Shown here: positions 1 through 64,000 of the stretch, piece by piece
Layout of the letters: every line of letters begins with the position of its first letter
Numbering within the stretch: position 1 is the first letter of the stretch
From: a virus
Taxonomy: Duplodnaviria; Heunggongvirae; Uroviricota; Caudoviricetes
Reading direction: 5' to 3' (one strand)
IMG/VR virus record: IMGVR_UViG_3300032287_000839
Coordinates: 45,794-109,793 of that record
Length of the DNA: 64,000 nucleotides
Program-made: the position numbers and the translations under genes
The notes under the pieces: generated by a model
Databases searched by the model: none
Seen by the model: only the letters and a program-made list of their open reading frames with translations
What the model was told of the DNA's origin: nothing

Positions 1-45
1 TGGTAGTAACACTACAACTATAAGAGTTAATATAAACTGTTTCAT
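1..45 (-). CDS. 5' end of a gene running off the left edge; begins MKQFILTLIVVVLLP (signal peptide or TM-like)
   Basis: The reverse complement of 1..45 is ATG AAA CAG TTT ... The ATG overlaps the TAA stop of the upstream gene by 1 nt (TAATG), the same coupling pattern used elsewhere in this operon. Confidence 0.3.
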   Translation of the reverse strand, partial: MKQFILTLIVVVLLP

Positions 46-758
46 TATTTAGTGAAGATTCCTTTCTTCACCATTCTATCCAAAATTCTAGCACAAGCTA
101 TATCCAAAGCCTTCTTTGTAGCAATAGATATGGTTGATTGATTAAATTTCACAGGATCTAGACTTGCATCTGATAATCCTGAGGTTTCTTTTGTTGTCTT
201 AGCTTCACCAAGACCACTAGCAGATATCACAGTGGCTGTTTCAGCATCTGTAAATCTCACCTGAAGACCTATTCTAGTTACCATCAATTGACTAGTTGCA
301 AGCTTAGAGCTCACAGTTTCATCTTCTGATACACTATAGTCATAGCATTCTATACTAACAAAATACTTAGCTAGTCTAATCTTTCCTCTTCCGTCCAGCT
401 TATCTTCAGAGATTCCAGACTGCGAAGCTTGGAATTGCTTGACCATTCTGTTCTTGATTTCTGTCTTATCTTCTGTAAACTTGAACCTATTGAGGTTTTC
501 AAGATATTCCATAGAGATATTGGCAACACCAAGACCCACTCTTTTTTCCTTAAGCTCTGGATACATTTCATACATTTCATCACTGATACCACATTTTAAT
601 ATTTGTATAGGGATTTGAGGTCCTTCATAATCTAAGAATTGACTGATATCAATAGCCTTCTCAAAGCTAGCTGTATATTTCTCAGTCTTTGTAGAAGCTA
701 ATTGGCTGTTTACTACTCCTGAGAATAGTAAACAACCTATAACAATTAAATATTTCAT
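45..758 (-). CDS. secreted protein or lipoprotein with an N-terminal signal peptide, function unknown
   Basis: 237-aa ORF. N-terminus MKYLIVIGCLLFSGVVNSQ is a typical Bacteroidota signal peptide. Its start is coupled to the upstream stop through a TAATG overlap. Confidence 0.6.
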   Translation of the reverse strand: MKYLIVIGCLLFSGVVNSQLASTKTEKYTASFEKAIDISQFLDYEGPQIPIQILKCGISDEMYEMYPELKEKRVGLGVANISMEYLENLNRFKFTEDKTEIKNRMVKQFQASQSGISEDKLDGRGKIRLAKYFVSIECYDYSVSEDETVSSKLATSQLMVTRIGLQVRFTDAETATVISASGLGEAKTTKETSGLSDASLDPVKFNQSTISIATKKALDIACARILDRMVKKGIFTK

Positions 759-1351
759 TAGTGTGTGTCTTTAATCTTACCACAATGGATACACTCATAG
801 TCACCATCATGATCCACATCAGCAAATACATGCTCACATTGTCTGTGTTCTTGATGTTCGAATTCTAACTTCTTAAGTTCGATTTCATGGTGATGTTGTT
901 CAGCTACCTTATCAGCTTCTGCTTTAACAGCATGATCCACCTTTGTTTGTTCAGCTGTTTTAATTGCAGCGTTAACAAATGCATCAGGGATAGTTGGACC
1001 AAACGGTTTATTAGTCTCTTTCATATCATTGGTGTGAGACATAGTTGTACCATCTTCTTCATCCATCTTCTGTACAAGCATCTTGTCTTTGTCTGTATCA
1101 GAGAACCAGTAGTCAATAATTTTACCATAGCTACCAATGAAGGCACCTAATAATAATAGTAATAACTCCTTCCATTCTCCTGCCATAACTAATCCATAGT
1201 TCATTGACATGAAGATTCCTGCTATGATAAAAATGAATCCTCCTAAAACTGCAGCTGTGATGTACCATCTTCTGGTCATCATTGATGCTAAGAGATCTCT
1301 AAAGCCTGCTGGTTTTGGTTCCTCAGTTGGTTTTGATTTAAATAAGTCCAT
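758..1351 (-). CDS. membrane protein with two predicted TM helices and a His/Cys-rich C-terminal metal-binding tail
   Basis: 197-aa ORF. Two hydrophobic segments. C-terminus is EQHHHEIE...HQEHRQCEHVFADVDHDGDYECIHCGKIKDTH. The start may instead be the internal MMTRRW at about 1282. Confidence 0.55.
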   Translation of the reverse strand: MDLFKSKPTEEPKPAGFRDLLASMMTRRWYITAAVLGGFIFIIAGIFMSMNYGLVMAGEWKELLLLLLGAFIGSYGKIIDYWFSDTDKDKMLVQKMDEEDGTTMSHTNDMKETNKPFGPTIPDAFVNAAIKTAEQTKVDHAVKAEADKVAEQHHHEIELKKLEFEHQEHRQCEHVFADVDHDGDYECIHCGKIKDTH

Positions 1352-1453
1352 ACGTTTGCGATTGTTTCTTGATTTGATTTTATTAGCTCAGCTTTCTTTA
1401 CACCAGATCTTCTAGATCTCTGAGCTTTTGGTTTTTTAGCTGCTGTTCCCATA

Positions 1454-1768
1454 TTACCACTGTGCTGGTTTTTCTTTAAACTCATCAGCTTCCTTCTTAG
1501 GTTTTGGGGCTGGTGCAGGTTTAGCTGGTTCTGTAGATTTCTCTTTAATAATAACTGTTTTACCACCACCTGCAGCTTGTTGCTGTTGTTGCTGTTGAGA
1601 GTTATTAATGATGATAGATGGTTGAGCAGCTGCAGGTTTTTCTTCCTCACTGCCACCTGTTAATTTGTTTGTAACAAATCCACCTACACCTAGTGTAACT
1701 GTGCTTACTAATGTAATGATAATTCCTTTGAAGGATTTACCAGTTGATTCTTCTTGCTCTTCTGCCAT
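1454..1768 (-). CDS. small single-pass membrane protein with a poly-Q stretch and a Pro/Lys-rich tail
   Basis: 104-aa ORF with one hydrophobic segment (IIITLVSTVTLGVGGFV), then QQQQQQQ and PAKPAPAPKPKK. Confidence 0.5.
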   Translation of the reverse strand: MAEEQEESTGKSFKGIIITLVSTVTLGVGGFVTNKLTGGSEEEKPAAAQPSIIINNSQQQQQQQAAGGGKTVIIKEKSTEPAKPAPAPKPKKEADEFKEKPAQW

Positions 1769-1773
1769 GATTA

Positions 1774-2145
1774 TTATTTTTTAATGGTTATATTACGTTT
1801 GTATTCTGTACCAAAAATATCAATAAGCACTACAGTGTAGTCACCATTGATATGATCTGAGTAGTCTAACTCCTTGATAACTAATTCTTTATCTGCCAAG
1901 ATTCCTGTAGATTCTACAACATCTCCTTTTAAGTTAATTAGTTGTAAAGAGTATTTAGATCCTACAGTAACTGATAGATTAGCTATCACCTTACCTGAAG
2001 ATACAGGAGGTTCTACACTATTTATTTTTGTTGAGGTTGATTGTTTACCTAGTTCAATAGTTGGTGTAGATACCACCTTTGAACAAGCAATCACTAATAT
2101 TATAATTAGTAAATATATTCCTATTAGGGTCTTTAATTCTTTCAT
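1774..2145 (-). CDS. small secreted protein made of a signal peptide plus a T9SS (Por secretion) C-terminal sorting domain, with almost no cargo
   Basis: 123-aa ORF. Signal peptide MKELKTLIGIYLLIIILVIACS. The C-terminal ~75 aa (NLSVTVGSKYSLQLINLKGDVV...LDYSDHINGDYTVVLIDIFGTEYKRNITIKK) match the T9SS CTD pattern v.vyd..G..v....ld.s....G.Y.v.v......kk.ikk. The stop/start overlaps the next gene (ATGA). Confidence 0.5.
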   Translation of the reverse strand: MKELKTLIGIYLLIIILVIACSKVVSTPTIELGKQSTSTKINSVEPPVSSGKVIANLSVTVGSKYSLQLINLKGDVVESTGILADKELVIKELDYSDHINGDYTVVLIDIFGTEYKRNITIKK

Positions 2146-3839
2146 TAGAAGTTATTATATCCTGTTAATTTAATTGTTGTTGTGTTTAAGTTGATTCCCA
2201 TCTGGTTACCAGACATATCTGATGCATCCATGTTAGCAGTCACCTTAATATATGAATTGATATCCAATCCACTTTGTAATGTAGAAAACACTAACTTGAA
2301 TGGTGTACCACCAAGATAAGGTGTCTTTACATCTTTGTCTACAGCTCCAAACTTCACTCTCCCTGGTGTAGCATTTGCAAACACTAACCATGTAGGTACG
2401 TCCACTGTAACAGATTCAAACTTCACTTTAGTTGCATCATATACAAACTCAAACTGTAGTCCTGATAAGCTGTCTTTTGTACTAACGTTAACTGGAACTG
2501 TAAACTGATCTCCTAGTACAGTGATGTTGTTTAAACTTACATCAACCACTGGATTAGGTTTACTTGTATTTACAGCTGCAGCTTTTACACTGTAAGACTG
2601 AATTGTTCCATCAGGTTTAACCACCTGTGAGCTGTGTGATCTATTAATGTCTCCAGGGATTAAGTATTTAAGTTTTAAATCCTGAGCAATAGTAGATGTC
2701 TTAAACAACACACCATATAAGTTAGCCTTCTTCCAATGCTCTGGAGTAAGTGTATCATATACACTAGCTTCTAACATAGGAATATTATATAGAGTTTGAC
2801 CAGCCATTGGTTTTACCACCGTGTCAATGTTAGTCACCTGAGCAAACAATGCTGTTACATCATTACCATCAAACACTTTGTTTTGTATAATGTCAGAAGC
2901 AATCCAGCTAGCACCAGACTTCATATTTACATTTATGTATGTTCTGTCTAAGTTCTGCTTAATGAATTCATTCTGAGCTGCAGTGTAATCACTTACAGTT
3001 ACAGCTTTATTTAAGTAGCTAGGAATACTATCACTAGGAATTGCAGCGTAAGCATAATACCATGTGTTAGGACTTAGCTCAGGGCCTAAGAAGAATGTAC
3101 CATCATTTGCTGGTACCACTTGAGCTTTTACAACCTTTGTAATTGTATCCACAATTATAATCTTAGGAACAATACTACTAACAGCAACCTGTCCATTAAT
3201 CAATGCATTAGCACTAGGAATAGGTGTAATCCAAGAGCTGTGAGGCTTAGGCATATGTACAGTGCGATATCCTGTATAGCTAGATCCATAAGATTCTGCA
3301 GCATTAAAATATACAGAGTCATATGCAAATCCTGCATCAACATTAACCACCTTAAATCTTAGATAAGCTAATTCACCATCTACAAGATCAGTAGCAGAAG
3401 CTGTGTTAATCCATATGCGATTGATAGCTTTAATACCTCCTTGTGAATAGTTATAATAAGCATTATTAAAGTTGGTTATACCATCTGTAGTTGTATTACT
3501 TGAGTTCTTTACAAATGTATATCCAGGATAATATTGATTCTGGAATGTAGCACTAGCCCCTTGTGGAAGAGCTGAGCCTTGAGATCCTGCTGTAGGGAAT
3601 ACAATATCAATAAGATTGATAGCTGTAATCTGGTGTTCAAAATCTAAATAAAAAGATCTTGCACTGGAATTATTATTCCTATATGCAAGAGCTAATTGTA
3701 CTGTGTCTCCTTTTGTAATCTTTCCACCACGAATGTTTACACTTTGTTCTGTTGGTACAAGTCTTAGTCCTGGTGTTTGAGCATAAGAAAATGTCACAAT
3801 ACTTTGAAAAATTGTGACAAGTAATAATAGTTTTTTCAT
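2145..3839 (-). CDS. large secreted protein with a signal peptide, function unknown
   Basis: 564-aa ORF. N-terminus MKKLLLLVTIFQSIVTFSYAQ. Contiguous with and translationally coupled to its neighbours. Confidence 0.65.
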   Translation of the reverse strand: MKKLLLLVTIFQSIVTFSYAQTPGLRLVPTEQSVNIRGGKITKGDTVQLALAYRNNNSSARSFYLDFEHQITAINLIDIVFPTAGSQGSALPQGASATFQNQYYPGYTFVKNSSNTTTDGITNFNNAYYNYSQGGIKAINRIWINTASATDLVDGELAYLRFKVVNVDAGFAYDSVYFNAAESYGSSYTGYRTVHMPKPHSSWITPIPSANALINGQVAVSSIVPKIIIVDTITKVVKAQVVPANDGTFFLGPELSPNTWYYAYAAIPSDSIPSYLNKAVTVSDYTAAQNEFIKQNLDRTYINVNMKSGASWIASDIIQNKVFDGNDVTALFAQVTNIDTVVKPMAGQTLYNIPMLEASVYDTLTPEHWKKANLYGVLFKTSTIAQDLKLKYLIPGDINRSHSSQVVKPDGTIQSYSVKAAAVNTSKPNPVVDVSLNNITVLGDQFTVPVNVSTKDSLSGLQFEFVYDATKVKFESVTVDVPTWLVFANATPGRVKFGAVDKDVKTPYLGGTPFKLVFSTLQSGLDINSYIKVTANMDASDMSGNQMGINLNTTTIKLTGYNNF

Positions 3840-4301
3840 TTACAATAGTTTGTTAACCAATGAGTTACATGCTTTCTTTAAAGCTGTGGATAGATTCTGT
3901 TGGTTAAACTTGCCCCCTTCATCTATCAATAAAGTGGACATACTTGTTTCATCTGCAGACTCTTCAACAAGAGCCTTTTTAATAACTTTCCCATCTTTTG
4001 TAATTGTTCCGTATAGTCTTATTACAACTGATTCTTTATTAGAATGTATCACTGAGAAACTGGATTCTGTCTTTAGAACATCTAAGTATACAATATCTAC
4101 ATCTAGTCTTCTATCAGAAGCATGATCAATATCAATATTCTTATCTTGAATAATCTCTTCTAGAACATTCTTAACACCAAATTCAATTTTACGATTACCA
4201 GCAACTGCCCCAATCTTCACCTTGTTTGTAACATTACCTATTGATATAGAAGGTGGTACCTGGAACCAAATTGTTAGTATTAAAAATAGAGGTGCTATCA
4301 T
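3840..4301 (-). CDS. hypothetical exported or membrane-anchored protein
   Basis: 153-aa ORF with a hydrophobic N-terminus (MIAPLFLILTIWF). Its ATG overlaps the TGA stop of the upstream mini-ORF (ATGA). Confidence 0.55.
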   Translation of the reverse strand: MIAPLFLILTIWFQVPPSISIGNVTNKVKIGAVAGNRKIEFGVKNVLEEIIQDKNIDIDHASDRRLDVDIVYLDVLKTESSFSVIHSNKESVVIRLYGTITKDGKVIKKALVEESADETSMSTLLIDEGGKFNQQNLSTALKKACNSLVNKLL

Positions 4302-4423
4302 CGTCCTTGTCTATTGTATGATTTAGTTGCTTTATCTTTAGGACCTTTTCTCTTTTGAGCTTTGCCTCCTTTGCGTTTTCCAAAAGAGATCTTTTTACTA
4401 TCTCCACCTTTAGCTTTTGCCAT
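4298..4423 (-). CDS. 41-aa polybasic mini-protein (MAKAKGGDSKKISFGKRKGGKAQKRKGPKDKATKSYNRQGR) directly downstream of the endolysin
   Basis: Translated by hand from the reverse strand. The ATG lies 7 nt after the endolysin stop and the TGA overlaps the ATG of the next gene. It falls below the ORF-track length cutoff. Confidence 0.35.
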   Translation of the reverse strand: MAKAKGGDSKKISFGKRKGGKAQKRKGPKDKATKSYNRQGR

Positions 4424-4429
4424 GTTGGT

Positions 4430-5029
4430 TTATTTTAATAATGAATAGAATTCCTTAAAATGTTTAAGTCTATCTGCTAAGCCAATGGTACCACCATTAA
4501 CTCTCTTTGTAATCTTTGTAACCACATCATCTCCAGAACCTGTATCAGCTATTTCATTAAGTTTGTTCTTTTGCCAGAACCAAGCAGCTGATGCAAGAGC
4601 ATATTGAGATGCTACTAAATCAGGAGTAGCTGGGATATCTACACCAATTGATTTACCAAATGCTGTGTAGTTATCACGTCCAGTTAATTGAATATATCCT
4701 CTACCTCTAAATGCATAACCATCACCAGAAGCTTCAGGGCCATTACCCATTCTACTTGCATAAACTTTGTTAGCAATCTTCTGTGGTTTCTTAGCATAAG
4801 CAGTAGCTAACTCATCAGTAGGGAAGTACTTCTTAAAAATACCTCTCAATCCTTTCACTGAATAATTAAGATTTTCATTAGTAACTCTAAATCCACCACT
4901 CTCATGTCCAGCTTGAGCTAGGAAATGAGCAAGCCTTAGTCCAGTGTTAATACCAAACTTCTCTTGTATATTAGGGATTTGATCTATTACAGTGTCAGGA
5001 ATATGTCCTTTTAAATTACTTAGGTTCAT
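4430..5029 (-). CDS. endolysin, GH19-like (COG3179 'predicted chitinase') peptidoglycan hydrolase
   Basis: Carries the motifs LRLAHFLAQAGHESGGF and YAFRGRGYIQLTGRDNY (GH19 signature). The likely start is the internal MNLSNLKG Met at 5029; the ORF track's longer form (..5089) overlaps the upstream 67-aa ORF. Confidence 0.8.
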   Translation of the reverse strand: MNLSNLKGHIPDTVIDQIPNIQEKFGINTGLRLAHFLAQAGHESGGFRVTNENLNYSVKGLRGIFKKYFPTDELATAYAKKPQKIANKVYASRMGNGPEASGDGYAFRGRGYIQLTGRDNYTAFGKSIGVDIPATPDLVASQYALASAAWFWQKNKLNEIADTGSGDDVVTKITKRVNGGTIGLADRLKHFKEFYSLLK

Positions 5030-5219
5030 TTGTTTTCTTTTTAGCTGGTTTCTTTTTCTTAGGTTTAGCCTTCTTAGGCTTCTCCTCAACCACTATTGCT
5101 GTTCCTTTTGGTTCTACTTTATATAGCGTGTCAGCTATTTCTTTGTCTATTTTTTCAACACTTTTAACGTGCTCATTGCGTTTAGCAAACAATGATTTGA
5201 TGAATTTAATAATACTCAT
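5016..5219 (-). CDS. 67-aa protein with an amphipathic N-terminus and a polylysine C-terminus (KPKKAKPKKKKPAKKK)
   Basis: ORF-track entry. Its last codons overlap the endolysin ATG (AAATGAACCTAAGTAA). Composition suggests a membrane-active cationic peptide. Confidence 0.45.
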   Translation of the reverse strand: MSIIKFIKSLFAKRNEHVKSVEKIDKEIADTLYKVEPKGTAIVVEEKPKKAKPKKKKPAKKKTNEPK

Positions 5220-5220
5220 A

Positions 5221-5832
5221 TTATTTTAGTTTGATTTTCCAATATGATGAGAATCCATAATTGATTCCCCCATTGATACCTGTACCTATTTGTAAACCTA
5301 TCAACTGATCTCTCTTAGTCTTAAGAATTAATCCACCGTGAGCACCTGTAGGAGCAAAGGTTGGATTTAAGTCTAGACCAAATCCATAATAAAGCTGAGC
5401 TTTAGGAGGATCGTAGTGAGTGATAGTCTTAGTGACAGTCACTGTAGGTATTTTATAATTACTTCTTACAGATCTACCCTTGATAGCATTCTGGTTAACT
5501 GTATCTAGAATAGCTACATAACCCAATGTGTCAAGTCTAACAGTGTCTCTAAACTCTACAAGAGCCATATACTTACTTAATAAATCATTGTACTGAGCCA
5601 ATAATCTAGGATAGTTTGTATCAGCTATGTATTGAGGAGGAGTTTTAATAGTGTCATGTAACACCTTACCTTTCAATGTCTTATAGATAGTAGTATCATG
5701 TACAGACCATGTAGTGTCATGTTTAACAACTGTGTCAGACTTTTTAACACCATTACCACGACAGCCTCTACCATTTCCAGTGGCCATAAAAATAACAAGT
5801 ACTATTATAATAGCTGCTAACATTTTATTCAT
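5221..5832 (-). CDS. membrane-anchored (signal-anchor) protein of the lysis cluster; possible spanin component
   Basis: ORF 5221..5874, trimmed here to the MNKM start. The ATGAATAA sequence overlaps the stop of the upstream holin-like gene. Hydrophobic stretch LAAIIIVLVIFMATG. Confidence 0.5.
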   Translation of the reverse strand: MNKMLAAIIIVLVIFMATGNGRGCRGNGVKKSDTVVKHDTTWSVHDTTIYKTLKGKVLHDTIKTPPQYIADTNYPRLLAQYNDLLSKYMALVEFRDTVRLDTLGYVAILDTVNQNAIKGRSVRSNYKIPTVTVTKTITHYDPPKAQLYYGFGLDLNPTFAPTGAHGGLILKTKRDQLIGLQIGTGINGGINYGFSSYWKIKLK

Positions 5833-6067
5833 TTGTTTTCTTTTTTTGTGAGAATTTATCCCATGTATCAGCACCCATTCCTACAATTGTCATAATCATA
5901 ACAGCCTCTACAAGCTTGTCAGAAGGTTTAATATCTCCATGAGAGAAGCTGTTAGCTGTTAGTGTAAAACATAAAAATATAGAACCTAGTAATGATACTA
6001 CAGGTTTAATAGAGATTGAGCCACGCTCATCTTTAAATAGTTCTAATACCCATTCTTTAAAAGTCAT
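5825..6067 (-). CDS. holin-like small membrane protein with two TM helices
   Basis: 80-aa ORF with two hydrophobic helices (VVSLLGSIFLCFTLTA and LVEAVMIMTIVGMG) and a charged C-terminus. Sits next to the endolysin. Confidence 0.5.
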   Translation of the reverse strand: MTFKEWVLELFKDERGSISIKPVVSLLGSIFLCFTLTANSFSHGDIKPSDKLVEAVMIMTIVGMGADTWDKFSQKKKTNE

Positions 6068-6365
6068 GATTGCTTAGTTTATTTTTTGTTAAAATAGCAT
6101 AGTGATTTGCCTTAGGTGCCTCATCTTTAGCTGGGGCTGCAGGTAAATTAGTTGTGCTAGGTTTATATAGTTGTCTTTCAATATTGTCAATTCTAGTTTT
6201 ATCTACATTTGACTGGGCCATTAATAGCTTAATATCAGCTTTAACATCTGCTATATCAGACTTAATGTCATTAATCATAGACCAGATCAGTAAGGATACA
6301 AGACTCATCACTGATGGGAATATCCATGTTCTAAGAGCGTTTACAGGAGCACTTTCATTTGCCAT
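6057..6365 (-). CDS. N-terminal TM plus coiled-coil protein, i-spanin-like (or a second holin)
   Basis: 102-aa ORF. TM segment IFPSVMSLVSLLIWSMI followed by a heptad-like stretch DIKSDIADVKADIKLLMAQSNVDKTRIDNIERQL. Confidence 0.45.
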   Translation of the reverse strand: MANESAPVNALRTWIFPSVMSLVSLLIWSMINDIKSDIADVKADIKLLMAQSNVDKTRIDNIERQLYKPSTTNLPAAPAKDEAPKANHYAILTKNKLSNHDF

Positions 6366-6389
6366 TTCAAATAAGTTATAAAAGTAAAA

Positions 6390-6408
6390 ACACCTAGGGC
6401 ATAGGTGT
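6390..6408 (-). promoter_or_regulatory. hairpin ACACCTA-GGGCA-TAGGTGT followed by a U-tract on the minus strand, about 25 nt upstream of the lysis-operon ATG
   Basis: A 7-bp perfect stem with a 5-nt loop. The minus strand continues UUUUUACUUUUAU. It lies between the promoter at 6446..6477 and the start codon at 6365, so it could be an attenuator or terminator-like element. Confidence 0.3.
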
Positions 6409-6445
6409 ACAATGTGGTCAGGATGACCTATTTAGATTAAATATA

Positions 6446-6477
6446 GAATTCCTCGCAAAACTAAGGTAAAAAAACCA
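6446..6477 (-). promoter_or_regulatory. Bacteroidetes-type sigma-A promoter (TTTG, 20 nt, TAGTTTTG)
   Basis: The minus strand reads ATATTTGGTAGTTTGGTTTTTTTACCTTAGTTTTG. This matches the -33 TTTG and -7 TAnnTTTG consensus with a 20-nt spacer. Confidence 0.45.
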
Positions 6478-6494
6478 AACTACCAAATATTTTT

Positions 6495-6863
6495 TTAGTA
6501 GGGTTGATAGGACTTTTCCTCTATAAACTCAGACCCATACTTTATATTAATTTCTTTTTTAATATGTGCTCTTTTATCATTCAGTAAGTAAACACTTCTG
6601 GCTAGCTGAACAAAGTGATCATCAAATATCTTGTTTCTTTCACATTCTCTTAGTCTATCTTCTACACCCCAAAGCTTTTTATTTACCCAAAGCAACTCAT
6701 CTGTCATAGGATCGTGTAATATCTCAGGTTCAATCACTGTATTTAAATAGTTCTTCTCAGTAAAAACATTCTTAAGCTTATCTTTATCTGTTATATTTAA
6801 AGCTTTGATAGAAAGGATGGTCCATTTGTCCACCACTTCTCCAACACTAACCTCTATCTTCAT
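6495..6863 (-). CDS. hypothetical protein
   Basis: 122-aa ORF, transcribed divergently from the glycosyltransferase gene. No recognisable motif. Confidence 0.5.
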   Translation of the reverse strand: MKIEVSVGEVVDKWTILSIKALNITDKDKLKNVFTEKNYLNTVIEPEILHDPMTDELLWVNKKLWGVEDRLRECERNKIFDDHFVQLARSVYLLNDKRAHIKKEINIKYGSEFIEEKSYQPY

Positions 6864-6872
6864 AAAAATTTA

Positions 6873-6903
6873 TTGTATATTATCCACAAATATACTAACT
6901 TTG
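6873..6903 (+). promoter_or_regulatory. Bacteroidetes-type promoter for the glycosyltransferase gene (TTG, 20 nt, TAACTTTG)
   Basis: The plus strand reads TTATTGTATATTATCCACAAATATACTAACTTTG. The -7 element lies 18 nt upstream of the ATG at 6922. Confidence 0.4.
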
Positions 6904-6921
6904 TTTAAAATAATCAACACA

Positions 6922-8985
6922 ATGAACCAATTAAATATGAAAACTAAGGTGATGTACATAGCTCCTCACTTATCAACAGGAGGAATGCCTGCATTTTTAT
7001 TAAAGACTATTCAGGAATTAAAGGATAGTTTAGACATCTATGTAGTTGAGTATCAATGTCATAGCTTAGATTTTGTAGTTCAGCGTAATGCAATTATGGA
7101 GATTGTTGGAAACAACTTCACCACTCTGTATGAAAATAAGATGGAGCTATTTAATGTAATCAATGAATGGAAACCAGACATAATCCACATACAAGAACCT
7201 GCTGATAGATTTGATCAAGAGATGATGAGAGAGTTATATAAGGATGATAGAACATATAAACTTGTAGAAACCTTCCATGATGTAGCATTCAAACCTGAAG
7301 AGAAGATATTGTTGTCAGAAGCATATGCTTTCTGTACACCATATCATGTTGACATATTTGTTAATGATACATATAAACAGGTGATTGAATTTCCTATAGA
7401 GAATAAGCAACCAGGACTTATAGCTAAGATGGATGCTAAAGATAAGCTAGGGTTCAATAAGTTTAGAGCTAATGTACTTAATGTAGGGCTGTGGACTAAA
7501 GGTAAGAACCAGGGAGAAGGACTTGAGATAGCTAGAAAGCATCCTGATATGGATTTCCATTTTGTTGGTAACCAAGCTGGGAACTTCCAAGACTATTGGG
7601 AACCATTAATGAAAGACCTACCAGAGAATGTAAAGATATGGGGAGAGAGAAATGATGTAGATGAGTTTATGAAAGCTGCAGACATATTCATGTTTAACAG
7701 CACGTGGGAATGTAATCCATTAGTTCTTAGAGAAGCAATTGGATATGGGTTGCCTGTTGTAGCTAGAAACCTACCACAGTATGGAGACATGTTCACCAAC
7801 TATCTATTACCTATTGATACTGATCTAGAGCTGATTGACTACAGCAGTTACAATAGAAAGATGTATGACCTACCAGAGAATACATTTACTAAAGACTACA
7901 TAGAGTTCTACAGCCTTGTAACTAAGTTATCTACAAGAAAACAAGGAGTGGTGATAGCTCAGCACTTTGTAGACAATCCATTCCTAGAGATTAAAGGTGT
8001 GTCAGATAGCAACTTCAGAGTGGCATTCTTTGATGAGCAAGATAGATGTCATTATGAAAATACAGTTAGAGCTAATAGCTGGGTGAGATTGAATAGACAG
8101 TATTATACTAAGTGGACAGCTAAGGTGTGGAAAGATGATTTGCTTTTGTACACTAACACTTTAAACTTTGTAGATAAAACTGTGTTCATTGTAATCGATA
8201 GCAAAAGCTTAGGTGATACAATTGCTTGGGTTCCATATGCTCTAGAGTTCCAAAAGAAACATAATTGTAAGGTGGTTGTGTCCACTTTTTGGAATAAAAT
8301 ACTGGACTATCCTGAGCTAGAACTGGTAGAACCAGGAGCTACAGTGGAGTGTTATGCTTTATATAGAATAGGATGGTTTTGGAATGAGGCTAAAGAACCT
8401 GAGTTATGTAACACAATACCTTTACAAAAAGCAGCTAGTAATATACTAGGTCTTGAGTATACAGAAATAAAACCTCAACTTAAATATGAGTATAACTATC
8501 CTGCATCAAACGATCATCCTTACATAGCAATTGCTACCAACTCAACTATGGAATGTAAGTTCTGGACTAGAGAAGGATGGCAGGAAGTAATTAACTGGTT
8601 AAATAGTTTAGGATACTCAGTTATAAATGTATCTAAAGAGGATAATCCGTTTGCCAATTGTATAAAGATAGCTGATACATCTATAGAGAATACAATGAAT
8701 GTGATAGCAGGTGCTAAGCTGTTTATAGGATTGTCCAGTGGATTAAGCTGGTTAGCATGGGCTTTACATCAAAGAGTGGTGATGATTGCAAACTTCACAG
8801 AAGCTAATCATGAATTTAAATGTTACAGAGTGACTGATACAACTTCATGTAATAGCTGTTGGAACGATCCAACTATTAAGTTAGATCCACATTGGAACTG
8901 GTGTCCTAGGAATAAGGACTTTGAATGTCAGAGATTAATACCAGCAAGTATGGTAATGGATAAAATAAAAGAAGCAGGCATTTAG
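6922..8985 (+). CDS. two-domain glycosyltransferase: N-terminal GT4/GT1-like domain fused to a C-terminal GT9 heptosyltransferase-like (TibC/AAH 'BAHT'-like) domain
   Basis: N-domain motif FNSTWECNPLVLREAIGYGLPVVARN, matching the GT4 E..G..LEA.A.G.PVV pattern. C-domain motifs IGLSSGLSWLAWALHQRVVMIANFTE (GT9 nucleotide-sugar pocket-like) and the Cys cluster CYRVTDTTSCNSCWNDP...WNWCPRNKDFECQ, which resembles the iron-finger of autotransporter heptosyltransferases. It is the only plus-strand gene in the window. The true start is ATG 6922 (MNQLNMKTK), not 6805. Confidence 0.8.
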   Translation: MNQLNMKTKVMYIAPHLSTGGMPAFLLKTIQELKDSLDIYVVEYQCHSLDFVVQRNAIMEIVGNNFTTLYENKMELFNVINEWKPDIIHIQEPADRFDQEMMRELYKDDRTYKLVETFHDVAFKPEEKILLSEAYAFCTPYHVDIFVNDTYKQVIEFPIENKQPGLIAKMDAKDKLGFNKFRANVLNVGLWTKGKNQGEGLEIARKHPDMDFHFVGNQAGNFQDYWEPLMKDLPENVKIWGERNDVDEFMKAADIFMFNSTWECNPLVLREAIGYGLPVVARNLPQYGDMFTNYLLPIDTDLELIDYSSYNRKMYDLPENTFTKDYIEFYSLVTKLSTRKQGVVIAQHFVDNPFLEIKGVSDSNFRVAFFDEQDRCHYENTVRANSWVRLNRQYYTKWTAKVWKDDLLLYTNTLNFVDKTVFIVIDSKSLGDTIAWVPYALEFQKKHNCKVVVSTFWNKILDYPELELVEPGATVECYALYRIGWFWNEAKEPELCNTIPLQKAASNILGLEYTEIKPQLKYEYNYPASNDHPYIAIATNSTMECKFWTREGWQEVINWLNSLGYSVINVSKEDNPFANCIKIADTSIENTMNVIAGAKLFIGLSSGLSWLAWALHQRVVMIANFTEANHEFKCYRVTDTTSCNSCWNDPTIKLDPHWNWCPRNKDFECQRLIPASMVMDKIKEAGI

Positions 8986-9000
8986 CCTGCTTTCTTTTTA
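8971..9000. terminator. bidirectional rho-independent terminator between convergent genes
   Basis: GAAGCAGGC-ATTTA-GCCTGCTTC makes a 9-bp stem. A TTTCTTTTTAT run follows and an A-rich run precedes. The glycosyltransferase stop lies in the loop, and the minus-strand gene stop is at 8998. Confidence 0.6.
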
Positions 9001-9429
9001 TGGGTTATTAGAAACTTCTTTTTTTAGGAACTTCTCCAGTAGAACAGGATAATAATCTTCTGTTTCTATATTAAACAACTCCTCAATATCCAATTCAGGG
9101 ACTTCAATATTCTTTTCAATCTTTTCTAATTCAGACAATTTAACTCTCAATTCAGGAACATGTTCTTCTCTAATAAAGTATTGCCCATCTTTTTCTTCCC
9201 CTTTCCCTTCAGCAATCATTTCTTTAAATATTTCTAAACTACTTTCATCAAAAGCTTTCTTTTCATCAACAAGATTTTTATTAACTTGATTGTTTAAAAT
9301 GTATTTAACTTTAATAGATAACTTTTGTGAAAGTAACCCAGTATTACTTCTTTCTCCTGTTTGTTTGTTTATAACTCTTCCATTTAACTCATCAAACATT
9401 GTAGCAATTTCTGCCAGTGTTAGTTTCAT
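8998..9429 (-). CDS. hypothetical acidic protein (possible fiber assembly or chaperone role, from position only)
   Basis: 143-aa ORF with its own Bacteroidetes-type promoter upstream. Sits downstream of the fiber genes. Confidence 0.55.
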   Translation of the reverse strand: MKLTLAEIATMFDELNGRVINKQTGERSNTGLLSQKLSIKVKYILNNQVNKNLVDEKKAFDESSLEIFKEMIAEGKGEEKDGQYFIREEHVPELRVKLSELEKIEKNIEVPELDIEELFNIETEDYYPVLLEKFLKKEVSNNP

Positions 9430-9445
9430 ATAATTATATTTTGTT

Positions 9446-9477
9446 CAAAATTAGTTTACTTAATCTAATTTACCAAA
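9446..9477 (-). promoter_or_regulatory. Bacteroidetes-type promoter (TTTG, 20 nt, TAATTTTG)
   Basis: The minus strand reads ACATTTGGTAAATTAGATTAAGTAAACTAATTTTG. The -7 element lies 16 nt upstream of the ATG at 9429. Confidence 0.45.
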
Positions 9478-9480
9478 TGT

Positions 9481-9822
9481 TTATGGAACTAATGTTGTAG
9501 TTTCAGTTGTGGTAGTACTACTAGTTGTAGTGCTTGTGGTAACATCTCCTACGATAGTTAAGTTAAGCTGTGCTGCTATCCAATCCCAAGCATATTGATT
9601 TGTTTGGTAATCTTCATAAGCTTGACCTGTCATTGTAAGTTTACCTGAAGCTAATACATTTACTGATGGTAATGCTGGATATAAATTATAAACTATAGTT
9701 CCAATACCGTAATAAAAAACAGCTTGATTTAATAAGTTATCACTTATAACATAAGCGTTTAATCCATCTACTTGCACCTCTTGACCATCAGACCACACTG
9801 TTACTGGTTCAATTTGTTTCAT
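9481..9822 (-). CDS. small protein with a poly-Thr/Ser C-terminus, immediately downstream of the collagen-like fiber
   Basis: 113-aa ORF whose start overlaps the fiber stop. C-terminus VTTSTTTSSTTTTETTTLVP. Confidence 0.5.
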   Translation of the reverse strand: MKQIEPVTVWSDGQEVQVDGLNAYVISDNLLNQAVFYYGIGTIVYNLYPALPSVNVLASGKLTMTGQAYEDYQTNQYAWDWIAAQLNLTIVGDVTTSTTTSSTTTTETTTLVP

Positions 9823-9824
9823 TA

Positions 9825-12800
9825 TTAATTATTTATTAATTGTTTTATATTATTGATTTCTAATTGTTGATTTTTAATAATCTCCTGTTGTTCTTTCATT
9901 CCATTAACAACTACAGCCAATAATTCTGTTTGTGTAATAGCCAACATGTTGAAATTTTTATCTTCAATTATTAACTCTGGTATCAAATCTTGTAACTGCT
10001 GTGCAGAAAAACCTAAGTGAAAAGTTTTATCACCCTTTGATACATGATTATCTGGCAAATCATACTTAAACTTAATTGTATCCATTTGCAATAACTCATT
10101 AAGTCCATAAGTTAATTTAGATACTTCCTTCTTATATCTCATATCTGAAACAGAACCGTAAGTAGCATATAGTGTGTCCATGTAAAACAAGCTACCACCA
10201 CCTATACCGCCATAAATATCTAACCACTGACTCCAATACCCATACCACAAATACTTATATCTACCTTGAAAATATTCTTGCCCAGCCCATTGTAAATTAC
10301 CAGGCGAGTAAATAGATCCAAATGTTACACCATCTGTTGTTCTTACATACTGATCCATATTAGCTGCATAAGGATATGCGTTAGTATTCATGTAATAAAC
10401 CCATCCTCCAAAAGAACCACCTGAAACATTTCTTGTAGCTAATCTATTTGCATTATCTTCCCATCCCCAGGCTACTTGTGTTCCCCAAAAACTTCCACCA
10501 TTAGTGTGCCTAAAGTTTTGTTGAATCCACCAAGATCCTCCTGGTCCATTTGTTCCATTTGCACCAACGTCACCACTATATCTCGCAGTTCCTGCAGGTG
10601 TGTTTGTAAAATCATTGTTCCAAGATCCTGTAGAGCCTGTTTGCTGAATATAATTATTACTATTTAAATATGTAGCACTAGATGCAGCACTCACAGTTTG
10701 AGAACCAATGTTAGCAGTTGTAATAAATTGGAACCAACTATTCCAGCTTCCCACATCGCCATTTCTTGTTCTATAAGAAATTGCAACCCCGCCACCACTA
10801 TATGCAGCATTTAATTGTAAATCATAACTACCACCTGCACTAAATCTAGCTATAGGGCCTGTCCAAGGAGCATTTACAGAATAAGTAAATCCTGTACTGT
10901 TAGTGTCCATAGTATTAGCATCAAGTGTAAAACCTTGATAATACATAATATTAGCTGGCTTACTAGAAACATTACCCCATGCTACACTACCAGCACTACC
11001 TGTAATACTTATACCCCATGTACCAGAAGCAGCTCCTCCAGTTAATGTAGGAGAATAAGAGTTATAATTTGCTGCATTTAAAACTGTATTACCACCGTAT
11101 GCTAATGTTGAACCATTATCAGTTAATGCACTATTACCTATGGTAGTTGCACTTGTAAATTTAGTCATTGTGTTTGTGGTACCTGATACAGCTACAGATG
11201 TACCACTTGTACCTGTTGTTCCGCTAGAACCACTTGTTCCGCTAACTCCAGAAGTACCATTCACTCCTGATGTGCCATTAATTCCAGAGGTACCGTTTAC
11301 TCCTGATGTACCAGAGGTTCCATTAGCTCCTGATGTTCCATTGATTCCTGACGTACCACTAGACCCTGATGTACCAGTTGTTCCTGAAGTTCCATTTATT
11401 CCACTAGTTCCAGCAGTTCCACTTGTACCTGTAGTACCTGATGTTCCTCCTGTAGAAGATGTTCCTCCTGTTCCGTCTGTTCCACTACTACCAGATGTGC
11501 CACCAGTCCCATCAGTTCCAGATGAGCCACTAGTTCCACCAGTGCCTGAAGTTCCTGTAGTACCACTTGTTCCTGGGGTACCACTTGTCCCAGCAGATCC
11601 TGAGGTTCCAGGTGTACCACTAGTACCAGATGTACCTGATTGAGATACAATAGCTATAAATAAAGGATGGTTGTTAGCAAAGTTGGTTGTACCAGTTCCT
11701 GCTGAAGATATCAATGTTACAGGAATAGTCCAATAGTTAGTGCTATTGGTTGGTGTACCTGTTATATCCCAAATTTGATTATTGGCAGAATCATTTTGAT
11801 CTTGTATAGTGATTTGTTGAGTCTCTTGTAATAATGCTAAGAAAATGTCAATATCAATATCATTATCAGTTGTATGATTGATGTTTATTGATGTAGAACT
11901 TATTTGTGTAGCATTATCCCAAATAATATATCCAATACCAGGATCTCCTGATTGTGATGTAGTTTTAGCTTGATAGAAGAATAAGTTGTTTGATATACCA
12001 TTTACACCTGACGTACCACCAGTTCCACTTGTACCTGTGGTTCCAGAAGTGCCATCAGTACCTGAAGTTCCAGTGGTTCCACTTGTTCCTCCTGTGCTAC
12101 TAGTTCCTGATGTACCTGTGGTTCCTGATGTACCATCTGTCCCACTTGTACCACTTGTTCCTCCTGTACCATCAGTGCCTGATGTACCATTAGAACCATC
12201 TGTTCCTGAGGTTCCTGAGGTGCCTGTTGTACCACTGGTGCCACTAGTACCGTCTATACCTGATGTTCCACTAGTTCCATCTATACCACTAGTTCCATTA
12301 CTACCATTAGTTCCACTCGTTCCAGCAGAACCAGTAGTTCCACTTGTACTTGATGTTCCTGAAGATCCTGAACTACCGTTAGAACCTGATGTTCCAGTTG
12401 TGCCTGATGTTCCACTTGTTCCATTAGAACCGCTTATACCAGAGCTACCGCTTGTACCTCTAGTTCCACTAGTTCCGCTTGTCCCACCTGAACCACTAGT
12501 ACCACGAGTCCCACTAGATCCAGATGTGCCTGCAGAGCCTGTTGATCCTGAGGTACCATTTGATCCATGAGTTCCACGTACACCAGAAGAGCCTGAAGAA
12601 CCACTAGTGCCAGAGCTACCAGTTAATCCAGAACTTCCTGAGCTACCACTAGTTCCATTAATTCCAGATGTCCCAGAGGTGCCAGATGTTCCTGAAGTAC
12701 CGTTCACCACAGCAAGTCTAGCATCAATTTTTTCTAATGCTGTCTGTATGCTATCATTAGTATTGATACCTGTATATATAAGGTCAGCACCTTCGTAAAA

Positions 12801-12857
12801 TACGCAAGTGCTATTAAGTATAATTGGACAAGGTTCTGCAGAACAAGTGATGTTCAT
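9825..12857 (-). CDS. collagen-like tail fiber with a C-terminal S74-type intramolecular chaperone (self-cleaving) domain
   Basis: Two long G-X-Y blocks (GTSGTSGTSG...). The C-terminus has the SVSDMRYKKEV motif (Ser/Lys dyad pattern SD.R.K) followed by a coiled-coil tail. The N-terminus carries the conserved fiber-anchor motif GINTNDSIQTALEKIDARL. Confidence 0.85.
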   Translation of the reverse strand: MNITCSAEPCPIILNSTCVFYEGADLIYTGINTNDSIQTALEKIDARLAVVNGTSGTSGTSGTSGINGTSGSSGSSGLTGSSGTSGSSGSSGVRGTHGSNGTSGSTGSAGTSGSSGTRGTSGSGGTSGTSGTRGTSGSSGISGSNGTSGTSGTTGTSGSNGSSGSSGTSSTSGTTGSAGTSGTNGSNGTSGIDGTSGTSGIDGTSGTSGTTGTSGTSGTDGSNGTSGTDGTGGTSGTSGTDGTSGTTGTSGTSSTGGTSGTTGTSGTDGTSGTTGTSGTGGTSGVNGISNNLFFYQAKTTSQSGDPGIGYIIWDNATQISSTSININHTTDNDIDIDIFLALLQETQQITIQDQNDSANNQIWDITGTPTNSTNYWTIPVTLISSAGTGTTNFANNHPLFIAIVSQSGTSGTSGTPGTSGSAGTSGTPGTSGTTGTSGTGGTSGSSGTDGTGGTSGSSGTDGTGGTSSTGGTSGTTGTSGTAGTSGINGTSGTTGTSGSSGTSGINGTSGANGTSGTSGVNGTSGINGTSGVNGTSGVSGTSGSSGTTGTSGTSVAVSGTTNTMTKFTSATTIGNSALTDNGSTLAYGGNTVLNAANYNSYSPTLTGGAASGTWGISITGSAGSVAWGNVSSKPANIMYYQGFTLDANTMDTNSTGFTYSVNAPWTGPIARFSAGGSYDLQLNAAYSGGGVAISYRTRNGDVGSWNSWFQFITTANIGSQTVSAASSATYLNSNNYIQQTGSTGSWNNDFTNTPAGTARYSGDVGANGTNGPGGSWWIQQNFRHTNGGSFWGTQVAWGWEDNANRLATRNVSGGSFGGWVYYMNTNAYPYAANMDQYVRTTDGVTFGSIYSPGNLQWAGQEYFQGRYKYLWYGYWSQWLDIYGGIGGGSLFYMDTLYATYGSVSDMRYKKEVSKLTYGLNELLQMDTIKFKYDLPDNHVSKGDKTFHLGFSAQQLQDLIPELIIEDKNFNMLAITQTELLAVVVNGMKEQQEIIKNQQLEINNIKQLINN
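11195..11660. repeat. collagen-like coding tandem repeat, block 2 (9-nt G-T/S-S units)
   Basis: Encodes (GTS/GSS/GTT)n. Its antisense reads as PV-rich pseudo-ORFs. Confidence 0.8.
12005..12695. repeat. collagen-like coding tandem repeat, block 1
   Basis: Encodes about 230 aa of G-X-Y triplets. Antisense ORFs 11986..12570 and 12607..12798 are artefacts of the repeat. Confidence 0.8.
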
Positions 12858-12892
12858 AATAAATATATGTTATGTGTAATCTATTAATATGC

Positions 12893-12927
12893 AATAGACA
12901 CATAGCCTTAAATAGCTTGTGTCTATA
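12893..12927 (-). promoter_or_regulatory. leader hairpin upstream of the fiber gene (ATAGACACA ... TGTGTCTAT)
   Basis: A 9-bp perfect inverted repeat with a 15-nt loop. A TATTTTTG -7-like element lies upstream on the minus strand, but the -33 element is weak. Confidence 0.3.
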
Positions 12928-12960
12928 TTTACAAAAATAGTTAAAATTATTTAATTTAAA

Positions 12961-12996
12961 TGTTTTATAAAAACTATTGCTATATAATATAGCAAT
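12961..12996 (-). terminator. perfect 21-nt palindrome (ATTGCTATAT-A-ATATAGCAAT) followed by a U-run on the minus strand, 4 nt after the 1642-aa gene stop
   Basis: 10-bp arms. The minus strand continues AGUUUUUAUAAAACA. Candidate intrinsic terminator. Confidence 0.4.
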
Positions 12997-12999
12997 GTT

Positions 13000-15900
13000 T
13001 TACTTACCATATCCAGCTTGAGATTGTGCTTTAATTCCTAATTCTTTAGCCATCTCTGGAAAGAACATTGGTAAATATGCTCCTATTTGAGATCCTATAG
13101 GGAAAGACTTCATTGCATATTTAAGTACGAAGTTTTTCTTAAGAGCTTTCTCATCACCTTCGTATAAATAGAACAGTTCTTTACCACCGTTCACAACTAC
13201 CTTTCTCATATTTTCTATTAGTCCTACAGCAGGGAATATACCTTTTGATGTAAGACTTAGTATACTAGTTGGATCATAGAAGTAGGTAATCTCATCTTTA
13301 AACTTATCTACAGCTTTCATTAAATACTTATACTTATTTCTAACTGCTGGATCTTCTTTATCATCAGGAGCAAATGCTTTAAGTCCCATGGCAAGAGCCC
13401 ACATACTAGCAAAGAACATTACGTCTAACAACTGAGATTTGACGTTTTGATTAACCAAGTTTAAGAATTCTCCCTCAGTCATCTCAAGATCTTTTCCTGT
13501 ATCAGCTTTATAATCTGCTGCTTTTTTCTCGTGTAAAGTTCTCATTTGAGCAACCCACTTATCACCATTACCTCTAATAGCACTTTGTAAACTATCTAAT
13601 GATCCTAAGAAGTCACTTGAAACCACTCTATACATCATACGCATTCTTCCCCACTCATAAGCATCAGAAGCTGAGTTGTATTTTAAGTTACCTAAACGTA
13701 CATCCACAAGTCCAGGAATCCAGTTCTTAAATAACATCATCGATGCACCATATATAGTTTGGTTAATAGGACGTATATCATCTGGTCCTAAAGATCCTAA
13801 CGCATTCTTAGTTAATGCTTGTACGTTTCTTCTTAATTTAACTACTGATTCTGATTTTCTTTCTACACCAGGTATAACTAATTTACCATCAACTAGTTCT
13901 GCTGATTTCATTACACTCTTCTCTTCTATAAGATCTTTAACGTCTTTTTCAAACTTCTCATTTCTAGCTTTTCTTTCTTCATTCGTACCAGCAAACATAT
14001 TACTATATTCATCTGTATTCCTTAAATACTCTCTAGCATTTACCACTTCTCCATTCTGAACAATAGAGTTATCTAAGAAGCTATAGAAGTTAGTTGTCTG
14101 TACATTCAAATCAGAACTTCTCATAAGAATCATCAAGAAGTCTTGAATTCTTTCTTGAGTTAACTTATTGACAGACAATAGTTTAGCTATTTCTGCATTA
14201 TAGTTTTCGTTAAGAGGAAGGAAATATTCTAATGCAGCAATGTATTTCTTTTTATCTCCACCAATCATCTTACCTGGAAGTATCCAAGCTTGATTGCGTA
14301 AGTAGTCTGCTTTAGTAAAATACTTACCAGAGTTAATAATTGATTGAGCATTACCACCAAAGTAGTTAGATGCTGCAGATAAGAAGTTTAATCCTAAAGC
14401 AGTGATTTGAAATTGTGTATTTAAATTACTAACTACCTTATTGAAACTAATTTGTTTTCCTTCTAAGTTTTCTGGGAATATATTACGTCCAATCTTTTTA
14501 TTAATTTTCTCTCCATAGTTACCAAACTTACCTAATATCTGGTCAAAACTATCACTAGTTACATATTTCTGTCCATAGATGATAGCTTTCATCATGTCTT
14601 CATAAAGCTTAGTGTTCTCACTATTGTCTGGTGTATATACTAAATCACCTGCTGCATCTCTTTGAGTTTTACCAAAAACAGACGTAGCAATAGCTTTCTT
14701 GTTTCTTTCTGTATTTAATATACCTATAGCTTGTTCTTCTAACTCACTTAAGTATTTATACTTAATAGCCATCTCATTGTACAAAGACATGGTTCTAAAC
14801 AAATCAGTGCTCACCTCTCCATCAATCTCTCTTGTAAAGTATCTAGGGATGGTATTTATAGGTTGTCCTGTAATAGGATTAAATTTACCAAATCCTATAT
14901 CACCCTCATCAACAGTGATGCTTCTAATAAATTGCTCACCTACAGATATTTTTCCACCAAATACAATCTTCTCCATTATTCCTTTTCTAACAAAAGGAAG
15001 GAATGTTCTAACATCTCCTTTATTAATATATCCAATCTCAGCATACTCTTTATTCTTTTCTTGAATGTATTCATAAAAAGCTTTAGCAGCTGGAACACTT
15101 TGTAATTTCTTCCATTCAGCAGTTTCCAAATCAGCTTTAGGATGTTTATTGATTAAAATATATTGGAACCAACCAGCACCTGTTTTATTAGAAATGTCAT
15201 ATTTTCTTCTCATTTGAGAAATCTCATCAGCTTCTGCTTCTAAATTCTCTACATCAGTTCCCACTCTACTAGACATCTTGTTCTCAATTCTTAATTGCTC
15301 TTCTGCAATCTTTTCTTCAAGAGCAGCCTTGTAAGCTTCAACATCTACATTATCTCTAATCCAATCTACATCCTTCTCATTAATTTTTTGTTTTAATGTA
15401 CTGAAGAATTTAGGATCGTATTGATCAATAAGTTCGTTACTATCTTTTTTCTTTAATATATCAAAGTAGTTTTTACCTGACAAGTTTTGACTTTTAGCCC
15501 ATACATCAAAGTCTTTCTTAAGTTTTTCTAGTCTTCTTGTCTCATCAAGAGTATCAAATCCAGCATAAGCAAAAGCCTTATTAGCCTTTCTATATAATGT
15601 TTGAATAGCTGCAGTTTGAAATACACGAGTGGAACCAAACCATTTACCTATACCTTTAATAACCTTCTCAGGAGAAAGTAAATTTTTAATGTCTACACTA
15701 GCAGAAGTTACTGTTTCGTTAAACTCATCAGATAACTTTCTTAATTGTGACTGTAGCTTTCTAGCCTCTTTTGCAGTGCGTGTTAACTCTGTTTCAAGCT
15801 TTTTATCTTCCTCAGATAAATCTCCACCAAACAAGAAATCAAGTTCTGTATCTAAGTTTGTATAGATGGTGATAGTTTCTTCAGCATTATTAATCTCTTC

Positions 15901-17928
15901 AATCAATTCAGTTATCTCTGCTTCTGAGAAAGACTTAGGATCTTTTCCTTTAAACTTATCGTTATACTTATTTATTAAATTAGACAATTGTCTATTTAAC
16001 ACCTTAGCCTGAGTCAACAAAGGAGCAATGTTACCTCTCATTTGTAACTGTCTAATACTTGTAAATAGAATATCTAATTGTTCATTCTTGTTAAGTTTTT
16101 CAGAAGGAGTTACACCTTTTTCAGAAAGTCTTTTAAATTCATCATTAAGTTTAACTAATAGATCGTCAATTTCTTTATTTCCTGTAGTTTCTGTTTCTAA
16201 ACCTAATGGGATTAAATAATCCTGCTTAATGTTCTCAGTATAAACATCTCCTATTTCAATACCTTTAATTTTAGGAATCTCTTTAGTTGTAAGATTCATT
16301 TGTGTGTATTCAGCCCTAATAGGAATCATTCTTGTTTGATCAAAGTCTTTTAGATTAACCCCATAGTTATTCTGAAGAATAAGCTTATATTGATTCATTT
16401 GGTTTCTCCAAGAATTAATATAATACCAAGGCAATTTACCCTTGTTTCTTTTTATATCAACATCAATAAACTTCCAGTCAAGGATGTTCACCTTTCCATC
16501 AGGAGTGATTGCTAAGAAATCTATTGTACCAGCTACACCTCTTTTAGCATCATAAACAACAACCTCAGATAAAAATCTAGTTCCTCTAGGGAATGTATTT
16601 AATCTCTGTTTTAAGTTATCTCTAAGAAGCTCATAGTAGTCTCTATTGTTAGGGTCTAATTGAGATGTATATCCTAAATCATCTAATGGATCTTCTCTTA
16701 AATTACCATCCTTGTCTACAAATAGACCAAGTGCATATTCAATATCAGAGTGACCTTTGGTACCATTAAGTGCTTTATCTTCATCTACTAATTGCTTGTA
16801 TTCAGACTTAGTTAATTGGTTAGCATCTAATAAATCTTTATTCCAACCTTTGATAATCTCAGTAACTCTAAAAGGTACCTTCTTATTATCTATATAATAA
16901 CCATCTTCTCTTTTCTCAATCTTATCTCTAATCGAATTGATGTTATCGATTATCTGTTGTTGAGAAGTTTTCTGTAAGTAAACATCTCCTTCCTCAGCTC
17001 TAATATCTTCAGCTGTACCAATTGCTTCTCCAGACATCACCTTAATAGCAGCCTCATCAAAACCTGTTTTAACAAACAAGTTCTTGATAGCATTGATTAT
17101 CTTCTCCCACCAGCTCTCCACCTTAGCTAAGTTCTCAGGATTCTCTAATGTTCCTTCAGCTTTATTAATAATAGTTTCAGATAGCACCTTAGCAATAGCC
17201 TCTTTCTTTAACTTGATGATATCAGGTTTACCTTCTTTAGTTTGATAGTTCTTATCATTACCATAGGTTTTAAACACCTCATTAAGGATAGCATAGTTAT
17301 TAATCTCCTTTAACAGTTGATTAAATAACTTAGGATCATTCTGTTGTATAATCTCTACAGCAAAGTGCATAGCTTCCTCAGGAAGTGCTACAGCTTCTTT
17401 ACCTTCTACAACCTGTACAAGCTTCTGCATGATGTTAGCAACACCATTAGCATCTTGTGTTATACCATCTATATTAATAGACTTAAGTGTCTGAATATCA
17501 ACACCTATTCTATTTAAGAAATCTTTAACAATAGCTATACTAGCAGGAGATGCAGCAGATGCAGGGATTCCTTCTTTCTGAAAGAACTCACCTCTATCTT
17601 CTTCTGTATATCCACCTCTCTCTTTTTCATCTTCTGTTAATGCACCAGCTTCTTCTTCTAATGCTTTCTTATAGTCATCAAAGTATTGTTGAGTCAAGTT
17701 ATCTGATGGACTAATATAGTAATGATTTCTACTAGTAAAACTAGGAGTGATTACATCCTCTTTGAATTGTTGATTAACTTGTCTAGCAGCCTCTGCAGCT
17801 TTAGGAGCATCAGTTATTTCAAGCATATCGTTTTGATCAAGCGATTGCTTAAAACCTTCATAACCTAAAGCTTTTTCTCTAGCTTCATCAATGATGTCAT
17901 ATTTGATATCTAATAAACATTTGCCCAT
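13000..17928 (-). CDS. giant virion or cargo protein (1642 aa) with a PD-(D/E)xK-like motif and C-terminal hydrophobic segments
   Basis: Single uninterrupted ORF. Motif GTIDFLAITPDGKVNILDWKF (D...D.K spacing typical of PD-(D/E)xK). Hydrophobic helices near the C-terminus. Confidence 0.6.
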   Translation of the reverse strand: MGKCLLDIKYDIIDEAREKALGYEGFKQSLDQNDMLEITDAPKAAEAARQVNQQFKEDVITPSFTSRNHYYISPSDNLTQQYFDDYKKALEEEAGALTEDEKERGGYTEEDRGEFFQKEGIPASAASPASIAIVKDFLNRIGVDIQTLKSINIDGITQDANGVANIMQKLVQVVEGKEAVALPEEAMHFAVEIIQQNDPKLFNQLLKEINNYAILNEVFKTYGNDKNYQTKEGKPDIIKLKKEAIAKVLSETIINKAEGTLENPENLAKVESWWEKIINAIKNLFVKTGFDEAAIKVMSGEAIGTAEDIRAEEGDVYLQKTSQQQIIDNINSIRDKIEKREDGYYIDNKKVPFRVTEIIKGWNKDLLDANQLTKSEYKQLVDEDKALNGTKGHSDIEYALGLFVDKDGNLREDPLDDLGYTSQLDPNNRDYYELLRDNLKQRLNTFPRGTRFLSEVVVYDAKRGVAGTIDFLAITPDGKVNILDWKFIDVDIKRNKGKLPWYYINSWRNQMNQYKLILQNNYGVNLKDFDQTRMIPIRAEYTQMNLTTKEIPKIKGIEIGDVYTENIKQDYLIPLGLETETTGNKEIDDLLVKLNDEFKRLSEKGVTPSEKLNKNEQLDILFTSIRQLQMRGNIAPLLTQAKVLNRQLSNLINKYNDKFKGKDPKSFSEAEITELIEEINNAEETITIYTNLDTELDFLFGGDLSEEDKKLETELTRTAKEARKLQSQLRKLSDEFNETVTSASVDIKNLLSPEKVIKGIGKWFGSTRVFQTAAIQTLYRKANKAFAYAGFDTLDETRRLEKLKKDFDVWAKSQNLSGKNYFDILKKKDSNELIDQYDPKFFSTLKQKINEKDVDWIRDNVDVEAYKAALEEKIAEEQLRIENKMSSRVGTDVENLEAEADEISQMRRKYDISNKTGAGWFQYILINKHPKADLETAEWKKLQSVPAAKAFYEYIQEKNKEYAEIGYINKGDVRTFLPFVRKGIMEKIVFGGKISVGEQFIRSITVDEGDIGFGKFNPITGQPINTIPRYFTREIDGEVSTDLFRTMSLYNEMAIKYKYLSELEEQAIGILNTERNKKAIATSVFGKTQRDAAGDLVYTPDNSENTKLYEDMMKAIIYGQKYVTSDSFDQILGKFGNYGEKINKKIGRNIFPENLEGKQISFNKVVSNLNTQFQITALGLNFLSAASNYFGGNAQSIINSGKYFTKADYLRNQAWILPGKMIGGDKKKYIAALEYFLPLNENYNAEIAKLLSVNKLTQERIQDFLMILMRSSDLNVQTTNFYSFLDNSIVQNGEVVNAREYLRNTDEYSNMFAGTNEERKARNEKFEKDVKDLIEEKSVMKSAELVDGKLVIPGVERKSESVVKLRRNVQALTKNALGSLGPDDIRPINQTIYGASMMLFKNWIPGLVDVRLGNLKYNSASDAYEWGRMRMMYRVVSSDFLGSLDSLQSAIRGNGDKWVAQMRTLHEKKAADYKADTGKDLEMTEGEFLNLVNQNVKSQLLDVMFFASMWALAMGLKAFAPDDKEDPAVRNKYKYLMKAVDKFKDEITYFYDPTSILSLTSKGIFPAVGLIENMRKVVVNGGKELFYLYEGDEKALKKNFVLKYAMKSFPIGSQIGAYLPMFFPEMAKELGIKAQSQAGYGK

Positions 17929-20900
17929 TATCCGCAGTTATTTTGGTTGTTATCTTTAATTGGAGGTAATCCTTCTGGCTTAATCTCTTTAGCTTCGTTT
18001 TGTAAAGGTACAGTTTCTTCTTTTGTTTCTGTAAAATAATCAATAATTTTTTGACTAAGAATCTCATTTTCTACCTTCACTGTACCATTATTAAATACAG
18101 ACTTTCTAGTGTCATTGTACATTTCTGTAGCAAATTGACCATCTCCCCAAAGGTTGATAGCTTTATAGTATACATTAGAACCTCTACTAAACTCTGTTCC
18201 ATCCTCATATTTAACTTTCTGGAAGCCCATTACATCATTTAAAGATGTATCACCTGCAGCTTTTCTTTTAGCATAGTCAGCTCTTGTTACAGGCTTATTG
18301 TCAATAATATCAATCATTTGACTACCGTTGTTTACCACTCTAGGAATCAATATGTAATCAGAACCAACATCAGCAAAGTTATCAAATCTGTCAAGAACCA
18401 ATATATTCTTAACTCCTTCTTCAGACAAATCTTCTAATGTAGGGAATTGTTCAAACTGAACATCTACAATAAGCTCTCCTTTATCATTAAATCCTTCATT
18501 ATATAAGCTTGGGACAACATTAGTTAATTTCTTAAATATGTTTTCATCTTTCCAGTTGTTTCTTTCAAATGCACCAAACTTACTGAAGTTAGTTAAGTTT
18601 AAATCAGACGCTACTGAGTTAACAGCATTTTCCACTCTCTTAGCATAATCCTCAATAGGAATGATGTTCTTAATAGATATAGCTGATTGGTATGTTCCTT
18701 GAAGGATAGCCAAGTCTACTATCTTATTATATAAAGCATTTGTAGCTGGATTATCTCTAAGCTCTCTCATCATGCCAGTGTATAAGTTCTCATCAAAAGA
18801 ATCCTTAAGATTAGCTTTCAACTTAATACTCTTAGCACCACCAACTCTATTAGAAGCAGCTTGAGTTAATTGCTGTAAGATTTCCATATCTGGATTTTCC
18901 TTTCTAGCTTTAACTATTTCTCCTGCAACTGCTGTATATGGATCAATTAATAATTCTCTTGTTCTATCAGATAAGTCAGTCTTAGTCTGGAAAATATAGT
19001 CAATAAATGATGCCTTGATCTTAGCAGCAATTGTATCAAAATTCTCAGCACTTAAATATTCATTAGCTGTATATGGTTCTAACACCTTACTAGTAATAAC
19101 TGAATACTGAAGTTGATCAAGTTTTAATATAGCTCCTAGTGCATTCATAGACTTTTCAGCTAAGTTAGCTTGTCCACCTATAAATGAATTATCTAATATG
19201 TCTTTAGCAGATGTAAATATATTTGACTCTTCAGCTGTTTCTGTTCTCATTCTTTTCTTATCCATAGCCTCTGCACTTCTAAACTTAGTAGTGTCATAGT
19301 TAGTAGCCTGTGTAAGTTTAAATGCATATTGAGCCATCTTATGATACTTCAAGAACTCAGCTAATATTCTTTGTTGTTCAGCATTATTAATAGCCTTACC
19401 AGCATAATAGTTCTCAATATTAGGAGCAAGATTCTTCATCTCAATCTTTGCAGCAGCAGCTGATTTTCTATCAGTTGGAAACTTAGCTCTAATTGCATCT
19501 AAGTTCTTTTTGCTATACACAGATTTAGAATCAATACTATCTAAGTAGTTCAAGTACTCCTTAATAATAGGTTGGTTCAAGAATAATGCTGTAGTTTTTA
19601 CAGGGCTTCCTATTCTTGTTAAGAACATTGCTGTACCAATAACATTATTACTACTAACCACCTTAAGGATATATGGGTTCTTAGCCACATCAACAAATGA
19701 TGTAATGAATCCAGATAAGTTATCAGATATGTATTTACCTGCTTTATCCTTTGTTCCAGATAAAGATACTACCTCTTTACCATTGATTGTCACTGTGTTA
19801 TGAGGAAGAGCTATTTGACCATTGCCTAATATCTTTCTTTCATAATCATTTAATTCAGCAACCTTAACAGGATCAATATACACTTCTCCTTTCTGAGCTA
19901 ATGAATGGTTTGTAATGTTTACAGCACCAATACCTACCCACCTCTTAGCAGTAACAAATGCATGTCTTAATGATGTCATATAGTTACCATCAAGAATTCT
20001 GTTCTTAACTTTACTTTCATCTACCCCTCTAAGCTTATCTAATTCACTAGCCATATTTTCTAATCCACCATCAGATACAGGATTAATCAATCTTTCATAG
20101 TTCTCAGGAAGAGTTAATAATTTCTCAAGACTGTCAAAGTATTGATTCTCAAGGGATTGTTTATATAATTTATCTGCTAATGTACCATAATCATCTTCTG
20201 TAGCTACTACAGTTCTTTCATTAATATCAAAGATACTTTCTAAGTCTTCTTTCAATATAAACTTCTTAATAGCTGCTTTAGCTTCTTCACCATATCCAAA
20301 GAATGGAACTTCTTTTAATTGACCTTTGGAGTTAACATATGTATTCTTTAAATAGATATTAAGCTTATCTATATCAAAGTCAGATCCTGCTTTGCTAGTA
20401 ATCTCAGAAGGTACAACAACTGTATCTCCCATAGATTGTGGTAAGAAACCTTTGATTTTAAATACCTCTGCAGAACTTAATGCCTGTGTAGGAATACGGA
20501 AACCAATACCTCTAAGAATTGATTCATTCTCAGGCTTGTTTAAATATGTTAATAATTCTTCATCAGACTTAAATCCAGCTTTCTTAAACTGATCTTTGAA
20601 TGAATGAGGAATTAATATTTCTATGTATGGTTTATCTTTAGTGTAGAACTTCAATACAGGGTTAGCTTGTTTAGCATCTCTCTTTCCAGACTCCCATAGA
20701 GTTGAAGGAACTTGCACCTTAGCACCACCATTCATCTTAGGAGAGATAAGAGCCTTATCCACCATAGAGTAAAGAATGTTTCTAATTTGTGCGTATGCAG
20801 GAGATGATTCAAATGGAATTGGAAACTCTCCATTCTCATCAATTTTGATTGTATCTCTAATATTATCAGCCAACTCTCTTCTTGCCATTTCATACTCAAG

Positions 20901-23900
20901 AGCTTGAGACACACTTACAGGATCAACTAAATTATATCCATCACCAAGATCTTCAATACCTAACTTATCTAATAGTTGATTGTAAGCTTCTAAATGTAAT
21001 GCATCTAATATCTTTTTGTTACGTGCATATTCTGCAGCAGCTTCAGGACTTGTAGCAACACCATTATCAAATATGTCTAAGCTAGATAACTTAGTAAGCT
21101 GAGAACCACGTGTTTGTGCTTTAGCTCCTGCATAACTATTCTCCACTTGAATACCATAAGTCTTCCAAGCTACAGGGATAATATTATCAAATGCTTCAGT
21201 ATTAACTTCACCATCTTTATATAAGTCATATAACTTCTCAGCACCTACTTTTCTACCAGATTCAAATACAGCATAACCAACCCCTTGCTTCCACATGTTA
21301 GTATACAAAGTCTCTAAGTTAGTTCCTTCTACAGTTTTGTAGTAAAGAGGCATTTGAGAGAACTTATCTAATACCAAATCAAACTGATTCTTACCATATT
21401 TATTACCAGATACAATAGGTTTCATTACCTCTGTAACATATTCAGGTTCAGGAGTTTTAAGTAATGCAACATCCTGCTTTTGAAGAGCTTTATTTGTATA
21501 AGCGTACAATCCTTTATTAGCAAATGCATCTCTTGTGTAAGCCATTTGCCATTGATGCCAAGCTTCAGCAGGACTGTTTAAATCCCACTCACCATTTCTA
21601 AGCTTAACTTCTCTGTATGTACCATCCATAATCATAGAAGCAGCATCTGCCTCATTAGTACCATTCTCAAGAACTATATCTTTAAGAGTAACAGTATTTA
21701 TATATGGTTTGAATGTATGATATCCAGGATCAAAAGAATTCAACGCTATTCCATTAGCCTTGTTATATTCTACATTATGAAATGAGTTAAATTCAGGGCT
21801 ATCAAATGTAGTTCTTCTAGGAGATAAGAATGATTTGATACGCTTAGTCTCATCTAGATTACCTTTCTTAATAGCAAACTGATACGGATCACCAAACAAT
21901 GCTTTGTGCATTTCTATGTTATTGATAACATAGTTAATCCTAGCAAAGGTTAAAATATCATTTATATCATCTTCTGTCAATGATTCCTTATTCAATTTCT
22001 CAGCTGTAGTAAACTTACCATCTAAAGAATCATACTTAAACGTACCATTAGGATTGTTAACAATCTTATTGTTGTACATTAGTATGTTCTTAGTTTCAAC
22101 CACATTGTTTTCAATAAACGCTTTTACATCAGCATTGATCTTCTCAATATTTTCATTAATATATGTATCAATTTCTTCTTGTGTAGCACCATTGATAATC
22201 AAGTTGTTAACACCAGATAATGTCTTACCTGTAAGAATATCCTTAAAGAAACGTAACTCTTTAGCTTTATTTAAATTTTTAAAATTATCAGTAACGTTTG
22301 CTAAATAATCTCTATCACTTTGAGCCAAAGCAATGTCATCTTTTAAATATCCTTTGAATATTGTATATGTTTTATTCCAAGCTAATCCACCACTCACCTC
22401 AGCAAACTTAACATTGTTACCTAAGTTAATCATCCATTCTGTAGATGAATCTGCTGGGTTTAATATATAGTAGTTACCATTAAGGTTTTGGTTAAGCTCT
22501 TGTGTAAATCTGTTACCAAGAGTCAATCCTGTAGTAGATACACTTGTATCATTATCTTGATTCTTTGTACCATCAATGTAAGAAACTATTAATGATTTAA
22601 TTCTCTTACCTGCAGCATTAAAGAACAATCCTCCCTTCTTAAGGAATTGAGAATGTGTAGAGAATACATCATTAAGCTCAGGTCTAGCTGCCATCACTTC
22701 TTCTAATGTATTAGCCTCATTCACCTCATTTGCAAATACTGAAGGAGCGTTATTCTCAGAATAAGCTTGTCTCTTTTCACCTTCAACATTAGGGAATGTA
22801 CTATCCTGAACAGGATTTTCCACCTTAACATATAATTCAGCTAATGTATCTAATGGACCATTAATACCTAATGTCTCACCAGTCACTGTAGCTATCTCTT
22901 TTGTTGTTCCAAAATATGTATGAATAGAAGCTACAGCTTTAACAAACTCATCTCTTTGTTCAGGTTTCAACTTTAAATAAGTATCTAATGTATACGCAAC
23001 ACCAATCTTATTTAAGAAGTCTACCATCTTTTGTGGTGTGCTAATATCTACACCTTCTGTAGACATCACTTTATAAGTCTTTTGACCTTTATTATATCTA
23101 ACAAAAGAATTAGGATCTGTAGATAAGTCCTTAAGATTATTTACCCAATCCTCCTTAGTTTGTTTAGTTACAGTGAATTGATTAGCAGGAGCTGTATATA
23201 CATCTCCACCACTAACATATTGCACTAGTGCCTGAGGATTTTGTTTTGTAAAGGTCTGATAGAACTGTACAAACAATCTCCAATCATGTGGTTCAAACTT
23301 GCTAAAGTCTATCTCCATTGAGTTTCTATCACCCTTCATACGAGTGAATAATCTAACATAATTAGAGTCATACTTAGCTAAGTCTGTCAACTTATCTACC
23401 ATCTTACTCACCTTAGTAGTGTTAGCTAACTTATCTATCACTGTAGCAAATGATCTACTGAAAGATAAAAGCTTCAAGAAACCTTTTGTAGCACCTTCAG
23501 TTACAGCCGCTTTAGGCAAAGATAATGTAGAACTATTCACTTGGTTAGTAGGAGCAGTTTCCACCAATGTACCTACTAATAACTTAACAGGGAATGGTGA
23601 GTTTTTCTTCCAGTCTGTAGTGAATGCTTCTGGAGCATATAATTTATTATTTACATTCTCTGCATTGATATCTAATAAGTTATCCTCATCAAACTCAATT
23701 TTAAATGTACGTAAGAATTCTTTTGTTTTAATCACAAGATCAGACCAAGTCTCATCTCCAACCACTTTATTCTCTTCTGCATACTCAGCTTTAATGCCAT
23801 TGAATATATCAGAAGCAGTTAAGTTAGAGATATCATATAATGACTTATTTGTACCAAAGACATTTCTAAACACTCTAGCAGTCATGTCTTTAACAATATC

Positions 23901-26900
23901 ATTAGTTTGACCTTCTGTTAATCCTTCAGCAGCTCTATATTCAGGAGCTGCAGATTTAACAGCTTCAGATAATCTAGCACCCTTATATTTACCTGTATCA
24001 ATAGCTTTGAACAACTCTTCTTTTCTAGAAGGCTTGTTTACAAATGATTTAACAAAGTCAATAATACTTCTAAAGAAGTTTAATATTCTTTCACCAATGT
24101 TTCTAGCTGGTAGCTTACCAAGTCTAAAATCAGCAAAGTCATCTGCTATTCTTTCCTTAGCTTGTTGGTCTGTAGCCTCTTCATAGAATAACATCTTACC
24201 AGACTCTCTATCTTTGAACTTACCAGCTTTAGCTTTAAATTCATCAAGGATAGCTTGTTGCTCTTCTTGAGACAAGAACCCTTTCCATATACCCTCAAAT
24301 ATCTCATGATATTCTGTACCTCTCTGACCACCTTTGTAGAACTTAGCCACACCATTCTCAAATACACCCCAAGCCTTTTGACCATCATTTATAGTGATAA
24401 TACGATTTAATATCTCAAAAGGAATATTAGGAACATTCTTAGCATGCCATTCTTTGAACAATTCAATCTCAGCATCTGTCATTCCTTCAACATCCTCTTG
24501 ACCTAACATTCTATATTCAGAATCCTTAGGTGCTTTAGAGTTGCTTAAGTCTGTTTTAGTTTCAGTTAGTTTAACTTCTTCTTCTTCAACAACTGTTTCA
24601 ACTACAGGAGCAACTTGTGTTTCTTTCTGAATCTCAGCAGCAATTCTAAGTTTAAGATAGTCTTTAACTATACCAAGGTCATCTTTACTAGCATCAAAAC
24701 TATCATTACCTTTTAATGCTTCTACAATTGTACCAACCTTAGCTTCATCTTTAGCTATGTCTGTAACTGTTTTATTATCATTGATTTTTACAAATGTATT
24801 ACCATTTGCATCTCTTGTAGCTGTAAACAATACAGGACCAGTTGATAAGTCAAACACGTTCTCTGTAGCACCATCTAAAGTGTACCCACCAATAACATTG
24901 GTTGCTTCTTGTGCTTGAACAGTAGGTTTAACTACTATCTCAGGAAGTTCCATTCCTTCTAGGATAGCATATCTTTGTTTGAAGTTGTAAGGAACAGCAT
25001 CTGTAACCTTTGCTACGTTTGTAGACAAAGGAGTTTCACTAATAGATCTAGAAGACCCATCAGGAAACTTATCTGCTAATAAATATGTTTGATAATTATC
25101 CCACTCACTAACTACTAAATTACCATCAGGACCAATGTGTGGTTCTAAGAATTTATCATGGAATTTCTTGGTAAGTGTATCTCTATTAAGGTTTTGATAC
25201 ACACCTTTTAATTGATTAACTATTGCATCTTCTGCTTCAGCAATCTTAGTTAGGTCATACTTTTCCTTACCTAACTCAAGATTCATTGTATTACTGTTAA
25301 TAAAGATTTGATTAGCACTGATAGCTCCCTTACTTCTCCAATACAATACATTCTGCAAATATGTAGAATATAACCTATTGATTTTGATTGGTTTACCAGC
25401 AGCTAATTGATTATTAACTTCTTCAGAGATTTTCTTTAAAACTTCAAATACACCTTTAGCTTCTTTAGCTGTAAAGGTTCTACCTCTTACACCTTGTAGT
25501 GTATCATTATATTGAATGTAAGGATGTCCAACAGGAACCTTAACTTGCTTTCCTTTATGGAATATAAATCCATTGCTAGATACTTGAATCAATCCTTCTT
25601 GTGTAGATACTACATCTTGAGGAACTAATGTACCAGCAATGTTATTTCTTTCATTCTGAACAGTGATAGGAATACCATTAGACACTGTAAAATTGTACAC
25701 CTTATATCCAGGTGCAGCAAATAACTCAGCTCTTTTAACTCTCCATCCAGCAGCCTTAGCTTCAGCTAAATCTTTTTGATCAGCTCTATATCTAGGAGAC
25801 TTATCAGCATATCTTAAACTTGTGGTAGGCATGGTATTAAATACCACCTTATTCATATCCATCTTCTCACCCACCTTAGCAACACGCTTACCTTCTTTAT
25901 CTACAAAGTAAACATTATCACCATCTTGTTCTACATAAACAGCAACTACTAATCCTGTATCCACATTTGTAGCATCAGCTACATCAGCTAAAGGTTTACC
26001 ATATTGCATCTCAGCAAGACCACTTAACCCAAGAGCATCCTCTTGATTAGGAGTAACTAAAATAGTTTTAATTCTAGCTTTATTAGCAAATCCACCAACA
26101 TTATTTAAGAACTCAATAGCACGTGCCTGATGAGGTTTAGCTACAAAGTTATCTCCTTCGTACTCAGAGATTGTACGTTCATACAATATATTAGCATCTA
26201 CTAATCTACCTTCCTCTAAATTTATAACAACAGATGAATCAACTGTAGCAACATCACCAGAGTTAAGTTCAATCTCAGCTTGTTCTTTGTTTATATCATC
26301 AGAAAACTTCTGTAACTTCTCTTGTTCAGTTTGAACCTTTTCATATCCAGTTAACTTATCAGTACTAATGTTTTGAATATCTCCATTGATATCTTCCACC
26401 TTAACAGTACCATCAGGATTTACAGCAAGTATCTTAACTCTACGGAAATCTGATAAGTCATCATTAATATCAGTAGCTGCGTTATTTGCAGCTGTTTCTG
26501 TTTTATAGAATGTAACTTCTCCACTAGGAGCAGTCACTTGATATCTGTCCTCATCAATTTTATCTACCTTAGCCTTATCAAGACTAATGTTTACATATTC
26601 TCTTCCCTGTTGTACATCTTCTCTTTGACCCCCCTTATTAACAAAACTATAAAGTCGTTCAGCTTTTGGTTGTTCTACACCCTTTTCTTCTTTTTCTTGC
26701 TTCTTCTCATCAGCTTTTTCATCTTCTTCAACTTGATCAGCAAGATCATTAGCTACTTCATCAGCTTGATCAAAGTACTTTTGAAAACCTTCTTTGGTAT
26801 TTAGTTCATCAAAAGCTTTAGATGCATCTCTTCTTCTCTTGTTTAAATTATTAATATCAACACCATATTGTATTAACTTATCAGCACTACCAACAGGAAC

Positions 26901-29354
26901 TAAATTATCTCTAGTTGCATCCTGACCATTTAATTCAAAGTTCAACAATTCCTCAAATGTCTTATCATATATCTTATCATCTGCCAATAAAGAATTAATT
27001 CTTTCAGAGTTTGTACGTAGGGCTTTAACTTGATCCTTAATTAATCTTCTATCAGCAGGAGTAGTGTACTCAGTAATTGTTTTGTTTAAGTTACTAGCTT
27101 TTTGCTCATAAAAATCACGTAGTTCTTTTAATCTTTCAGCATTAGTAAGTTGACTAAGTGTATTATTACTAATTAAAGGATTAATTCCATTTACAGAATT
27201 TTGAATTGCATTCAGTCTACCAGCTACATTTTTAGTTGTAACAGCATAATAAGCTAGATCGTTTTTATAATCTTCAAACTTATTATAGTTATTTGCCTCA
27301 AATATTGAATTTAACTCCTCTTCACTAGGATTGTTTATATCTTTAACTTTAGGATTATTCTTAAACGGATTAACTAAGTTGTTGCTAATCATATCCGCTG
27401 TAGACTTAATCTCATTTGCTTTAGCAATTAAATTATCTACATATTCACCTACAGTTGTTTTATTTGTAGAGTTCCAATCTAATTGGAATAATCTTTCAAA
27501 ATCTTCTTTCTTAAGATCTTTAAGCATTTTCAATTGCTCAATTGTTACATCATGCATTCCACCAGGAATACGTGATTGTACAAAGTTGAAGAATTGATCA
27601 TCTTGTAAATTCTTAAATTTAAATACATCACCAGATCTATTTGCTGCTTCCATTTCTTTAGCAATAGCAGCTGATGTTAATGTACTGTCGTACATTTGTT
27701 TCAATGTATTAGTAAGTCCTACATTATTAACAATATTAATAGCATTAGCTAATCTAGCATTTGCACCTTTTCCTTTATAATTATCATACACACGTTGACC
27801 ACCACCTACAACTAATCCTGTAAGAGCACCAATCAACATGTTCTCAATACCCTCTTGACTACCAAACTGTTGGTTCATACCATACACAGTAGACTTGATA
27901 ACCTCATTTAACTCATCTCTACCTTCTTTATAGTTACGATTTTTATACTTTCTTGTATAGTAATCATATGTTCCTTTTTCTGCAGCAAACTGTCCACCTT
28001 CTTCAAATACACCTTCTGAAAACATTGTAGAAACAGTTGGTCTAATGTTATCCCAAACTCTTCCAGCAAATGTGCTTGCAGCTTTCTTTTCAAATACATC
28101 AAGACTACCTTCTTGTAATCCTATTTTACCTGCTCCTTCTATACCTTGTTGTAAACCACCAGCAACAGGACCAGCACCTCCAGCAATCATTGACTTATAA
28201 AGGTTACCAAACATCAATGTATTAGATGCTGTTAAGAGAGCCATGTTTATACCAAATCTAGTATTCATACCAGCATTAGCATAATTCTCTATTTCTTGCA
28301 TTGCTTTAGCATCAGGCTCTTGATTAAAGTTGTCAAACTTATATTGATTGATTAACTCATCTTTAATCTTTCTATAGCCCTCTCTAGCCTCAACAGCTGC
28401 TTCTGTTAAAGAAGAACCGTATATAGCCATACCATATCTAAAACCATTATTCACTCTAGCTGCTGCAGCTAATTGAGCTGCTTTATTCATATTAAGAATA
28501 AACTTCTCACTCTTATTTAAGTCTGTTGCTAAATTTTCAAGTCTAGTTAATTGTGAAAGATTTTTTGCACCAAGCACTCTACCCATTGCAGTTTCAGCAC
28601 TAAATAGCTTATTTAAATATAAACTAGCTTTACCAACTTGAGCAGCCACTAATGGAATTTCTCCAATACCTTCTGTCACAAGACCTATAGCAACATCTTG
28701 TGCAGCAGCACCAAGAACACTACCTGCCATGAAACCTAAATTAGGTATAAATTTTTCACCCCAGAAGTAAGAACTTCCTTCTGCACCTGGAATAATACCA
28801 AGATATGGATGAGCTTTAGCATATGCACTTTGATAAGTAGGCATCCACTTATCTAAGTTATTCATCCAACCATCAATAACTCCTTCATATCCATCAGGAT
28901 CTCCTGATAGTTTACTTATATCACGATTCTTAATTGCAGAAATTGTATTAGGAATGTTTGTTAAGCTTTGAGCAAATGTACCAGCAGTTTTACCAACACC
29001 TTTAATTACACCTCTTGCAAGGTTACCATACCAAGATTGTGTTTGTGCATTAATGTCTTCTAGGTCACCAAGGTCTCTACCATATACAGGATAGCGTTGG
29101 TTAGCAAGAAGTTCACTTTGTGGAATATATCCAAAAGTTTGACCAAATCCCCCAGGACCAGGCATTTGACCTAATTGTTCTAATTCTGCAATACTATAAC
29201 CTCTTCTACTTACAGGAATATTCATAGGACCACCACCCTCACGTATGTCTAGAGGTAATGTTTTAGGAGATCCTATAGGCACAACAGGACTCCCTAAATT
29301 AGGGTCCATTGATAGACGTTCATCATTCATCAGTTCATCTGTTAAACTCGCCAT
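17928..29354 (-). CDS. giant virion protein (3808 aa); candidate crAss-like virion-packaged RNA polymerase
   Basis: Uninterrupted 11.4-kb ORF. Motif AGSDFDIDKLNIY at 20366..20380, a DxDxD metal-binding-like triad as in DPBB RNAP catalytic sites. Its N-terminus MASLTDE resembles that of the preceding 886-aa protein. Confidence 0.55.
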   Translation of the reverse strand: MASLTDELMNDERLSMDPNLGSPVVPIGSPKTLPLDIREGGGPMNIPVSRRGYSIAELEQLGQMPGPGGFGQTFGYIPQSELLANQRYPVYGRDLGDLEDINAQTQSWYGNLARGVIKGVGKTAGTFAQSLTNIPNTISAIKNRDISKLSGDPDGYEGVIDGWMNNLDKWMPTYQSAYAKAHPYLGIIPGAEGSSYFWGEKFIPNLGFMAGSVLGAAAQDVAIGLVTEGIGEIPLVAAQVGKASLYLNKLFSAETAMGRVLGAKNLSQLTRLENLATDLNKSEKFILNMNKAAQLAAAARVNNGFRYGMAIYGSSLTEAAVEAREGYRKIKDELINQYKFDNFNQEPDAKAMQEIENYANAGMNTRFGINMALLTASNTLMFGNLYKSMIAGGAGPVAGGLQQGIEGAGKIGLQEGSLDVFEKKAASTFAGRVWDNIRPTVSTMFSEGVFEEGGQFAAEKGTYDYYTRKYKNRNYKEGRDELNEVIKSTVYGMNQQFGSQEGIENMLIGALTGLVVGGGQRVYDNYKGKGANARLANAINIVNNVGLTNTLKQMYDSTLTSAAIAKEMEAANRSGDVFKFKNLQDDQFFNFVQSRIPGGMHDVTIEQLKMLKDLKKEDFERLFQLDWNSTNKTTVGEYVDNLIAKANEIKSTADMISNNLVNPFKNNPKVKDINNPSEEELNSIFEANNYNKFEDYKNDLAYYAVTTKNVAGRLNAIQNSVNGINPLISNNTLSQLTNAERLKELRDFYEQKASNLNKTITEYTTPADRRLIKDQVKALRTNSERINSLLADDKIYDKTFEELLNFELNGQDATRDNLVPVGSADKLIQYGVDINNLNKRRRDASKAFDELNTKEGFQKYFDQADEVANDLADQVEEDEKADEKKQEKEEKGVEQPKAERLYSFVNKGGQREDVQQGREYVNISLDKAKVDKIDEDRYQVTAPSGEVTFYKTETAANNAATDINDDLSDFRRVKILAVNPDGTVKVEDINGDIQNISTDKLTGYEKVQTEQEKLQKFSDDINKEQAEIELNSGDVATVDSSVVINLEEGRLVDANILYERTISEYEGDNFVAKPHQARAIEFLNNVGGFANKARIKTILVTPNQEDALGLSGLAEMQYGKPLADVADATNVDTGLVVAVYVEQDGDNVYFVDKEGKRVAKVGEKMDMNKVVFNTMPTTSLRYADKSPRYRADQKDLAEAKAAGWRVKRAELFAAPGYKVYNFTVSNGIPITVQNERNNIAGTLVPQDVVSTQEGLIQVSSNGFIFHKGKQVKVPVGHPYIQYNDTLQGVRGRTFTAKEAKGVFEVLKKISEEVNNQLAAGKPIKINRLYSTYLQNVLYWRSKGAISANQIFINSNTMNLELGKEKYDLTKIAEAEDAIVNQLKGVYQNLNRDTLTKKFHDKFLEPHIGPDGNLVVSEWDNYQTYLLADKFPDGSSRSISETPLSTNVAKVTDAVPYNFKQRYAILEGMELPEIVVKPTVQAQEATNVIGGYTLDGATENVFDLSTGPVLFTATRDANGNTFVKINDNKTVTDIAKDEAKVGTIVEALKGNDSFDASKDDLGIVKDYLKLRIAAEIQKETQVAPVVETVVEEEEVKLTETKTDLSNSKAPKDSEYRMLGQEDVEGMTDAEIELFKEWHAKNVPNIPFEILNRIITINDGQKAWGVFENGVAKFYKGGQRGTEYHEIFEGIWKGFLSQEEQQAILDEFKAKAGKFKDRESGKMLFYEEATDQQAKERIADDFADFRLGKLPARNIGERILNFFRSIIDFVKSFVNKPSRKEELFKAIDTGKYKGARLSEAVKSAAPEYRAAEGLTEGQTNDIVKDMTARVFRNVFGTNKSLYDISNLTASDIFNGIKAEYAEENKVVGDETWSDLVIKTKEFLRTFKIEFDEDNLLDINAENVNNKLYAPEAFTTDWKKNSPFPVKLLVGTLVETAPTNQVNSSTLSLPKAAVTEGATKGFLKLLSFSRSFATVIDKLANTTKVSKMVDKLTDLAKYDSNYVRLFTRMKGDRNSMEIDFSKFEPHDWRLFVQFYQTFTKQNPQALVQYVSGGDVYTAPANQFTVTKQTKEDWVNNLKDLSTDPNSFVRYNKGQKTYKVMSTEGVDISTPQKMVDFLNKIGVAYTLDTYLKLKPEQRDEFVKAVASIHTYFGTTKEIATVTGETLGINGPLDTLAELYVKVENPVQDSTFPNVEGEKRQAYSENNAPSVFANEVNEANTLEEVMAARPELNDVFSTHSQFLKKGGLFFNAAGKRIKSLIVSYIDGTKNQDNDTSVSTTGLTLGNRFTQELNQNLNGNYYILNPADSSTEWMINLGNNVKFAEVSGGLAWNKTYTIFKGYLKDDIALAQSDRDYLANVTDNFKNLNKAKELRFFKDILTGKTLSGVNNLIINGATQEEIDTYINENIEKINADVKAFIENNVVETKNILMYNNKIVNNPNGTFKYDSLDGKFTTAEKLNKESLTEDDINDILTFARINYVINNIEMHKALFGDPYQFAIKKGNLDETKRIKSFLSPRRTTFDSPEFNSFHNVEYNKANGIALNSFDPGYHTFKPYINTVTLKDIVLENGTNEADAASMIMDGTYREVKLRNGEWDLNSPAEAWHQWQMAYTRDAFANKGLYAYTNKALQKQDVALLKTPEPEYVTEVMKPIVSGNKYGKNQFDLVLDKFSQMPLYYKTVEGTNLETLYTNMWKQGVGYAVFESGRKVGAEKLYDLYKDGEVNTEAFDNIIPVAWKTYGIQVENSYAGAKAQTRGSQLTKLSSLDIFDNGVATSPEAAAEYARNKKILDALHLEAYNQLLDKLGIEDLGDGYNLVDPVSVSQALEYEMARRELADNIRDTIKIDENGEFPIPFESSPAYAQIRNILYSMVDKALISPKMNGGAKVQVPSTLWESGKRDAKQANPVLKFYTKDKPYIEILIPHSFKDQFKKAGFKSDEELLTYLNKPENESILRGIGFRIPTQALSSAEVFKIKGFLPQSMGDTVVVPSEITSKAGSDFDIDKLNIYLKNTYVNSKGQLKEVPFFGYGEEAKAAIKKFILKEDLESIFDINERTVVATEDDYGTLADKLYKQSLENQYFDSLEKLLTLPENYERLINPVSDGGLENMASELDKLRGVDESKVKNRILDGNYMTSLRHAFVTAKRWVGIGAVNITNHSLAQKGEVYIDPVKVAELNDYERKILGNGQIALPHNTVTINGKEVVSLSGTKDKAGKYISDNLSGFITSFVDVAKNPYILKVVSSNNVIGTAMFLTRIGSPVKTTALFLNQPIIKEYLNYLDSIDSKSVYSKKNLDAIRAKFPTDRKSAAAAKIEMKNLAPNIENYYAGKAINNAEQQRILAEFLKYHKMAQYAFKLTQATNYDTTKFRSAEAMDKKRMRTETAEESNIFTSAKDILDNSFIGGQANLAEKSMNALGAILKLDQLQYSVITSKVLEPYTANEYLSAENFDTIAAKIKASFIDYIFQTKTDLSDRTRELLIDPYTAVAGEIVKARKENPDMEILQQLTQAASNRVGGAKSIKLKANLKDSFDENLYTGMMRELRDNPATNALYNKIVDLAILQGTYQSAISIKNIIPIEDYAKRVENAVNSVASDLNLTNFSKFGAFERNNWKDENIFKKLTNVVPSLYNEGFNDKGELIVDVQFEQFPTLEDLSEEGVKNILVLDRFDNFADVGSDYILIPRVVNNGSQMIDIIDNKPVTRADYAKRKAAGDTSLNDVMGFQKVKYEDGTEFSRGSNVYYKAINLWGDGQFATEMYNDTRKSVFNNGTVKVENEILSQKIIDYFTETKEETVPLQNEAKEIKPEGLPPIKDNNQNNCG

Positions 29355-29355
29355 A

Positions 29356-32016
29356 CTATTTCCAGGTTTTTATTGCTTCATTATAAGTATCTTCAGATAT
29401 TGCACTTAATACATTTACTACCCCACCTTCTTGAATATATCTATTACCAATTCTTTTAGCTTTCCAAATGTTTTTACTTGGGTCAAAAGCATACATGATA
29501 ACACTATATCCATCAGTTTTTAATTGTCCACTATTGTCTTTATCTCCTTCAACATCAACTCTAACAAATTGAGCAATTTTTGAACTCTTTAAACCAGGAA
29601 GATCAAACCCTGTTATTTTTGCTGTTACAGCATAACTATTATCCACTTGAGGAGATCTTGCACCTATTGTATTTGTAGTGAAATTAGGAGAAGTTGAAAT
29701 TAAATCTTTATATGAATTAAATGAACTAGTTTCTAATATTTGAGGGAATAAAGGTCTTGAGTCTGCTCCCATAGGAATACTAACGTGACTTTTTCCAGTA
29801 GGATCAATAACAACCATTTGTGTAGTACCGTCTTTAGATTTCTCTAATCCAAATCTTGTTTTAGCACCATCTTCACCTGTCATCCATCCTAATGCTGTCT
29901 GTGCTATCTTTCCACCAGCAGTTAATTCATTTTTAGCTGCAATAGTAAGAAACTTAGTAATAGCATCACCAGTAGCTGCATCTGCTGGATTAAGACCTTC
30001 AAACTGAACAAGAGACTTTGGATTATATTTAGCTAAATAATCGCTTGTAAATTTCTGTACTTTTGGAGCTATATCAGTTGTAACTTTTCTAGCTTCATCA
30101 ATAGCACTTACCAATTTCTTTTGTTCAGGAGTTTGAGAAAACTTAAATTTTCCAAGATTAGCTTCTAACAATGGTAAATATCTACCTCCTTTATAATTTT
30201 TAAAAAAAGCAATTGCAGCATCTGTACGATATCCATAACCTGCACCAGGACCCACAATGTTTGTTTTAAACTTGTCCATTTCAATGGTTGCATCTGCAAT
30301 ATCAAAACCTGAATAGTTACCTACTCCTTTTACTTTAGTTGCTAGTTCTTTATTTTTAAATTCCTCAGTTTTTTGTTGAGCTGTAGTTACTAAATTAGCT
30401 TGTGCAGTGTATTCATCAACCGCTGCTCTATGTTGCTCTAGATATTTTATTTCATCAGGGCTGTAATTTTTTCTAGGATTTGTCTCATACTCTTTTATCA
30501 ATTTAGCAAATGCTGCTTGTTTTTGTTTAACGTTCAAATTAGGAAATAATCTATCTGCAAAAGTGTTATCTAATGCAGTGATTTGATTTGCTTTATCTAC
30601 AAGAACTTGTGTTTGACTTTCTAAAGTTGGAGGATCTCCACCTGTAGGAAGTTGACCAGGTACTACTACCGTTCCAGGTTTTTTCTTCTCTTCTTCTTCT
30701 TTTTTATAATTTATGAAAAATGATTCTTTGTCCCAAAGAAGTCTTTGTTTAGCAAGATCAATATTAGCCCAACCTCTAGCACTAGCATCAGCAAATTCTC
30801 TATTAGCAAGATTGAATTTTTGCTTCTCCATAAACATTTGAGTGTATGGATTAGATGAAAGTTCTTGTTTATAGCTTTTATAAGCTAAGTCAGTAGCCAT
30901 GTTCATCAAATGTTTTTGAGTGTACATGTCTGCTTTATATTTTTCTAATGTTGCAGGATCTTGCAATGCTTCTAATGTAGAATTTAAATCTTTATCTAGT
31001 TGTCCAGACTTCTCTTGTTCTTGAAGGTCTGTTAATCTAGCTTTAAGTGCACCTTGTTGTACAGCAGTTAAATCTGAATTTGTTAAAGCCACAGATAAGT
31101 TTACTATCTCTTGAGATAGGAAATCTTTTTTATTCTTATAGATATTAATAACATCTTTGGTAAATGCTTCAGGTTTAACACCTTTATATTTATACCGAGC
31201 ATCAATTCTTAATTGTTGAGCATCTTTACTATCTAAGCTATCTAAGAAGTTATTATATAATTTTTCAGAAGATGTACCTTTTGTTGACATCTTAAGCATA
31301 GCATCATCTATTTGTCTCTCTCCTTTAGAAGGATCTATAGAAACAATTTGACGAGTTACAGGCTTTCCATCTTTACCTTTTACTACATTACCCTTAGGAT
31401 CTTTAACCACCTCTGTTCCAAAGTATAATGTATTACCTTTATCATCTCTTTTCCAAGGATTATCTGCAACATATTCATCAGGATGCTCCATTATAAGTTT
31501 AGCTTTATCTAAAAGCTTTTTATCCACATCCCAATGTTCTATATATTTACCAGAAAAAGGAGAGGTAAGACTCTTGTCATTTAACCATGTAGCTTTTTGT
31601 TCATTCCAATAATCATCATTACTAGGACTAGATTTACCTTCTTTAGCAGCCAGCTCTCTATCAGCATCTCCTTTTCTAACTACCTGGGTAGAATAAATAG
31701 CAGTTTGAACAATAGGATCTTTAACTATCTGAGTAGCCATACCCCCTACAGAGTTAACTAATTGTTGATTAGAAAAGTCTCCAGCAGCCACAGTTCTCAA
31801 TTTTCCACCTAATTCATTAAGTTTAGATTGTAAATATTGCTTGTGTTCATTCTTGTACACATCCATCCCAGCTATATTATCCATATAGCTTTGAATCTTT
31901 TGCACACCTTGGTCATACTGTTGTTGCTTGTACATGCCCACTTGGACCATAGCATCAACAGGTAACTGTTGTACGTAAGGATTAAATTGTGATATCTGAT
32001 CGGTAAATGAAGCCAT
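29356..32016 (-). CDS. large structural protein (886 aa), function unknown
   Basis: ORF with the N-terminus MASFTDQ. It has its own promoter upstream. Confidence 0.6.
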   Translation of the reverse strand: MASFTDQISQFNPYVQQLPVDAMVQVGMYKQQQYDQGVQKIQSYMDNIAGMDVYKNEHKQYLQSKLNELGGKLRTVAAGDFSNQQLVNSVGGMATQIVKDPIVQTAIYSTQVVRKGDADRELAAKEGKSSPSNDDYWNEQKATWLNDKSLTSPFSGKYIEHWDVDKKLLDKAKLIMEHPDEYVADNPWKRDDKGNTLYFGTEVVKDPKGNVVKGKDGKPVTRQIVSIDPSKGERQIDDAMLKMSTKGTSSEKLYNNFLDSLDSKDAQQLRIDARYKYKGVKPEAFTKDVINIYKNKKDFLSQEIVNLSVALTNSDLTAVQQGALKARLTDLQEQEKSGQLDKDLNSTLEALQDPATLEKYKADMYTQKHLMNMATDLAYKSYKQELSSNPYTQMFMEKQKFNLANREFADASARGWANIDLAKQRLLWDKESFFINYKKEEEEKKKPGTVVVPGQLPTGGDPPTLESQTQVLVDKANQITALDNTFADRLFPNLNVKQKQAAFAKLIKEYETNPRKNYSPDEIKYLEQHRAAVDEYTAQANLVTTAQQKTEEFKNKELATKVKGVGNYSGFDIADATIEMDKFKTNIVGPGAGYGYRTDAAIAFFKNYKGGRYLPLLEANLGKFKFSQTPEQKKLVSAIDEARKVTTDIAPKVQKFTSDYLAKYNPKSLVQFEGLNPADAATGDAITKFLTIAAKNELTAGGKIAQTALGWMTGEDGAKTRFGLEKSKDGTTQMVVIDPTGKSHVSIPMGADSRPLFPQILETSSFNSYKDLISTSPNFTTNTIGARSPQVDNSYAVTAKITGFDLPGLKSSKIAQFVRVDVEGDKDNSGQLKTDGYSVIMYAFDPSKNIWKAKRIGNRYIQEGGVVNVLSAISEDTYNEAIKTWK

Positions 32017-32030
32017 AATATAAGAATTAG

Positions 32031-32061
32031 CAAATGTAAATTAAAATATTAGAAATACCAA
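32031..32061 (-). promoter_or_regulatory. Bacteroidetes-type promoter (TTG, 20 nt, TACATTTG) for the 886-aa gene
   Basis: The minus strand reads GTTCTTGGTATTTCTAATATTTTAATTTACATTTG. The ATG lies 14 nt downstream. Confidence 0.4.
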
Positions 32062-32102
32062 GAACAATAATGAATTTTGTTAATTTGGTATAACTAGTTT
32101 GG

Positions 32103-35100
32103 TTATAGGTTTTTAATAGCTTTAACAATAGATCCGTTTCTCTTTTTAGCAGTCTTAGGTGCTTTAGTAGGTTGAATCACTTTATATGATATAATATTTC
32201 CTTTATTGTCATATACAGGAACTGTTCCATCTTTAAGACCGTTATCTGTTAAATCAGGATCTGTTGGAGATACAGTAGGAGTATACCATTGATAAGGATT
32301 ATTAATGTTATAAGCTCTGCCTTGAGGATCATATCTATAGTTATACATATTCTCCATAACACCTAACGTTCTGTTTTCCAACTTGTTTTTAGCAATCTTG
32401 TCAGCAATAGAATTAAGAGCAGCAGCTGCTTCAGCCTTAGTTTTAGACCTAGCTGTTTCTTGTCTAACGTATTGAGTATCAAGGATTCCTAAGTTTTGTA
32501 ACTGAGCTTGGTTAAGAGCCTGTCTGTTAGCTTGGTAAACTGCAGCTTTATTCATTTGGTTCATTCTAAATTGCTCTCCTAAAACTCTATTTTTAAGGTC
32601 AGCTACCTGAGCCAATATAACAGATTGAGCAGAAGGATCTTCCCCACTAGCTAAAATGGCAGCTCTACCTTGAGCATCAATAGCATTTAATTGGTCTTGT
32701 AAAGATATGTCATATGGTTGATCTAATAGCGGTTGGTATGTTTGAGCCTGTACTGGTTGCAATTGGTTATTACCTAATGCATACATTTCACCCATTAATT
32801 GATCAGGATCAAGAGGCATTTGGTTTGTAGGTCTAAAGAAAGGATACATACTTAATGCTGTATCTGCAAGATTTCCCCAATCAGTACTTCCTTCACCCTT
32901 AGTAGGTGTTAATGCTTCTAAGTTAGCTATATTTTTATTTGCTTCAGCTATATCGATTTTTGCTGGAATAGCTGGAATTCTAGGACGTTCTGCTTTTGCA
33001 ATATCTATATAATTTGGAGAATAAGGAATGTTTGTTCTTTGTTTTGGTGCACTAAAGTTAGGCAATCTTAAACCTGTAAAAGGAGCAGCTGGAGCATTTG
33101 CAGCATCTGAGAATGGAGGAACTCCACCTGTGATAGGAGCAGGATAATTAGGAAGAGAAGGAAAATCGTAAGGTATTTTTATTTTTGCCCCTAATTCAGG
33201 AACAGTATACCCAGGAGTGTTTGCAGCACTTAATAAAGGTATACCTTTTCCAGCTTGAGCTTTCTTTAACTTCTTACCATCTCTACCAATAGCAGGGTCT
33301 TTAATAGCTCTTAACTTGCCTTTAGCCAAACCATCACTCTCTACACCAAATTCCTCTGCTGTATCAAGAATAGCATTTTGTACCATAGCTGCTTTTTGTT
33401 TCTTATCAGCTATATCCTTTAATTTAAGATTTGCTCCCATAATCATTGCTTTACCAGCATTTAGAGATAGTTGATCAAATGGATCATTAGGATTTGCATT
33501 GTTCACTAACTCTGTAGCCTTTTCAATAGTTTTGTTTTGTTTAACTTCTTGCTTACTTAAGTCAGCAACATAGTGTTTAAACTTCTTACCTTTAGCTTTC
33601 TTATCACCAATTTCATTTACACCATAAGAAGGAATTATCATATTACCAGCAACATTTAAAACTTTCTCTCCTGTTGATGGATCTATTAATTCCATAGCTG
33701 GTTCACCTCTTTCCACTTCAACATCAGCAGCACCTTCACTAGCACCATTTTGAGCATAGTCTGTCATTCCACCACTACCATATTTAACACCAATACCACT
33801 TCTTCCATTACCATCTGTGTCATCATGAGATTGACCTCTAAACATTACAGTTTCTCCTGTACCTGGTAAATAAGGGTTATAAGACATTGGTTCAGCGTCA
33901 CCACCCCATGTAGTTTGTAAATCACCACCCATAGCAAAACTTGGTCTTTCTGTAGACAAAGCTCTTGCACTAGGAGGAGTATAGTAATCATCTCCAACTG
34001 TACCACCAGCTCTTAACATATCAGCATCATGTGGAGGTTGTAATAAATCTTTCATGCTGTATTCACCAAACTTAGTAATCGTTTGAGGTTGCCAGCTATT
34101 GCTCACCCATGCATGTTCATCATCTACATATCCACCATCTTTCATAAATGCTGAATTCTGTGATTGTAAAGCTCTTGCTCCTTGTGCCCATGCAGCTCTT
34201 TCTGTATTTTGTCTACCAACATCTTGATAGTTTTTTAGTTGTCTAGCATCCTTAACACCACCAAATAAGTTACCAGCAACACCACCTAAGAATCCACCCA
34301 CCTTACCACCTAATGGTCCAAACACACTACCAATTGCTGTTCCCACTCCTTTACCAATAGAAGCTTGACCAGAGCTTTGGAAGTATTCTCCAAACTCTGC
34401 TGTAGGAATATTACCACCACGAGCATATTGTTTAAGATTACTTTCATTCAAAGGCTCATATCCAAGACCAATGTATATATCTTCAGGAGCATATGTATTT
34501 TGAATCTCTGTAGGATTACCACTAATCATTGCACCATCTTCAGCAGATAAATAATTTGTACCTGTTCCTTGAGGATTACCCATTTGTCCAGGTTGTACTA
34601 ATGCATCTTCAGGTCTAACATATCTACGTTTTTGCATTTCAGGTTGTGATTCAGCAGCTTGAGCTGTTACACCACTAATTTGTGCAAATTGATTAGCTTT
34701 TCTAATATTAGCTTTTTGCTCATTAAGTTGTCCAACTCCTTGTAATATCTGAGGAGCAGCATTTAATAAACCAACACCTGCAGCTTTACCAATAGTTCCT
34801 AAATTACCTGAATCACCAAGAGTTTTTAATCCAGCTTTAAATCCAATTCCTTTTCCAGTTGTTGGATCTTTAAATAGATTTGTACTAGCATCTAACATAC
34901 CTTGACCAGTTCCTTTCTTCTTACTAAATGCATCCACTAGTCCAGTACCAACACCACCTTTTGGTTCAAATGCTTTTCCTAACATTTGTCCAATACCAAA
35001 AGCATCTAACCCGCTTTGTCCTTTCTTTAACTTGCGTCCACCACTTTTTAATTCTTTAATAATTCCAGGAAGCTCTGCCAATATTCCAGGATCACCCCCA

Positions 35101-35447
35101 CGTTGAGGAGCTGCTTGTGGATTAACTTTAGCTACAGCCTCTTGCCTTGCTTGATCTTCTCTACTAATCCCAGAGTTAATAGCATTTACATTGGCTAATA
35201 TATCATTAAACTGTATAGGACTAAAAGACTTATCTGGTTGACCACCTATATATGCACCAACTTGTGCTACAGGAGGATTACCAAAATCAGTTAATTGGTG
35301 CAACTGGTCATTTACCATTTTAGCTCCCATAGCAGCTTTTTTAAATGCTTTACCATGAGCTTTCATAAACGCTTCTTCTGTAGGATATTTCTTATAGAAT
35401 TCCTTTTCAGACTTTACTTTAGCGATCTTTAAGATTTGATCTTTCAT
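32103..35447 (-). CDS. large Gly-rich structural or ejection protein (1114 aa)
   Basis: ORF. Gly-rich and low-complexity, with repeated GG-aromatic short motifs (KDGGYVDDEHAW, RAGGTVGDDYY). Confidence 0.6.
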   Translation of the reverse strand: MKDQILKIAKVKSEKEFYKKYPTEEAFMKAHGKAFKKAAMGAKMVNDQLHQLTDFGNPPVAQVGAYIGGQPDKSFSPIQFNDILANVNAINSGISREDQARQEAVAKVNPQAAPQRGGDPGILAELPGIIKELKSGGRKLKKGQSGLDAFGIGQMLGKAFEPKGGVGTGLVDAFSKKKGTGQGMLDASTNLFKDPTTGKGIGFKAGLKTLGDSGNLGTIGKAAGVGLLNAAPQILQGVGQLNEQKANIRKANQFAQISGVTAQAAESQPEMQKRRYVRPEDALVQPGQMGNPQGTGTNYLSAEDGAMISGNPTEIQNTYAPEDIYIGLGYEPLNESNLKQYARGGNIPTAEFGEYFQSSGQASIGKGVGTAIGSVFGPLGGKVGGFLGGVAGNLFGGVKDARQLKNYQDVGRQNTERAAWAQGARALQSQNSAFMKDGGYVDDEHAWVSNSWQPQTITKFGEYSMKDLLQPPHDADMLRAGGTVGDDYYTPPSARALSTERPSFAMGGDLQTTWGGDAEPMSYNPYLPGTGETVMFRGQSHDDTDGNGRSGIGVKYGSGGMTDYAQNGASEGAADVEVERGEPAMELIDPSTGEKVLNVAGNMIIPSYGVNEIGDKKAKGKKFKHYVADLSKQEVKQNKTIEKATELVNNANPNDPFDQLSLNAGKAMIMGANLKLKDIADKKQKAAMVQNAILDTAEEFGVESDGLAKGKLRAIKDPAIGRDGKKLKKAQAGKGIPLLSAANTPGYTVPELGAKIKIPYDFPSLPNYPAPITGGVPPFSDAANAPAAPFTGLRLPNFSAPKQRTNIPYSPNYIDIAKAERPRIPAIPAKIDIAEANKNIANLEALTPTKGEGSTDWGNLADTALSMYPFFRPTNQMPLDPDQLMGEMYALGNNQLQPVQAQTYQPLLDQPYDISLQDQLNAIDAQGRAAILASGEDPSAQSVILAQVADLKNRVLGEQFRMNQMNKAAVYQANRQALNQAQLQNLGILDTQYVRQETARSKTKAEAAAALNSIADKIAKNKLENRTLGVMENMYNYRYDPQGRAYNINNPYQWYTPTVSPTDPDLTDNGLKDGTVPVYDNKGNIISYKVIQPTKAPKTAKKRNGSIVKAIKNL

Positions 35448-35465
35448 ATTGAACTTTTGTATGAT

Positions 35466-38400
35466 TTATTTATATTTGTTTAACCAGCCACCACTTTTAA
35501 ATGCTTTGATTTCTCCTTTACCTCCTTTGAAATTATTAGGTATATCAAACTCATACCAACTGTTTCCCTTACCATCTGTTACTATTTTAGGTTCTTTCCC
35601 AAATAGTTTCTTTATAAGTTTAGGTTGTTCTGTATATTTTTTAAGAATGGTCTGAGCTTCTGGATCAAATACACTACCTTTTATTTTTCCATCTAATATT
35701 GATTGTATAAACTTTCTTTCACTTTCAGGTAAGTTATTAATTTTTTCTGCAAATGCAGCAGGGTCTTTTGCTAATGCTTCTCTATACATTGATACAAACT
35801 CTTCAGAATCAACATTTTTATAATTTTGTACCTTAGCTGCAGTTTCTGATGTTGGTACTCTTATTTTACTTACATCACCTCGTTTACCAGCATAGTCTAC
35901 AAGTTCTTGAAGAAATCTATCTTGATGTTTTTTATCTAACAATGACTTTTGTGTATAGTTCTCTACCTCTGCTTTAGAAAGTTTGTTTATAGCTTGTTGT
36001 TCTTCTATAAGTTTTGCATATCTATTAATCTGTTCATCTAATTTATGAAGATTTTCTTTTGTAGCAAGAGTGTTTGAAGCTTCATCTCTAGCTAACTTCT
36101 TCTCTGCTTTTAAACTTTCAAGAAGTTTATTACGCTCATTTACTATACTTTCTAAACGGTTTAAAGAAAACTCTGCATTTTCTAAACTACTAGGCATTAC
36201 TCTATGTGTTCCTTGAAAAGCATCAGATTGAATTTGTGTCACTGTAAGAATATCTGGTGTATCCGCATCTCTTAAAAAGTGAATATGACCAAGAGTTTCT
36301 TCAGGATTACTATGAGCATCAGACCCTCTACCAAACTTTTCTTTATTACTTAATAAAAGAGTTTGATTTTCTAAAGGAAGATTATTGTAATCTTTTATAT
36401 CTCTATCTAATATTTTTTTCAATTGTTCAACTCTTTCTTCCTCTCCTAACACTCCTTCTTCTGTACGAATAATTTCTTTAATTCTTTCTATCTCAGCACC
36501 AGCAGCTTCTCTAGTAGTATTTCCCAACATTCCTACTTTTTTATTAAATCCTAAGTTATCTATACCAAAGTTAGAACGCTGCATTGTAAAGTTTCTTTCT
36601 AAAGGAATAAGTTGATCCTGTACTGTTTTTCTAAAATCATTATAATCCATCTTCTTAGGAAGTTCATCTCCCAATGCCTTTTTTATAAGATCCACTTTAC
36701 TAGCACCACCTGATTCTTTTCCTATAATACCTAATGCTTGTTCTACATTTACAAGACCTGTTTTAGGTTCTACTATTTTACTAATAGGACCTCCTTCCAT
36801 TGTAGATGATAAATGTAATCCTGGAAGTTCTTGTTGTTGCCAAGATGGTTTTGGAGTATCATCTATTGATAAGTATGGTTCCATTCCTTCTGGTGGAGGA
36901 GGGGTGTATCCTGGATGTTGAATACCCCTCATCTCTCTATTGTGTTTTATTATTTCTGCTTTTGTTAGTTTTTTACTACTACTTATTATATTTCCACTTG
37001 CATCATATTGTAAAGTTTGACCAGTAACTGGATTATATAAATGTTTTGATGCAGACTCTTCTATTGGAGCTGCATTAATTATTTCACCCATGTCATTGAT
37101 AACAGGTGTTTCTTTAGAAATATTAGCAGCATTATTTAATTTCTTAAGATATTTTGCTCCTTTAGTAACTTCAGATGCAAATGGCAACACATCAAGAGTT
37201 GTTAACCCTGTGTTTAAAAGTGCATTTCCTATACTTCCAAAACTAGGATCATTAACAGCAGTTTTCCAATCTTCTGCTACACCAGGAATTCTATTAAGTC
37301 CTTCATATGCAAATCCAGCACTAAGAAGATTAGAACCTGTAAGTCCTGCCACTCCTGCCATAGGAGCATTAAGACCTGCTACTATTGATGGCATAGCTGT
37401 TGCACCTACACCACCTGCAAGAATCAATGGTGTTGTTTTAACGAATTGATTAGCAGCCACAGCACCTGCTCCTGGATTATATCCACTTGGAGTTAATGAA
37501 CCAAACGTTTGAGCAAGTGGGGAGTTTCTTTGAGCCTCAGCCATATATGCATCAGTTAACATTTGTTGATCTGCTGCTCTACTTGCAGGGGTACTTTTAT
37601 CTTTAGATACATAGCTTCTGTTTGCTTTTTCACGATTAGCAGCAGCTTGAAATGCTTCTTGTTTCTCTTTATCTTTTTGTTTTTTGATTTCTTCTTGTGT
37701 AACAACTTTAGAAGTGGGTTGATATGTTCCAGAACCAACACCTATTTCAATACCAGTCTGAGCTTTAGGAGTGTAATTATCTAACCATCCACCATTCTTC
37801 ATCATTGGAAACTCTGTAACCTTCTCACCATCAAACTTATAATCTTGATCAGGATACATCATTTTTGTATCACCTGTATCAGATACACCAAGTACAGGAT
37901 AGTCCACACCTTCCATGGTGATATCATTAGAGTTAATCTCTGTTATCTCACCTGGGTGTGCCCATTGTCCCATATCATCCTTTATCACAGAACCATTCTT
38001 ACTTATATTCTTAGGAGTGAAGTCTAATCCTTGTTGATAGAATCTCATCTCCTTACCGTTTTGAGCTTGAGTTAGAGGAGCTGTATTGTTAAGTTGAGCC
38101 ACCTCGTTGTTCATCTTGATAATATCCTCATCCTTGAACTTAAGTCTCATTCTCTGCATACCAGGCTGATTGTTAATCTTTGGATTCTTTAAAGCTTTCT
38201 GAAACATTTCAGGAGTTAACTCTTGTCCAAACTCAGTGGTTATTCCATTATCAAGTAGGAGCTGTCTCATTCCAGTTAAGTCTCCATAAGTTTCATTAGC
38301 TGCAGTTTTTGCTGAAGCTCTACTTCCTTGTGGTTTGTAATGTTCTTCTTGAATAGCTTTTTGATAAGCCTCATTTGGAGCAGTAACTCTACCACTTAAA

Positions 38401-39659
38401 GGTATGTTTATTTTCTCTAATTCACTTTTACTAAATTGTTCAAATGGTTGGAATAAGTCTCCTACAACATTAGCCGCTCTAGAAAGCAAGTTTTGTTTTC
38501 CATAACTGAGGGTACGGTTTGGAATTATTCCATGTGCAACTTCATGAGCTATTGATGGATTATCAACAAAATCACTAGCACCAAGATTAACACGATTTGT
38601 AATCATGTTGTAGTCTGTACCTCTATCTACAGTATTAGGATTAAGTTTAATACTCAATAAGTTATCAAGTCTTTGTTGTTGTACATCTTTAGCTAACTCT
38701 TGATCAGGTATACTTAAAGAAAGTCTTTTTGAATATAGAGGAGATTTCATATATCCTGCTATATTTTGTTTTATACCTTCAAAGTTTTTTGTATCAAATG
38801 GAACAAAGGAATTTGCTCTAACATATTGAAATGCTGGGTCAGGGTTATTAAAATCTAATGTTGCACGATCGTCTGCATTTGGATCTAGAACCTTACCATC
38901 CTGAGCACTAGCTTTAGTCTTCTTAGCATACTTACCATTACTAGGAGCAGCTCCAGCTGTACGTGCGTACGTGAATCCTACAGCACCTGGAATAGATCCA
39001 CCCATATCATGCTTTCTATACATGTTATCTTTATCTCTATATCCATCAGGAAGCATATTTTTATCAGATAGATATTTAATAATTTTATCTTTTTGATCTT
39101 TACTAATGAATGGAGTAGAGCCTATAGCAGCACCAATCATGTTATTGAACTGATCTTCAGCTCCTTCTTTAAATGTATCATACAAACTATATGGACGAGT
39201 TACTGCTCCTCTGTTAGGGTCAACTAACTCATGACCAAGACCTGCAGCACTAGCTCCTAAGAACCCAGCTATTTGAGATATCCCTGGAATATTGTATAGT
39301 TTATTTTGAATAGCTTCAGATACATATCTACCAGCCATAGGATGTCTAATATTGTCTACTTGATCTTCTCCTGGTTTTGTATATTTATCAGCAGTTATTT
39401 CAGCTTTTTGCATAGGATTACCTAACCAGTCTTCTACTTTATCTTGTATGTCCTTTTTCTTTTTCTTTCCACCATTCTGAAACTGTCCTCCCCATGCAGG
39501 AGAATAGTTTCTACCCTTGGTGTTATTACCCATACCTACAAAATCAGGACCTACAGATGCTTGCACATTGTTAGGATTAGGTTTTTTACCATAGTTATCC
39601 TTAGTCTTTTGTTTTAAGACCAAACCCCCTTGTTCGTATTTGTCTAACCACTTAGCCAT
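35466..39659 (-). CDS. large virion protein (1397 aa) with an HExxH zinc-metallopeptidase motif and GGWL[DN]xY motifs at both termini and mid-protein
   Basis: HEVAH at 38532..38546 (SIAHEVAHGI). N-terminus MAKWLDKYEQGG, mid-protein MMKNGGWLDNY, C-terminus FKSGGWLNKYK. Confidence 0.6.
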   Translation of the reverse strand: MAKWLDKYEQGGLVLKQKTKDNYGKKPNPNNVQASVGPDFVGMGNNTKGRNYSPAWGGQFQNGGKKKKKDIQDKVEDWLGNPMQKAEITADKYTKPGEDQVDNIRHPMAGRYVSEAIQNKLYNIPGISQIAGFLGASAAGLGHELVDPNRGAVTRPYSLYDTFKEGAEDQFNNMIGAAIGSTPFISKDQKDKIIKYLSDKNMLPDGYRDKDNMYRKHDMGGSIPGAVGFTYARTAGAAPSNGKYAKKTKASAQDGKVLDPNADDRATLDFNNPDPAFQYVRANSFVPFDTKNFEGIKQNIAGYMKSPLYSKRLSLSIPDQELAKDVQQQRLDNLLSIKLNPNTVDRGTDYNMITNRVNLGASDFVDNPSIAHEVAHGIIPNRTLSYGKQNLLSRAANVVGDLFQPFEQFSKSELEKINIPLSGRVTAPNEAYQKAIQEEHYKPQGSRASAKTAANETYGDLTGMRQLLLDNGITTEFGQELTPEMFQKALKNPKINNQPGMQRMRLKFKDEDIIKMNNEVAQLNNTAPLTQAQNGKEMRFYQQGLDFTPKNISKNGSVIKDDMGQWAHPGEITEINSNDITMEGVDYPVLGVSDTGDTKMMYPDQDYKFDGEKVTEFPMMKNGGWLDNYTPKAQTGIEIGVGSGTYQPTSKVVTQEEIKKQKDKEKQEAFQAAANREKANRSYVSKDKSTPASRAADQQMLTDAYMAEAQRNSPLAQTFGSLTPSGYNPGAGAVAANQFVKTTPLILAGGVGATAMPSIVAGLNAPMAGVAGLTGSNLLSAGFAYEGLNRIPGVAEDWKTAVNDPSFGSIGNALLNTGLTTLDVLPFASEVTKGAKYLKKLNNAANISKETPVINDMGEIINAAPIEESASKHLYNPVTGQTLQYDASGNIISSSKKLTKAEIIKHNREMRGIQHPGYTPPPPEGMEPYLSIDDTPKPSWQQQELPGLHLSSTMEGGPISKIVEPKTGLVNVEQALGIIGKESGGASKVDLIKKALGDELPKKMDYNDFRKTVQDQLIPLERNFTMQRSNFGIDNLGFNKKVGMLGNTTREAAGAEIERIKEIIRTEEGVLGEEERVEQLKKILDRDIKDYNNLPLENQTLLLSNKEKFGRGSDAHSNPEETLGHIHFLRDADTPDILTVTQIQSDAFQGTHRVMPSSLENAEFSLNRLESIVNERNKLLESLKAEKKLARDEASNTLATKENLHKLDEQINRYAKLIEEQQAINKLSKAEVENYTQKSLLDKKHQDRFLQELVDYAGKRGDVSKIRVPTSETAAKVQNYKNVDSEEFVSMYREALAKDPAAFAEKINNLPESERKFIQSILDGKIKGSVFDPEAQTILKKYTEQPKLIKKLFGKEPKIVTDGKGNSWYEFDIPNNFKGGKGEIKAFKSGGWLNKYK

Positions 39660-40522
39660 TACTTGTAAGATATTTGAGCAGGTGTAACAATAAATCCACT
39701 AATTAGATGCAAATCAGATCTGTCATCTAGTATATGTCTAACCTTTAAGAACTTAGCTCTTAGAGGTTCTTTCTTATATGATCTTTTTCCATAATCCATA
39801 TTAGCTTGATTTAGAACCTTATCTACAGATAATGACTCACAAGTAGTATTAAACAAAGGTAAGGTTTTATCTTTAACTAATCCCCAGAAAGTATTATATT
39901 GATAGAAATTATCTGACTTGCTATAAATAATAGTTTTACTATCAATATTATATATTGGGTATGTTAGATATTGTTGCAAGTTACGTAAAGGTTTTGGAAC
40001 TAACAATAGCAATCCAGAAGTTTGTTGACCATTATATAAAATAGCCTTATTGAAATAACCATTCACTTCTACAGTAGCATTATCATTATCAAACCCAGTT
40101 GTGCTAGGAAGATAGGTAACTGCTCTGGTGTAATCCTTAACATTCTGAAGGATTTCATCATATGACTGATAGGCAAATGGATATTCTATTACATAAGGCT
40201 CTATATTATCATAATACCTATTATAAATAGTTGAGTCTTTTAAATGTGCCCATATACTACCTGTATCAACAGGTGTATAAGTTATCATAGCTATCTCTGA
40301 TTTGGTAGCTTCTACTATAGGTATTTCTATTTCTGTATGACATCTTCCAGTAGATCGCAATACAACCATAGTGGAACCATTGTCCACATTTAATGAATAT
40401 CCAGCAATAAGTTCTTCCTTAGTTACACCTGTAACCAATGTTTCACCGTATTGATCGATAATATCAAATGGACCTGTTCTAGTTCCAGCTTTTGTTAATT
40501 TTATAAGTATTGCTTTAGCCAT
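39659..40522 (-). CDS. fiber or tail protein (287 aa) sharing its N-terminal domain with the 219-aa protein at 49641..50300
   Basis: Aligned N-termini: L.L.KAG..TGPFDI...V.GV....L.AGY.L.V......VLRSTG.C. Confidence 0.55.
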   Translation of the reverse strand: MAKAILIKLTKAGTRTGPFDIIDQYGETLVTGVTKEELIAGYSLNVDNGSTMVVLRSTGRCHTEIEIPIVEATKSEIAMITYTPVDTGSIWAHLKDSTIYNRYYDNIEPYVIEYPFAYQSYDEILQNVKDYTRAVTYLPSTTGFDNDNATVEVNGYFNKAILYNGQQTSGLLLLVPKPLRNLQQYLTYPIYNIDSKTIIYSKSDNFYQYNTFWGLVKDKTLPLFNTTCESLSVDKVLNQANMDYGKRSYKKEPLRAKFLKVRHILDDRSDLHLISGFIVTPAQISYK

Positions 40523-40534
40523 TTATTTTATATT

Positions 40535-43500
40535 TTATGAAACGCACGAAGGATCAAAACAAGAAGTTACATTAACTAATACATCTAAATCAACACCTGA
40601 AGGCAATGTTCCACTACCCACTTGTGAAACAATTGAATAACAATCAGCAGGACCAGCTATAACTACACCACTTAGACTGCTATAAATACTATAACCATTT
40701 GCAGTTTCTGAAGTGGTACATGATTGTAATTCATAATAATAATAGTCTGTTATAACAGTAGTAGTTGTTGTGGTTGTGCTAGTAGATGTTGATGTTGTAG
40801 TAGATGTTGATGTAGAAGTAGTGGTAGTTGTATTACATTCAGTTGTTATACTCTTAGTTTTTAAAGTTCCCACTGAATCTTTTACTACAATCCAGAACGT
40901 ATTATCTTCTGTACCAGCACCATAAGAAATTGAAAGAGCTGAAACCCAACTTGTATTAGCTAATGCTGCTGCTTCTAAATAGAAGAAAGTAGTTCCAAAT
41001 TCATAAGGACCCACTCCACCAATTATATCACTACCAAAAATAGTTATATTACCATCAGTACAAACGTAACTTATAGTGAAATCAAGTGGAGCTGCAGTTG
41101 TTGTTGTAGTAGTGGTAGTTGGTTCACAATCAGGACAAGTACCAGATATTAAACAAGTTGTATTACAGTTATATTCTCCCAATAATCCACCTATTGGACT
41201 GTTAACCGTAATCACAGAACCAGCTTGAATACAATGGTTGAATTTACTTCCAGGTAATATGTTTGGAGATATAGTACTTCCATCACAATTCGTTACAGTA
41301 TAATTAACAGTTACCACATCTTCGTTCACTACAGTCCAACATTCACAAGGTAAAGTTGTAGTAGTGGTGGTAGTTGTAGTAATGTTTTCTGCTGTACCTT
41401 CTGTAGCACAAGGATCTACATACACCACTGTTCCATCATAATCACATGGTCCAGGAACATAAGCTGCTGTACCACTTAAGTTACAATTTGGTGCTGCTGT
41501 TGTTGATGTACTAGTAGTAGTTGTAGTGGTAATCTCAAGTAAAGCCACTGCTTCTAAGTCACAACCTTCATTTAATCCAGAATAGAAGAAGTTATTCTCA
41601 GCTATGTAGAAGTTAGGAATGTAGCTATGGAAGCTCACCCAACTTTTAGTATTTACATTAAAAGATAAAGTCCAAGATTTATTACAGAAATATTTAATAT
41701 CTGAAAGATCTACATATGTTATTGTTACTGTTTCTAATGGTTCTGTTCCTATGATGTTCTCTATATAATACTTATTAGTAGAGGCTTCATATTTAATAAC
41801 ATCTATATATTCAGGTTGAGGAATGTAATCTAACTTACTGATAATCACTCTATCATACTTACTATCATACACACCATGTAAACCAATACCATTGAAATGG
41901 TTATCTGTATCAGCATTAGGATAGTAGTTAAGAATCTCAAACGCTAAGTGGTCTGTCATAAATCTGTTTACACCAGATCCAAATGAAGATATATCAATTG
42001 CTTGATTACCAGTAACTAAAAAGATTTGTCCTCTTTTAGCATCTGCTGTTATTTGCCCTTGAGGAATCTTTAATAAGAATTTATTCTGACTTCCTGCATA
42101 TCCAAGATCTGTTTCAGCAAAATCTATTGGAGGAGAAGATCTAAATAATGAAGGATTACCTAAGTAAGCTGCTTGAGGATTACTTGTATTAATTGTTAAT
42201 AACGTATTGTATAACAATGACTTATTCTCAAATCTAGCTAATACAGCTTTATTCTGAATACCATCCAATGAAGTTAAGTTACCAAAGTTTTGAGGAAAAT
42301 CAAAGAATGCTACAGGAGTATAAGTTAACCAACTGTTAACTCTTGTACTAGGATTAGATGATTGTTGCTCAGAATAGATAGCTCTAAATGGATAGTTTGT
42401 ATAACATAAATCAGGTTTCCAATCTACAGGTAAATGAGAGATCACATTCTCTGTATTCTGTTTAGAATAAGTTACATTATAAGTGTACGTATTATCAAGA
42501 GCAATAGGAACAAAGGTTTGTTGTAACCAGTTGTCAGGAATACCTGAGCTCACGTGTGGGTAGAAGTCACCTTCTAAGTTATTGAATGCTTGACGTAAGT
42601 CTACATTAATAGAACTTTCTACATAGAAATAAGGAATACCATAAGCAAATAAGTACATCTTACCGCTATAAGAATAAGTGGTAGGACTTGGTGTTGTGCT
42701 TCCTGAAGGATTTATAGTACTTGTACTAGTGGTAGTTGTATTTGTTACATACGTATTATCATTAGGACAATCAAAATAGTGAGCCTTCTCAGATATAATG
42801 TTCTTTAAAGTTCTAGCACTACTTCCTGTACCCACATTAAAGTTACTTAATATAGATCTAGAAGAATACCAATATTGAGGATATGCTACGTTTCCTATCT
42901 CATCATAGAATATATCACTATCATCATTAGCACCAACTCTATTATCAATAAAGAAAGGAAGCTTTGTTTTAAATGAGAATCTACCAATGAATGTATCTCC
43001 ACCAAATGCAACATCTGGTTGAGATGGTGATAAGTTATCAAAATTTATTTGATATCCTGTATCAATAGTTTGATAAGAATACATTTGTCCCCATTGGTTA
43101 GGGAATATGTTTTTAATAGATCCATAATAGGAAACTACACTAATATCTTCTTGTGTCTCTGGGGCCCCACAGTTATCTCTTCCAGATAATGTAAATCTTG
43201 AATTATCAATAACTTGACTTTGTCCAGCAACAACTAATGATGGAGTTTCTTCAGCAAAAGGTAATGAAATTGCATCAACTGATGTTCTTAAATAAACAGA
43301 AGATTCTCTTTGAAAATTGTTAACATTATATACATCTCCTACTGATTGTACACCAGGAATAAGATATTGAGATATATCAAGTTCTCTTTGCTTAACTCCT
43401 ACAATACCGTATATACCAACTTGTTCATTTAAGATGTCTGCATTATAGTCATACTGAGCTACGGAGTTAAATGAGTATGCGAAGTTTTGTCTACTTATAC

Positions 43501-46027
43501 CATTAATGTAGATTTGTAAATAAGCTTGGTAACAAGTAAACATTGCTGTTGCATCAAGTGTACCTGTAATGTTAGCAATATTATAACTTGAGTTTAATGC
43601 ATCTACTTGAGCTTGTTTACTAATAAGTTTGTATAATGCATGGTTTTTAACTTGTACAAAATGAGCCCTACCAGCACCATAAAATGCACTTTCTAACTTA
43701 AGAACATTACCCAATATAGGTTGTCCAAAAGAAGTTTCTGGTGAATTAAACACCATTCTGGATTTAGAACCCTCACCTAGTCCAATTAAATTATCTGGAT
43801 AAGCTGCCACATTTTCATTATCAGTAGTTGCTAGTATTGAATATAATTGAGAACCTGAAACACGTTGAGGTATTGATATAGAATTTATTGTAACAGGAGA
43901 TCCAATAATTACAGTTTCAGTTTTAAGTTCAGATAGGTCATTTAAATAACTAAAGGTTGTAAAAGTTTGTGCTCCAGCATATACAGTTAATGTATAAGAA
44001 TTAAGTGTTACATTTGTAAATGTAGCCGCACCACTAATTACTATAGGAACAGTCAATGAGTATACTGGAGTAGTCATATCTATAGTCACTGATTCATTAG
44101 TATAGCAGTCTGTAATCTGCATTGTACCAGGAATAGTTACAGTAACTCGATATGTTTGACATTGAGAATTATATGCATTATTTCTTTGAAGTAAGAATGG
44201 ATCTTCCTTAATATCATTATATGGATAGTTAGGATAGAAATAGTAAGTAGGGTTTACACTATAAGGATTATCTCTTGTATATTTACCTACGTTTCTAATA
44301 ATACCCTTAGCAACAATAGATTGATTTGTACCTCTATTTCCTCTAACAATCTTATATGCAGCTATTTCAGATTTTTGCTCAGCTGTTAAATCAGAAGTGT
44401 TAATTAATGAAATAATCTGCTGTGTATTAACTTTAACACCAATAGGATAAATAGCATTAGCTTTTTGCATTATTGGAAGAATACTATTTCCAACATATGT
44501 GATTTCTGGATTCTCAAAAATAGGACTTACAAGAACATCTGGAAATTTATGATGTCTAATCTTTTGACCAGCTAAATCTCCCCACACATTTGTATTACAG
44601 GGATACTCTTCTAAAGATTCCCAATATGCAAACTGACCATACTTGTATGGTGTAGCAGTTCCAATATTAGGTCCTAAAGCATCTCCAATTACTGATGCTG
44701 TATTATATATCTTCCAATAAGGAGCTGATGTTCCTTCTCCAATATAGTCAGCATTATCAGCTTTATTTATTATTACTAAATCATTTAAATTAGCAATCCT
44801 ACCAGGAATATGGAAACCATCTGTTTGTTTACCATTTTTAAGGATGAATACAATTTCAAATGCATACACCTCATCACGCAAGTACCCACGCAAGTTAGTA
44901 GCATTTACTGAATCTGCATAGGTTTCTCCAGAAGGAATTTTGTATGTTTCCCAGAAAAGGTCAATTTGATTAGCAATCTTCTGATAGTTAGTTCTATCTA
45001 TAGAAGTTAGGTTATCCCATACTAATATATCTTGTACAGTGGTTAAATCTTCAGCAACCTCATAATAAGGATTCTTAAAAAGAATATCTGCAGTTGATAA
45101 AGATATCTCTGTTTTATATTGTCCTGAGTAAGTTATTTGATTTGTTGTTCCATCAATAAAATATGTACCCACTAAATTTACAGTGGAAGCACCATTGATA
45201 GTTTTAATTACAGCTATGTTATAATATTCAAAATAGCCTGTTATATCTATATTGCTAATATCTATAACAATAGATTTACCTACAGCATAATCAAAATTAG
45301 CTGTGGTAAGTTGAGTATTAGCAATAGGAGTAGGGTTAGTAACAGAATAGTAAGATGTATAAGCATCACCCACTGCACTAGAATATTGAATAGCAAATTG
45401 GTATGTACCAGCTACTAAATCTCCTACATTAATAACACTATTGATTGTTAATTCTGGTATATTAAAATTAGGCTGTACCTTTATCTTATTACAATCAAGT
45501 AAAGGAAAAGTTTCTGCATCACAAATAACGTCATTTGTAAATAGAGTAAGATAGGGAGGATTCTCTAAATCTATGAATCTTCTAGGATTAAATCCATCAG
45601 TCCAATACACCTCAGTTGTACAATTACTAATCTTGTGTACAGCCTTATGAATAGGATGTTCTATTTTAAAGTTAAGGCAAAAGCCATTGATCCACGTATG
45701 GTATACGCAATCATTATTGTCCATATATCCTATTTCAGAACCTCCTGTCAAAGGATCAGTTAAAAAGAATATGTGTTTATTTTTTTCTTGAATGAAGTGT
45801 TCGCCAATAAGTTGGTACCCATCAGGAAAGTTTAGACAAAGTTTGTTCCCTTGCTCATTCTGATAGTTAACAGAACTAGCATCAAAGTTTTCTAAATTGG
45901 CATTTAAGGCATAAGTTAATTTACCTTTATCAATCTGATTAACAGTTAAGTCCATGTTTAAACCAACTCTACCAAGATTGAATTCTTGCCTTACATTTCC
46001 CTGTTGTCCTTGTTGTTCTTCAGCCAT
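40535..46027 (-). CDS. giant tail fiber or host-recognition protein (1830 aa) with several poly-Thr/Ser linkers and Cys-rich C-terminal modules
   Basis: Uninterrupted ORF. Linkers TTTTTSTSTTAAP, TTTTTTTTLPCEC, EPTTTTTTTTAAP and TTTTTSTSTSTTTSTSTSTTTTTTT separate the modules. Confidence 0.6.
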   Translation of the reverse strand: MAEEQQGQQGNVRQEFNLGRVGLNMDLTVNQIDKGKLTYALNANLENFDASSVNYQNEQGNKLCLNFPDGYQLIGEHFIQEKNKHIFFLTDPLTGGSEIGYMDNNDCVYHTWINGFCLNFKIEHPIHKAVHKISNCTTEVYWTDGFNPRRFIDLENPPYLTLFTNDVICDAETFPLLDCNKIKVQPNFNIPELTINSVINVGDLVAGTYQFAIQYSSAVGDAYTSYYSVTNPTPIANTQLTTANFDYAVGKSIVIDISNIDITGYFEYYNIAVIKTINGASTVNLVGTYFIDGTTNQITYSGQYKTEISLSTADILFKNPYYEVAEDLTTVQDILVWDNLTSIDRTNYQKIANQIDLFWETYKIPSGETYADSVNATNLRGYLRDEVYAFEIVFILKNGKQTDGFHIPGRIANLNDLVIINKADNADYIGEGTSAPYWKIYNTASVIGDALGPNIGTATPYKYGQFAYWESLEEYPCNTNVWGDLAGQKIRHHKFPDVLVSPIFENPEITYVGNSILPIMQKANAIYPIGVKVNTQQIISLINTSDLTAEQKSEIAAYKIVRGNRGTNQSIVAKGIIRNVGKYTRDNPYSVNPTYYFYPNYPYNDIKEDPFLLQRNNAYNSQCQTYRVTVTIPGTMQITDCYTNESVTIDMTTPVYSLTVPIVISGAATFTNVTLNSYTLTVYAGAQTFTTFSYLNDLSELKTETVIIGSPVTINSISIPQRVSGSQLYSILATTDNENVAAYPDNLIGLGEGSKSRMVFNSPETSFGQPILGNVLKLESAFYGAGRAHFVQVKNHALYKLISKQAQVDALNSSYNIANITGTLDATAMFTCYQAYLQIYINGISRQNFAYSFNSVAQYDYNADILNEQVGIYGIVGVKQRELDISQYLIPGVQSVGDVYNVNNFQRESSVYLRTSVDAISLPFAEETPSLVVAGQSQVIDNSRFTLSGRDNCGAPETQEDISVVSYYGSIKNIFPNQWGQMYSYQTIDTGYQINFDNLSPSQPDVAFGGDTFIGRFSFKTKLPFFIDNRVGANDDSDIFYDEIGNVAYPQYWYSSRSILSNFNVGTGSSARTLKNIISEKAHYFDCPNDNTYVTNTTTTSTSTINPSGSTTPSPTTYSYSGKMYLFAYGIPYFYVESSINVDLRQAFNNLEGDFYPHVSSGIPDNWLQQTFVPIALDNTYTYNVTYSKQNTENVISHLPVDWKPDLCYTNYPFRAIYSEQQSSNPSTRVNSWLTYTPVAFFDFPQNFGNLTSLDGIQNKAVLARFENKSLLYNTLLTINTSNPQAAYLGNPSLFRSSPPIDFAETDLGYAGSQNKFLLKIPQGQITADAKRGQIFLVTGNQAIDISSFGSGVNRFMTDHLAFEILNYYPNADTDNHFNGIGLHGVYDSKYDRVIISKLDYIPQPEYIDVIKYEASTNKYYIENIIGTEPLETVTITYVDLSDIKYFCNKSWTLSFNVNTKSWVSFHSYIPNFYIAENNFFYSGLNEGCDLEAVALLEITTTTTTSTSTTAAPNCNLSGTAAYVPGPCDYDGTVVYVDPCATEGTAENITTTTTTTTTLPCECWTVVNEDVVTVNYTVTNCDGSTISPNILPGSKFNHCIQAGSVITVNSPIGGLLGEYNCNTTCLISGTCPDCEPTTTTTTTTAAPLDFTISYVCTDGNITIFGSDIIGGVGPYEFGTTFFYLEAAALANTSWVSALSISYGAGTEDNTFWIVVKDSVGTLKTKSITTECNTTTTTSTSTSTTTSTSTSTTTTTTTVITDYYYYELQSCTTSETANGYSIYSSLSGVVIAGPADCYSIVSQVGSGTLPSGVDLDVLVNVTSCFDPSCVS

Positions 46028-46036
46028 AATTATTTA

Positions 46037-47011
46037 TTAATTTCTTGTCCAACCAGATCTACGAGCTCTATTTGGTAATTCGTACATGTTAAATCTATTA
46101 AGATCATTTTTGATCCTTCTTTGTTTAGTCCAAGGATCTTGTTTCTTAATCTCAATATCAGCCATGATAAACGCTTCTTCAGATAACTGTTTATAATAAG
46201 CAAGCTTTGATTGTATTTGTTGGAATGTTTCATCAGTTAACTGATTAGATAACATCTCAAACACCTTATATTTGATGAAGTGTTCTACATACTCTCTAAT
46301 ACGGTAATTATCAGGAATAAGTTGATTTCCAATAGTATCATATTCTGTAGCATAGAATATCAAATGAACTGTACCATTTCTAAAGTTGGTAACAAATTTG
46401 TTATCTCTAATATCAAATGAATCATAACTAGCTGAGCCAGGAGTGAATTCATGAATTGAAGGTGGTGGAGTGTAAAACTCCCAAGCATTAGTATATTCCA
46501 CATCACAGTTCTTTCTTACAGAGATGTTACCTGGTTTAAGCAAGTATTCATTTTTATAAGATCTAGCTACTGATTGGTTAGTTTTATATACAGCTTGTAT
46601 GATTTCAGGCATACATTGTCCTGAGCAATTATTATCATTGCATACAGGATTAACACAAGGACCTGTTCCTGTAGTAATAGGGCTCACTTGTATTGTTGTT
46701 TGACTAGATGCTTGAGAATAAAAAGAATTAGCTGTTTGAACAGGATAATTAGATGGGATCTCTGTACACATCCAAGCTTCTCTTACAGCATAGAAATTAT
46801 CTGGAAGTCTAGCTTCAAAATCATTTATATGCAAAATCTGTTCAGAGATGACATAAGTTGCTCTACCTAACTTCTTTAAACACTTGTCTAAATAAGTAGG
46901 GAACAATAGATCATCTACTGCACCTGTATCAAAATAACTTTTTAACTCTTCTTTAACAGTTGAATAAACTGGTTGAGGAGAAACAAAGTTGTACTTGTAA
47001 TAATATGACAT
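46037..47011 (-). CDS. hypothetical structural protein (324 aa)
   Basis: ORF contiguous with the tail cluster. Internal Cys cluster GPCVNPVCNDNNCSGQC. Confidence 0.55.
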   Translation of the reverse strand: MSYYYKYNFVSPQPVYSTVKEELKSYFDTGAVDDLLFPTYLDKCLKKLGRATYVISEQILHINDFEARLPDNFYAVREAWMCTEIPSNYPVQTANSFYSQASSQTTIQVSPITTGTGPCVNPVCNDNNCSGQCMPEIIQAVYKTNQSVARSYKNEYLLKPGNISVRKNCDVEYTNAWEFYTPPPSIHEFTPGSASYDSFDIRDNKFVTNFRNGTVHLIFYATEYDTIGNQLIPDNYRIREYVEHFIKYKVFEMLSNQLTDETFQQIQSKLAYYKQLSEEAFIMADIEIKKQDPWTKQRRIKNDLNRFNMYELPNRARRSGWTRN

Positions 47012-47017
47012 TTCTTT

Positions 47018-47494
47018 TTAATTTTTCCATTCCCTATAAAGGTGCTGGTATTTATCGTTAGTCTTTATGTAGTGTGAAAGTAACCTAGATGTTACACGTG
47101 AGGGTTTAAAGTACCAGAGATTTATATTTCTCAATCTAGCAGAATCTTTAAACCACATCCATCCAAAGAAGTAGCCTTCTGTATGGTAATTAAAATTGTA
47201 TATAATCTTACCTTTCTCTTTAGACTTTTTCCAGTCTACTGGTAAGTTAACATACTCTTTACCGTTAATATCTTTTAGTTTCTTTCTTTTCTTCTTGTTA
47301 ATTGAAAACTCTCCAAATCCAAAAGGCAATCTAGCTTTCTCTCCAGTTTCTAGAATATAGTTTTTGAAAGATTCATTATATTGATATATAATGTTTCTCC
47401 ACTCATCAAATGAAAGTTTGATTGCAGGATTCTTTTTACAGAAGTTATTGTAGTTTTCTTTGCTGGAGCTTCTCCAATCTATTTTTGTTCTCAT
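47018..47494 (-). CDS. hypothetical basic protein (158 aa)
   Basis: ORF, tightly packed with its neighbours. Confidence 0.5.
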   Translation of the reverse strand: MRTKIDWRSSSKENYNNFCKKNPAIKLSFDEWRNIIYQYNESFKNYILETGEKARLPFGFGEFSINKKKRKKLKDINGKEYVNLPVDWKKSKEKGKIIYNFNYHTEGYFFGWMWFKDSARLRNINLWYFKPSRVTSRLLSHYIKTNDKYQHLYREWKN

Positions 47495-47495
47495 T

Positions 47496-48215
47496 TTACA
47501 CTTTACTTACTTGATCATCTTTAGCATCTGTTGTTTTATCATCATTAATTCTAAAGTATGTCTGTAGTAACTTTTGTGTCGTTAGTGCTAGCACTTGTTG
47601 TTCTAAATACCCAGGGCAAGCATATTCTTTATCTAATGGGTTTTTGCAATAGTCTTCATCAACAACTACTGGTACTGGTCCACATCCACATTCTGGATAC
47701 ATGATTTCATTTGGTACATCCTCCTCAAAGAAAGCAGCAATTCTCACCGCTTTTAACATTGGATTGCTTACATATAGATATTCATTAGCTATCCAATAGT
47801 AAGTCTGATTTTTGATAATAGGAAGCTGTAATAAGTTTAAATATCTGTTAATTGTAACTTCCTTAAATTTAGTTCCTTGTCCACCCATTGCATTAATAGA
47901 CCAAACACCTTGAATAAGATATTGGTAATTGCCTTCAGAGATACGTGGAATCTTGAACTTAGTTCTTGCCACTTGACAAGGATCTGTATATCCACAACAT
48001 TCAGAGATAGGAACTTCAATAAGTTCTAAGCAAGGAATGGTGGTGAATACAGTATCTGTAGCCCAAAGCTTTCTGAGGTTTGCCTCACGTTTTACTAATA
48101 ATTGTGTGTTGTTTCTGATCTCAGACGCTATCACTCTGTCTGTAATAAGATTATCCGAAGATATGAGTTTAGTCGTACCACGAATATCTGAGACCATTTT
48201 TCTTAATGTTGCCAT
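47496..48215 (-). CDS. hypothetical protein (239 aa)
   Basis: ORF whose stop/start overlaps the upstream gene. Confidence 0.5.
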   Translation of the reverse strand: MATLRKMVSDIRGTTKLISSDNLITDRVIASEIRNNTQLLVKREANLRKLWATDTVFTTIPCLELIEVPISECCGYTDPCQVARTKFKIPRISEGNYQYLIQGVWSINAMGGQGTKFKEVTINRYLNLLQLPIIKNQTYYWIANEYLYVSNPMLKAVRIAAFFEEDVPNEIMYPECGCGPVPVVVDEDYCKNPLDKEYACPGYLEQQVLALTTQKLLQTYFRINDDKTTDAKDDQVSKV

Positions 48216-49465
48216 TATAAATACTGTTTGAATATATTTGTCATTCCTGAGCCTTGCTCTATTAAGAATCCTGTCACCTCAGCTTTAGACATTGTGTGAC
48301 CATTCTTATCATCCCAAGTACTCTTAGCATTAGAGAATGCTGGAATTTGGTAAAATTTAATACCATTGAAGTCATGACTCACTTCATGGTGTTTGTCTCC
48401 TGTGAAGATGTAAAAGTTGTTATGAAAAGACCAACCATCTTTAAACTCCATTGGAAACAATGCTGCTAACTTAGCAGGCTTAATAGCATCTCCGTGGTTA
48501 AACATTAATGCTGAAGATCCATAACTTATGTACTTTCTATACTTAGGAGAGCAATCAAATTGTAATCTACTGATGTTTCTAAAATAAGCTTGTAACCAAG
48601 TGATCATATGCCATCCAGCAAACTCATCATGATTACCTGCTACATATACAACATTTACATTCTCTGCATGCTGTAATAACATTGTAATTACTAAAATCTC
48701 ATGCTCACAGATAAACTTAAATGAATCATGATATGTGTGAGTGTTGGTCTGAGGAGTGCCCTTAGTAGTCATACCAGAGTATTCACTATTAAACTCATCA
48801 GAACCAATGATATAAGTAATATGTTCTAAATTGTTGGAAAGCTTTGCTTGATTAACAATAGTTTCCACCTTATAGATAATGTTACCCAATCTAGCAGAAA
48901 TATCATTATTACCATCTATATCATATTTGTTTAAGTGAGAGTCTTGTTTGTTAATAACTAACATTGCATTTTCCTTACCACTTACAAACGTAGGACTCAT
49001 AATGTCTTGACTTACAGGCTCATATGAAGCTAGAAAGTCTACAAAGCTATCTTGAAATACTTGCTCTGTGGACTTCTTTCCTAACCAAGCTTTTACTTGC
49101 CAGTGTGGATTTCCACCATTTCCCCAGTAGTTCTGTACATATTTAGTTATCTCCCATTTATCTGTATCTATCTTACATTTCTCAATAAGATCATCTAAGC
49201 TCTTTACTTCCTCAGATAAGTTAGCTACTATCTCTCCTGTACCCTTAACTATATCTTCTGTAAATCTAACTATTGTATCTTCCAAATCTGCTATATAATT
49301 CCCTAATTCTGCTTCAATTTCAGCAACCTCTCTCTCTCTAATATCTGCAAGAAGTTCATCAACTTCTGTTTCTGTAATTCCTAGCTTTTCAGCGTAATAC
49401 TTCTTTGATTTCTTCCAGTGTAGCATTTGTTGAAGTTGGTCTAATAGACTTTGGTTTTCAGACAT
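48215..49465 (-). CDS. calcineurin-like metallophosphoesterase with an N-terminal coiled-coil extension
   Basis: Motifs IIGSDEFNS, VAGNHDE (GNH[DE]), FNHGDAIK and FTGDKHHEVSH. The start is set to MSENQ at 49465; the track's upstream extension reads into the intergenic region. Confidence 0.65.
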   Translation of the reverse strand: MSENQSLLDQLQQMLHWKKSKKYYAEKLGITETEVDELLADIREREVAEIEAELGNYIADLEDTIVRFTEDIVKGTGEIVANLSEEVKSLDDLIEKCKIDTDKWEITKYVQNYWGNGGNPHWQVKAWLGKKSTEQVFQDSFVDFLASYEPVSQDIMSPTFVSGKENAMLVINKQDSHLNKYDIDGNNDISARLGNIIYKVETIVNQAKLSNNLEHITYIIGSDEFNSEYSGMTTKGTPQTNTHTYHDSFKFICEHEILVITMLLQHAENVNVVYVAGNHDEFAGWHMITWLQAYFRNISRLQFDCSPKYRKYISYGSSALMFNHGDAIKPAKLAALFPMEFKDGWSFHNNFYIFTGDKHHEVSHDFNGIKFYQIPAFSNAKSTWDDKNGHTMSKAEVTGFLIEQGSGMTNIFKQYL

Positions 49466-49573
49466 ATAGTTAAATTTGGTTAAAATTACTGTAAAGGTAA
49501 GAACTATTTTTGATATTCCCAAAAATATATTAACTAATTTAGTTAATGAAAATAATCAATTTGATTATAAGTT

Positions 49574-49606
49574 AAACAAAAACCCCCAGCCTAGAAAGGC
49601 CAGGGG
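49574..49606 (-). terminator. rho-independent terminator downstream of the 219-aa fiber gene
   Basis: Minus-strand CCCCTGGCC-TTTCTA-GGCTGGGGG forms a 9-bp stem with two G-U pairs, followed by UUUUUGUUU. Confidence 0.45.
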
Positions 49607-49640
49607 ATGCCCTGTAAACCAACAAACAGGGTTTTTAAGA

Positions 49641-50300
49641 TTATATACAGTTAGATACAACGTACACTATGTAACCATAGCCACCTATTGTAACAATATC
49701 TCCACTATTGAATGATCCTGCAGGCACACCATTAACTGTTAAAGCAACAGGTGAGTTCAAACGAGAAGTTAAGCTCGTAGACCATGTACCTGAGATAAAC
49801 GAAGGTGTACTAGAGTTTGCAGATTGTCCAATAGATAATCCAAGAATACCTCCAGATAATGCAGCTCCTGCTACAGCACTTGTTGTACAAGTGTTAGTAG
49901 GATAACCGTCTGCACTGATAGAACCAACTGTAACTGACTCTAATGGAGCCATGCTAGCTACAATTGTGAAGGATGATGAAAACACATTATAAGCTAAAGT
50001 TAACGTCCTTAATACAGTTGTAGTAGTTGTAGTAGTTGATGTGGATGTAGATGATGTAGATGTAGTTGTTGTTGTTGGAGCACCAGATATATCTAAATAC
50101 AAAGATCTATCACACACTCCTGTAGATCTAACTAATATTTGTGTAGCATCGTCAGGTACAGGTGTAAGATAATATCCAGCCACTAATGCAGCTCTAGATA
50201 CACCAGTTACTATAGGTGTTGTAAAGCCATCTGAATTTGAGTAAATATCAAAAGGACCTACATCAATCCCTGCTAAGGTTAAGGTTATTAATACTGTCAT
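49641..50300 (-). CDS. fiber protein (219 aa): N-domain shared with the 287-aa protein, then a poly-Thr/Ser linker and a C-terminal domain
   Basis: N-terminus MTVLITLTLAGIDVGPFDI...LVRSTGVC. Linker TTTTTSTSSTSTSTTTTTTT. Confidence 0.6.
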   Translation of the reverse strand: MTVLITLTLAGIDVGPFDIYSNSDGFTTPIVTGVSRAALVAGYYLTPVPDDATQILVRSTGVCDRSLYLDISGAPTTTTTSTSSTSTSTTTTTTTVLRTLTLAYNVFSSSFTIVASMAPLESVTVGSISADGYPTNTCTTSAVAGAALSGGILGLSIGQSANSSTPSFISGTWSTSLTSRLNSPVALTVNGVPAGSFNSGDIVTIGGYGYIVYVVSNCI

Positions 50301-50311
50301 TTAATTTTGAT

Positions 50312-50554
50312 TTAACATTGATTTATAATAGCACATAATTGTGCTGTTAACGTAGGATTAGCTGCAATAGCGTCTAATATAGATTCAGCATTTAGTTTGT
50401 TGTCAATCTTTTCAAGAGCGACAGTTAAGCTATTGTTTGTGTTAATTCCTGAGTTAGGAAGATTTGGTCCAACGTAACATATGGTGTTTGAGTTAGTGAC
50501 ACCAGGGGGATGATAATAAGCATCCCAACATTGCATTCCAGGTAAACAAGACAT
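50312..50554 (-). CDS. 80-aa Cys-containing mini-protein consisting only of the conserved fiber N-terminal anchor motif
   Basis: ICYVGPNLPNSGINTNNSLTVALEKIDNKL matches the N-termini of the collagen-like fiber and the tail-collar fiber. Confidence 0.5.
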   Translation of the reverse strand: MSCLPGMQCWDAYYHPPGVTNSNTICYVGPNLPNSGINTNNSLTVALEKIDNKLNAESILDAIAANPTLTAQLCAIINQC

Positions 50555-50573
50555 TTATTGTTGATTTAAAATA

Positions 50574-51725
50574 TTAAGGAATATACATAATGTAATAAGC
50601 AGCAAGTACAGGTTGGATGTTAGGATGTCCTTGTCCATTACCAGTAGTAGCGTTACTTACACCTGTTGTTACAGTGATGCCTGTTACAGCACTTGCTGTA
50701 GTAAGTGTTGCTAATGAACCAGCTCTAGAAGCATCTCCAGCACCTCCAGGTTGCACAACTCCTTCAAAAGCATGACTGTGTCCTGGATCATTTACAGTGG
50801 ATAATGCTGTAGCAGTGTGTGTATGACTAGGAAGTTGAGGAATAGTTAATCCTACTAAGTTTGTACCAGTGGTGTCTCCTATAGAATAATTAGGATTACC
50901 TGTGTACGCAGGATCTACATTAAAGTTCAATGCTCCACCAGGAACACCTTGAATAGCTCCTACACCCACTCTTCCTCTCTTATCAGGAGTGCCATTAGCA
51001 CCATTGCATAAATACACTTTATCCCATCCTAAGCTTTGTATACCAGCTCCTGTACCATCAAAGTTAGTCAATGGACCATAGTATTCTACAACTGTATAAG
51101 GAACCATTTTGGTGTACTGTTGTGTACTACCGCTTGATTGTTCATCTAAATAAGCTTGAATAAGACCATTTAACTCATCAAGACTAACATAGTTATCTTG
51201 TACATTTAATGTTAAACTGGTTAAGTTAGCTGAGGTTTGACAAAGCCTATTGATTGTAGCTTGTAAAATTGCAACAGTTCCACTATCAGGTAAAACTCCT
51301 ACAAGACAGTTTACATTATATGTTCCTTGTAATCTACCTAATTCAAATTGAAGAACACTCACCTCATCCTGTACATAACAGATACTTCTTGTAAGAGCAG
51401 TTAGGTACTCAGGAACAGTGTATATACAATCTGGGGTTACTGGTAAAAATAGTTCAACAACTGGACAAATAATCCCTGGATTGATAGCAACATTAATTCC
51501 TGTACCATCTAAACATGAGGTTAAGTAATCTATTAATCTTTCCTCAACAATAGCTAATGAATCTCCTGTTTGAATTTCTAAAGCTAGTGAATCTGGACCT
51601 GTATATCTAACACATTGGTCAGATACCGTCTCAACACATCCATTAAAACAAGCATCACAAGATCTTGTTGGTGTAATGTTAGAAGTTGTACTTGTAGTAG
51701 TGGTAGTTGTAATATCTCCTGCCAT
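50574..51725 (-). CDS. tail fiber with a C-terminal phage tail-collar domain
   Basis: C-terminal motifs LPSHTHTATALS...GHSHAFEG...GNGQGHPNIQPVLAAYYIMY (tail-collar signature HTHT...H.H...H.N.QP...YI). N-terminal poly-Thr, then the anchor motif CVRYTGPDSLALEIQTGDSLAIVEERL. Confidence 0.75.
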   Translation of the reverse strand: MAGDITTTTTTSTTSNITPTRSCDACFNGCVETVSDQCVRYTGPDSLALEIQTGDSLAIVEERLIDYLTSCLDGTGINVAINPGIICPVVELFLPVTPDCIYTVPEYLTALTRSICYVQDEVSVLQFELGRLQGTYNVNCLVGVLPDSGTVAILQATINRLCQTSANLTSLTLNVQDNYVSLDELNGLIQAYLDEQSSGSTQQYTKMVPYTVVEYYGPLTNFDGTGAGIQSLGWDKVYLCNGANGTPDKRGRVGVGAIQGVPGGALNFNVDPAYTGNPNYSIGDTTGTNLVGLTIPQLPSHTHTATALSTVNDPGHSHAFEGVVQPGGAGDASRAGSLATLTTASAVTGITVTTGVSNATTGNGQGHPNIQPVLAAYYIMYIP

Positions 51726-51733
51726 TTTATAAT

Positions 51734-52000
51734 TTATTTATGAATTAACAACTTCACTCTACTAGCAATCATTGATATTGTGAAATGTTCACAATAGTTA
51801 ATGTTACAAGCTTTGTATGTTAATATTTGTTTGTAATTTATTAAGTCACCTACTACTTGTGTTGGTATATAATAGTTCACAGAGAATACAATATTATTAT
51901 ACTGGATAACTGCCCAGTAGGTTAATCTATTATCTATATCAGTTAGTAATGCAGGTATACTAGCACACTCGATACAATTCGTTAATCTTGGATATAACAT
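51734..52000 (-). CDS. hypothetical Cys-containing small protein (88 aa)
   Basis: ORF-track entry. Its 5' end overlaps the small Cys-rich ORF at 51960..52112. Confidence 0.35.
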   Translation of the reverse strand: MLYPRLTNCIECASIPALLTDIDNRLTYWAVIQYNNIVFSVNYYIPTQVVGDLINYKQILTYKACNINYCEHFTISMIASRVKLLIHK

Positions 52001-52112
52001 TTTTAATTCTTTGAGTTGCTTGTTTTAACTTGTTATTACAAGCTGAACATAAGCCATTAATTAATTGACATCCGCAGCCTACCCTTAGGCCACAATCTCT
52101 ACAGTTTGCCAT
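51960..52112 (-). CDS. 50-aa Cys-rich, zinc-ribbon-like mini-ORF (MANCRDCGLRVGCGCQLINGLCSACNN...)
   Basis: Hand-translated. The ATG lies 1 nt after the stop of the upstream gene. The CxxC...CGC...CxxC pattern is the only basis for the call. Confidence 0.3.
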   Translation of the reverse strand: MANCRDCGLRVGCGCQLINGLCSACNNKLKQATQRIKNVISKINELYRVC

Positions 52113-52113
52113 A

Positions 52114-52671
52114 CTAATGAAAATTATTTATGTAGTTGTTACCAGAACAACCACAGTTGTTGGTTAAGAAATAATCTAATTGTCTGTCTGCCTGAATATA
52201 TAATGTATTAGCTGTGTCTATAGCACAGTTATTAGCTGCTGCAATAGATCCTTGTATCATAAAATTGATACTGCTTAATACTACCTTTGATTGTGTTCTG
52301 ATAGCCAAATCACATTCCATCATATCTAACTTCATGAATGCATTGTCAAACTTCTCTTGTATTCTAGCAGTACGCATTATGTTTTTTTCTACATAATTTG
52401 TTAATGCTGGGTCCACTGTATATTTTAAAAAATACACACCATCTGGAAGAGGTTGATAAACTCCAAATGGACTAAGTCCTAATATTACAGAGTTATATAC
52501 ATTAAAGTCGTTAGGAGCGAAAGGAATAAGAACAGGATCTACAAAACCAGGAATAGTAATAGACATAGTTGGTGATGTTACTACTGGTGGATCTGTATCA
52601 TAAACTGATGTATCAGCCACACCTAATGTATTAACATCAAAAGTATTAATTACTAAAAAATCTAAAGTCAT
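52114..52671 (-). CDS. hypothetical structural protein (185 aa)
   Basis: ORF. Confidence 0.5.
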   Translation of the reverse strand: MTLDFLVINTFDVNTLGVADTSVYDTDPPVVTSPTMSITIPGFVDPVLIPFAPNDFNVYNSVILGLSPFGVYQPLPDGVYFLKYTVDPALTNYVEKNIMRTARIQEKFDNAFMKLDMMECDLAIRTQSKVVLSSINFMIQGSIAAANNCAIDTANTLYIQADRQLDYFLTNNCGCSGNNYINNFH

Positions 52672-52690
52672 GGTTATTTAAAATAATAAT

Positions 52691-52727
52691 GCCAGAGGAT
52701 TTGAGAAATATCCTCTCACCCTCTGGC
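52691..52727 (-). terminator. hairpin (GCCAGAGG ... CCTCTGGC, with a nested GAGGAT/ATCCTC) followed by AUUAUUAUUUU on the minus strand
   Basis: An 8-bp perfect inverted repeat downstream of the 379-aa gene. Confidence 0.35.
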
Positions 52728-52757
52728 ATAGGTTATATGATAACTACCTTCTTTCTA

Positions 52758-53897
52758 TTAAGGAATCAAAGTAGTTGTTGTTGAAGTACTAGGCCAAACA
52801 GTAGTTGTAGTACTAGTTGTGCTTGTGATAGGACCGCTATCATCAGTTACTAAACCTAACGCTGGCTCTAAGATATCCAAGAAATCTTGAGTATCTGCTT
52901 GAGGGATAGCTAAGATAACTGTAGAATCTTCTTTGATATAGTCACCCCAATTGTACGCTGATCTGTCATACTCGTTAAACTTGATGTACAAAGTATCGTA
53001 GGTAGTACCATCAGATACCCAGCTTTCAAAGTTTTCGTTGTATCCAACCATTCTGTACAAGTGCTTCAAATAACCAGCTTGGTAGCTATAGAAGTTCTTC
53101 TCTAATTGGATGATCTCTGCAGATGTACCTGATACATAAGAACTACGTTGAGTAATTACTACATCAGCAACATTGTTACAAGGATCAGCAACGATAAAGT
53201 CAGCAGTTGTAGCTGGACCAGAGAAAATGAATGTACGGAACCACATACGGTCGTACTCCCAAGGGAATGCAGCCACATCACATGGTTGTCCATAAACAGT
53301 CAAAGGCTTACCACTAATAACTAATTTAGCATTCTGATCGTTACCAATTCTTTGGAACTGATAGAAAGTGTCAAAGCTAATGTTGTCTGGGTTGTTACCT
53401 GGAGCTTTTTGACGTAACTTTAAGATCAATTCATCGATCAAAGCAGGAACATTAACATCAGTACAAGGGTCTTCACCACATTCTAAACATGGAGCATTCA
53501 CAGTTACACTACGAGTGAAACCGTTGAAATACAATGTGTTAATGTAGCTAGAGAAAGCACGTAAAGTTAAAGTGATAACTTCACCTGGTTTTACAGAGAA
53601 ATTACCAACTTCAGTTACTTGGTTAGCAGCAACAGGATTTCCTGTAACTTTATACCATTCAGTAACACGCTCTGAAGCAATTTTGTCAGAACGTTTAGTA
53701 CCTTGTAAGTACGTATTTGTTCTACCTTGTGCAACGTAGAAATAAGGAGCAGCAGCGATATTACCTGCTGTAGCAACAGCGTAAGTGTTCAAATAGATAC
53801 CTACTTGACCAGCTGTTAAATTCTGTGTTGATCCAGAGCTAGGGATTGTATTTCCTACTGGTACAACAAAGAGGGTGGTTAATGAAAAATCCGCCAT
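52758..53897 (-). CDS. structural protein (379 aa) with a Thr-rich C-terminus; possible major tail or ring component
   Basis: ORF followed by a hairpin terminator. C-terminus ITSTTSTTTTVWPSTSTTTTLIP. Confidence 0.5.
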   Translation of the reverse strand: MADFSLTTLFVVPVGNTIPSSGSTQNLTAGQVGIYLNTYAVATAGNIAAAPYFYVAQGRTNTYLQGTKRSDKIASERVTEWYKVTGNPVAANQVTEVGNFSVKPGEVITLTLRAFSSYINTLYFNGFTRSVTVNAPCLECGEDPCTDVNVPALIDELILKLRQKAPGNNPDNISFDTFYQFQRIGNDQNAKLVISGKPLTVYGQPCDVAAFPWEYDRMWFRTFIFSGPATTADFIVADPCNNVADVVITQRSSYVSGTSAEIIQLEKNFYSYQAGYLKHLYRMVGYNENFESWVSDGTTYDTLYIKFNEYDRSAYNWGDYIKEDSTVILAIPQADTQDFLDILEPALGLVTDDSGPITSTTSTTTTVWPSTSTTTTLIP

Positions 53898-53924
53898 TTT
53901 GTTTTATATTTAAATTATGAAAAA

Positions 53925-54656
53925 TTACTCGTTTGTTTTTATTCTAAAATCTGCAGATTGTACGGCAGACATATTCTCTGTATACATTGCTAAGTTTTCA
54001 ACTGTTAAGTCTACTAACTCATCTTCTAGATATAAGGCAAGTTCACAGTTTGAATCTATAGAATTTGTTCCATCAAAATGAACATATCCAACTTTATCAA
54101 TATACACAGGATATCTTAAATAGGATAGATATAATGTTTTTGGAGTGAAAGTACCATCTGAGTAAACCATTATCTGGTTTGTATTGATGTTACTGAATGT
54201 CTCCTGATATTCAAATGATGGTTTATAATGAGTGTTGTTAATCAACACAGGAATATCCCCATGCTTTACTAACTCTTTATTAATCCATATTGTTCTATCT
54301 GTACATCTACCTTTATCTGCCAAAACATATGCATCAATGTAGAACATATATGCTGGTGAGATATCTATTAAATCAGCAGTGTATTGATTTAGTTGAAAAT
54401 TACTAAGGGTTAAAGGTAAAGGATGATCCTCATAACCCTCAATCAACTTCTGAAGATCTTCATATCGCTTTCTGAAAGCATCTAGACCAAGAGTACTTGG
54501 AGTGGATGGACCATCAAGCTTTTGTTTAATAAGCTTAATTTGGGCCTCATTCAGAGCTAAAATCTTATCTTCTAATTGAATCTGCTGATGTTCGTTAGTC
54601 GATAGTTTATTTAGTTTCTGATCAATCTTATATAATAAACTATCTACTGGGATCAT
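53925..54656 (-). CDS. hypothetical structural protein (243 aa)
   Basis: ORF. Confidence 0.5.
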   Translation of the reverse strand: MIPVDSLLYKIDQKLNKLSTNEHQQIQLEDKILALNEAQIKLIKQKLDGPSTPSTLGLDAFRKRYEDLQKLIEGYEDHPLPLTLSNFQLNQYTADLIDISPAYMFYIDAYVLADKGRCTDRTIWINKELVKHGDIPVLINNTHYKPSFEYQETFSNINTNQIMVYSDGTFTPKTLYLSYLRYPVYIDKVGYVHFDGTNSIDSNCELALYLEDELVDLTVENLAMYTENMSAVQSADFRIKTNE

Positions 54657-55621
54657 ACTGATGCTAATTTTTTGCTTTTCAATTTACCTTCTAATGTTAA
54701 TAACTCATCTTGGTTATCTTCATCTGCTAAGAACTTAACTAAATCATCTTCATCCTTAGCTATTTCAAATTCACCTTCATAAACTTTACCATTAGGTTTC
54801 AATCTATAAACTGAATGTGTAATTGCTTGTTTTACTAAGTCTTTAATATGGAGCAAGTTTTCCTTCATGTCTGCATATCTGCCAAACACCTCTACAGGGT
54901 TTAATCCAGCATATTTGCCATTCTTGAATTCTGTTTGTTTTAATAGGTTGTCCACTTGGTTGTATACAGATTCTTCTTTAGAGTCTTCTGATACTGGAAG
55001 TCCTAGCAATCTAGCCACCTTACGCTTCTTCTCAGGAGTCATTTGATCAAACTTGATAATAGCCTTGTTAATCAATTGTTTTTTCTTGAACAACACTGCA
55101 TTCTCAATTTCATCATCTGCTACATAGAATTGAATGTCTGCTGGATATTCACCACGCTCCCAAGCTTGATAGCTAGAAGCAATTGTTGGATGAACTCTTA
55201 ACCAAGCAAAGGCTAATTCTTGAGATGGATTACTAAAATCAAAGAAGTTATCACCATCCATTAACTTAACTGCTTGTACGTGTAATGAATCATCAGCAGA
55301 AGTTGATAAGCCATAGTTCCAGAAACTAGAACGAGGACCTAAATCAATGTCACCTAATTGAGCTTCAAGTTTCTTACGTAACTCAGTAACTCTTTCGATT
55401 TCCATTTCTCTTTCTAAGTTATCACTGATTCTTCTGATGTAAGCAGCATTAGCATCTAAGCCTGTTCTGTACTGTCCATCAAGTTCTTTGTAAGGATACT
55501 TGAATACACCTGTACCAGGGATTCTTGTCATACCTTTTTGTGCTAAACCACCTTGCATGGTTTGCAACTGAGAGTTGTTGTAATCTTTCTTTAAGGTAGA
55601 GATTTTTCCTATCTTGCCCAT
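54653..55621 (-). CDS. hypothetical head-associated protein (322 aa)
   Basis: ORF downstream of the HNH gene. Confidence 0.5.
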   Translation of the reverse strand: MGKIGKISTLKKDYNNSQLQTMQGGLAQKGMTRIPGTGVFKYPYKELDGQYRTGLDANAAYIRRISDNLEREMEIERVTELRKKLEAQLGDIDLGPRSSFWNYGLSTSADDSLHVQAVKLMDGDNFFDFSNPSQELAFAWLRVHPTIASSYQAWERGEYPADIQFYVADDEIENAVLFKKKQLINKAIIKFDQMTPEKKRKVARLLGLPVSEDSKEESVYNQVDNLLKQTEFKNGKYAGLNPVEVFGRYADMKENLLHIKDLVKQAITHSVYRLKPNGKVYEGEFEIAKDEDDLVKFLADEDNQDELLTLEGKLKSKKLASV

Positions 55622-55622
55622 T

Positions 55623-55961
55623 TTATGTAGTTTTTGTTTGGTTTATAAAAAGTTGGTTTCTTCTTTGTATTGTTATTATTCTATGACAATTTGCACATCT
55701 TACTTCACATTTATTCATTTCATTTGTTAATCTTTTTAAAGACCATGCACAATTTACAGCATGTGAAATATTTCCTTCTTTATTATCATTTATATGATCA
55801 AATTCTAGAACTCTAATATCTGTGTTTCCACAATCTACACAAGGATGATTATTTAAATAAGTTGTTACAAACTCTCTATTTCTTTTTTTACAAACCTCCC
55901 TAGAACTTTTTCTAGTGAGCCTTATAGTTTCTTCCCTATTCAAACTTTTATGTTTGCCCAT
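55623..55961 (-). CDS. free-standing HNH homing endonuclease
   Basis: CVDCGNTDIRVLEFDHINDNKEGN...CANCH (C..C...H..N...C..CH, the HNH core). The probable start is MGKHKS at 55961; the longer ORF to 56027 reads into a structured GC-rich island. Confidence 0.75.
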   Translation of the reverse strand: MGKHKSLNREETIRLTRKSSREVCKKRNREFVTTYLNNHPCVDCGNTDIRVLEFDHINDNKEGNISHAVNCAWSLKRLTNEMNKCEVRCANCHRIITIQRRNQLFINQTKTT

Positions 55962-56040
55962 ATGTAGTTTTAATATTTGCAGATGGTTCCCATCGAAGGG
56001 CATGCTGCTGGGAATTCCCCAACACATCCATCTGTAGTTT

Positions 56041-56089
56041 AGAAGATTCCCCCACTGGGATGTGGGGGGAATATCTTCTTATTTTTTTG
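56041..56089 (+). terminator. strong imperfect 15-bp stem-loop (AGAAGATTCCCCCAC / GTGGGGGGAATATCTTCT) followed by a T7 run on the plus strand
   Basis: Terminator-shaped on the plus strand. On the minus strand it lies 60 nt downstream of the major capsid gene stop, preceded by an A-tract. Confidence 0.4.
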
Positions 56090-56140
56090 CGAAACACCAG
56101 TGGTGTCAGTCTAAGAATACTATCCTTAGAGGGGCATTTA

Positions 56141-57694
56141 TTAGAATTGAGGAATTTCTTCAATCAATACTGTACGAGATAAATCCTCGATGAATACATC
56201 ACAACGATCTTTCATCCAGATTTCATATCCAGGGAATTTGTTCGCAGAACTCATACCTTGAGACTTAGCAAAACCTAAGTGGTGACGAGTACCATCGATA
56301 TAACCCCAAGTCATAGAAGGTGCACCCTTCATACGTACTTCACGGATATTGTTAACCATAGAACCATCAGACATTGGAGATACGTCAAACACCATAAATA
56401 CTGGAGTTGATTTCTTGTTTTGTCCAAATTCTAAGTTAGTTTGAGGTAAGTCTAATTCTTTCAAGTGAATTAATTCAACACGACCAGTCTCACGAGTAAC
56501 CATTGCATCGAATGCAAAGTTGTAAGTGATGTGTTGACCTTCTCCTTGTAAATAACGATTACCAGAATCAGCCATGAAAGTTAAACCTGAGTTTAATGCA
56601 TCATTCTTTAAAGCTTGTTGGAACACGTCAAAACCAGCTTCATTAGTGTACATTTTAACTCTACGATCCTTAACATCCACACGACGGTAGAATAAGTCAC
56701 CAAACACTGAACGAATCAAGTTTGCAGTGAACTCACCACGGTTGTATTGAACTAAGTTACCGTTATTTCTCATTCTGTGGTATACACCAGCAGAAGTTCT
56801 CTTTAATTCTTGCTTAGAACCATTAGTCTTCACGGTACCAGGCTTAGCCCAGATCATACGCTTAACTTTTAATTCTAACATTGATTTACGCATCCAGAAC
56901 TCAATAAATGGTTCCCACTTAACATCATTACGAGTTAAAGGTAATTGGTTACGTCTTTGAGGAGCATATACCAAGATATCTAAAGGTTTGCCAGAAGCAT
57001 CTCTCATCATCTTATCATCAGCCCACTCAGTGATTTTGTGCTCATAACCATATGCAGAACCTAAAGATTCAAACATTGTGATTTGCTCACCTAAACGAGG
57101 AAGACCTAATAAGTCTTGATCAAATTCACCGATAGCAGCATCAACCAATTCTAATTCAATACCTATTCTTAAGAAAGTAGGGCTTACGAAATCTACAACT
57201 GGATTGTCTGTAACTAAAGTGAAAGTATACAAATAACCAACGTTCCATGGTTGAGGATCTTTCACAACATAGAAACGAGGACCATATTGACGTGTACCAA
57301 CAGAAACGATAGCGTTCTTAGAGAACTCGTTTGTGTCAATAATCAATTGGAACTCTTGACCATCAATACCTGGCTTAGATAACTCTAAGGTTGTAGTAGG
57401 GATGTCAATGATTTTAGGGAATTTGTACGGAACTTGTACTTGCCACTTCCAAGCATCACTATTGTTATCGATATAGTAAGGAGTGCTCTTGTTAATCATG
57501 TCCAAGAAGTCATTACTGTAAAGAGAGCTCTGAGTATACAAGCTAATGATTTTCTTATCATAGTCTGCTGGCTCTGTAGAGTGAAAGCTTTCCAAGTGGT
57601 TCGAATCTGTTAATTTACCTACAGCACGCTTGTCCATAGAAGCTACTCTTGCGTAAGTAAAGCCAGTTAAACCTGGAATTGTTTGAATTGCCAT
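56141..57694 (-). CDS. candidate major capsid protein (517 aa)
   Basis: Call rests on position (after the scaffold-like gene, before the terminator) and size. No motif-level proof. Confidence 0.45.
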   Translation of the reverse strand: MAIQTIPGLTGFTYARVASMDKRAVGKLTDSNHLESFHSTEPADYDKKIISLYTQSSLYSNDFLDMINKSTPYYIDNNSDAWKWQVQVPYKFPKIIDIPTTTLELSKPGIDGQEFQLIIDTNEFSKNAIVSVGTRQYGPRFYVVKDPQPWNVGYLYTFTLVTDNPVVDFVSPTFLRIGIELELVDAAIGEFDQDLLGLPRLGEQITMFESLGSAYGYEHKITEWADDKMMRDASGKPLDILVYAPQRRNQLPLTRNDVKWEPFIEFWMRKSMLELKVKRMIWAKPGTVKTNGSKQELKRTSAGVYHRMRNNGNLVQYNRGEFTANLIRSVFGDLFYRRVDVKDRRVKMYTNEAGFDVFQQALKNDALNSGLTFMADSGNRYLQGEGQHITYNFAFDAMVTRETGRVELIHLKELDLPQTNLEFGQNKKSTPVFMVFDVSPMSDGSMVNNIREVRMKGAPSMTWGYIDGTRHHLGFAKSQGMSSANKFPGYEIWMKDRCDVFIEDLSRTVLIEEIPQF

Positions 57695-57731
57695 TTTTTT
57701 ATTGTTTTAAAATTTTTAATTTATATTTGTT

Positions 57732-59009
57732 TTATACAAACCAAGAAGTAGGTCTCGCTTGTGTTTTTCCTGATTTGACTGAACTCTTCTGAGCTTGTCT
57801 AGCTACCTCACCAAATAACTCGTTGGACTTTTTGGTAAGACCTGTCTTTTGAATGGTAGATAATGTAGGATCTTTTTCTAATATCTTTAGTAAAAGTCCC
57901 ACCTTAACTTTCTTCTCATGATTCTCAGGTCTCTTAAGGTCTAAGATAGTACGATCAAACTCTGTAAGCATTTCGCCTGTAGGGGTTTTGTATCTATCTG
58001 TAACCAGGAAATCTTGTAGTTCACCAGCAAGTTTTGGGTTCAAAGGAATACCATCAAACTCTTTAGCCTTCAATTTATCTTGAAGAACGTTATTAATATT
58101 AGCAACATATTGTTGTTTATATTGAGCTTGAGCTTGTAATTGTTGTTCCTTTTGTTGTTCTAATTGTTGAAGCTTAGCAGCTTCTTTCTTAACTAACACT
58201 TTGTGATGTTTAGTAGCAACCGATTCTAAATCACCGTAGTTTTTAAGTCTTTCAATCTCTGTTGTAACATCTTCAGGTTCAAATCCTTGATCAAGTAATG
58301 CTTGTTTAAGTATTGATACTTGATTAGTTTCATCTGCAAGATCCATCTCAGAGAAAGACTGTATTTTATTGAATGTGCCAAAATAGTCTTCAGGATGTAC
58401 TCCCTTTACAAATATGGCATCAAATGCTTGTTGATATTCTTCTCCAAATTGACCAATGAAGTTGTTTACCACTTCAATAGCTCCTTTCTTCTTCTCAGCA
58501 TTAAAACGCTCAAGGAATTGTTCAGGAGTGCTAATTGGTTCTTCTTCATCATCTTCATCTTGTGAAAATACACCTAGTTTAAATAAGTCTTTGGATAAAG
58601 AAGCAAATGTAGACTCAGGGGCATCCTCCTCATCATCACCATCTTCTTCCGTGGTTTCCTCGGTAGGTGCTTCAGCTTTTGGAGTTTTAGTTTTTGTAGG
58701 AGCAGGAGCTTCTTCTTCCTCTTCTTCAGCATCATCTCCTCCTAAAAGGAAATCCTGAAGGGATTTAGTAGACTCTTCTTTTTCTACACTATCAGTTTCT
58801 GTTTTAGCAGCTGCTGTTTTTTTAACAGGAGCAGAAGCAGGTTCAGTAGTTTTATCAGGAGCATTAATATCCTGAATATCATCTGGGTTAGTTGTAGAAG
58901 TTTCAGGACCCATTAAATCGTTTAATAGTTCTTGATTTCCCATTCCCATATCCATAGTATCTTGAATACTAAAGTTACCAAATGATTGGTTATCTAAATT
59001 CTCAGCCAT
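57732..59009 (-). CDS. candidate scaffolding protein, highly acidic with a C-terminal Q-rich coiled coil
   Basis: EEEEEEAPAPTKT...EEDGDDEEDAPE, then QQLEQQKEQQLQAQAQ. Located between the portal and capsid candidates. Confidence 0.45.
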   Translation of the reverse strand: MAENLDNQSFGNFSIQDTMDMGMGNQELLNDLMGPETSTTNPDDIQDINAPDKTTEPASAPVKKTAAAKTETDSVEKEESTKSLQDFLLGGDDAEEEEEEAPAPTKTKTPKAEAPTEETTEEDGDDEEDAPESTFASLSKDLFKLGVFSQDEDDEEEPISTPEQFLERFNAEKKKGAIEVVNNFIGQFGEEYQQAFDAIFVKGVHPEDYFGTFNKIQSFSEMDLADETNQVSILKQALLDQGFEPEDVTTEIERLKNYGDLESVATKHHKVLVKKEAAKLQQLEQQKEQQLQAQAQYKQQYVANINNVLQDKLKAKEFDGIPLNPKLAGELQDFLVTDRYKTPTGEMLTEFDRTILDLKRPENHEKKVKVGLLLKILEKDPTLSTIQKTGLTKKSNELFGEVARQAQKSSVKSGKTQARPTSWFV

Positions 59010-59129
59010 ATGTAGTTGTATTTATTTGGTTTTCAAGTTGTAAAAGTATAGTAAGTTAAATTAATAGCAAAGAGATAGAACACTATATGCCTTGATATTC
59101 AATATAATATAGCATTAATATTTTTTACT

Positions 59130-59660
59130 CTAATCTAATTTGTTAAGGAATGAATCATTTATGAACCTAAAACTTCTAATTGGAGCTAAGTCAGTCAGTG
59201 TAACTTGTTGAACTTCAACACCCCACTTTCTAGCTTCAACTCTAACTTTCTTAGTAAGAGTGTTATCTAGTTCACTATCTGTACACTCATCCATAGTCAT
59301 AGACATAATGACATTTTTTATAATACTTTGAGACATATCTGACAGGGCATCCTGAGCATCATACACCTCTAATAAGAATGTCTTCACGTCTGATATCTTG
59401 TATTTAATAACCCCCTTGACAACTATGTTCTGTTTATCAAGAGTGTATAAAGATTGAGCATTTAGACTTAATGTAGTTATTACTACATGTTGGTCTATCA
59501 CCTCATCAAAAAGAGGAATTTTTAAATGCATTCCAGGTTTGAGCACTGCTGAGAATCTACCAAACCTTAATAGTACAGCTTCTTCATAATGTCTGATAAT
59601 AATAACTGGGGTTAGTTGCAACCACCAGTTAGTTATTATCTCAATCAGTTTATCAAACAT
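59130..59660 (-). CDS. SPFH/band-7 (stomatin/prohibitin/HflK-like) domain protein lacking the C-terminal coiled coil
   Basis: Residues LLRFGRFSAVLKPGMHLKIPLFDEV...TMDECTDSELDNTLTKKVRVEARKWGVEVQQVTLTDLAP align by eye with bacterial QmcA/HflK SPFH cores (ERFGRY..L.PGL....PF.D...MELDE.L..R......L......WG..V....I.D..PP). Confidence 0.7.
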   Translation of the reverse strand: MFDKLIEIITNWWLQLTPVIIIRHYEEAVLLRFGRFSAVLKPGMHLKIPLFDEVIDQHVVITTLSLNAQSLYTLDKQNIVVKGVIKYKISDVKTFLLEVYDAQDALSDMSQSIIKNVIMSMTMDECTDSELDNTLTKKVRVEARKWGVEVQQVTLTDLAPIRSFRFINDSFLNKLD

Positions 59661-59662
59661 AT

Positions 59663-62242
59663 TTATTTGTTTTTGTTAGCTCTGCCCTTTGCATTCTCTT
59701 TAGCAACAGCAAGATCGTTCGCTTGGTTTTCTCTTTCCACCTGTAGCTTCTCTCTTTCTAATGCCATCTTTTCAGCTTCCTTTCTATTCTTATTTTGAAT
59801 ATCAGTCATTTTAAGTTGATAGTCTTTAGCAGCACTATCCTGATCATATTGTAACTTGCTGATTTCCAATGCATCTGGAACATCATTCATGTCTATATCT
59901 GGAAGACCTCCTTTAGATTCAGCCATGATTGTAGCAATCTCAACCTTATTAATTCTATCTAATTCTTTTTGGTAATCATCATTAGCAATTTTCTCTTGAT
60001 GCATTTGTTGAGCTTGTTGTAATGCAGCTTCAGCTTGTTGTTGCTGTTGTTCCAATTGTTGCTGTTGTTGTTGTATCTTTTGATCCTCCATCTGCTGTTG
60101 TCTATCTTTAAGTGTTTTGAACACCTTCTTCATTTGACGTACAGAGTTAGTGCTGTAAAGCTCAATGATATCATGTAAGCTTCCACCATTCTGAAGAACA
60201 GCTTGAGATAATCCTCTAATTTCGTTAAACATTTTCTGATCTTCTGGTCTGTTAGTCAAGAACACTTTAAGATCACGGAACTTAAGATCAGAACCATTAA
60301 CAGAAACAAATGCAGATTCTCCCTCAGATGTAATATAAGAAATAGTAGATTGTGGTTTAGAACTTTCTACATATAAAGCTGCATCAATAATAGATTGGTA
60401 TAATTGACCAAGAACATATTCATGAGCAGCAAATAAAGGCTCAGTTTGAGAGTAGGATTGTTGTATAGCAGTGTTTGTACCTGTAGCAGATTCACTGGCT
60501 GAAATAGATCCTAAACGCTGTTTAGACATACCTACTAACTCCCAACACTCTTGTTTCAATTGCATAGCTAGATTATATCTAGATTGAATCTCTTGCGTAC
60601 GTGTAAGGTCAATATCTCTAAACTGGTTAAATGATGATGGGCTCTTTAAGTTCTCAGGAGAGTCATCAATAAACATCACCCCTCTGTTACGTGCTTCCAT
60701 TTCCCATATATCAAGAGCATCTTGTGCATCTCCATCTTTAGGAATAGGAATGTGTCTAATAGATGTTAAATACACCTTACCCACCTCTTTCTCAAGAAGC
60801 TTATAAAGCTGATTCATACATACATTATATAACACCTGGAAAGGCTTCATTAAATCTACTAAAGACTTAGCCTCTGTATTCTTCACCTCATGAACTAATC
60901 CTATAATAGGACAATAGTTCAATAATTTAAACGGCTTGATATTATAAATATCTGGACCAATCTTGTATCCTTGATACCATTGGTTAATCCATCCCCACTC
61001 TAATGATTGCTGTGTAGGAACAGTTCCTGATTTATAGTTTTCATCAACAAGCATAGATTGCTCATTGCCCATCTCATCTAAATAGATTAATTTGCCAATC
61101 TTCTTCTTAGAGATCCAATAGGTTCTAACCACAACATATTTGTAACCAAAACTACTAACGTTTGACGTTAGCCCTAAGAAATCCTGAAGACCATCGTTAT
61201 TCTCCTTCATTTCAGATTCAATGATCATTCTAGTTTGTAGAACAAGAGGATCAAATGTATCATATTGAACTGAGTCTTGACCTGGAACAGCATTAGGATT
61301 GCCTAAGTTAGACTCACGCACATTGATCAAACCATAGTCTTGTAATGAACTACGTAAGTGATCTATTTCTTCTTTCTCTAAATCAGGGAATGTTTCAATA
61401 ATTTCAGATAATTCCATCACCTGTACAATACCAGCAGCATAAGCTCCTTGTGCTCTACCTGTAGTGTCTGAAATATATTTTCTATCTGGAGTGGTTAAAA
61501 AGAATGTATTTTTTGGGTTAGCCACCTCAACATTAAATCCAAGCTTAGAGTTATCCTCATATATATGATAGAACTCTCTAGCTGAAATCAATAAGTCTCT
61601 GAAGGCATCTTCTGATTTCTCCTTAAGAACAAACTCAGCTTTCTGTGATGTAAGAACGTGGTTAGCCCACTTCTCAGCTACAGATGTATAGCTATCAAGC
61701 TCATCTCTCACTTCCTCAAGAGTCATTTGTTGTAATTCCTCAGGCTCCATTTCTTGTCCATGCATAGCTGCATTTTCTTGAATCTTCTGTTTAGCTTGAG
61801 ATATTACATAGTCTTGAAGAAGTTGAGTTTTAAACTCAAGCTCTGCAGATTGACTATCATCATCAAAAGCCTTCACACGGAAAGCATCTGGTCTTTTAGA
61901 AATCTCTCCCACTAATTCGTTAAGAGGAGTGGTAATAATAGAATACATTTTTACATATGCTGGAAGCTGTAAGTCTGCTGTAAGTACATCAGTAAAGCTT
62001 CTCACCTGTGGTTCTTGGTAAAAGTCTTCCATGCGTAGGATTCCCTTAACCAAGTCATAGTTTTTAACAAATGTATCTCTGTTCTTCACATACTCAGCAT
62101 AAGCCTTGTTTGCAAAGTAGTCCATTGTGTTTTTAATCCAACTCTCATCTTGCTTCTCCTTCTCAGTCTTGAACTGATCAGGGAAGATGTTTAAATATGC
62201 ATACCTTATGGTAGCGTCTTTTGTATACCTTATAATTGCCAT
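59663..62242 (-). CDS. candidate portal protein (859 aa) with a C-terminal Q-rich coiled coil
   Basis: Sits immediately downstream of the large terminase. Size is typical of crAss-like or large podovirus portals. Confidence 0.5.
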   Translation of the reverse strand: MAIIRYTKDATIRYAYLNIFPDQFKTEKEKQDESWIKNTMDYFANKAYAEYVKNRDTFVKNYDLVKGILRMEDFYQEPQVRSFTDVLTADLQLPAYVKMYSIITTPLNELVGEISKRPDAFRVKAFDDDSQSAELEFKTQLLQDYVISQAKQKIQENAAMHGQEMEPEELQQMTLEEVRDELDSYTSVAEKWANHVLTSQKAEFVLKEKSEDAFRDLLISAREFYHIYEDNSKLGFNVEVANPKNTFFLTTPDRKYISDTTGRAQGAYAAGIVQVMELSEIIETFPDLEKEEIDHLRSSLQDYGLINVRESNLGNPNAVPGQDSVQYDTFDPLVLQTRMIIESEMKENNDGLQDFLGLTSNVSSFGYKYVVVRTYWISKKKIGKLIYLDEMGNEQSMLVDENYKSGTVPTQQSLEWGWINQWYQGYKIGPDIYNIKPFKLLNYCPIIGLVHEVKNTEAKSLVDLMKPFQVLYNVCMNQLYKLLEKEVGKVYLTSIRHIPIPKDGDAQDALDIWEMEARNRGVMFIDDSPENLKSPSSFNQFRDIDLTRTQEIQSRYNLAMQLKQECWELVGMSKQRLGSISASESATGTNTAIQQSYSQTEPLFAAHEYVLGQLYQSIIDAALYVESSKPQSTISYITSEGESAFVSVNGSDLKFRDLKVFLTNRPEDQKMFNEIRGLSQAVLQNGGSLHDIIELYSTNSVRQMKKVFKTLKDRQQQMEDQKIQQQQQQLEQQQQQAEAALQQAQQMHQEKIANDDYQKELDRINKVEIATIMAESKGGLPDIDMNDVPDALEISKLQYDQDSAAKDYQLKMTDIQNKNRKEAEKMALEREKLQVERENQANDLAVAKENAKGRANKNK

Positions 62243-64000
62243 TATGTAAACAATTTATTTCTTTTATATCTATTAGGGGATTTGCCAAACATCCCTGCTC
62301 TTGAATCTGTAAATAATATATTCCCTTGTTTCTTAGAGAACATTGACTTCACTCTCTCATCTCCTGATCCTCCCACCTTACCAATGATTGGGTCCATTTT
62401 CACTGCTTGAGCTATTGCAAGCTCAGCTGCAATGATACGGTCAAAGTTTCCTTGATCATTATATTGTATAATTTCCTCAAGGAGAACAGGATCAAATATC
62501 TTATTCACTCCTAGTGTTTCCCTTATCACCACACCATTTTCATCCTTCTCAATATATATTGCTTCTTCCATATAATGCTTTAAGCAGGTGTGAAGATAGT
62601 CAATTATTTTCTGACTTGAACGATGAATTCCATAATCTCTTCTTACAGTGGTTGCTGGAACTATTTCTTTAAGCCAATCTGGTTGTCTTTCTAGGTAGTG
62701 AGCATCTCCTTTACTCTTCATATATTCAATAAAGGATATATCATCATTTTCACAGAGCGTTCGTGCATTGTAGTATTTAATAAGGAATCTGGCTTGTTCA
62801 TTCCAGTGGTCCTTACTATCTGGTCTTGCACAATACGAAGCTACGAACATATCTTGATATTTCTCACCATTAATATCATGCATTCTTTTATAAATATACA
62901 CAGCTCCTAATGAGCTTGAATATGCTGATTGTCCTTGTCTATAAGGATCGACTCCTGCTACATATAATCCATATGCAGGATTTTCTACAGGGAACTCATA
63001 TATAACAATAGGTGCATCTTTGTTATCACTGTTCTTTAATGGAAAGTTTGTAATAGGAAGCTTATCTGTAAATTCATGAGCTATATTACTATTTTCATCC
63101 ATATATAATATGACAGGGGTTCCTGTTCTCTCCACCTGTTGTAGTCTAAACTTCTGTCTTTTAGCTGATTCAATATCAAAGATGTTAGTATCCTCATTCA
63201 AGAATATGTCATCCACTTCCATAGGATAGTACATCTTCTCCTTCAAATAAGCCACACGATCACCAGCTTTCTTAAGTCTTTCTAAGTTCTTATTAGTTAT
63301 CTCAAGAGCTTTTTCTTCATTACTTACAAGCATTTTAATCTGGTGTAAGTCTGATGTAGTAGGTTCATTTAGATATTCTCCAAGACTAGATTCCTCCTTT
63401 GCCTCCATTCTATATTTAGCAGGAATGAACAACCCATGTATACGTTGGTCATCTTTAGCATTATTATATGTAAGGAAATTGAAGTTGTCTACATCAAACA
63501 TTAAGCTCTTTGCATCCATGAATTTCTTCATGTCACCACCAGTACCAGTAAGAATTGGAGAGCATCCCCATCCATAGGGAGTTGTGAAACCTGGAATAGC
63601 AGCTTGTAAGCCTCTAAGGAAATTACCTTTACCAATCTCATCTATAATTAATTTACGTGGTTTTGTACCTGCAATTGCCTCTTCATTATTACCTTCATCA
63701 AGGTTACGTATTAGAATGGAAGAGAATGGGATACGTTCACCAGACTTGGTCTTTATACCTAGAGTCACTTGGTTCTTCCAGTTGTCCTCAATTCTCTGCC
63801 ATCTCCAATACTCAGGAATGAAATTCAATCCTTTGTCAATCTTATCAGTGATCAGTTTAATATCTGGGGCATTTAAGCCTGCAATAATATTCTGACTGTT
63901 CTCATCAAAGGTTGCACCCCATGCAATATAGGATGCTTCAAGAACAGACTTGGCAAAACGTCTAATACCTAGAATGACTAAGCCCCTCTTTTCTTGTTGA
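62242..64000 (-). CDS. terL: terminase large subunit, 5' end beyond the window
   Basis: Walker B LIIDEIGK. Nuclease motif VAGVDPYRQG. The frame stays open upstream of the reported 'M' (which is a TTG) and reads ...KRGLVILGIRRFAKS..., Walker-A-like, to the window edge. Confidence 0.8.
   Translation of the reverse strand, partial: QQEKRGLVILGIRRFAKSVLEASYIAWGATFDENSQNIIAGLNAPDIKLITDKIDKGLNFIPEYWRWQRIEDNWKNQVTLGIKTKSGERIPFSSILIRNLDEGNNEEAIAGTKPRKLIIDEIGKGNFLRGLQAAIPGFTTPYGWGCSPILTGTGGDMKKFMDAKSLMFDVDNFNFLTYNNAKDDQRIHGLFIPAKYRMEAKEESSLGEYLNEPTTSDLHQIKMLVSNEEKALEITNKNLERLKKAGDRVAYLKEKMYYPMEVDDIFLNEDTNIFDIESAKRQKFRLQQVERTGTPVILYMDENSNIAHEFTDKLPITNFPLKNSDNKDAPIVIYEFPVENPAYGLYVAGVDPYRQGQSAYSSSLGAVYIYKRMHDINGEKYQDMFVASYCARPDSKDHWNEQARFLIKYYNARTLCENDDISFIEYMKSKGDAHYLERQPDWLKEIVPATTVRRDYGIHRSSQKIIDYLHTCLKHYMEEAIYIEKDENGVVIRETLGVNKIFDPVLLEEIIQYNDQGNFDRIIAAELAIAQAVKMDPIIGKVGGSGDERVKSMFSKKQGNILFTDSRAGMFGKSPNRYKRNKLFT

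Follow-up and report, generated by a model that had tools for sequence, protein, structure and literature searches.

Why should a phage encode a protein that amounts to little more than an export signal followed by the sorting tag of a bacterial secretion system? This question is raised by a small gene in the 64,000-nucleotide stretch of viral DNA analyzed here (the window, corresponding to positions 45,794 to 109,793 of the IMG/VR record IMGVR_UViG_3300032287_000839). The original prediction had described its product as essentially a signal peptide plus a C-terminal sorting domain (CTD) of a type IX secretion system (T9SS). We found this to be correct for the passenger-less, CTD-like domain and the short linker that precedes it; the signal, however, appears to be of the lipoprotein (SPII) type, which had been overlooked.

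The phage and its probable host

T9SS is present in most lineages of the Bacteroidota, and the host of this phage very probably belongs to this phylum. The window itself is phage DNA, containing genes for terminase, portal, major head protein and tail fibers, all on the minus strand, and no tRNA genes were found in it. Several features together point to a Bacteroidota host. First of all, an SD-like motif was seen in only 1 of the 40 window genes. Second, the Bacteroidota -7 consensus, TAnnTTTG, occurred six times on the coding strand of the intergenic gaps (at 6456, 6887, 9446, 12932, 32031 and 49520) against 0.98 expected (p = 4e-4), with no enrichment over the window as a whole (87 against 85 expected). 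Third, the predicted SPI sites of two exported proteins near the gene of interest expose an invariant N-terminal Gln, namely Q21 in a 564-aa protein (SYA/Q) and Q19 in a 237-aa protein (VNS/Q), as in the Q rule of the Bacteroidetes, by which Gln becomes the N-terminus after SPI cleavage (PMC10367356). Fourth, the endolysin and the head protein resemble their counterparts in Flavobacterium and Cellulophaga phages, and a related contig of 113 kb has been deposited as a Cytophagia MAG. Lastly, phage-borne T9SS cargo has a precedent (PMC7468147).

The gene and its product

The open reading frame proposed in the original prediction, ending in KRNITIKK, was found in the ORF listing as stated, and its features and those of its neighbors are collected in Table 1. 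The 123-aa product reads MKELKTLIGIYLLIIILVIAC/SKVVSTPTIELGKQSTSTKINSVEPPVSSGKV...GDYTVVLIDIFGTEYKRNITIKK, with ...EYKRNITIKK at its C-terminus. It is the product of a real gene, since its relatives form 81 clusters (at 90% identity) of near-constant length, 54-100% identical and nearly all exactly 123 aa long, and since the gene is under purifying selection, with a dN/dS of approximately 0.27-0.34 against two relatives. These relatives come from metagenomic contigs, the longest of which measures 123 kb.

The ATG of the gene overlaps the TAA stop of the upstream 564-aa ORF by one nucleotide (TAATG), and no terminator-like site was found between the two genes or across the region from 6365 to 45, in a sigma-70 promoter and terminator scan in which the counts were near those of shuffled controls. 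The overlap and the lack of an intervening terminator-like site support co-transcription and translational coupling of the two genes, and thus agree with the co-transcription with a 564-aa secreted protein that had been suggested.

Table 1 Features of the lysis/envelope region of the window
Feature	Positions	Strand	Basis or remarks
Gene of interest; predicted 123-aa lipoprotein (signal, short linker, T9SS type A CTD-like domain)	1774..2145	-	ORF listing; stop codon 1774-1776
Residues 1-21, predicted lipoprotein signal peptide, lipobox L-V-I-A-C21	2083..2145	-	Invariant Cys21; lipobox rule
Residues 22-39, linker with conserved T-P-x-I-E-L-G (P28, I30, L32, G33)	2029..2082	-	Alignment conservation
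Residues 40-123, predicted seven-stranded beta-sandwich, homolog of T9SS type A CTDs; reaches the C-terminus, K116 kept	1777..2028	-	
564-aa secreted partner, predicted SPI signal	2145..3839	-	Pfam Cohesin, AF2, Foldseek; upstream of the gene of interest
153-aa module protein, N-terminal hydrophobic signal/anchor	3840..4301	-	Synteny, alignment A6
104-aa module protein	1454..1768	-	Sequences from 9 loci; directly downstream of the family of interest
Endolysin of the GH19 type; its start is probably the ATG at 5029	4430..5089	-	PHROG 181 endolysin, E 8e-73; Glyco_hydro_19 in related loci
80-aa two-TM holin-like protein	5825..6067	-	Read from sequence; homolog within the module in L007/L028
197-aa two-TM protein with Cys-rich end and 237-aa SPI-secreted protein	45..1351	-	Synteny, alignment A7; both genes conserved downstream of the module
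TAGTTTTG, TAnnTTTG match (Bacteroidota -7 consensus)	6456..6463	-	91 nt upstream of the gene that opens the lysis/envelope string

Relationship of the C-terminal domain to T9SS type A CTDs

The check named in the original prediction, an HMM search for TIGR04183 (Por_Secre_tail), failed for the window protein, which had no match even at E <= 10; taken alone, it also gave nothing usable against the Pfam, NCBIfam and PHROGs HMMs. The curated cut-off was in fact missed throughout the family, the best relatives, which belong to its more distant members, scoring 25.0 and 24.7 bits (E 2e-5) against the gathering score of 27 for PF18962, and the best E-value for TIGR04183 among relatives being 0.0067. 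Por_Secre_tail was nonetheless the top family in 15 of 28 relatives in Pfam and in 14 of the 28 with TIGR04183, and these matches placed residues ~45-115 on model positions 2-70 of 75.

Comparison at the level of families gave a clearer picture. For this purpose, 14 reference CTDs were used, these being the C-termini annotated by PGAP as 'T9SS type A sorting domain' on Bacteroidota plasmids. Alignment of the family profile with the 14 CTDs by hhalign returned a probability of 96.6% (P 5.7e-10) over 76 columns with the C-termini in register, against 1.7-1.9% for reversed-sequence controls. Conversely, an HMM built from the same CTDs, when run on the six-frame ORFs of the window plus 12 related phage loci (942 in all), matched only this lipoprotein family. 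The motifs of the family domain also fall in register with those of CTDs, with (Y)PP for YPNP, then G-x-Y-D-L-x-L, and the terminal K-x-P-I-x-I-K(K), although the window copy has only a degenerate form of the PNP motif. Lauber et al. 2024 (PMC10994853) describe a Lys close to the C-terminus of CTDs as nearly invariant and of functional importance; at the corresponding position, K116, 34 of 40 diverse members of the phage family have Lys and 5 have Arg. The predicted structure is a seven-stranded beta-sandwich within the size range of CTDs (~70-90 residues), and in all family members listed the last strand lies 0-2 residues from the C-terminus.

Considering the agreement of this family-level profile-profile and fold evidence, the domain is best regarded as a diverged homolog of type A CTDs that lies below the curated family thresholds, despite the lack of a single-sequence HMM match. 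Overall, it is like the T9SS type A CTDs (TIGR04183 / PF18962) in being a C-terminal beta-sandwich of ~80 residues with the same motifs and the near-C-terminal Lys, and unlike them in its sub-threshold scores and in its setting: instead of an SPI signal and an upstream passenger, the phage protein has a predicted SPII signal and a linker of ~18 residues only.

Searches of the PDB did not reveal this relationship. Foldseek of the phage protein against the PDB retrieved only generic macroglobulin and Ig / Fn3-like beta-sandwiches, and the PDB sequence-profile searches retrieved no CTD chain, only a laccase at E 1.4 and the summed weak matches to GhpA repeats. The latter were collected by profile A4 on the Ig-like repeats of PDB 9flp (GhpA, the grappling-hook protein of Aureispira), the matching motif being GFT(A/S)...G-x-Y-x-L-x-v-D-x-nG; this likeness probably reflects a common sequence habit of beta-sandwiches in Bacteroidota surface proteins. 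DUF3244 (PF11589; PDB 3SD2, 3D33), a family of small Bacteroides proteins, was a weaker match than Por_Secre_tail; it is cellular and has no known tie to phages or cohesin proteins.

Lipid anchor and linker

The signal peptide of the 123-aa protein is predicted with confidence to be of the lipoprotein (SPII) type, and the CTD would thus be tethered to lipid. The lipobox criterion used was [LVI][ASTVI][GAS]C after a positive n-region and a hydrophobic h-region, which the window protein fits with MKELK...LVIA-C21. This strict rule (PROSITE PS51257-like) was passed by 143 of 157 family members, the remainder being truncated or near misses, and LPAM_1 matched a relative, P0120, at 19.1 bits. Cys21 is invariant among close relatives as well as in 41 diverse members that are 26-69% identical to the window protein, and there is no second Cys in the mature part of any of the 157 members.

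The original prediction had counted about 25 residues before the domain. It was found that ~18 residues separate Cys21 from strand 1 and ~24 residues separate it from the start of the HMM match, and that the linker carries a motif of its own, P-x-I-(D/E/N)-L-G. In close relatives, P28, I30, L32 and G33 are invariant; in the wider family the L-G persists, G33 being nearly invariant across the 41 diverse members. The linker residues are predicted to be coil, with a pLDDT of 64-77. Because of this conservation, near and far, the 18-residue stretch from Cys21 to strand 1 does not look like a neutral spacer.

A conserved module near the lysis genes

The gene is part of a four-gene module that encodes, in order, an exported protein of ~155 aa, a protein of ~565 aa, the lipoprotein, and a membrane protein of 70-105 aa. 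The same order was found in six of the seven contexts examined, which included members only 26-40% identical and a contig with a T4-type Phage_DsbA gene; the seventh context is a lineage in which two of the genes are fused (see below). In these contexts the module usually adjoins a GH19 endolysin gene and genes for small membrane proteins.

The 564-aa partner consists of N- and C-terminal cohesin-like domains, a small beta domain and a helical middle region. It matched Pfam Cohesin at 27.2 bits, and Foldseek of its AF2 model retrieved cohesin and cohesin-dyad structures (E 4e-9); at least 927 homologs, 550-580 aa long, were found. The 104-aa protein has an acidic N-terminal tail, one TM helix, and a low-complexity stretch rich in Q, P and K. 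Its family ends in a conserved ...DEFKE..PKW (…PAQW in the window copy), and its topology is likely to be type II; in appearance it resembles a flexible tether that could span the periplasm. The 153-aa protein had no informative match in Pfam or the PDB, and the profiles of the 153-aa and 237-aa proteins (the latter encoded at 45-758 on the minus strand) likewise gave no informative PDB match and no Pfam relative. All that these two proteins have in common is a weak motif in a C-terminal helix, GKFNQxxLSxAxKKA...C (hhalign 47%).

Between the endolysin gene and the module lies a conserved ORF of 41 aa that is extremely basic (MAKAKGGDSKKISFGKRKGGKAQKRKGPKDK...; 4298-4423, minus strand), and ORFs of 41-42 aa occupy the matching position in L001, L002/L003 and L005/L006. 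Upstream of the endolysin gene, three genes for proteins of 102, 80 and ~203 aa occupy 5221-6365 on the minus strand. The first of these proteins has an apparent TM segment and heptad-like repeats; the second may be the holin; and the third has an N-terminal TM segment and a Gly-rich, beta-strand-like C-terminal part. Of the six gap matches to the -7 consensus, the one ahead of this gene string, TAGTTTTG, may serve as its promoter.

Distribution of the family and a natural fusion

A profile search of 1.84 billion representatives yielded 57 matches at E < 1e-3, nearly all of them 112-137 aa long and with the domain in terminal position; among the 57 there was no case of a long cargo protein whose C-terminus matched. 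A broader profile collected 389 proteins, with the same architecture in the 120 matches listed. Profile scans of 185,579 species genomes revealed no cellular or prophage copies of either this family or the cohesin family, tblastn of the 123-aa protein against 50,697 phage records gave nothing below E 3, and tblastn against the plasmid collection gave no relatives. The proteins were thus found on phage contigs only, and constitute a tight family of their own, mostly ~115-137 aa long, with ~400 members in hundreds of uncultured Bacteroidota phages, in which the module is core-like.

One lineage (L007/L028) offers a natural experiment, in that a single gene replaces the genes for the cohesin protein and the lipoprotein. 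It encodes an SPI signal, a cohesin N-domain and a CTD-like domain, the cohesin part being 29% identical to the 564-aa protein (E 3e-19) and the CTD part 31% identical to the 123-aa protein (E 1e-6); the lipid tether has been lost, along with two thirds of the cohesin protein. The fusion in L028 is intact, at 270 aa, and ends in ...GNEVKYPITIK. In L007 the end of the gene is frameshifted by a 23-bp tandem duplication (ACGATTTGATATTTATTGACGTA x2; 8760-8810), and we considered whether this truncated copy (P0138) was a decaying pseudogene; this was rejected, as the duplication is missing from L028 (3760-3790), which was assembled independently from the same phage and where the gene is intact. A scan of IMG/VR for the fusion gave no match. 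By its sequence, the fusion has the ordinary architecture of a cargo with its CTD, and it points to a functional link between the cohesin protein and the CTD lipoprotein. With the two parts joined covalently, the lipobox and the linker would be dispensable in this lineage.

Comparison with known systems

Small proteins dominated by a CTD are known from cells. Fjoh_0547 of F. johnsoniae (112 aa) and PorA of P. gingivalis (246 aa) are both tiny CTD proteins, and the CTD of PorA, which has an ordinary N-terminal signal of 27 residues, binds PorV as a ligand and escorts no enzyme (PMC7712824). Compared by description, these two are like the phage protein in having a CTD with little or no passenger, and unlike it in being cellular. 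An ORF on a plasmid of Chondrinema litorale, annotated as 'T9SS type A sorting domain' (138 aa; L027 1607-2415, NZ_CP111056.1), was also considered as a cellular precedent for a CTD-only protein, but was rejected as a split-off fragment of the upstream ORF, which it overlaps by 4 nt in a different frame.

Small phage lipoproteins are also known. Llp of T5 and Cor of phi80/N15 are exclusion lipoproteins of the outer membrane that act on a protein complex in the outer membrane of the host, and their genes stand alone beside that of the receptor-binding protein. The 123-aa protein is likewise a small phage lipoprotein by prediction, whereas its gene belongs to a four-gene module in a lysis cassette. 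No sequence relation to Llp or Cor was found, the only PHROGs matches being at E > 0.06 and to families of unknown function.

Phage genes with T9SS type A sorting domains have been described in 'Cryophage', for which hijacking of the system, and perhaps superinfection exclusion, was proposed (Bellas et al. 2020, PMC7468147). In that case the CTD is fused to enzymes or to a PA14 protein, encoded in variable islands; the domain described here is stand-alone, apparently lipid-anchored, and part of a core-like module.

Possible roles of the lipoprotein

The evidence presented above suggests that these phages probably dock onto, exploit or block the T9SS export machine of the host, and the question is in which manner. 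Our preferred reading, which we hold tentatively and with rather more doubt than conviction, is that the 123-aa protein is an outer-membrane lipoprotein that serves as a T9SS-docking adaptor for the cohesin protein. The protein would be exported by Sec, lipidated, and delivered to the outer membrane of the Bacteroidota host late in infection, where its conserved linker would serve to bind the cohesin protein translated together with it. Its CTD would then enter the SprA pore and contact the loops of PorV in the manner of host cargo CTDs, so that the cohesin protein would be placed at the type IX translocon or carried through it. Passenger and sorting tag would, in other words, reside on separate polypeptides as a 'split cargo', and the lipid anchor would either keep the complex on the cell or stall the translocon. 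This role is favored because it accounts for the conserved linker, the coupling to the partner gene, and the natural fusion. Several points nonetheless speak against it: passing through SprA should be harder for a protein with a lipid anchor, and we know of no lipidated T9SS cargo; the position of the module within the lysis cassette fits a lysis role equally well; the fusion occurs in one lineage only, with two thirds of the cohesin protein gone; and the sub-threshold HMM scores, the degenerate PNP motif of the window copy and the generic beta-sandwiches retrieved by Foldseek count against it as well.

Next in probability, although rather doubtful, is the possibility that the protein acts as a tethered pseudo-substrate, in line with the blocking of T9SS that the original prediction had envisaged for a cargo-less CTD. 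In the known translocon structures, CTDs lodge in the pore of SprA against the loops of PorV, where they bury ~1,850 A2, and exit CTD-first with PorV, and substrates pile up in the translocon if their release is blocked (PMC10994853). A passenger-less CTD whose N-terminus is held to the membrane by a linker of ~18 residues would be unable to leave with PorV; it could thereby stall SprA-PorV as a non-releasable substrate and titrate PorV. The lipid anchor makes such a tethered form mechanically more plausible than a soluble one, and the CTD identity with its retained Lys, the invariant lipobox and the absence of a passenger all agree with it. Gliding adhesins and receptors would no longer be exported, which could result in superinfection exclusion and spare the progeny from adsorbing to debris (cf. 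T5 Llp); alternatively, the very large SprA pore could be opened at lysis. Resistance of Flavobacterium columnare to phage does map to gliding and T9SS genes (bioRxiv 10.1101/2020.10.02.323337). This explanation leaves the linker motif and the obligatory partners of 565, 155 and 100 aa unaccounted for, and the fused variant retains the CTD without the lipid tether. Moreover, genes for exclusion tend to be accessory and sporadic in distribution, whereas a large group of phages has this module as a core-like element, and expression together with the lysis genes would be late for exclusion.

A still less likely alternative is that the protein has no connection to T9SS and is a spanin-like accessory of the envelope or of lysis, acting with the inner-membrane 104-aa protein and a periplasmic cohesin protein; the CTD fold would then go back to a host gene but serve only as an Ig-like module for interactions. 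In two-component spanins, the gene of the o-spanin lipoprotein is embedded in, overlaps, or lies just after the i-spanin gene; the o-spanin is short, proline-rich and largely unstructured, with Cys for disulfides, and its i-spanin partner is a coiled-coil. The locus is reminiscent of this arrangement in that a lipoprotein gene lies directly upstream of a gene for a putative type II inner-membrane protein, near endolysin and holin-like genes, the last of which is found within the module itself in L007/L028. Furthermore, within the string of lysis genes no lipoprotein other than the 123-aa protein was detected; its gene lies 2.3 kb from that of the GH19 endolysin, and no canonical spanin pair was recognized in that string. 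The likeness does not extend to details, however. The gene order is opposite to that of known i-/o-spanin pairs, with the membrane-protein gene downstream; the lipoprotein is predicted to be a folded beta-sandwich without periplasmic Cys, its few Pro residues being confined to the linker; the 104-aa partner is of low complexity and not a coiled-coil; and two extra proteins belong to the module. In addition, the C-terminal position, the CTD motifs and the Lys have been kept over deep divergence, although a lysis accessory would need none of them. That the protein is an ordinary Ig-like surface or periplasmic lipoprotein, without a tie to T9SS or lysis and resembling CTDs by convergence, would suit the macroglobulin and Fn3-like Foldseek matches, the lack of a CTD chain in the PDB profile search and the missed HMM cut-offs, but is most improbable in view of the hhalign result (96.6% against less than 2% for reversed controls) and the fact that, out of 942 phage ORFs, the CTD HMM picked out this family alone.

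Throughout the Bacteroidota, secretion, gliding and virulence are driven by T9SS. In the literature searched, neither this module nor a stand-alone CTD with a lipid anchor was found described, and T9SS cargo in phages was the subject of a single report, on ordinary enzyme-CTD fusions (PMC7468147). A family of ~400 members in a fixed module by the lysis genes suggests that a large group of aquatic phages possesses a device built on a host sorting tag. If the adaptor or any other form of docking on SprA-PorV is true, the protein would give a naturally occurring translocon probe or inhibitor, would make it possible to ask if a passenger and its tag can function in trans, and would represent a new type of phage-host interface in an under-studied phylum. 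Should it be a pseudo-substrate, this would be the first case of a phage encoding an inhibitor of the apparatus for type IX secretion and gliding; if independent of T9SS, it would provide a lead to the missing outer-membrane step in lysis by Bacteroidota phages.

Other features of the window

The remainder of the window adds a few observations on the phage itself. For its major head protein, the nearest relatives are from Leptolyngbya and F. psychrophilum phages and share no more than 21-26% identity with it. The region 13000-46027 (minus strand) contains very long ORFs of the structural module, of 3808 (17928-29354), 1830, 1642, 1397 and 1114 aa, of which the 1830-aa ORF matches virion structural proteins in PHROG. 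Between 6495 and 8985, a DUF6165 gene on the minus strand and a gene on the plus strand for a 722-aa multi-domain glycosyltransferase-like protein are arranged divergently, and in the related phages L002 and L011 this position is occupied by a larger cluster of glycosyltransferase and methyltransferase genes.

What the first reader, a model, noticed from the sequence alone, without database searches (positions are those of the whole stretch)
6873..9000. Phage-encoded bifunctional glycosyltransferase on the opposite strand, next to fibers rich in poly-Thr/Ser and collagen repeats: candidate virion glycosylation module
The only plus-strand gene in 64 kb encodes a fusion of two glycosyltransferase domains. 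The N-domain is GT4-like (NPLVLREAIGYGLPVV). The C-domain resembles GT9 heptosyltransferases, with a nucleotide-sugar motif and a CxxC...C...C cluster like the iron-finger of the autotransporter O-heptosyltransferases TibC/AAH. That family glycosylates Ser residues in repetitive passenger domains. The gene has its own Bacteroidetes-type promoter and a bidirectional terminator, and it sits between the lysis cassette and the fiber genes. Nearby fibers offer plausible acceptor tracts: long poly-Thr/Ser linkers in at least six structural proteins and a 1010-aa (G-T-S)n collagen-like fiber. The alternative explanation is modification of a host surface polysaccharide (serotype conversion).
Basis: partly seen in the sequence, partly recalled or inferred. 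Interest (0 to 1): 0.78.

Follow-up and report, generated by a model that had tools for sequence, protein, structure and literature searches.

The report
Phage glycosyltransferase for collagen-like fibre
An uncultured phage of Bacteroidota carries a two-domain sugar-adding enzyme related to the one pathogenic E. coli use to sugar-coat their adhesins, and comparison with many unrelated phages indicates it most likely decorates the phage's own serine/threonine-rich, proline-free collagen-like tail fibre.

Summary
Window 6922-8985 (+) is the only genuine plus-strand gene in 64 kb. It encodes a 687-aa fusion of a GT4 domain with an intact EX7E motif and a TibC/AAH-type (BAHT) protein O-glycosyltransferase domain. 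The BAHT domain scores 233 bits against TIGR04414 (cut-off 200), and TibC is the top solved-structure match (TM 0.76). The catalytic Asp, the Thr/Lys/Trp donor contacts and all four iron-finger Cys are conserved. LPS heptosyltransferase models score far below their cut-offs.

The new evidence is comparative. In phage contigs of 20-735 kb that share little else, BAHT genes sit next to collagen-like proteins whose Gly-X-Y repeats are G-[T/S]-S, with about 0% Pro. This holds in 20 of 33 non-redundant loci, at a median gap of about 0.8 kb. Conversely, 24% of loci seeded on (GTS)n hold a BAHT gene, whereas only 4 of 50,697 GenBank phage records do.

The cultured Microcystis phage Mel-JY01 shows the same pairing, and its collagen gene is unannotated. 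In relatives, GT4 and BAHT are separate neighbouring genes.

The phage subfamily lacks TibC's dodecamer thumb and its adenine-contacting Arg, so the oligomeric state and the donor sugar are open. The poly-Thr linkers have only weak comparative support as acceptors. Nothing has been tested biochemically.

The parts
6896..6903 (+). TAACTTTG, candidate Bacteroidota-type -7 promoter box for the glycosyltransferase gene
   Evidence: Read directly from the sequence. It lies 19 nt before ATG 6922. It is one of two back-to-back matches in the 58-bp divergent spacer, but the motif is not enriched window-wide. This is a consensus match only.
6887..6894 (-). TATATTTG, candidate -7 box for the divergent DUF6165 gene
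   Evidence: It lies about 24 nt upstream of the start codon at 6863.
6922..8985 (+). Gene for the 687-aa bifunctional GT4-BAHT glycosyltransferase (alternative start 6937)
6946..7923 (+). GT4 (retaining GT-B) domain, aa 9-334, with the EX7E motif at 7708-7734 (E263...E271)
   Evidence: Pfam PF00534 scores 48.1 bits against a cut-off of 26.4. E263 and E271 are invariant in 36 sequences. Foldseek matches BshA, MshA, PimA and WaaG.
7948..8163 (+). Beta-barrel domain, aa 343-414, equivalent to the TibC N-terminal barrel
   Evidence: The AF2 model is all-beta over residues 343-414. The TibC alignment covers 370 of about 384 target residues.
8179..8982 (+). BAHT catalytic domain, aa 420-687: catalytic Asp432 (8215-8217), T542, K546, W610, and the iron-finger Cys643/646/661/669 (8848-8928)
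   Evidence: TIGR04414 scores 233.2 bits. Residues were mapped onto TibC D110/T226/K230/W305/C339/C342/C358/C370.
8971..8993 (.). Bidirectional intrinsic terminator shared with the convergent fibre operon
   Evidence: a 9-bp stem plus T-run on the + strand and an 8-bp stem plus T-run on the - strand.
9825..12857 (-). 1010-aa collagen-like tail fibre, the proposed acceptor. Its G-[T/S]-S blocks are aa 53-289 (nt 11991-12701) and aa 408-554 (nt 11196-11636). It ends in a C-terminal Peptidase_S74 chaperone domain.
   Evidence: Pfam Collagen 7.6e-43 and Peptidase_S74 2.5e-8. X is 88% S/T and Y is 70% S/T. All three Gly-X-Y blocks together (399 aa, including a 15-aa block at aa 762-776) hold 103 Ser, 103 Thr and 3 Pro.
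9481..9822 (-). 113-aa protein encoded right after the fibre gene, with a C-terminal poly-Thr/Ser tail (aa 95-110). It is a possible second acceptor or a fibre accessory.
   Evidence: Homologues beside the GT keep a poly-Thr tail in L001, L005 and L008. The family occurs in 8 of 50 locus groups.
8998..9429 (-). 143-aa protein of unknown function, convergent with the GT gene and a conserved neighbour within the lineage
   Evidence: It has no Pfam or PHROG family.
6495..6863 (-). DUF6165 four-helix-bundle protein, divergent from the GT gene and a conserved neighbour of phage BAHT genes
   Evidence: PF19662 6.4e-10. It has the same position in L001-L011. It also lies beside a 31%-identical BAHT in L048/L049. 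AF2 pLDDT is 88 and there is no PDB fold match.

Best explanation
The gene encodes a cytoplasmic, two-active-site protein O-glycosyltransferase that modifies the phage's own collagen-like tail fibre before or during its assembly in the infected cell.

The C-terminal BAHT-type domain has a TibC-like fold, with a catalytic Asp432 and a four-Cys metal finger. I infer that it puts the first sugar on Ser/Thr hydroxyls of the Gly-Thr/Ser-Ser repeats. The N-terminal retaining GT4 domain is inferred to add a second sugar, giving a short glycan on up to about 200 sites per chain.

These repeats have almost no proline and few charged residues. The glycans are therefore proposed to supply the hydration and stability that hydroxyproline or salt bridges give in other collagens, and to form the chemical surface of the fibre.

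Shown: domain identity, conserved catalytic residues, fold, gene neighbourhood and cross-phage co-occurrence. Inferred: the acceptor, the order of the two transfers, the sugars and the structural role.
For: (1) Family assignment. TIGR04414 scores 233 bits against a cut-off of 200. TibC scores 3e-44 by sequence. TibC is the top Foldseek hit at E 1.6e-22, TM 0.76 over 370 columns. D110, T226, K230, W305 and the four Cys are conserved in 50-51 of 52 non-redundant phage BAHT domains. BAHTs are protein Ser O-glycosyltransferases that hyperglycosylate long repetitive passenger domains (PMC4358343); that their genes sit next to the substrate gene is my own knowledge.

(2) Neighbourhood. The only collagen-like gene in the 64-kb window lies 840 bp from the GT gene.

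(3) Co-occurrence. Of 33 non-redundant GT-seeded IMG/VR locus groups (BAHT identity 30-67%, contigs 20-321 kb), 20 carry a G-[ST]-[ST] collagen protein at a median gap of about 0.8 kb. The arrangements differ: convergent, immediately downstream, or immediately upstream. No other neighbour family is found in more than 13 of 50 locus groups.

(4) Reciprocal test. Of 79 loci seeded only on (GTS)n, 19 hold a BAHT gene within 10 kb, and 6 of 13 among long, strongly GTS loci. By contrast, only 4 of 50,697 GenBank phage records match the BAHT domain.

(5) GenBank cases. Of the three distinct GenBank phages with a BAHT, two have an adjacent GTS-type collagen. One is Microcystis phage Mel-JY01, with an unannotated ORF of more than 1016 aa. 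The other is the 735-kb phage LR756501.

(6) Which domain carries the link. BAHT-only proteins keep the collagen neighbour. The GT4-only hits L060/L066 have none and L042 has only a non-GTS collagen.

(7) Coupling of the two domains. GT4 and BAHT are separate neighbouring genes in 115-kb relatives and in LR756501, so the fusion marks one pathway.

(8) Rarity in bacteria. The fusion is almost absent from 185,579 bacterial species genomes. There were three hits, all on short contigs of Bacteroidota MAGs.

(9) Established chemistry. (Gly-Pro-Thr)10 is a random coil until its Thr residues are galactosylated. BclA and Riftia collagens are Thr-glycosylated (PMC11923368, PMC8968730). The repeats here have a median Pro content of 0.00 and 4% charged residues.
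Against: There is no biochemical or proteomic evidence.

Thirteen of the 33 GT-seeded groups show no G-[ST]-[ST] collagen in the DNA fetched. Some of these are short contigs and some have repeats with lower S/T content. In addition, 76% of (GTS)n-seeded loci have no BAHT within 10 kb. The 115-kb relatives carry a BAHT island but show no collagen repeats in the 20 kb fetched, and LR756504 has none.

The loci are not phylogenetically independent samples. The MCP-seeded 'control' comes from the same lineage.

The known BAHT acceptor is a beta-helix, not a collagen chain. The phage subfamily lacks TibC's beta-hairpin thumb and the adenine-contacting Arg286, so the mode of action and the donor may differ.

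The gene has its own promoter on the opposite strand, a layout also typical of host-modifying 'moron' genes.
Confidence: 0.6

Rival explanations
1. Host-surface modification. The enzyme alters a host envelope glycan (LPS core, O-antigen or capsule precursor at the inner face of the membrane) or a host surface protein during infection. This would block superinfection or keep progeny from sticking to debris.
For: GT4 and GT9 are the classic LPS-core families, with weak hits to WaaG, RfaC and heptosyltransferases. The gene lies in a variable island beside host-recognition genes, has its own promoter and sits on the opposite strand. GTs in the fibre regions of aquatic myophages have been interpreted in this way (PMC7029224). 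Other phage BAHT loci carry sugar-modifying genes (DegT, PglD-like, FkbM, sulfotransferases) that would also fit polysaccharide work.
Against: The C-domain passes the BAHT model and fails the LPS heptosyltransferase models by a wide margin. TibC is the top structure. The fusion is nearly absent from bacterial genomes. This reading does not predict the specific pairing with G-[T/S]-S collagen genes across unrelated phages. In L147 the fibre's C-terminal half is 94% identical while the GT is only 52% identical, so the GT does not track the receptor-binding end. No integrase or lysogeny function appears in the window; it is a structural and lysis region.
Confidence: 0.2
2. The main acceptors are the poly-Thr/Ser linker tracts of several other virion proteins, as the first reader also proposed, rather than the collagen repeats.
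For: Five virion-module proteins carry S/T runs of 8-25 residues. The 113-aa protein next to the fibre keeps its poly-Thr tail in relatives. Mycobacteriophage glycans are reported at the C-termini of capsid and tail-tube subunits (Freeman 2023, as cited in PMC12619734).
Against: Across the GT-seeded loci, S/T runs near the BAHT gene appear only in the window's own lineage and a few others, whereas collagen repeats recur widely. Such linkers are common in Bacteroidota and their phages without any dedicated GT (my own knowledge). This reading is not exclusive of the best explanation.
Confidence: 0.1
3. Phage DNA glycosylation, meaning sugar transfer to hydroxymethylated bases for anti-restriction.
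For: Phage GT-B enzymes can glycosylate DNA (Pyle 2024, as cited in PMC12619734). Only 64 kb of a genome likely to be about 115 kb is visible.
Against: No base-hypermodification genes are in the window. The BAHT family, the iron finger and the beta-barrel all point to protein acceptors. The gene lies in the fibre/lysis region, not the replication module.
Confidence: 0.03

Closest known systems
TibC / AAH bacterial autotransporter heptosyltransferases (BAHT family, TIGR04414; PDB 4RAP, 4RB4)
   Same: The sequence scores above the family cut-off. It has the same fold, including the N-terminal beta-barrel. The catalytic Asp and the Thr/Lys/Trp donor contacts are conserved. Ser replaces Pro300, as in AAH. 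The four-Cys iron finger is present. The gene sits next to a gene for a very long, repetitive, Ser-rich surface fibre.
   Different: It is phage-encoded and there is no autotransporter. It is fused to a GT4 domain. The beta-hairpin thumb (F265/V266) that builds the TibC dodecamer is deleted. The adenine-contacting Arg286 is an invariant Thr. The proposed acceptor is a collagen-like Gly-X-Y chain, not a beta-helix.
Mycobacteriophage virion glycosylation (Freeman et al. 2023, known here only through PMC12619734)
   Same: Phage-encoded glycosyltransferases decorate the phage's own virion proteins inside the host.
   Different: The hosts are Actinobacteria. The acceptors are the C-termini of capsid and tail-tube subunits. 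No BAHT domain or collagen-like acceptor is reported.
Glycosylated collagen-like proteins: Bacillus BclA, C. difficile BclA1, Riftia cuticle collagen (PMC8968730, PMC11923368)
   Same: These are Gly-X-Y repeats rich in Thr that are O-glycosylated. Glycosylation substitutes for hydroxyproline in stabilising or hydrating the triple helix.
   Different: Those repeats are Gly-Pro-Thr and so contain proline. They are spore or animal proteins, not virion fibres, and they use different enzymes.
LPS heptosyltransferases WaaC/WaaF (GT9)
   Same: They share the GT-B superfamily and a Pfam Glyco_transf_9 hit.
   Different: Scores are 32 bits or less against cut-offs of 170-437. WaaC/WaaF lack the beta-barrel and the iron finger, and they act on lipid-linked acceptors.
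Giant-virus collagen modification (Mimivirus L230; my own knowledge)
   Same: A virus encodes enzymes that glycosylate its own collagen-like fibre proteins.
   Different: It is a eukaryotic virus. The linkage is hydroxylysine-linked glucose and the enzyme family is unrelated.

Membership tests
BAHT (TibC/AAH, TIGR04414) | Score at or above the curated cut-off of the family model | tested here: met
   233.2 bits against a cut-off of 200, E 4.3e-69, aa 361-684
BAHT (TibC/AAH, TIGR04414) | TibC-like protomer fold: N-terminal beta-barrel plus a two-lobed catalytic domain | tested here: met
   The AF2 model (pLDDT 78.7) matches 4rap/4rb4 at E 1.6e-22, TM 0.76 normalised to TibC, over 370 columns
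BAHT (TibC/AAH, TIGR04414) | Four-cysteine iron finger (TibC C339, C342, C358, C370) | tested here: met
   C643, C646, C661 and C669 align with the TibC ligands. They are invariant in 36 close homologues and in 50 of 52 diverse phage homologues. Iron binding itself cannot be tested here.
BAHT (TibC/AAH, TIGR04414) | Catalytic base Asp110 and donor contacts Thr226, Lys230, Trp305 | tested here: met
   They correspond to D432, T542, K546 and W610. W610 is His in 6 of the 36 close homologues.
BAHT (TibC/AAH, TIGR04414) | Arg286 contact to adenine N1 (specificity for ADP-activated sugar) | tested here: not met
   The aligned residue is Thr591, invariant in 36 homologues. Arg occurs in only 6 of 52 phage domains.
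BAHT (TibC/AAH, TIGR04414) | Beta-hairpin thumb (Phe265/Val266) that mediates dodecamer assembly | tested here: not met
   There is a deletion of about 10 residues. F265 and V266 fall in gaps in 49-50 of 52 phage domains. The oligomeric state itself cannot be tested here.
BAHT (TibC/AAH, TIGR04414) | Acceptor is an autotransporter passenger encoded next to the enzyme | tested here: not met
   The window has no autotransporter. The neighbours are phage fibre, lysis and DUF6165 genes.
BAHT (TibC/AAH, TIGR04414) | Transfers heptose from ADP-heptose to Ser | not testable with these tools
   This needs an enzyme assay. No heptose-pathway family was among the 25 most frequent families in the neighbours of phage BAHT genes.
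GT4 retaining glycosyltransferases | Pfam Glycos_transf_1 above the gathering score, an EX7E motif, and a GT-B fold | tested here: met
   PF00534 scores 48.1 bits against 26.4. E263 and E271 are invariant. Foldseek matches BshA, MshA, PimA and WaaG at E 1e-10 to 1e-8.
LPS core heptosyltransferases (WaaC/WaaF/WaaQ, GT9) | Score at or above the curated cut-off of the equivalog models | tested here: not met
   TIGR02193 scores 32.1 against 185.3, RfaC 18.1 against 437, and TIGR02201 16.7 against 170.2.
Phage virion-glycosylation systems | Glycan demonstrably attached to virion proteins by the phage-encoded GT | not testable with these tools
   Only genomic association is available.
Collagen-like phage tail fibre (the proposed acceptor, 9825-12857) | Long uninterrupted Gly-X-Y repeats plus a C-terminal intramolecular chaperone domain | tested here: met
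   PF01391 7.6e-43 in four stretches and PF13884 2.5e-8. The repeat blocks are aa 53-289 and 408-554.

The most novel reading that the evidence does not exclude
A widespread, previously unrecognised class of phage 'glyco-collagen' fibres. In this reading, proline-free (Gly-Thr/Ser-Ser)n tail fibres fold or function only after dense O-glycosylation by a thumb-less, phage-specific branch of the TibC/AAH family. That branch would work together with GT4 and variable accessory enzymes (methyl-, sulfo- and amino-sugar). The resulting glycan coat, rather than the peptide, would be the evolving host-recognition or defence-evasion surface in many abundant freshwater and marine phages, from 40-kb genomes up to 735-kb huge phages.
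Probability: 0.45. Interest if true: 0.8.

Novelty: new variant of a known kind. Interest (0 to 1): 0.68.

Why it matters
Virion glycosylation in phages has been shown only for mycobacteriophages. BAHT enzymes are known only as virulence-factor modifiers of autotransporters in proteobacterial pathogens.

If this reading is right, three things follow. First, the BAHT family extends to a new acceptor class (collagen-like chains) and a new biological setting: very abundant uncultured aquatic phages, with more than 3,500 homologous protein clusters and a capsid gene 95-99% identical in more than 599 IMG/VR contigs. Second, it explains how collagen repeats with no proline and almost no charge could form stable fibres. 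Third, it offers an alternative to the usual annotation of such genes in tail-fibre regions as 'host LPS modification'.

It also names a cultured system, Microcystis phage Mel-JY01, in which the idea can be tested directly. It bears on whether collagen glycosylation happens before or after triple-helix folding, a question stated as open in PMC11923368.

Tried and rejected
(1) Presence/absence test. I searched IMG/VR with the 143-aa neighbour to find relatives without the GT. Only two loci came back and both carry a GT, so the test was not possible.

(2) MCP-seeded loci as a negative control. None of 80 has a BAHT, but they belong to the same lineage, where the GT lies about 48 kb away. Twenty-three of the 80 carry GTS-type collagens of their own. 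This is not an independent control.

(3) Bacteroidota promoter motif. TAnnTTTG is not enriched in the window (87 found, 84.7 expected). Only its placement in intergenic spacers is suggestive.

(4) DUF6165 function. The AF2 model is a confident four-helix bundle, but there is no significant PDB match (best E 0.76). The literature holds nothing.

(5) Bacterial genome context. Only three short MAG contigs were found. The scan used two peptide patterns, so its sensitivity is limited.

(6) PHROGs has no family for the BAHT domain. In GenBank phages, DNA similarity is limited to a 59-bp stretch in two huge-phage records.

(7) The primary paper on mycobacteriophage glycosylation (PMC10527164) is not held in the library. 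No paper on Mel-JY01 was found.

(8) Heptose as the sugar. I looked for heptose-pathway genes among 150 neighbours of phage BAHT genes. None was among the 25 most frequent families, and there was one transketolase hit. With Arg286 also lost, I do not assert heptose.

(9) Literature searches for TibC or heptosyltransferase together with phage or collagen returned nothing relevant.
Full report
**1. The observation**

The + strand ORF 6805-8985 exists. It is the only + strand ORF in the 64-kb window that does not lie inside a longer minus-strand ORF. The probable start is ATG 6922 (687 aa). Homologues begin at the position of ATG 6937.

The window is the structural and lysis half of a tailed-phage genome. 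It holds a large terminase (62242-63828), portal (59663-62242), major head protein (56141-57694), giant virion proteins, a collagen-like fibre, and a GH19 endolysin with small membrane proteins.

The gene ends in a hairpin with T-runs on both strands (8971-8993). A TAACTTTG box lies 19 nt upstream of ATG 6922. It is back-to-back with a TATATTTG box that faces the divergent DUF6165 gene. The motif is not enriched in the window as a whole (87 found, 84.7 expected), so the promoter call is a consensus match and no more.

S/T runs of 8 or more residues occur in five virion-module proteins besides the collagen fibre.

**2. What the protein is**

Pfam finds a GT4 domain (Glycos_transf_1, 1.2e-12) and a GT9 domain (6.3e-11). 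NCBIfam places aa 361-684 in TIGR04414, 'autotransporter strand-loop-strand O-heptosyltransferase' (Aah/TibC). The score is 233.2 bits against a curated cut-off of 200. The LPS heptosyltransferase models reach only 17-32 bits against cut-offs of 170-437.

TibC is the only strong PDB sequence match (3.3e-44). An AlphaFold2 model (pLDDT 78.7) shows three parts: a GT-B domain (aa 9-334), an all-beta barrel (343-414) and a second two-lobed domain (420-687).

Foldseek ranks all TibC chains first (E 1.6e-22, TM 0.76 normalised to TibC, 370 aligned columns, so the barrel is included). Retaining GT4 enzymes follow: BshA, MshA, PimA and WaaG.

I mapped the residues described for TibC (PMC4358343):
- The catalytic base Asp110 corresponds to D432.
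- The phosphate contacts Thr226 and Lys230 correspond to T542 and K546.
- Trp305 corresponds to W610.
- The iron ligands C339/C342/C358/C370 correspond to C643/C646/C661/C669.
- Pro300 is Ser, as in AAH.

All of these but W610 are invariant among 36 close homologues; W610 is His in 6 of them. They are present in 50-51 of 52 non-redundant phage BAHT domains. The GT4 EX7E motif (E263...E271) is intact and invariant.

Two TibC features are missing. Arg286, which contacts adenine N1, is an invariant Thr; Arg is kept in only 6 of 52 phage domains. The beta-hairpin thumb (Phe265/Val266), which joins TibC dimers into the dodecamer, is deleted in 49-50 of 52.

So the protein is a genuine but distinct BAHT-family member fused to a GT4 enzyme. 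It has no signal peptide or membrane segment (sequence) and should act in the cytoplasm.

**3. Relatives and gene context**

The fusion is abundant in metagenomes. There are 3,574 clusters at E <= 1e-5 among the candidates scored, and almost all of the 120 best carry both domains.

Relatives at 67-83% identity keep the same layout: DUF6165 (divergent), the GT, a 143-aa gene, a 113-aa gene and a Peptidase_S74 fibre (convergent).

The phage lineage is very common. Its capsid gene is 95-99% identical in more than 599 IMG/VR contigs, with genomes up to about 115 kb. It is uncultured: the best capsid matches among isolates are 26% (Leptolyngbya phage Lbo-JY46) and 21% (Flavobacterium FpV phages).

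Only three bacterial assemblies out of 185,579 species hold the fusion. All three hits are on short contigs of Bacteroidota MAGs (Sediminibacterium, Chitinophaga, Lutibacter). This fits a Bacteroidota host and a phage-specific gene.

The GT locus is a variable island:
- In L147 the flanking genes are 86-94% identical but the GT only 52%.
- Close relatives add an N-terminal ~280-aa DxD-containing domain and a SAM methyltransferase. These occur either fused (970-1146 aa proteins) or as a separate 448-aa gene.
- In 115-kb relatives the island holds five genes: GT9, GT4-X (884 aa), a 224-aa gene, GT4, and a stand-alone 356-aa BAHT that Pfam does not recognise.

GT4 and BAHT therefore occur both as neighbours and as a fusion, which argues that they act in one pathway.

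**4. The acceptor: comparative evidence**

I fetched 59 IMG/VR loci that encode relatives of the GT and looked for repetitive proteins near them. The recurrent neighbour is a collagen-like protein whose Gly-X-Y repeats are G-[T/S]-S. X is typically 75-99% S/T (50-65% in a few), and Y is about 50-97% Ser, 70-97% in most.

After collapsing loci with more than 85% identical BAHT domains, 20 of 33 groups carry such a protein in the DNA fetched. The median gap is about 0.8 kb. Several of the remaining 13 are short contigs or have repeats just under my thresholds.

The pairing occurs in different arrangements: convergent as in the window, collagen gene 30-60 bp downstream on the same strand, or collagen gene immediately upstream. 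It occurs on contigs from 20 to 321 kb and with BAHT identities down to 30%. No other gene family is shared by more than 13 of 50 locus groups. So the pair is what these loci have in common.

The link is to the BAHT domain. BAHT-only proteins keep the collagen neighbour. Of the GT4-only hits, L060/L066 have no collagen neighbour and L042 has only a collagen with low S/T content.

I then ran the reciprocal test with 79 loci seeded only on a synthetic (GTS)n peptide. Nineteen (24%) contain a BAHT gene within 10 kb. The figure is 6 of 13 when the repeats are strongly GTS-type and at least 18 kb was available. Within this set, BAHT-positive loci have more Thr at X (0.66 against 0.49, p = 3.5e-4, not corrected for relatedness).

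For scale, only 4 of 50,697 GenBank phage records match the BAHT domain at all. Those four represent three distinct phages:
- Microcystis phage Mel-JY01. Its + strand at 2-3052 is an open reading frame of more than 1016 aa of (G-T/S-S)n. GenBank does not annotate it and instead lists opposite-strand 'PxxP' ORFs. It is followed by a Ser-rich 'structural protein' and a 1226-aa FkbM-BAHT fusion.
- The 735-kb phage LR756501. It has a 699-aa GTS-type collagen, a GT4-containing gene and a BAHT gene side by side.
- LR756504. It has a lone BAHT and no collagen within 10 kb.

In the window, the only collagen-like protein in 64 kb lies 840 bp from the GT gene.

**5. How it most likely works**

BAHT enzymes O-glycosylate many Ser residues in long repetitive fibrous substrates (PMC4358343). 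Their genes sit beside the substrate gene (my own knowledge). By analogy, and given section 4, the best explanation is that the BAHT domain glycosylates Ser/Thr of the fibre's Gly-X-Y blocks (aa 53-289 and 408-554).

The fibre's Gly-X-Y blocks (399 aa counting a short third block at aa 762-776) hold 103 Ser, 103 Thr, 3 Pro and about a dozen charged residues. The GT4 domain is inferred to extend the glycan. Accessory GTs, methyltransferases, sulfotransferases and amino-sugar enzymes in other phages would elaborate it.

These repeats lack both of the usual stabilisers of collagen triple helices. Viral collagen-like proteins are normally rich in KGD/KGE salt-bridge triplets. (Gly-Pro-Thr)10 is a random coil until its Thr residues are galactosylated. 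BclA and Riftia collagens are Thr-glycosylated (PMC11923368, PMC8968730). A structural role for the glycan is therefore plausible, but it is an inference.

The thumb is lost, so the enzyme is unlikely to form the TibC ring; a dimer through the iron finger is my guess. The donor nucleotide-sugar cannot be named, because Arg286 is lost and no heptose-pathway genes were seen among the neighbours.

**6. Rivals**

Host-surface modification is the usual reading of GTs in phage fibre regions (PMC7029224). It is not excluded. The island has its own promoter, sits on the opposite strand, and in other phages contains polysaccharide-type enzymes.

That reading does not, however, predict a protein-O-GT family, the near absence of the fusion from bacterial genomes, or the specific pairing with G-[T/S]-S collagen genes. 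The GT also does not co-vary with the fibre's C-terminal, presumably receptor-binding, end.

Near BAHT genes they recur only in this lineage and a few others. DNA glycosylation has nothing in its favour here.

**7. Limits**

All evidence for the acceptor is guilt by association. The loci are related to unknown degrees, and flanks were limited to 10 kb. Thirteen of 33 GT-seeded groups and 76% of (GTS)n-seeded loci do not show the partner in the DNA fetched. My intended negative control turned out to belong to the same lineage.

**8. Novelty and verdict**

JGI's pipeline already labels many of these proteins 'autotransporter strand-loop-strand O-heptosyltransferase', so the homology itself is not new. 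I found no paper that links BAHT enzymes to phages or to collagen-like fibres.

I rate the finding a new variant of a known kind: a thumb-less, phage-specific BAHT branch, usually coupled to GT4, whose probable acceptor is a proline-free collagen-like tail fibre. Confidence in that mechanism is about 0.6 and interest is 0.68.

Noticed in passing
window 6495-6863 (-): A DUF6165 protein is divergently transcribed from the GT gene. It is 80-89% conserved in more than 120 metagenomic clusters, including contigs of about 115 kb. It also lies next to a 31%-identical BAHT gene in jumbo-phage contigs L048/L049. AF2 gives a confident four-helix bundle (pLDDT 88), but no solved structure matches (best E 0.76) and no literature exists. 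It is a conserved partner of phage BAHT genes with unknown function.
   Followed up: partly
L231 (GenBank PP395634.1, Microcystis phage Mel-JY01) 2-3052 (+): An uninterrupted ORF of more than 1016 aa made of (G-T/S-S)n collagen-like repeats is not annotated. The record instead lists CDS 1-651 and 739-2298 on the opposite strand, whose 'PLVPEVP' repeats are the mirror image of the Gly-X-Y coding strand. The ORF runs off the start of the linear record.
   Followed up: yes
L232 3629-9824 (115-kb relative of the window phage): In most close relatives the island beside DUF6165 holds five genes: a GT9-like gene (326 aa), an 884-aa protein whose first 300 aa match the window's GT4 domain, a 224-aa GT2-like gene, another GT4 (340 aa), and a stand-alone 356-aa BAHT that Pfam misses. 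A 2OG-Fe(II) oxygenase follows. The window's single fused gene is the compact version.
   Followed up: partly
P0002/P0004 (81-83% identical to the window protein), L001 8461-9807: An extra ~280-aa N-terminal domain with a DxD motif looks like a GT-A fold but has no Pfam hit. In 1120-aa forms a SAM methyltransferase is fused to the GT4-BAHT core. In L001 the same two domains form a separate 448-aa gene upstream. The window protein lacks them.
   Followed up: partly
L064 2467-3084, L232 3020-3628 and other phage BAHT loci: Prolyl-hydroxylase-like 2OG-Fe(II) oxygenases (PF13640) recur next to BAHT and collagen genes, yet the collagen repeats contain essentially no proline. Their substrate is unexplained.
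   Followed up: no
window 56141-57694 (-): The major head protein is 95-99% identical in more than 599 IMG/VR contigs, with genomes up to about 115 kb. The best match among cultured phages is 26% (Leptolyngbya phage Lbo-JY46). This is a very abundant, uncultured lineage, and the window covers only its structural and lysis half.
   Followed up: partly
window 17928-29354 (-) and 13000-17928 (-): Two giant ORFs of 3808 aa and 1642 aa lie downstream of the fibre genes. The 1642-aa protein has an exonuclease-like stretch (phrog_298, 4e-9). The giant homologue in L005 carries a NADAR domain. Their roles were not examined.
   Followed up: no
window 40535-46027, 49641-50300, 50574-51725, 52758-53897, 9481-9822 (all -): Poly-Thr/Ser runs of 8-25 residues occur in five virion-module proteins. 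The 1830-aa structural protein has five of them. It is unknown whether they are plain linkers or further glycosylation sites.
   Followed up: partly
IMG/VR loci L149-L227 without a BAHT gene: Many phage loci with (G-x-S)n collagen-like proteins lack a BAHT gene. Several of these have GT2 or GT4 genes, and Laminin_G_3 proteins are frequent. Other glycosyltransferase families may serve similar fibres.
   Followed up: partly
window 2145-3839 (-): A 564-aa protein next to the lysis genes has a weak cohesin-domain hit (PF00963, 5e-6).
   Followed up: no
window 9446-9453 (-) and 12932-12939 (-): TAnnTTTG boxes lie 17 nt upstream of the 143-aa gene and 75 nt upstream of the fibre gene. The fibre operon and the 143-aa gene may therefore have separate promoters.
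   Followed up: no

Follow-up and report, generated by a model that had tools for sequence, protein, structure and literature searches.

The largest gene of the 64,000-nucleotide window analyzed here (the whole stretch of viral DNA under study) is a single open reading frame (ORF) that contains a DFDID motif, and this raises the question of whether it encodes a virion RNA polymerase (RNAP) of the crAss-like type and, if so, what the rest of such a long protein may be. The reference enzyme, phi14:2 gp66, is packaged in the virion and transcribes the early genes. D-to-A changes in its DFDID motif abolish activity, the fourth position of the motif is Ile or Val across the gp66 family (DFD[I/V]D), and gp66 residues 196-233 form an N-terminal cleft-blocking domain through which the enzyme inhibits itself. 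In crAss001, mass spectrometry has shown that the homologs are present in virions, the cargo protein Gp47 among them. Moreover, the RNAP of crAss-like phages has been described in the literature as fused with its neighbors into a "huge polyprotein," with genes of up to ~6000 aa, and the phi14:2 paper cites fused gp65-gp66-gp67 in some crAss-like phages.

The reading we favor, with a probability of about 0.87, is that the ORF encodes a single polypeptide of ~430 kDa in which residues ~1-1800 are a homolog of gp67/Gp47 and residues ~1825-3808 a homolog of the gp66-type DNA-dependent RNAP. It is carried by the homology observed for each half, by the predicted fold and the alignment of the motif, by the genomic context, and by the conservation of the fused frame. 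With it, the largest gene of the window is now securely annotated.

Reading frame and genomic setting

The uninterrupted 3808-aa ORF claimed in the original prediction is borne out: on the minus strand, 3808 codons follow one another from an ATG start with no internal stop in the standard code (Table 1). The ORF lies in a minus-strand run of large genes (1830, 287, 1397, 1114, 886, 3808, 1642, and 1010 aa), which are tightly packed; the TAG of the upstream gene is 1 nt from the ATG of the ORF, and the TAA of the ORF overlaps the ATG of the next gene (1642 aa). Genes for TerL, portal, MCP, tail, and virion proteins and for an 1830-aa muzzle-like protein precede the giant-gene block. This order is the same as in phi14:2, where the gp66 gene likewise stands in the giant-gene block that follows the tail and muzzle genes, and it also matches crAss-like relatives whose first giant gene carries the Pfam domain crAss_MUZ. 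The crAss-like context that had been proposed from the run of giant virion-protein genes is supported.

Neither Pfam nor PHROGs recognized anything in the full 3808-aa protein, a megablast search against the phage genomes of the phage GenBank collection gave no match, and the best protein identity to any cultured phage was about 25%. By these sequence comparisons, the window phage has no close relative among the phage GenBank records searched, and the window belongs to a divergent crAss-like phage that is probably environmental.

It is very improbable that the frame is an artefact, that is, a gp67-like and a gp66-like gene merged by sequencing or assembly error, or a frame with a hidden interruption. 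Some relatives do have two genes, and because those of relative L005 lie in the same frame, one TAA apart, a single base change would switch between the fused and split states. However, the same frame with DFDID is open throughout in three independent IMG/VR contigs (3898, 4123, and 3840 aa, counted from the first Met), which are 72-91% identical to the window ORF over the RNAP core, so that misassembly does not explain its length. In addition, each segment of the ORF, from its N-terminal half through to its C-terminus, is matched in 125 cluster representatives (3500-5650 aa), and five further relatives align continuously across residues 1600-1950.

Table 1. Features of the 3808-aa protein and their positions in the window; element boundaries based on gp66 follow the phi14:2 gp66 literature
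Feature	Residues	Nucleotides	Strand	Remarks
Whole ORF	3808 aa	17928..29354, stop codon included	(-)	gp67/Gp47-like cargo and gp66-like virion RNA polymerase fusion
N-terminal cargo module	1-1580	24615..29354	(-)	phi14:2 gp67-like / crAss001 Gp47-like
gp67-homologous stretch	98-525 (gp67 65-420)	27780..29063	(-)	BLASTP, hhalign, tblastn
Acidic linker	1581-1610	24525..24614	(-)	variable length
Junction domain	1611-1795	23970..24524	(-)	highly conserved; no fold or profile match
YHEIFE, in junction domain	1682-1687	24294..24311	(-)	His-Glu invariant
Split point of relatives L002, L004, L005	1796-1824	23883..23969	(-)	
N-terminal region of polymerase half	1825-2388	22191..23882	(-)	conserved among relatives
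Two-barrel RNAP core	2389-3355	19290..22190	(-)	homologous to gp66 residues 785-1747; by gp66 homology: first barrel, connector, second barrel, bridge helix, trigger loop
SGRKVGA, first barrel	2699-2705	21240..21260	(-)	K2702 and G2704 nearly invariant
GFRIPTQ, second barrel	2951-2957	20484..20504	(-)	R2953 nearly invariant; aligned with gp66 GYRIPNQ
DFDID, predicted Mg-binding catalytic loop	2992-2996	20367..20381	(-)	aligned with gp66 D1361-D1365
Predicted bridge helix	3122-3152	19899..19991	(-)	aligned with gp66 residues 1529-1559
C-terminal region	3356-3808	17931..19289	(-)	conserved among relatives

Polymerase core and catalytic motif

The DFDID motif had been taken for the metal-binding loop of a gp66-type RNAP, and sequence comparison agrees. 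The sole match of a phmmer search against PDB sequences was 6VR4_A, which is phi14:2 gp66 (E = 2.4e-23), and BLASTP aligned the core with gp66 over 1046 alignment columns (E = 3e-38). In these alignments, GSDFDIDK (residues 2990-2997) falls column for column on the catalytic motif of gp66, with an identical DFDID and thus the same Ile at the fourth position. The homology of the core to the gp66 family was also recovered by tblastn (E = 2e-33 at 95% coverage), which found matches in 126 phage records, overwhelmingly from crAss-like or Bacteroidota phages and many of them annotated as RNA polymerase. Identity to gp66 is about 25% and is limited to the core. While gp66 has 2180 aa, the window protein has 3808, since it adds a gp67-like protein and a conserved junction domain at the N-terminus. 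The region ahead of the core, residues 1825-2388, does not significantly resemble gp66 residues 1-785: when residues 1796-2420 were set against gp66 1-900 with hhalign, the probability was 1.6%, and no counterpart of the N-terminal ~785 residues of gp66, including the cleft-blocking domain, was detectable by this comparison. The C-terminal region (residues 3356-3808) could be assigned to no known fold.

The motif stands within AGSDFDIDKLNIY (residues 2989-3001, nt 20352..20390) and is the only DxDxD in the protein; its presence was predicted correctly, while its proposed position (20366..20380) was 1 nt off. Could it have arisen by chance in a giant protein that has no polymerase activity and is purely structural, for example in the tail, the tape measure, or the internal core? 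Shuffled versions of the protein contain 1.08 DxDxD and 0.046 DFDxD by chance, so that DFDID alone is weak evidence, and the empty Pfam and PHROGs scans would fit a structural protein as well. Nevertheless, this explanation is hardly credible, as a significant alignment of ~1000 residues sets the motif against the catalytic site of gp66, in a region whose predicted fold matches 6VR4, and as the only DFDxD motif is DFDID in 100 and DFDVD in 35 of the 147 closest cluster representatives (most of the remainder have DFDID plus another DFDxD motif). It is homology, and not motif counting, that sets DFDID apart from chance.

An AlphaFold (AF2) model of residues 2400-3400 (pLDDT 85.8, pTM 0.81) gave the same result in the Foldseek comparison with phi14:2 gp66 that had been suggested as a check. 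The top match was 6VR4 (E = 2.1e-32, TMq 0.72, 1137 columns), followed by plant RDR2 (E = 6e-4); the matches below RDR2 were non-significant (E > 0.01) and were mostly RNAP largest subunits. In the model, two double-psi beta-barrels, connector, bridge helix, and trigger loop are all predicted in one chain, with DFDID in a loop that connects second-barrel strands and with helix 724-756 aligned with the gp66 bridge helix. Within the barrel, confidence is lowest at the catalytic loop itself (pLDDT ~63, model residues 591-600). Because the predicted fold matches 6VR4 and the motif lies between second-barrel strands, the original assignment to the double-psi beta-barrel polymerases stands. We take the SGRKVGA segment of the first barrel to resemble the GNKG motif of the beta-subunit.

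Two double-psi beta-barrels and a DxDxD loop would, according to the model, be shared with the QDE-1/RDR2-type polymerases and with the beta and beta' subunits of multisubunit RNAPs, although neither group has significant sequence similarity to the window protein. Multisubunit RNAPs divide between two subunits what is here a single chain, and their beta' motif is NADFDGD, with Gly at the fourth position instead of the Ile of DFDID. Identity with a beta' subunit was therefore rejected on the grounds of the DFDID motif and of the model, where both barrels are in one chain.

To an N4-type virion RNAP, a giant protein of ~3500 aa with a T7-like single-subunit polymerase core, we give next to no credence. 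Its size is similar, and N4-type polymerases are likewise described as virion-packaged in podovirus-like phages, but the PDB sequence search returned only 6VR4, the fold search only two-barrel polymerases, and both motif and context are crAss-like. The N4-like (Schitoviridae) candidate was thus dismissed, the matches being to the two-barrel fold and not to a T7-like core. A tape-measure-fused RNAP of the P23-45 type was also dismissed: the genome has a podovirus-like crAss architecture and no tape-measure features.

Cargo half and junction domain

The original prediction had allowed for a fusion with cargo or ejection domains, and the N-terminal half is indeed homologous to phi14:2 gp67 and crAss001 Gp47. 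BLASTP of this half matched gp67 with E = 2e-4, hhalign of a 21-sequence profile against gp67 gave a probability of 95.6% (E = 1.3e-8), and tblastn found a match to the N-terminus of crAss001 Gp47 (E = 4e-9). In both cases the N-terminal regions are homologous to residues ~98-525 and collinear with them, and the detectable homology thus spans only ~430 of the ~1800 residues of the cargo half. The cargo module has no Pfam, PHROG, or PDB match, and the N-terminal profile likewise returned nothing from PDB sequences. Two local features are a Gly/Ala-rich segment at residues ~205-240, which is moderately hydrophobic by hydropathy, and an EGxxEEGGQ motif (residues 447-455) that is invariant in the alignment columns.

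Unlike the covalently joined halves described here, the homologs are separate proteins. In phi14:2, the gp67 gene directly precedes that of the polymerase; in crAss001, the gene of Gp47, a 262.5-kDa virion cargo protein annotated as "putative RNA-polymerase subunit," and the polymerase gene Gp50 are on opposite strands. A gp67-like module also occurs in a cyanophage beside a giant protein without detectable RNAP, and its role may therefore be in general ejection rather than in transcription.

Between the two halves, the acidic linker is hypervariable, with ~100-190 extra residues in close relatives, and is followed by the junction domain. H1683 and E1684 of the latter are invariant; at the fifth position of the motif, the window protein and most relatives have E, whereas a minority of relatives have H. 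Judged from this motif, the junction domain may be a zincin-like metallopeptidase or protease. Its AF2 model is of low confidence (pLDDT 63), and its searches gave no meaningful match in Foldseek, only a designed coiled coil in the PDB profile search, and only noise in Pfam.

Fused and split forms and their possible function

Because some relatives have the two halves as separate genes, the ORF can be recognized as a gp67-gp66 fusion. In the split relatives, the adjacent genes encode 1927 + 2373 aa, 1807 + 2216 aa, and 1895 + 829 + 1282 aa, and the cargo module is contained in the upstream gene product of 1807-1927 aa. The fused frame is kept in relatives L008, L009, and L010, while L002 and L005 suggest that splitting may be secondary. 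Homing-endonuclease insertions also occur among the 2638 homologs. Word-indexed searches, which returned mostly fragments of 600-2500 aa, had suggested that the fused form is rare, but this was overturned by an exhaustive HMMER search, from which homologs were counted as clusters at 50% identity: 125 of the 147 closest cluster representatives reach 3500 aa or more (median 4116, maximum 5650), and BLASTP matched every one of the 125 to each segment of the ORF, the N-terminal half included. Within a large environmental clade, the fusion is thus usual and no peculiarity of the window genome.

The ORF is a further example of the already described fused giant form, and the original view that it is far larger than described examples did not hold, given the literature values and the fused giant RNAP gene of crAssphage cr52_1 (NC_055888.1, Suoliviridae; RefSeq; CDS 42976..56370). 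The latter shares the layout of a long N-terminal part, a junction domain with YHExxH, and an RNAP core with GSDFDIDKL, at an identity of about 24% to the window protein; its 4464 codons include 37 standard stops in frame, which would fit stop-codon recoding, whereas the window ORF has none. IAS virus did not prove to be a fused example, with an RNAP frame of only 2162 codons.

Packaging, ejection, and activity of the fusion, as well as its cleavage or otherwise, are what we infer. By analogy with phi14:2 and crAss001, the fused protein would be made late and packed in the capsid as cargo; on infection, it would be driven through the tail in an at least partly unfolded state, either before the DNA or with it, and would then refold in the cell and transcribe the early genes, with the DFDID loop (D2992, D2994, D2996) presumably holding the catalytic Mg2+.

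A variant of this explanation, and not a different identity for the protein, is that the chain is a polyprotein, cleaved after synthesis or in the virion near residues ~1580-1825 into a cargo protein and a gp66-sized polymerase. The cleaving agent could be the junction domain (HExx[E/H]) or the 1397-aa neighbor, which contains a classical HEVAH motif. This is possible but, in our judgment, rather unlikely. The phi14:2 paper calls fused forms "likely cleaved into individual components" and has a zincin-like protease encoded in the block; the split point of the relatives comes directly after the junction domain, whose His-Glu pair is invariant and whose motif is a canonical HExxH in a minority of relatives, and the hypervariable linker lies ahead of it. 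On the other hand, the searches and the model described above lend a peptidase neither fold nor profile support, the second ligand position is E and not H in most relatives, and the sequence defines no cleavage site.

Two further suggestions for how the fusion might work are, taken together, distinctly less probable: (i) the ~430-kDa chain would stay uncleaved, with the Gp47/gp67-like module tethering the enzyme at the DNA entry channel and so coupling early transcription to genome entry, or (ii) the HExx[E/H] junction domain would be a self-processing metalloprotease, hitherto unrecognized, that frees the polymerase after ejection and activates it. Both suggestions draw on the conservation of the motif and the order of the domains.

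While these results leave the knowledge of the crAss-like RNAP enzyme family unchanged, they show that most close relatives (at least 125 clusters at 50% identity) encode the cargo protein and the virion RNAP as a single polypeptide. That the two are mostly fused there and separate in phi14:2 and crAss001 argues that they act together, which would be useful for the study of polymerase ejection and activation.

In contrast to the gp65-gp66-gp67 form cited in the phi14:2 paper, the third giant protein (1642 aa) is outside the fusion. A three-part gp65-gp66-gp67 fusion was not found; since the downstream gene is separate, its ATG being overlapped by the TAA of the ORF, only the upstream gp67-like partner is joined and the fusion is a two-part one. 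The 1642-aa protein has no similarity to phi14:2 gp65, and a PDB search with its nuclease-like segment returned nothing; the motif that it carries is nuclease-like and not that of a zincin.

Homology and predicted fold of the polymerase half

The original prediction read the 3808-aa ORF (hereafter, the giant protein) as a candidate crAss-like virion RNA polymerase from a DFDID motif and its place in a run of giant virion-protein genes. The motif is present, one base away from where it had been placed, and is the only DxDxD motif in the protein. By itself it proves little, since about one DxDxD (and 0.05 DFDxD) is expected by chance in the shuffled protein. When all PDB sequences were searched with phmmer, the sole protein returned was 6VR4_A (E 2.4e-23), the virion RNA polymerase gp66 of the crAss-like Cellulophaga phage phi14:2, and the catalytic motif of gp66 was matched column for column by GSDFDIDK, so that the three catalytic aspartates are aligned. 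In BLASTP, residues 2389-3355 aligned with residues 785-1747 of gp66 (E 3e-38, 25% identity), a region holding two barrels, the connector (1095-1238), DFDID (1361-1365), the bridge helix (1529-1559), and the trigger loop (1598-1636) (phi14:2 paper). Using tblastn, residues 2400-3400 matched 126 of 50,697 phage records, all at <60% identity; these were overwhelmingly crAss-like or Bacteroidota phages, many annotated as RNA polymerase, and megablast against the phage records gave no match.

The AlphaFold2 model of residues 2400-3400, built from 51 sequences (mean pLDDT 85.8, pTM 0.81), places DFDID in a loop between beta strands. The top Foldseek match of this model in the PDB was again 6VR4 (E 2.1e-32, probability 1.0, TM 0.72), followed by maize RDR2 (E 6e-4); lower matches, mostly Pol I A190, bacterial beta', and jumbo-phage RNAPs, were weak and non-significant (E > 0.01). 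Because homology, model, and structural search agree on gp66, the double-psi barrel expected around the motif is supported, and the giant protein is a divergent representative of an already known virion RNAP family. The phi14:2 paper reports that packaged gp66 is delivered into the cell along with the DNA and transcribes early genes, for which it requires Mg2+ and each Asp of DFDID. By analogy, the giant protein would be packaged, carried into the cell with the DNA, and transcribe early genes as gp66 does.

A cargo module fused to the polymerase

In phi14:2, the polymerase gene g066 lies between g067, encoding a 1797-aa virion protein, and g065. The N-terminal half of the giant protein resembles gp67: residues 217-517 aligned with gp67 145-400 (BLASTP, E 2e-4), and a 21-sequence profile of this half matched gp67 65-420 (hhalign probability 95.6%, E 1.3e-8). 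Residues 90-640 also matched the N-terminus of crAss001 Gp47 (tblastn, E 4e-9), a 262.5-kDa "RNA polymerase-associated" cargo protein found in virions by mass spectrometry. In several relatives, the halves are encoded separately: (i) in loci L002 and L003, genes of 1927 and 2373 aa are separated by a GIY-YIG homing endonuclease, placed exactly at the junction (15790..16440 of L002); (ii) in L005, halves of 1807 and 2216 aa share a frame with a single TAA between them, and ~75 residues around the junction are duplicated (15380..15470); and (iii) in L004 (10001..22265), the gene is in three pieces of 1895, 829, and 1282 aa. Mapped onto the giant protein, the breaks fall at residues ~1796-1824. 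Given these separate genes and the matches of both halves, the giant protein is, as had been suspected, a fusion of a cargo protein of the gp67/Gp47 type with a gp66-like polymerase. The differing splits in L002, L005, and L004 suggest that a fused gene was secondarily broken up more than once, with mobile endonucleases partly responsible.

The fusion is genuine, because the entire frame is open in three IMG/VR contigs at 72-91% identity (3898, 4123, and 3840 aa). Nor is the fused form unusual. When 1.84 billion cluster representatives were searched exhaustively with phmmer, 2638 core homologues were recovered (746 at E <= 1e-30). The 147 best new representatives had a median length of 4116 aa (maximum, 5650 aa), with 125 of at least 3500 aa and 117 of at least 3808 aa; all 125 long ones matched the giant protein by BLASTP in the N-terminal half, junction domain, core, and C-terminus. 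In RefSeq, crAssphage cr52_1 (NC_055888.1; 2809..16203 of locus L011) has the same layout in a 4464-codon CDS, with GSDFDIDKL at residue 3520; its annotation as "nuclear pore complex protein-like" hides the fused polymerase, and its 37 in-frame standard stop codons are consistent with stop-codon recoding. Fusion of the polymerase and its neighbors into a "huge polyprotein" in some phages has been described (phi14:2 paper), and RNAP genes of up to ~6000 aa are a hallmark of the group (2023 review). The view that the giant protein greatly exceeds described examples in size is therefore not sustained; at 3808 aa, it is smaller than the median of its clade. Some relatives have additional enzymatic domains joined to the virion polymerase: three homologues (P0028, P0031, and P0062) carry a precomputed Pfam PF08719 domain, and one source names P0062 a YbiA/DUF1768-type "predicted NAD-dependent protein-ADP-ribosyltransferase."

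In the phage database, the N-terminal module has its best match in the cultured cyanophage Leptolyngbya phage Lbo-JY46 (locus L012, PP438436.1, 15761..28667), where a 1552-aa protein matches residues 97-878 (E 1e-46). The adjoining 2748-aa protein has no DFDxD motif or detectable RNAP core, and an RNAP-core profile search of 33.5 kb of this phage gave no match. Phages carrying the module therefore need not have this polymerase next to it, and its occurrence in Lbo-JY46 points to a general ejection role. In the giant protein, its role may be in ejection or that of an accessory to the polymerase. Cargo proteins of such size in crAss001 need at least partial unfolding to pass the tail.

Junction domain and possible proteolytic release

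In the junction domain, H1683 and E1684 of the YHEIFE motif are invariant. Most relatives have E at the fifth motif position; a minority have H there, which gives canonical HExxH. Of the 125 long homologues, 111 contain the pattern G[TS]x[YF]HE, and cr52_1 has the domain as well. It matched no known family or fold, and there was no fold or profile evidence for a peptidase. A classical zincin HExxH motif, HEVAH, lies in the 1397-aa neighbor, whereas phi14:2 has its zincin-like motif (HEIMH) in gp65, whose gene flanks the polymerase gene on the opposite side. Judging from HExx[E/H] in the junction domain and HEVAH in the 1397-aa neighbor, proteolytic release of the polymerase is plausible.

Genome context

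The giant gene lies in a run of large co-directional genes (1830, 287, 1397, 1114, 886, 3808, 1642, and 1010 aa) packed end to end: 1 nt separates the upstream TAG stop from its ATG, and its own TAA overlaps the next ATG. Elsewhere, the window consists of a structural module of the crAss-like type, including several virion and tail proteins, with the 1830-aa protein at the muzzle-protein position and a collagen-like tail fiber and endolysin after the giant block. No tRNA genes were found in the window. The 1642-aa protein, a probable cargo protein, is encoded where phi14:2 has gp65, to which it shows no similarity. It matched an exonuclease family in PHROG (E 4e-9), whereas a PDB search gave no match. 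Judging from the PHROG match and a PD-(D/E)XK-like IDFL...LDWK pattern, residues 320-527 would form a nuclease domain.

Positions of the features discussed, in window coordinates and protein residues
Feature	Position (nt)	Strand	Residues	Remarks
Giant ORF	17928..29354	-		3808 codons, ATG start
DFDID motif	20367..20381		2992-2996	
Acidic linker			~1581-1610	Variable length; between the two halves
Junction domain	23970..24524		~1611-1795	Strongly conserved; directly before relatives' split point
YHEIFE motif	24294..24311			
1397-aa neighbor	35466..39659	-		
HEVAH motif	38532..38546		372-376	
1642-aa protein	13000..17928	-		3' of polymerase gene
Putative nuclease domain	16348..16971		320-527	
1010-aa tail fiber	9825..12857	-		PHROG matches include "collagen like minor tail" family; adjoins 726-aa ORF
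726-aa ORF	6805..8985	+		TTG start; weak glycosyltransferase-like match
Metallophosphatase/exonuclease-like gene	48215..49522			Matches phi14:2 g075 by position and annotation
MCP	56141..57694			
Portal	59663..62242			
TerL	62242..63828			

The 726-aa ORF is the sole large plus-strand ORF in the window, and the GC skew changes sign at ~6-10 kb.

Follow-up and report, generated by a model that had tools for sequence, protein, structure and literature searches.

Three genes in the window, the 64,000 nt stretch of DNA analysed here, share a short N-terminal module: an 80-aa ORF, a 1010-aa collagen-like fibre and a 383-aa collar-domain fibre (Table 1), all present as an earlier note on this DNA had described them. 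Judged by profile comparisons, the module is a previously undescribed small domain family, of a familiar functional kind. It is probably the trimeric virion-attachment domain of a modular fibre system on the tail hub, with three sockets or layers, and the 80-aa protein would be its minimal form.

Table 1. Features of the module-bearing genes and their neighbours, in window coordinates
Feature	Position (nt)	Strand	Sequence or evidence
1010-aa collagen-like fibre	9825..12857	-	Pfam Collagen E=7.6e-43, Peptidase_S74 E=2.5e-8
Class B module, 1010-aa protein residues 1-50	12708..12857	-	MNITCSAEPCPIILNSTCVFYEGADLIYTGINTNDSIQTALEKIDARL; BLASTP vs 80-aa ORF E=2e-8
Terminator-like hairpin and T-run, closing the 383/80/219 unit	49583..49606	-	35 nt after the 219-aa stop codon
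219-aa ORF, last gene of the 383/80/219 unit	49641..50300	-	Second shared N-terminal module
80-aa ORF, class A minimal form	50312..50554	-	19 full-length homologues; dN/dS; hhalign vs B and C
Module core of the 80-aa protein, residues 19-56	50387-50500	-	YVGPNLPNSGINTNNSLTVALEKIDNKL
383-aa fibre, collar/HxH type	50574..51725	-	PHROG tail fibre families; PDB-sequence profile matches
Class C module, 383-aa protein residues 21-91	51453..51665	-	hhalign A-C E=5e-8, B-C E=6e-6
Class C core, 383-aa protein residues 33-70	51516-51629	-	
185-aa protein upstream of the unit, candidate THA (gp38) homologue	52114..52671	-	hhalign; synteny

The window covers the structural gene block of an uncultured freshwater crAss-like phage. 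Pfam comparison of its proteins identifies Crass_capsid (E=1.6e-26), CrAss_Ring_2 (E=3e-19), CrAss_Ring_1 (E=5.5e-9) and a P22-like portal (P22_portal, E=1e-14); the capsid, the portal and the R1 and R2 ring proteins of a Crassvirales structural module are thus all present, in the gene order of crAss001. Searches of 50,697 phage records with the region (blastn) and the 80-aa protein (tblastn) give no matches, and the capsid protein (517 aa) matches Leptolyngbya phage Lbo-JY46 alone among these records, with 26% identity. Annotation can therefore not be taken from a cultured relative. Sediminibacterium and other members of the Chitinophagaceae are candidate hosts. Among related loci, the fibre cassette is a hotspot of variability (44-63% and 32-83% identity), whereas the flanking genes are 65-100% identical. 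Hypervariability between conserved genes is the pattern expected of host-recognition proteins.

Three families can be compared: class A (the 80-aa family), class B (collagen-type N-termini) and class C (the 383-aa family). The profile-profile comparison that the earlier note had asked for was run with hhalign on family alignments drawn from related contigs, and indicates that the three copies are homologous. Class A aligns with class B at 98.4% probability (E=7e-15, 38 columns) and with class C at 94.8% (E=5e-8, 69 columns), residues 7-78 of the 80-aa protein being set against residues 21-91 of the 383-aa protein; classes B and C align at 85.4% (E=6e-6). In the control comparison, the A and C profiles reach at most 3% probability, with E of at least 0.016, against 13 other gene families of the block. 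Pairwise BLASTP matches the 80-aa ORF to the collagen fibre N-terminus (50% identity over 38 aa, E=2e-8), and the latter to the 383-aa protein (31% over 35 aa, E=9e-4), with no match between the 80-aa ORF and the 383-aa protein. A class A profile built from 19 homologues of the 80-aa ORF and searched against 743 six-frame segments of the window matches the collagen fibre at E=9e-8; the second-best match is the 383-aa protein, in the correct place but at only E=0.075. Run over the 64 kb, a profile of the joint core picks out these three copies and no other, the three having been in its training set; its next match has E=0.1.

The shared domain comprises a Cys-containing lead-in, a short beta element (V-x-Y-x-G-P/x-N-L-P-x-x-G-I-x-T-x-D) and an amphipathic helix (S-L-x-x-A-L-E-K-I-D-x-x-L). 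The strict motif proposed in the earlier note holds for the 80-aa protein and for the collagen protein. It does not match the 383-aa protein (CVRYTGPDSLALEIQTGDSLAIVEERL), a copy that profiles alone recognize, and the leading Cys of that motif is out of register between the copies. The invariant Cys residues are C3, C9, C74 and C80 in class A, C5, C10 and C18 in class B, and C23, C26, C30 and C38 in class C. The class C pattern is C-x2-C-x3-C-x7-C-V-R-Y-T-G ... I-Q-T-G-D-S-L-A-I-V-E-E-R-L. A possible fourth copy, in an 88-aa ORF (51734-52000, "CIECASIPALLTDIDNRL"), was rejected, as hhalign gives 0.7% over 13 columns.

In approximately 130 related contigs, the three classes are paralogous; each occupies a fixed genome position and has its own invariant residues, and classes A, B and C co-occur in the same genomes. 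The suggestion that several fibres compete for one docking site is not borne out by this arrangement, which separate sockets or layers fit at least as well. More widely, a 42-column profile retrieves 955 protein clusters from 1.84 billion proteins (E<=1e-3). In 149 of the 150 top clusters the module lies at the N-terminus, the proteins being of 59-1782 aa. Over all relatives, it is nearly always N-terminal and what comes behind it is collagen and S74, collar/HxH, a DUF5122 propeller, Phage_Tail_Tip, a Fibritin_C-like part, poly-Thr and a small domain, or nothing. As had been proposed, such a constant N-terminus before exchangeable distal parts has the appearance of an anchor or adaptor domain. 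Pfam-A contains no family for it. Nor do the PHROGs, in which only single members match unnamed families (E=0.002-0.05) and class B matches none; the 80-aa family profile and the 383-aa protein find no match for the module among PDB sequences.

The 1010-aa protein consists of the class B module, collagen (G-T-S) repeats, a non-collagen insert, further collagen, a C-terminal domain and a Peptidase_S74 intramolecular chaperone. Its Collagen and Peptidase_S74 matches exceed the curated Pfam cut-offs, and the combination of G-X-Y repeats with a C-terminal Peptidase_S74 fits a collagen-like fibre with an S74 chaperone. In 46 related loci, the class B N-terminus (residues 1-48) retains 58-87% identity, but the protein beyond it is exchanged, being collagen, a 'GYIFQNG..PGQPVKLGG' fibre longer than 2000 aa or another type. 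The 1010-aa gene lies directly after a 1642-aa gene, as do nearly all class B genes of relatives, and this neighbour drops to 25-30% identity where the class B N-terminus retains these values.

In many class A and class B proteins, the module stands directly before GGGG and collagen repeats, and its conserved ALEKID segment is predicted to be helical. It could on these grounds be a trimerization or folding nucleus only, foldon-like or V-domain-like, which registers three chains, for instance at the start of a collagen helix, and has no docking role; N-terminal trimerization domains are known in bacterial collagens. This seems improbable, given that the collagen fibres already have a C-terminal S74 chaperone and the collar fibre has its own long helices. 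Moreover, as a bare trimerization unit the free 80-aa domain would have nothing to trimerize, and purifying selection would not then have kept it at one locus across dozens of phages. The module is also conserved (58-87%) far beyond the fibres attached to it, which indicates a conserved external partner. In the preferred reading, the attachment domain is itself most likely a trimer, since the parts joined to it form homotrimers: collagen triple helices, S74 intramolecular chaperones and HxH collar fibres.

The 383-aa protein has a poly-Thr leader, the class C module, about 100 residues of long helices and a C-terminal collar/HxH domain with a hypervariable loop. Its N-terminus is conserved throughout the family. 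It matches PHROG tail fibre families (E=5e-16 and 8e-15), and the family profile matches, among PDB sequences, the long tail fibre 8kec (E=0.004) and the T4 gp10 C-terminal domain. Its 1925 homologues carry the JGI name 'microcystin-dependent protein', and the family alignment has a variable stretch between the invariant HxH motifs and a conserved NIQP..YYIMYIP end. The C-terminal half resembles proteins of the PF07484/MdpB-like, T4 gp10/gp12 type in its PDxRGR and HxH motifs and its NIQP...Y.I end, although the Pfam Collar model (PF07484) is not reached and no Pfam family matches the protein at E<=0.1; this resemblance concerns the distal domain and not the shared module. The confident part of an AlphaFold2 (AF2) model is limited to residues 40-200, with pLDDT of 76-91 for residues 40-170, short strands at 40-56 and a helix at 57-73. 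A Foldseek search of the PDB with this model gives nothing with E<8.9.

On present sequence evidence, the 80-aa ORF is a real, conserved gene under selection. It has 19 full-length homologues of 79-94 aa, reaching down to approximately 32% tblastn identity, with dN/dS of 0.16-0.25 at dS of 0.6-1.5, and comes immediately after the collar fibre gene wherever a locus extends over this region. A read-through fusion with its neighbours has no support, since the frames differ and an in-frame TAA immediately precedes its ATG. The view that it contains almost nothing but the anchor is accurate in that it is essentially the domain alone, but its first 18 and last 25 residues are conserved too. The N-terminal stretch contains Cys (MSCLPGMQC..AYYHP), and the last 25 residues, which align with residues 66-91 of the 383-aa protein, form a helical tail with invariant C74 and C80. 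An AF2 monomer model (19 homologues) predicts helices at 42-53, 56-65 and 67-79, with a mean pLDDT of only 56, and is too poor for a fold search.

Of 55 distinct proteins in the class A slot, all with the same N-terminus, 26 have nothing behind it, 10 have a poly-Thr linker and a domain, and 16 have GGGG and collagen; a contig end cuts off the other three. In some relatives, a collagen fibre begins directly after the class A core and replaces the helical tail; in others, the exposed C-terminus carries the poly-Thr linker and a small domain. Stand-alone forms are of 80-119 aa and poly-Thr forms of 183-337 aa. As the same slot can hold a full collagen fibre with this N-terminus, the 80-aa ORF might be a 5' end still decaying after recombination removed the rest of a fibre gene, or might be unexpressed, and a remnant of this kind was among the roles first suggested for it. 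Such an origin is barely credible: the 26 distinct stand-alone variants have conserved length and ends, the C-terminal tail is specific to the class and missing from the collagen forms, and the full-length homologues keep a fixed locus and a low dN/dS even at dS of up to 1.5. The other roles suggested for the protein, as a plug or an adaptor, are possible.

The 383-, 80- and 219-aa genes form a unit with intergenic gaps of 19 and 11 nt. The hairpin that closes it has a 10-bp stem with seven GC pairs and is the only terminator-like site in 49300-52800. The span considered in the earlier note (49641-51725) also takes in the 219-aa ORF, which lacks the A/B/C module and has no hhalign match to the A and C profiles. 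The 219-aa protein has an N-terminal 75-residue module of its own, from which a poly-Thr linker leads to a variable C-terminal domain. Relatives conserve this module in proteins of 85-832 aa at the same position, and residues 1-75 match the N-terminus of a 287-aa ORF at 39659-40522 (E=8e-12). The 80-aa protein is unlikely to be a specific adaptor for the 219-aa protein, because in several relatives the class A gene is followed directly by a homologue of a 435-aa protein, with no 219-like gene.

Upstream of the unit, the 185-aa family shows a weak hhalign match to crAss001 gp38, the tail-hub protein THA at which fibres dock (E=1.2e-3, 64 collinear C-terminal columns), the best among 12 crAss001 proteins; pairs confirmed by Pfam score on a similar scale (R2-gp40, 2.4e-4; R1-gp43, 5.9e-4). 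The position of the gene is syntenic and it matches a PHROG 'virion structural protein' (E=1e-6), while the family profile finds nothing among PDB sequences. No THB homologue was found by hhalign, gp39 being unmatched; Cys-rich ORFs of 47-57 and 88-108 aa occupy the THB position.

Residues 21-91 of the 383-aa protein align with the 80-aa protein over its entire length, the genes of the two are neighbours at every locus, and C74 and C80 are invariant. This would be consistent with the 80-aa protein co-assembling with the N-terminal domain of the 383-aa protein, as part of the socket and not its occupant, in a mixed trimer, a stacked trimer or as a small THB-like hub subunit. In crAss001, the THA2:THB hub includes a second, small subunit, and neighbouring hubs are connected through the C-terminal segment of this subunit (PMC10172136). 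There is, however, little likelihood of such an arrangement. The same class A module heads collagen and S74 fibres, which are necessarily homotrimers, the 80-aa protein has no similarity to gp39, and the Cys-rich ORFs are already present at the THB position.

In crAss001, the only crAss-like phage with a solved virion structure, fibre N-termini dock both at the tail hub and in capsid pockets (PMC10172136), so that a head-fibre role stays a live alternative here. The module would then bind hexon pockets, and the 80-aa protein would be a minimal decoration or pocket filler. In crAss001, the N-termini of a gp21 trimer (residues 1-38) and a gp29 dimer (residues 1-58) bind the hexon pockets of the T=9 capsid; most crassvirus groups lack homologues of both, and proteins of unknown function may fill that role, according to the authors (PMC10172136). 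These head fibres, gp21 (HFT, 97 aa) and gp29 (HFD, 122 aa), each have an N-terminal anchor, of 38-58 residues, and a small distal domain, and the stand-alone and poly-Thr class A forms resemble them, the sizes of the short forms matching. The cassette lies within the capsid-to-tail gene block, and poly-Thr is also found at the end of the putative auxiliary capsid protein (379 aa). Against this, the A, B and C profiles reach at most 2% probability with gp21 and gp29 (class C with gp29, at most 0.3%), and gp21 is never among the top matches. Unlike gp21 and gp29, the module also heads fibres of 1000-2000 aa, with the classic tail-fibre parts collar/HxH, Peptidase_S74, Phage_Tail_Tip and collagen, and the unit follows the THA-like gene and is not beside the capsid protein gene. 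A capsid location is consequently considered unlikely.

The tail hub is the preferred location, as the unit follows a THA-like gene, gp22 docks at the hub in crAss001, and Cys residues, conserved ones included, abound in the module and in its upstream neighbours. The module would fix each fibre to the particle as a constant virion-proximal end, behind which the distal part is freely exchanged. In each genome, class C heads the collar/HxH receptor-binding fibre encoded directly after the hub-like genes, class A stands in the gene slot that follows, and class B heads the fibre whose gene comes after the cargo genes. Each of the three probably has a distinct socket or layer in a single fibre apparatus, which would lie on the fibre-docking hub of the tail. 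The 80-aa protein may be a conserved structural protein which fills the class A position without a distal domain. A more specific version of this model, which is rather unlikely, is that the module is a disulfide-locked docking domain with three orthogonal classes for three tail-collar sockets, and that the anchor-only protein is a deliberate fibre-free 'blank' that completes the collar. If so, lineages could switch a fibre position on or off by lengthening or trimming the 3' end of one gene, and the position could be re-armed with collagen, a lectin-like domain or a propeller.

crAss-like phages are abundant, only one virion structure is available, and the rules of fibre attachment are known from that phage alone. 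The module provides a sequence handle for fibre and decoration genes in a large uncultured freshwater lineage, and marks a recombination boundary behind which receptor-binding parts are exchanged. It may be of use for annotation of hypothetical proteins, prediction of host-range cassettes and design of chimeric fibres. A conserved anchor-only gene, if its product is in the virion, would be a simple natural case of a docking position occupied without a fibre.

The closest known system is gp22 with the THA2:THB hub of crAss001 (Bayfield et al., 2023, PMC10172136), from the same virus order and with the same neighbourhood logic of hub genes followed by ring proteins. The disulfide-stabilized hub of that phage accommodates residues 1-26 of the trimeric fibre gp22 (PMC10172136). 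A short N-terminal segment thus holds a trimeric fibre on a disulfide-rich hub, and the module described here is Cys-rich. The gp22 segment, however, is of 26 residues without Cys, whereas the module is a domain of 40-70 residues, and the A, B and C profiles reach at most 1.8% probability against gp22 residues 1-150 (hhalign). The fibre genes follow the hub genes here and the portal gene in crAss001, and, unlike crAss001, there are three paralogous classes and a stand-alone form.

Conserved anchors with exchangeable receptor-binding parts are also found in podoviruses: the tailspike N-terminal domain of P22, Sf6 and HK620, the N-terminus of T7 gp17, and the anchor-branch tailspikes of Klebsiella and K1-5-like phages. 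These anchors differ from the module in fold family and sequence, and such systems are not known to include a conserved anchor-only gene. They are like it in their constant N-terminus with a recombination boundary directly behind, in their hypervariable distal domains and in the presence of several fibres per virion.

A small N-terminal module is shared by three proteins of the window: the 80-aa protein (class A), the 1010-aa collagen-like fibre (class B) and the 383-aa fibre (class C). BLASTP matches the 80-aa protein to the collagen-like fibre (50% over 38 aa, E=2e-8); the match of the latter to the 383-aa protein is marginal (E=9e-4), and the pairing of the 80- and 383-aa proteins is without support by this method. 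The families gathered comprised 19 full-length 80-aa homologues, 80 related viral contigs around the 80-aa ORF and 46 contigs with a collagen-type N-terminus (class B). Profile–profile comparison, the check proposed in the earlier note, is significant in all three pairings (A/B, 98.4%, E=7e-15; A/C, 94.8%, E=5e-8, 69 columns; B/C, 85.4%, E=6e-6), and as a control, comparison of the A and C profiles with 13 further conserved families from the block gave ≤3% and E≥0.016. With a joint core profile, just these three copies are found in the window. This confirms the shared module reported previously; the strict motif then given does not, however, fit the 383-aa copy, where homology is visible by profiles only. 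That the 80-aa ORF encodes essentially the module alone also stands, although it contains more than the motif of approximately 30 residues: its residues 7–78 align with residues 21–91 of the 383-aa protein, so that it represents the entire N-terminal domain of the collar fibre.

Judged by sequence criteria, the 80-aa ORF is a real gene. An in-frame stop precedes its start codon, its homologues keep their length and both ends, and dN/dS against five relatives is 0.16–0.25 at dS 0.6–1.5. In addition, the collagen forms lack a class-specific tail at the C-terminus, in which C74 and C80 are invariant, indicating that the stand-alone form is not simply a truncated collagen gene. Together with the purifying dN/dS and the conserved ends and length, this leads us to reject the proposal that the ORF is a remnant of a recombined fibre. 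The gaps within the 383/80/219 ORF trio are 19 and 11 nt.

Features of the window discussed in the text
Feature	Position	Strand	Remarks
726-aa glycosyltransferase	6805-8985	+	GT1 and GT9 heptosyltransferase-like domains
1010-aa collagen-like fibre ORF	9825-12857	-	Collagen-like gene of the earlier note
3808-aa single ORF	17928-29354	-	Cargo region downstream of muzzle gene; 1642-aa ORF next
287-aa ORF	39659-40522		
Second module, 287-aa ORF	40307-40510	-	
Ring protein 1 gene	46037-47011		Pfam
Ring protein 2 gene	47496-48215		Pfam
435-aa protein	48215-49522	-	Between fibre cassette and ring protein 2
Terminator-like hairpin	49606-49583	-	After 219-aa ORF; only such site of the region
219-aa ORF	49641-50300	-	Last ORF of tight trio
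Poly-Thr/Ser tract	50016-50075	-	Middle of 219-aa protein
Second module, 219-aa ORF	50076-50300	-	
80-aa ORF	50312-50554	-	Class A
383-aa ORF	50574-51725	-	Tail fibre
Hypervariable, indel-rich stretch	50620-50830	-	Collar domain of 383-aa protein; columns ~320-420 of family alignment A3
Poly-Thr/Ser tract	51666-51725	-	Leader of 383-aa protein
50-aa and 88-aa ORFs	51734-52112	-	Small, Cys-rich; overlap 41 nt
Poly-Thr/Ser tract	52758-52835	-	C-terminal end of 379-aa protein
Crass-type capsid protein gene	56141-57694		Pfam
SPFH/Band 7 domain protein	59130-59660	-	Pfam E=5e-26; between portal and scaffold-like genes
P22-like portal gene	59663-62242		Pfam

The distal parts of the two long proteins are fibre-like. 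The 1010-aa protein matches Pfam Collagen (E=7.6e-43) and ends in a Peptidase_S74 chaperone (E=2.5e-8). For the 383-aa protein, matches to tail fibre families of PHROGs fall in the C-terminal half, and its family profile picks out a long tail fibre (8kec) and the C-terminal domain of T4 gp10 among PDB sequences; the Pfam Collar model does not match the protein. Invariant HxH motifs lie on one side of the hypervariable stretch of its collar domain and the conserved end (TGIT...NIQP..YYIMYIP) on the other, an arrangement expected of a loop that contacts a receptor.

AlphaFold2 modelled residues 40–200 of the 383-aa protein confidently (pLDDT 76–91), with short strands at 40–56, a helix at 57–73 (the 'ALEKID'-equivalent segment) and long helices thereafter; the collar domain was left without a model, and Foldseek found no match for the model in the PDB. 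The monomer model of the 80-aa protein was weak (pLDDT 56), with just three helices from residue 42 onward. Because collagen, S74 chaperones and HxH collar fibres are known to form homotrimers, the module itself is most likely trimeric when functional.

Gene order in the window matches that of Bacteroides phage crAss001, and DNA- and protein-level searches found no close cultured phage. In every related locus covering the region, the capsid protein gene is followed by the 322-, 243-, 379- and 185-aa genes, a Cys-rich ORF (47–57 aa), an 88–108 aa ORF, the class C fibre, the class A gene, 0–3 variable genes, in most cases a 219-like gene, the 435-aa gene, ring protein 2, an IHF-like gene, ring protein 1 and the muzzle protein. 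Flanking genes are 65–100% identical to those of the window; identity within the cassette is 44–63% for the class C fibre and 32–83% for class A, except in the nearest relative, L005 (94 and 95%, respectively). By these comparisons the fibre cassette is a diversity hotspot. The 435-aa protein, 64–95% identical in most relatives and only 27–31% in some, has metallophosphoesterase-like motifs by eye (VYVAGNHDEF, FNHGD, GDKHH) and no Pfam match. An SPFH/Band 7 domain is unusual in a phage head module.

Of 55 distinct proteins in the class A slot of related loci, 26 are stand-alone (80–110 aa, many with a poly-Thr end), 10 have an extra domain attached by a poly-Thr linker (183–337 aa), 16 pass from the module directly into GGGG and collagen repeats (lengths up to 1099 aa, Peptidase_S74 at the end) and three are interrupted at a contig end. 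Class B genes nearly always lie directly after a homologue of the 1642-aa gene, whose product drops to 25–30% identity between phages with capsid proteins >94% identical; class B residues 1–48 retain 58–87% identity even there. The distal part may be collagen, another type of fibre exceeding 2000 aa or something shorter. Small variants also adjoin class B genes, one of 131 aa and one of 213 aa, the second carrying poly-Thr and a small domain. Just past the class B cassette, on the opposite strand, lies the 726-aa glycosyltransferase, with homologues in equal relative position and orientation in several relatives (L109, L119, L123 and L130).

A search of 1.84 billion representative proteins with a 42-column core profile matched 955 clusters (E≤1e-3), of which 91 had E≤1e-10. 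In 149 of the 150 best clusters the module begins no later than residue 40 (protein lengths 59–1782 aa), and tiny proteins of 59–74 aa consist of module and poly-Thr, nothing more. Pfam domains on ten long matches include Phage_Tail_Tip, a DUF5122 beta-propeller and a Fibritin_C-like segment. Such modularity supports well the interpretation of the module as a putative virion anchor. Poly-Thr/Ser tracts recur in the cassette and, in relatives including L035, L048 and L070, form the extreme C-terminus of stand-alone class A proteins (e.g. ...CLPTTTTTTTLL); they may serve as linkers or as sites of glycosylation, among other possibilities.

A second N-terminal module, unrelated to the first, occupies residues 1–75 of the 219-aa ORF and matches residues 5–72 of the 287-aa ORF (42% identity, E=8e-12). 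In relatives this N-terminus of approximately 75 residues opens proteins of 85–832 aa, in which a poly-Thr linker and then a variable domain usually come next.

The crAss001 tail hub, two THA and one small THB proteins stabilized by disulfides, accommodates residues 1–26 of the trimeric tail fibre gp22 (PMC10172136). Among 12 crAss001 proteins, the 185-aa family best matches THA (E=1.2e-3, the same scale as the Pfam-confirmed ring protein pairs). We favour the tail hub as the probable docking site of the module because the fibre unit directly follows this candidate THA-like gene, the distal domains are of tail fibre type and Cys residues are conserved. Attachment to the capsid is a less probable but live alternative: the module matches none of the N-termini of gp22 and the head fibres gp21 and gp29, and the two small crAss001 head fibres, which bind hexon pockets via 38–58 N-terminal residues (PMC10172136), are likewise anchor-plus-domain proteins. 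The 50- and 88-aa ORFs, each conserved as an ORF of its own in nearly all relatives (47–57 and 88–108 aa), hold the position of THB but lack detectable similarity to it.

Competition of several fibres for one docking site, as proposed earlier, finds no support in these comparisons. Classes A and B are co-resident in at least five contigs in addition to the window, and class C always adjoins class A; the presence together of three classes, each conserved, speaks for separate positions rather than one contested site.

In a genome-collection search, the class B module gave only three matches, all in contigs of metagenome-assembled genomes: two binned with Sediminibacterium (Chitinophagaceae; L131 and L132), one of them 112 kb, about the size of a whole phage genome, and one with Rubrivivax (L133). 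The two Sediminibacterium matches give a weak hint of a freshwater Bacteroidota host, and may be a binning artefact.

No family corresponding to the module was found in Pfam or PHROGs, and this domain family is undescribed. A conserved gene encoding the anchor only is unusual. The arrangement as a whole resembles that of many podoviruses, in which a constant N-terminal attachment domain is combined with exchangeable receptor-binding parts.
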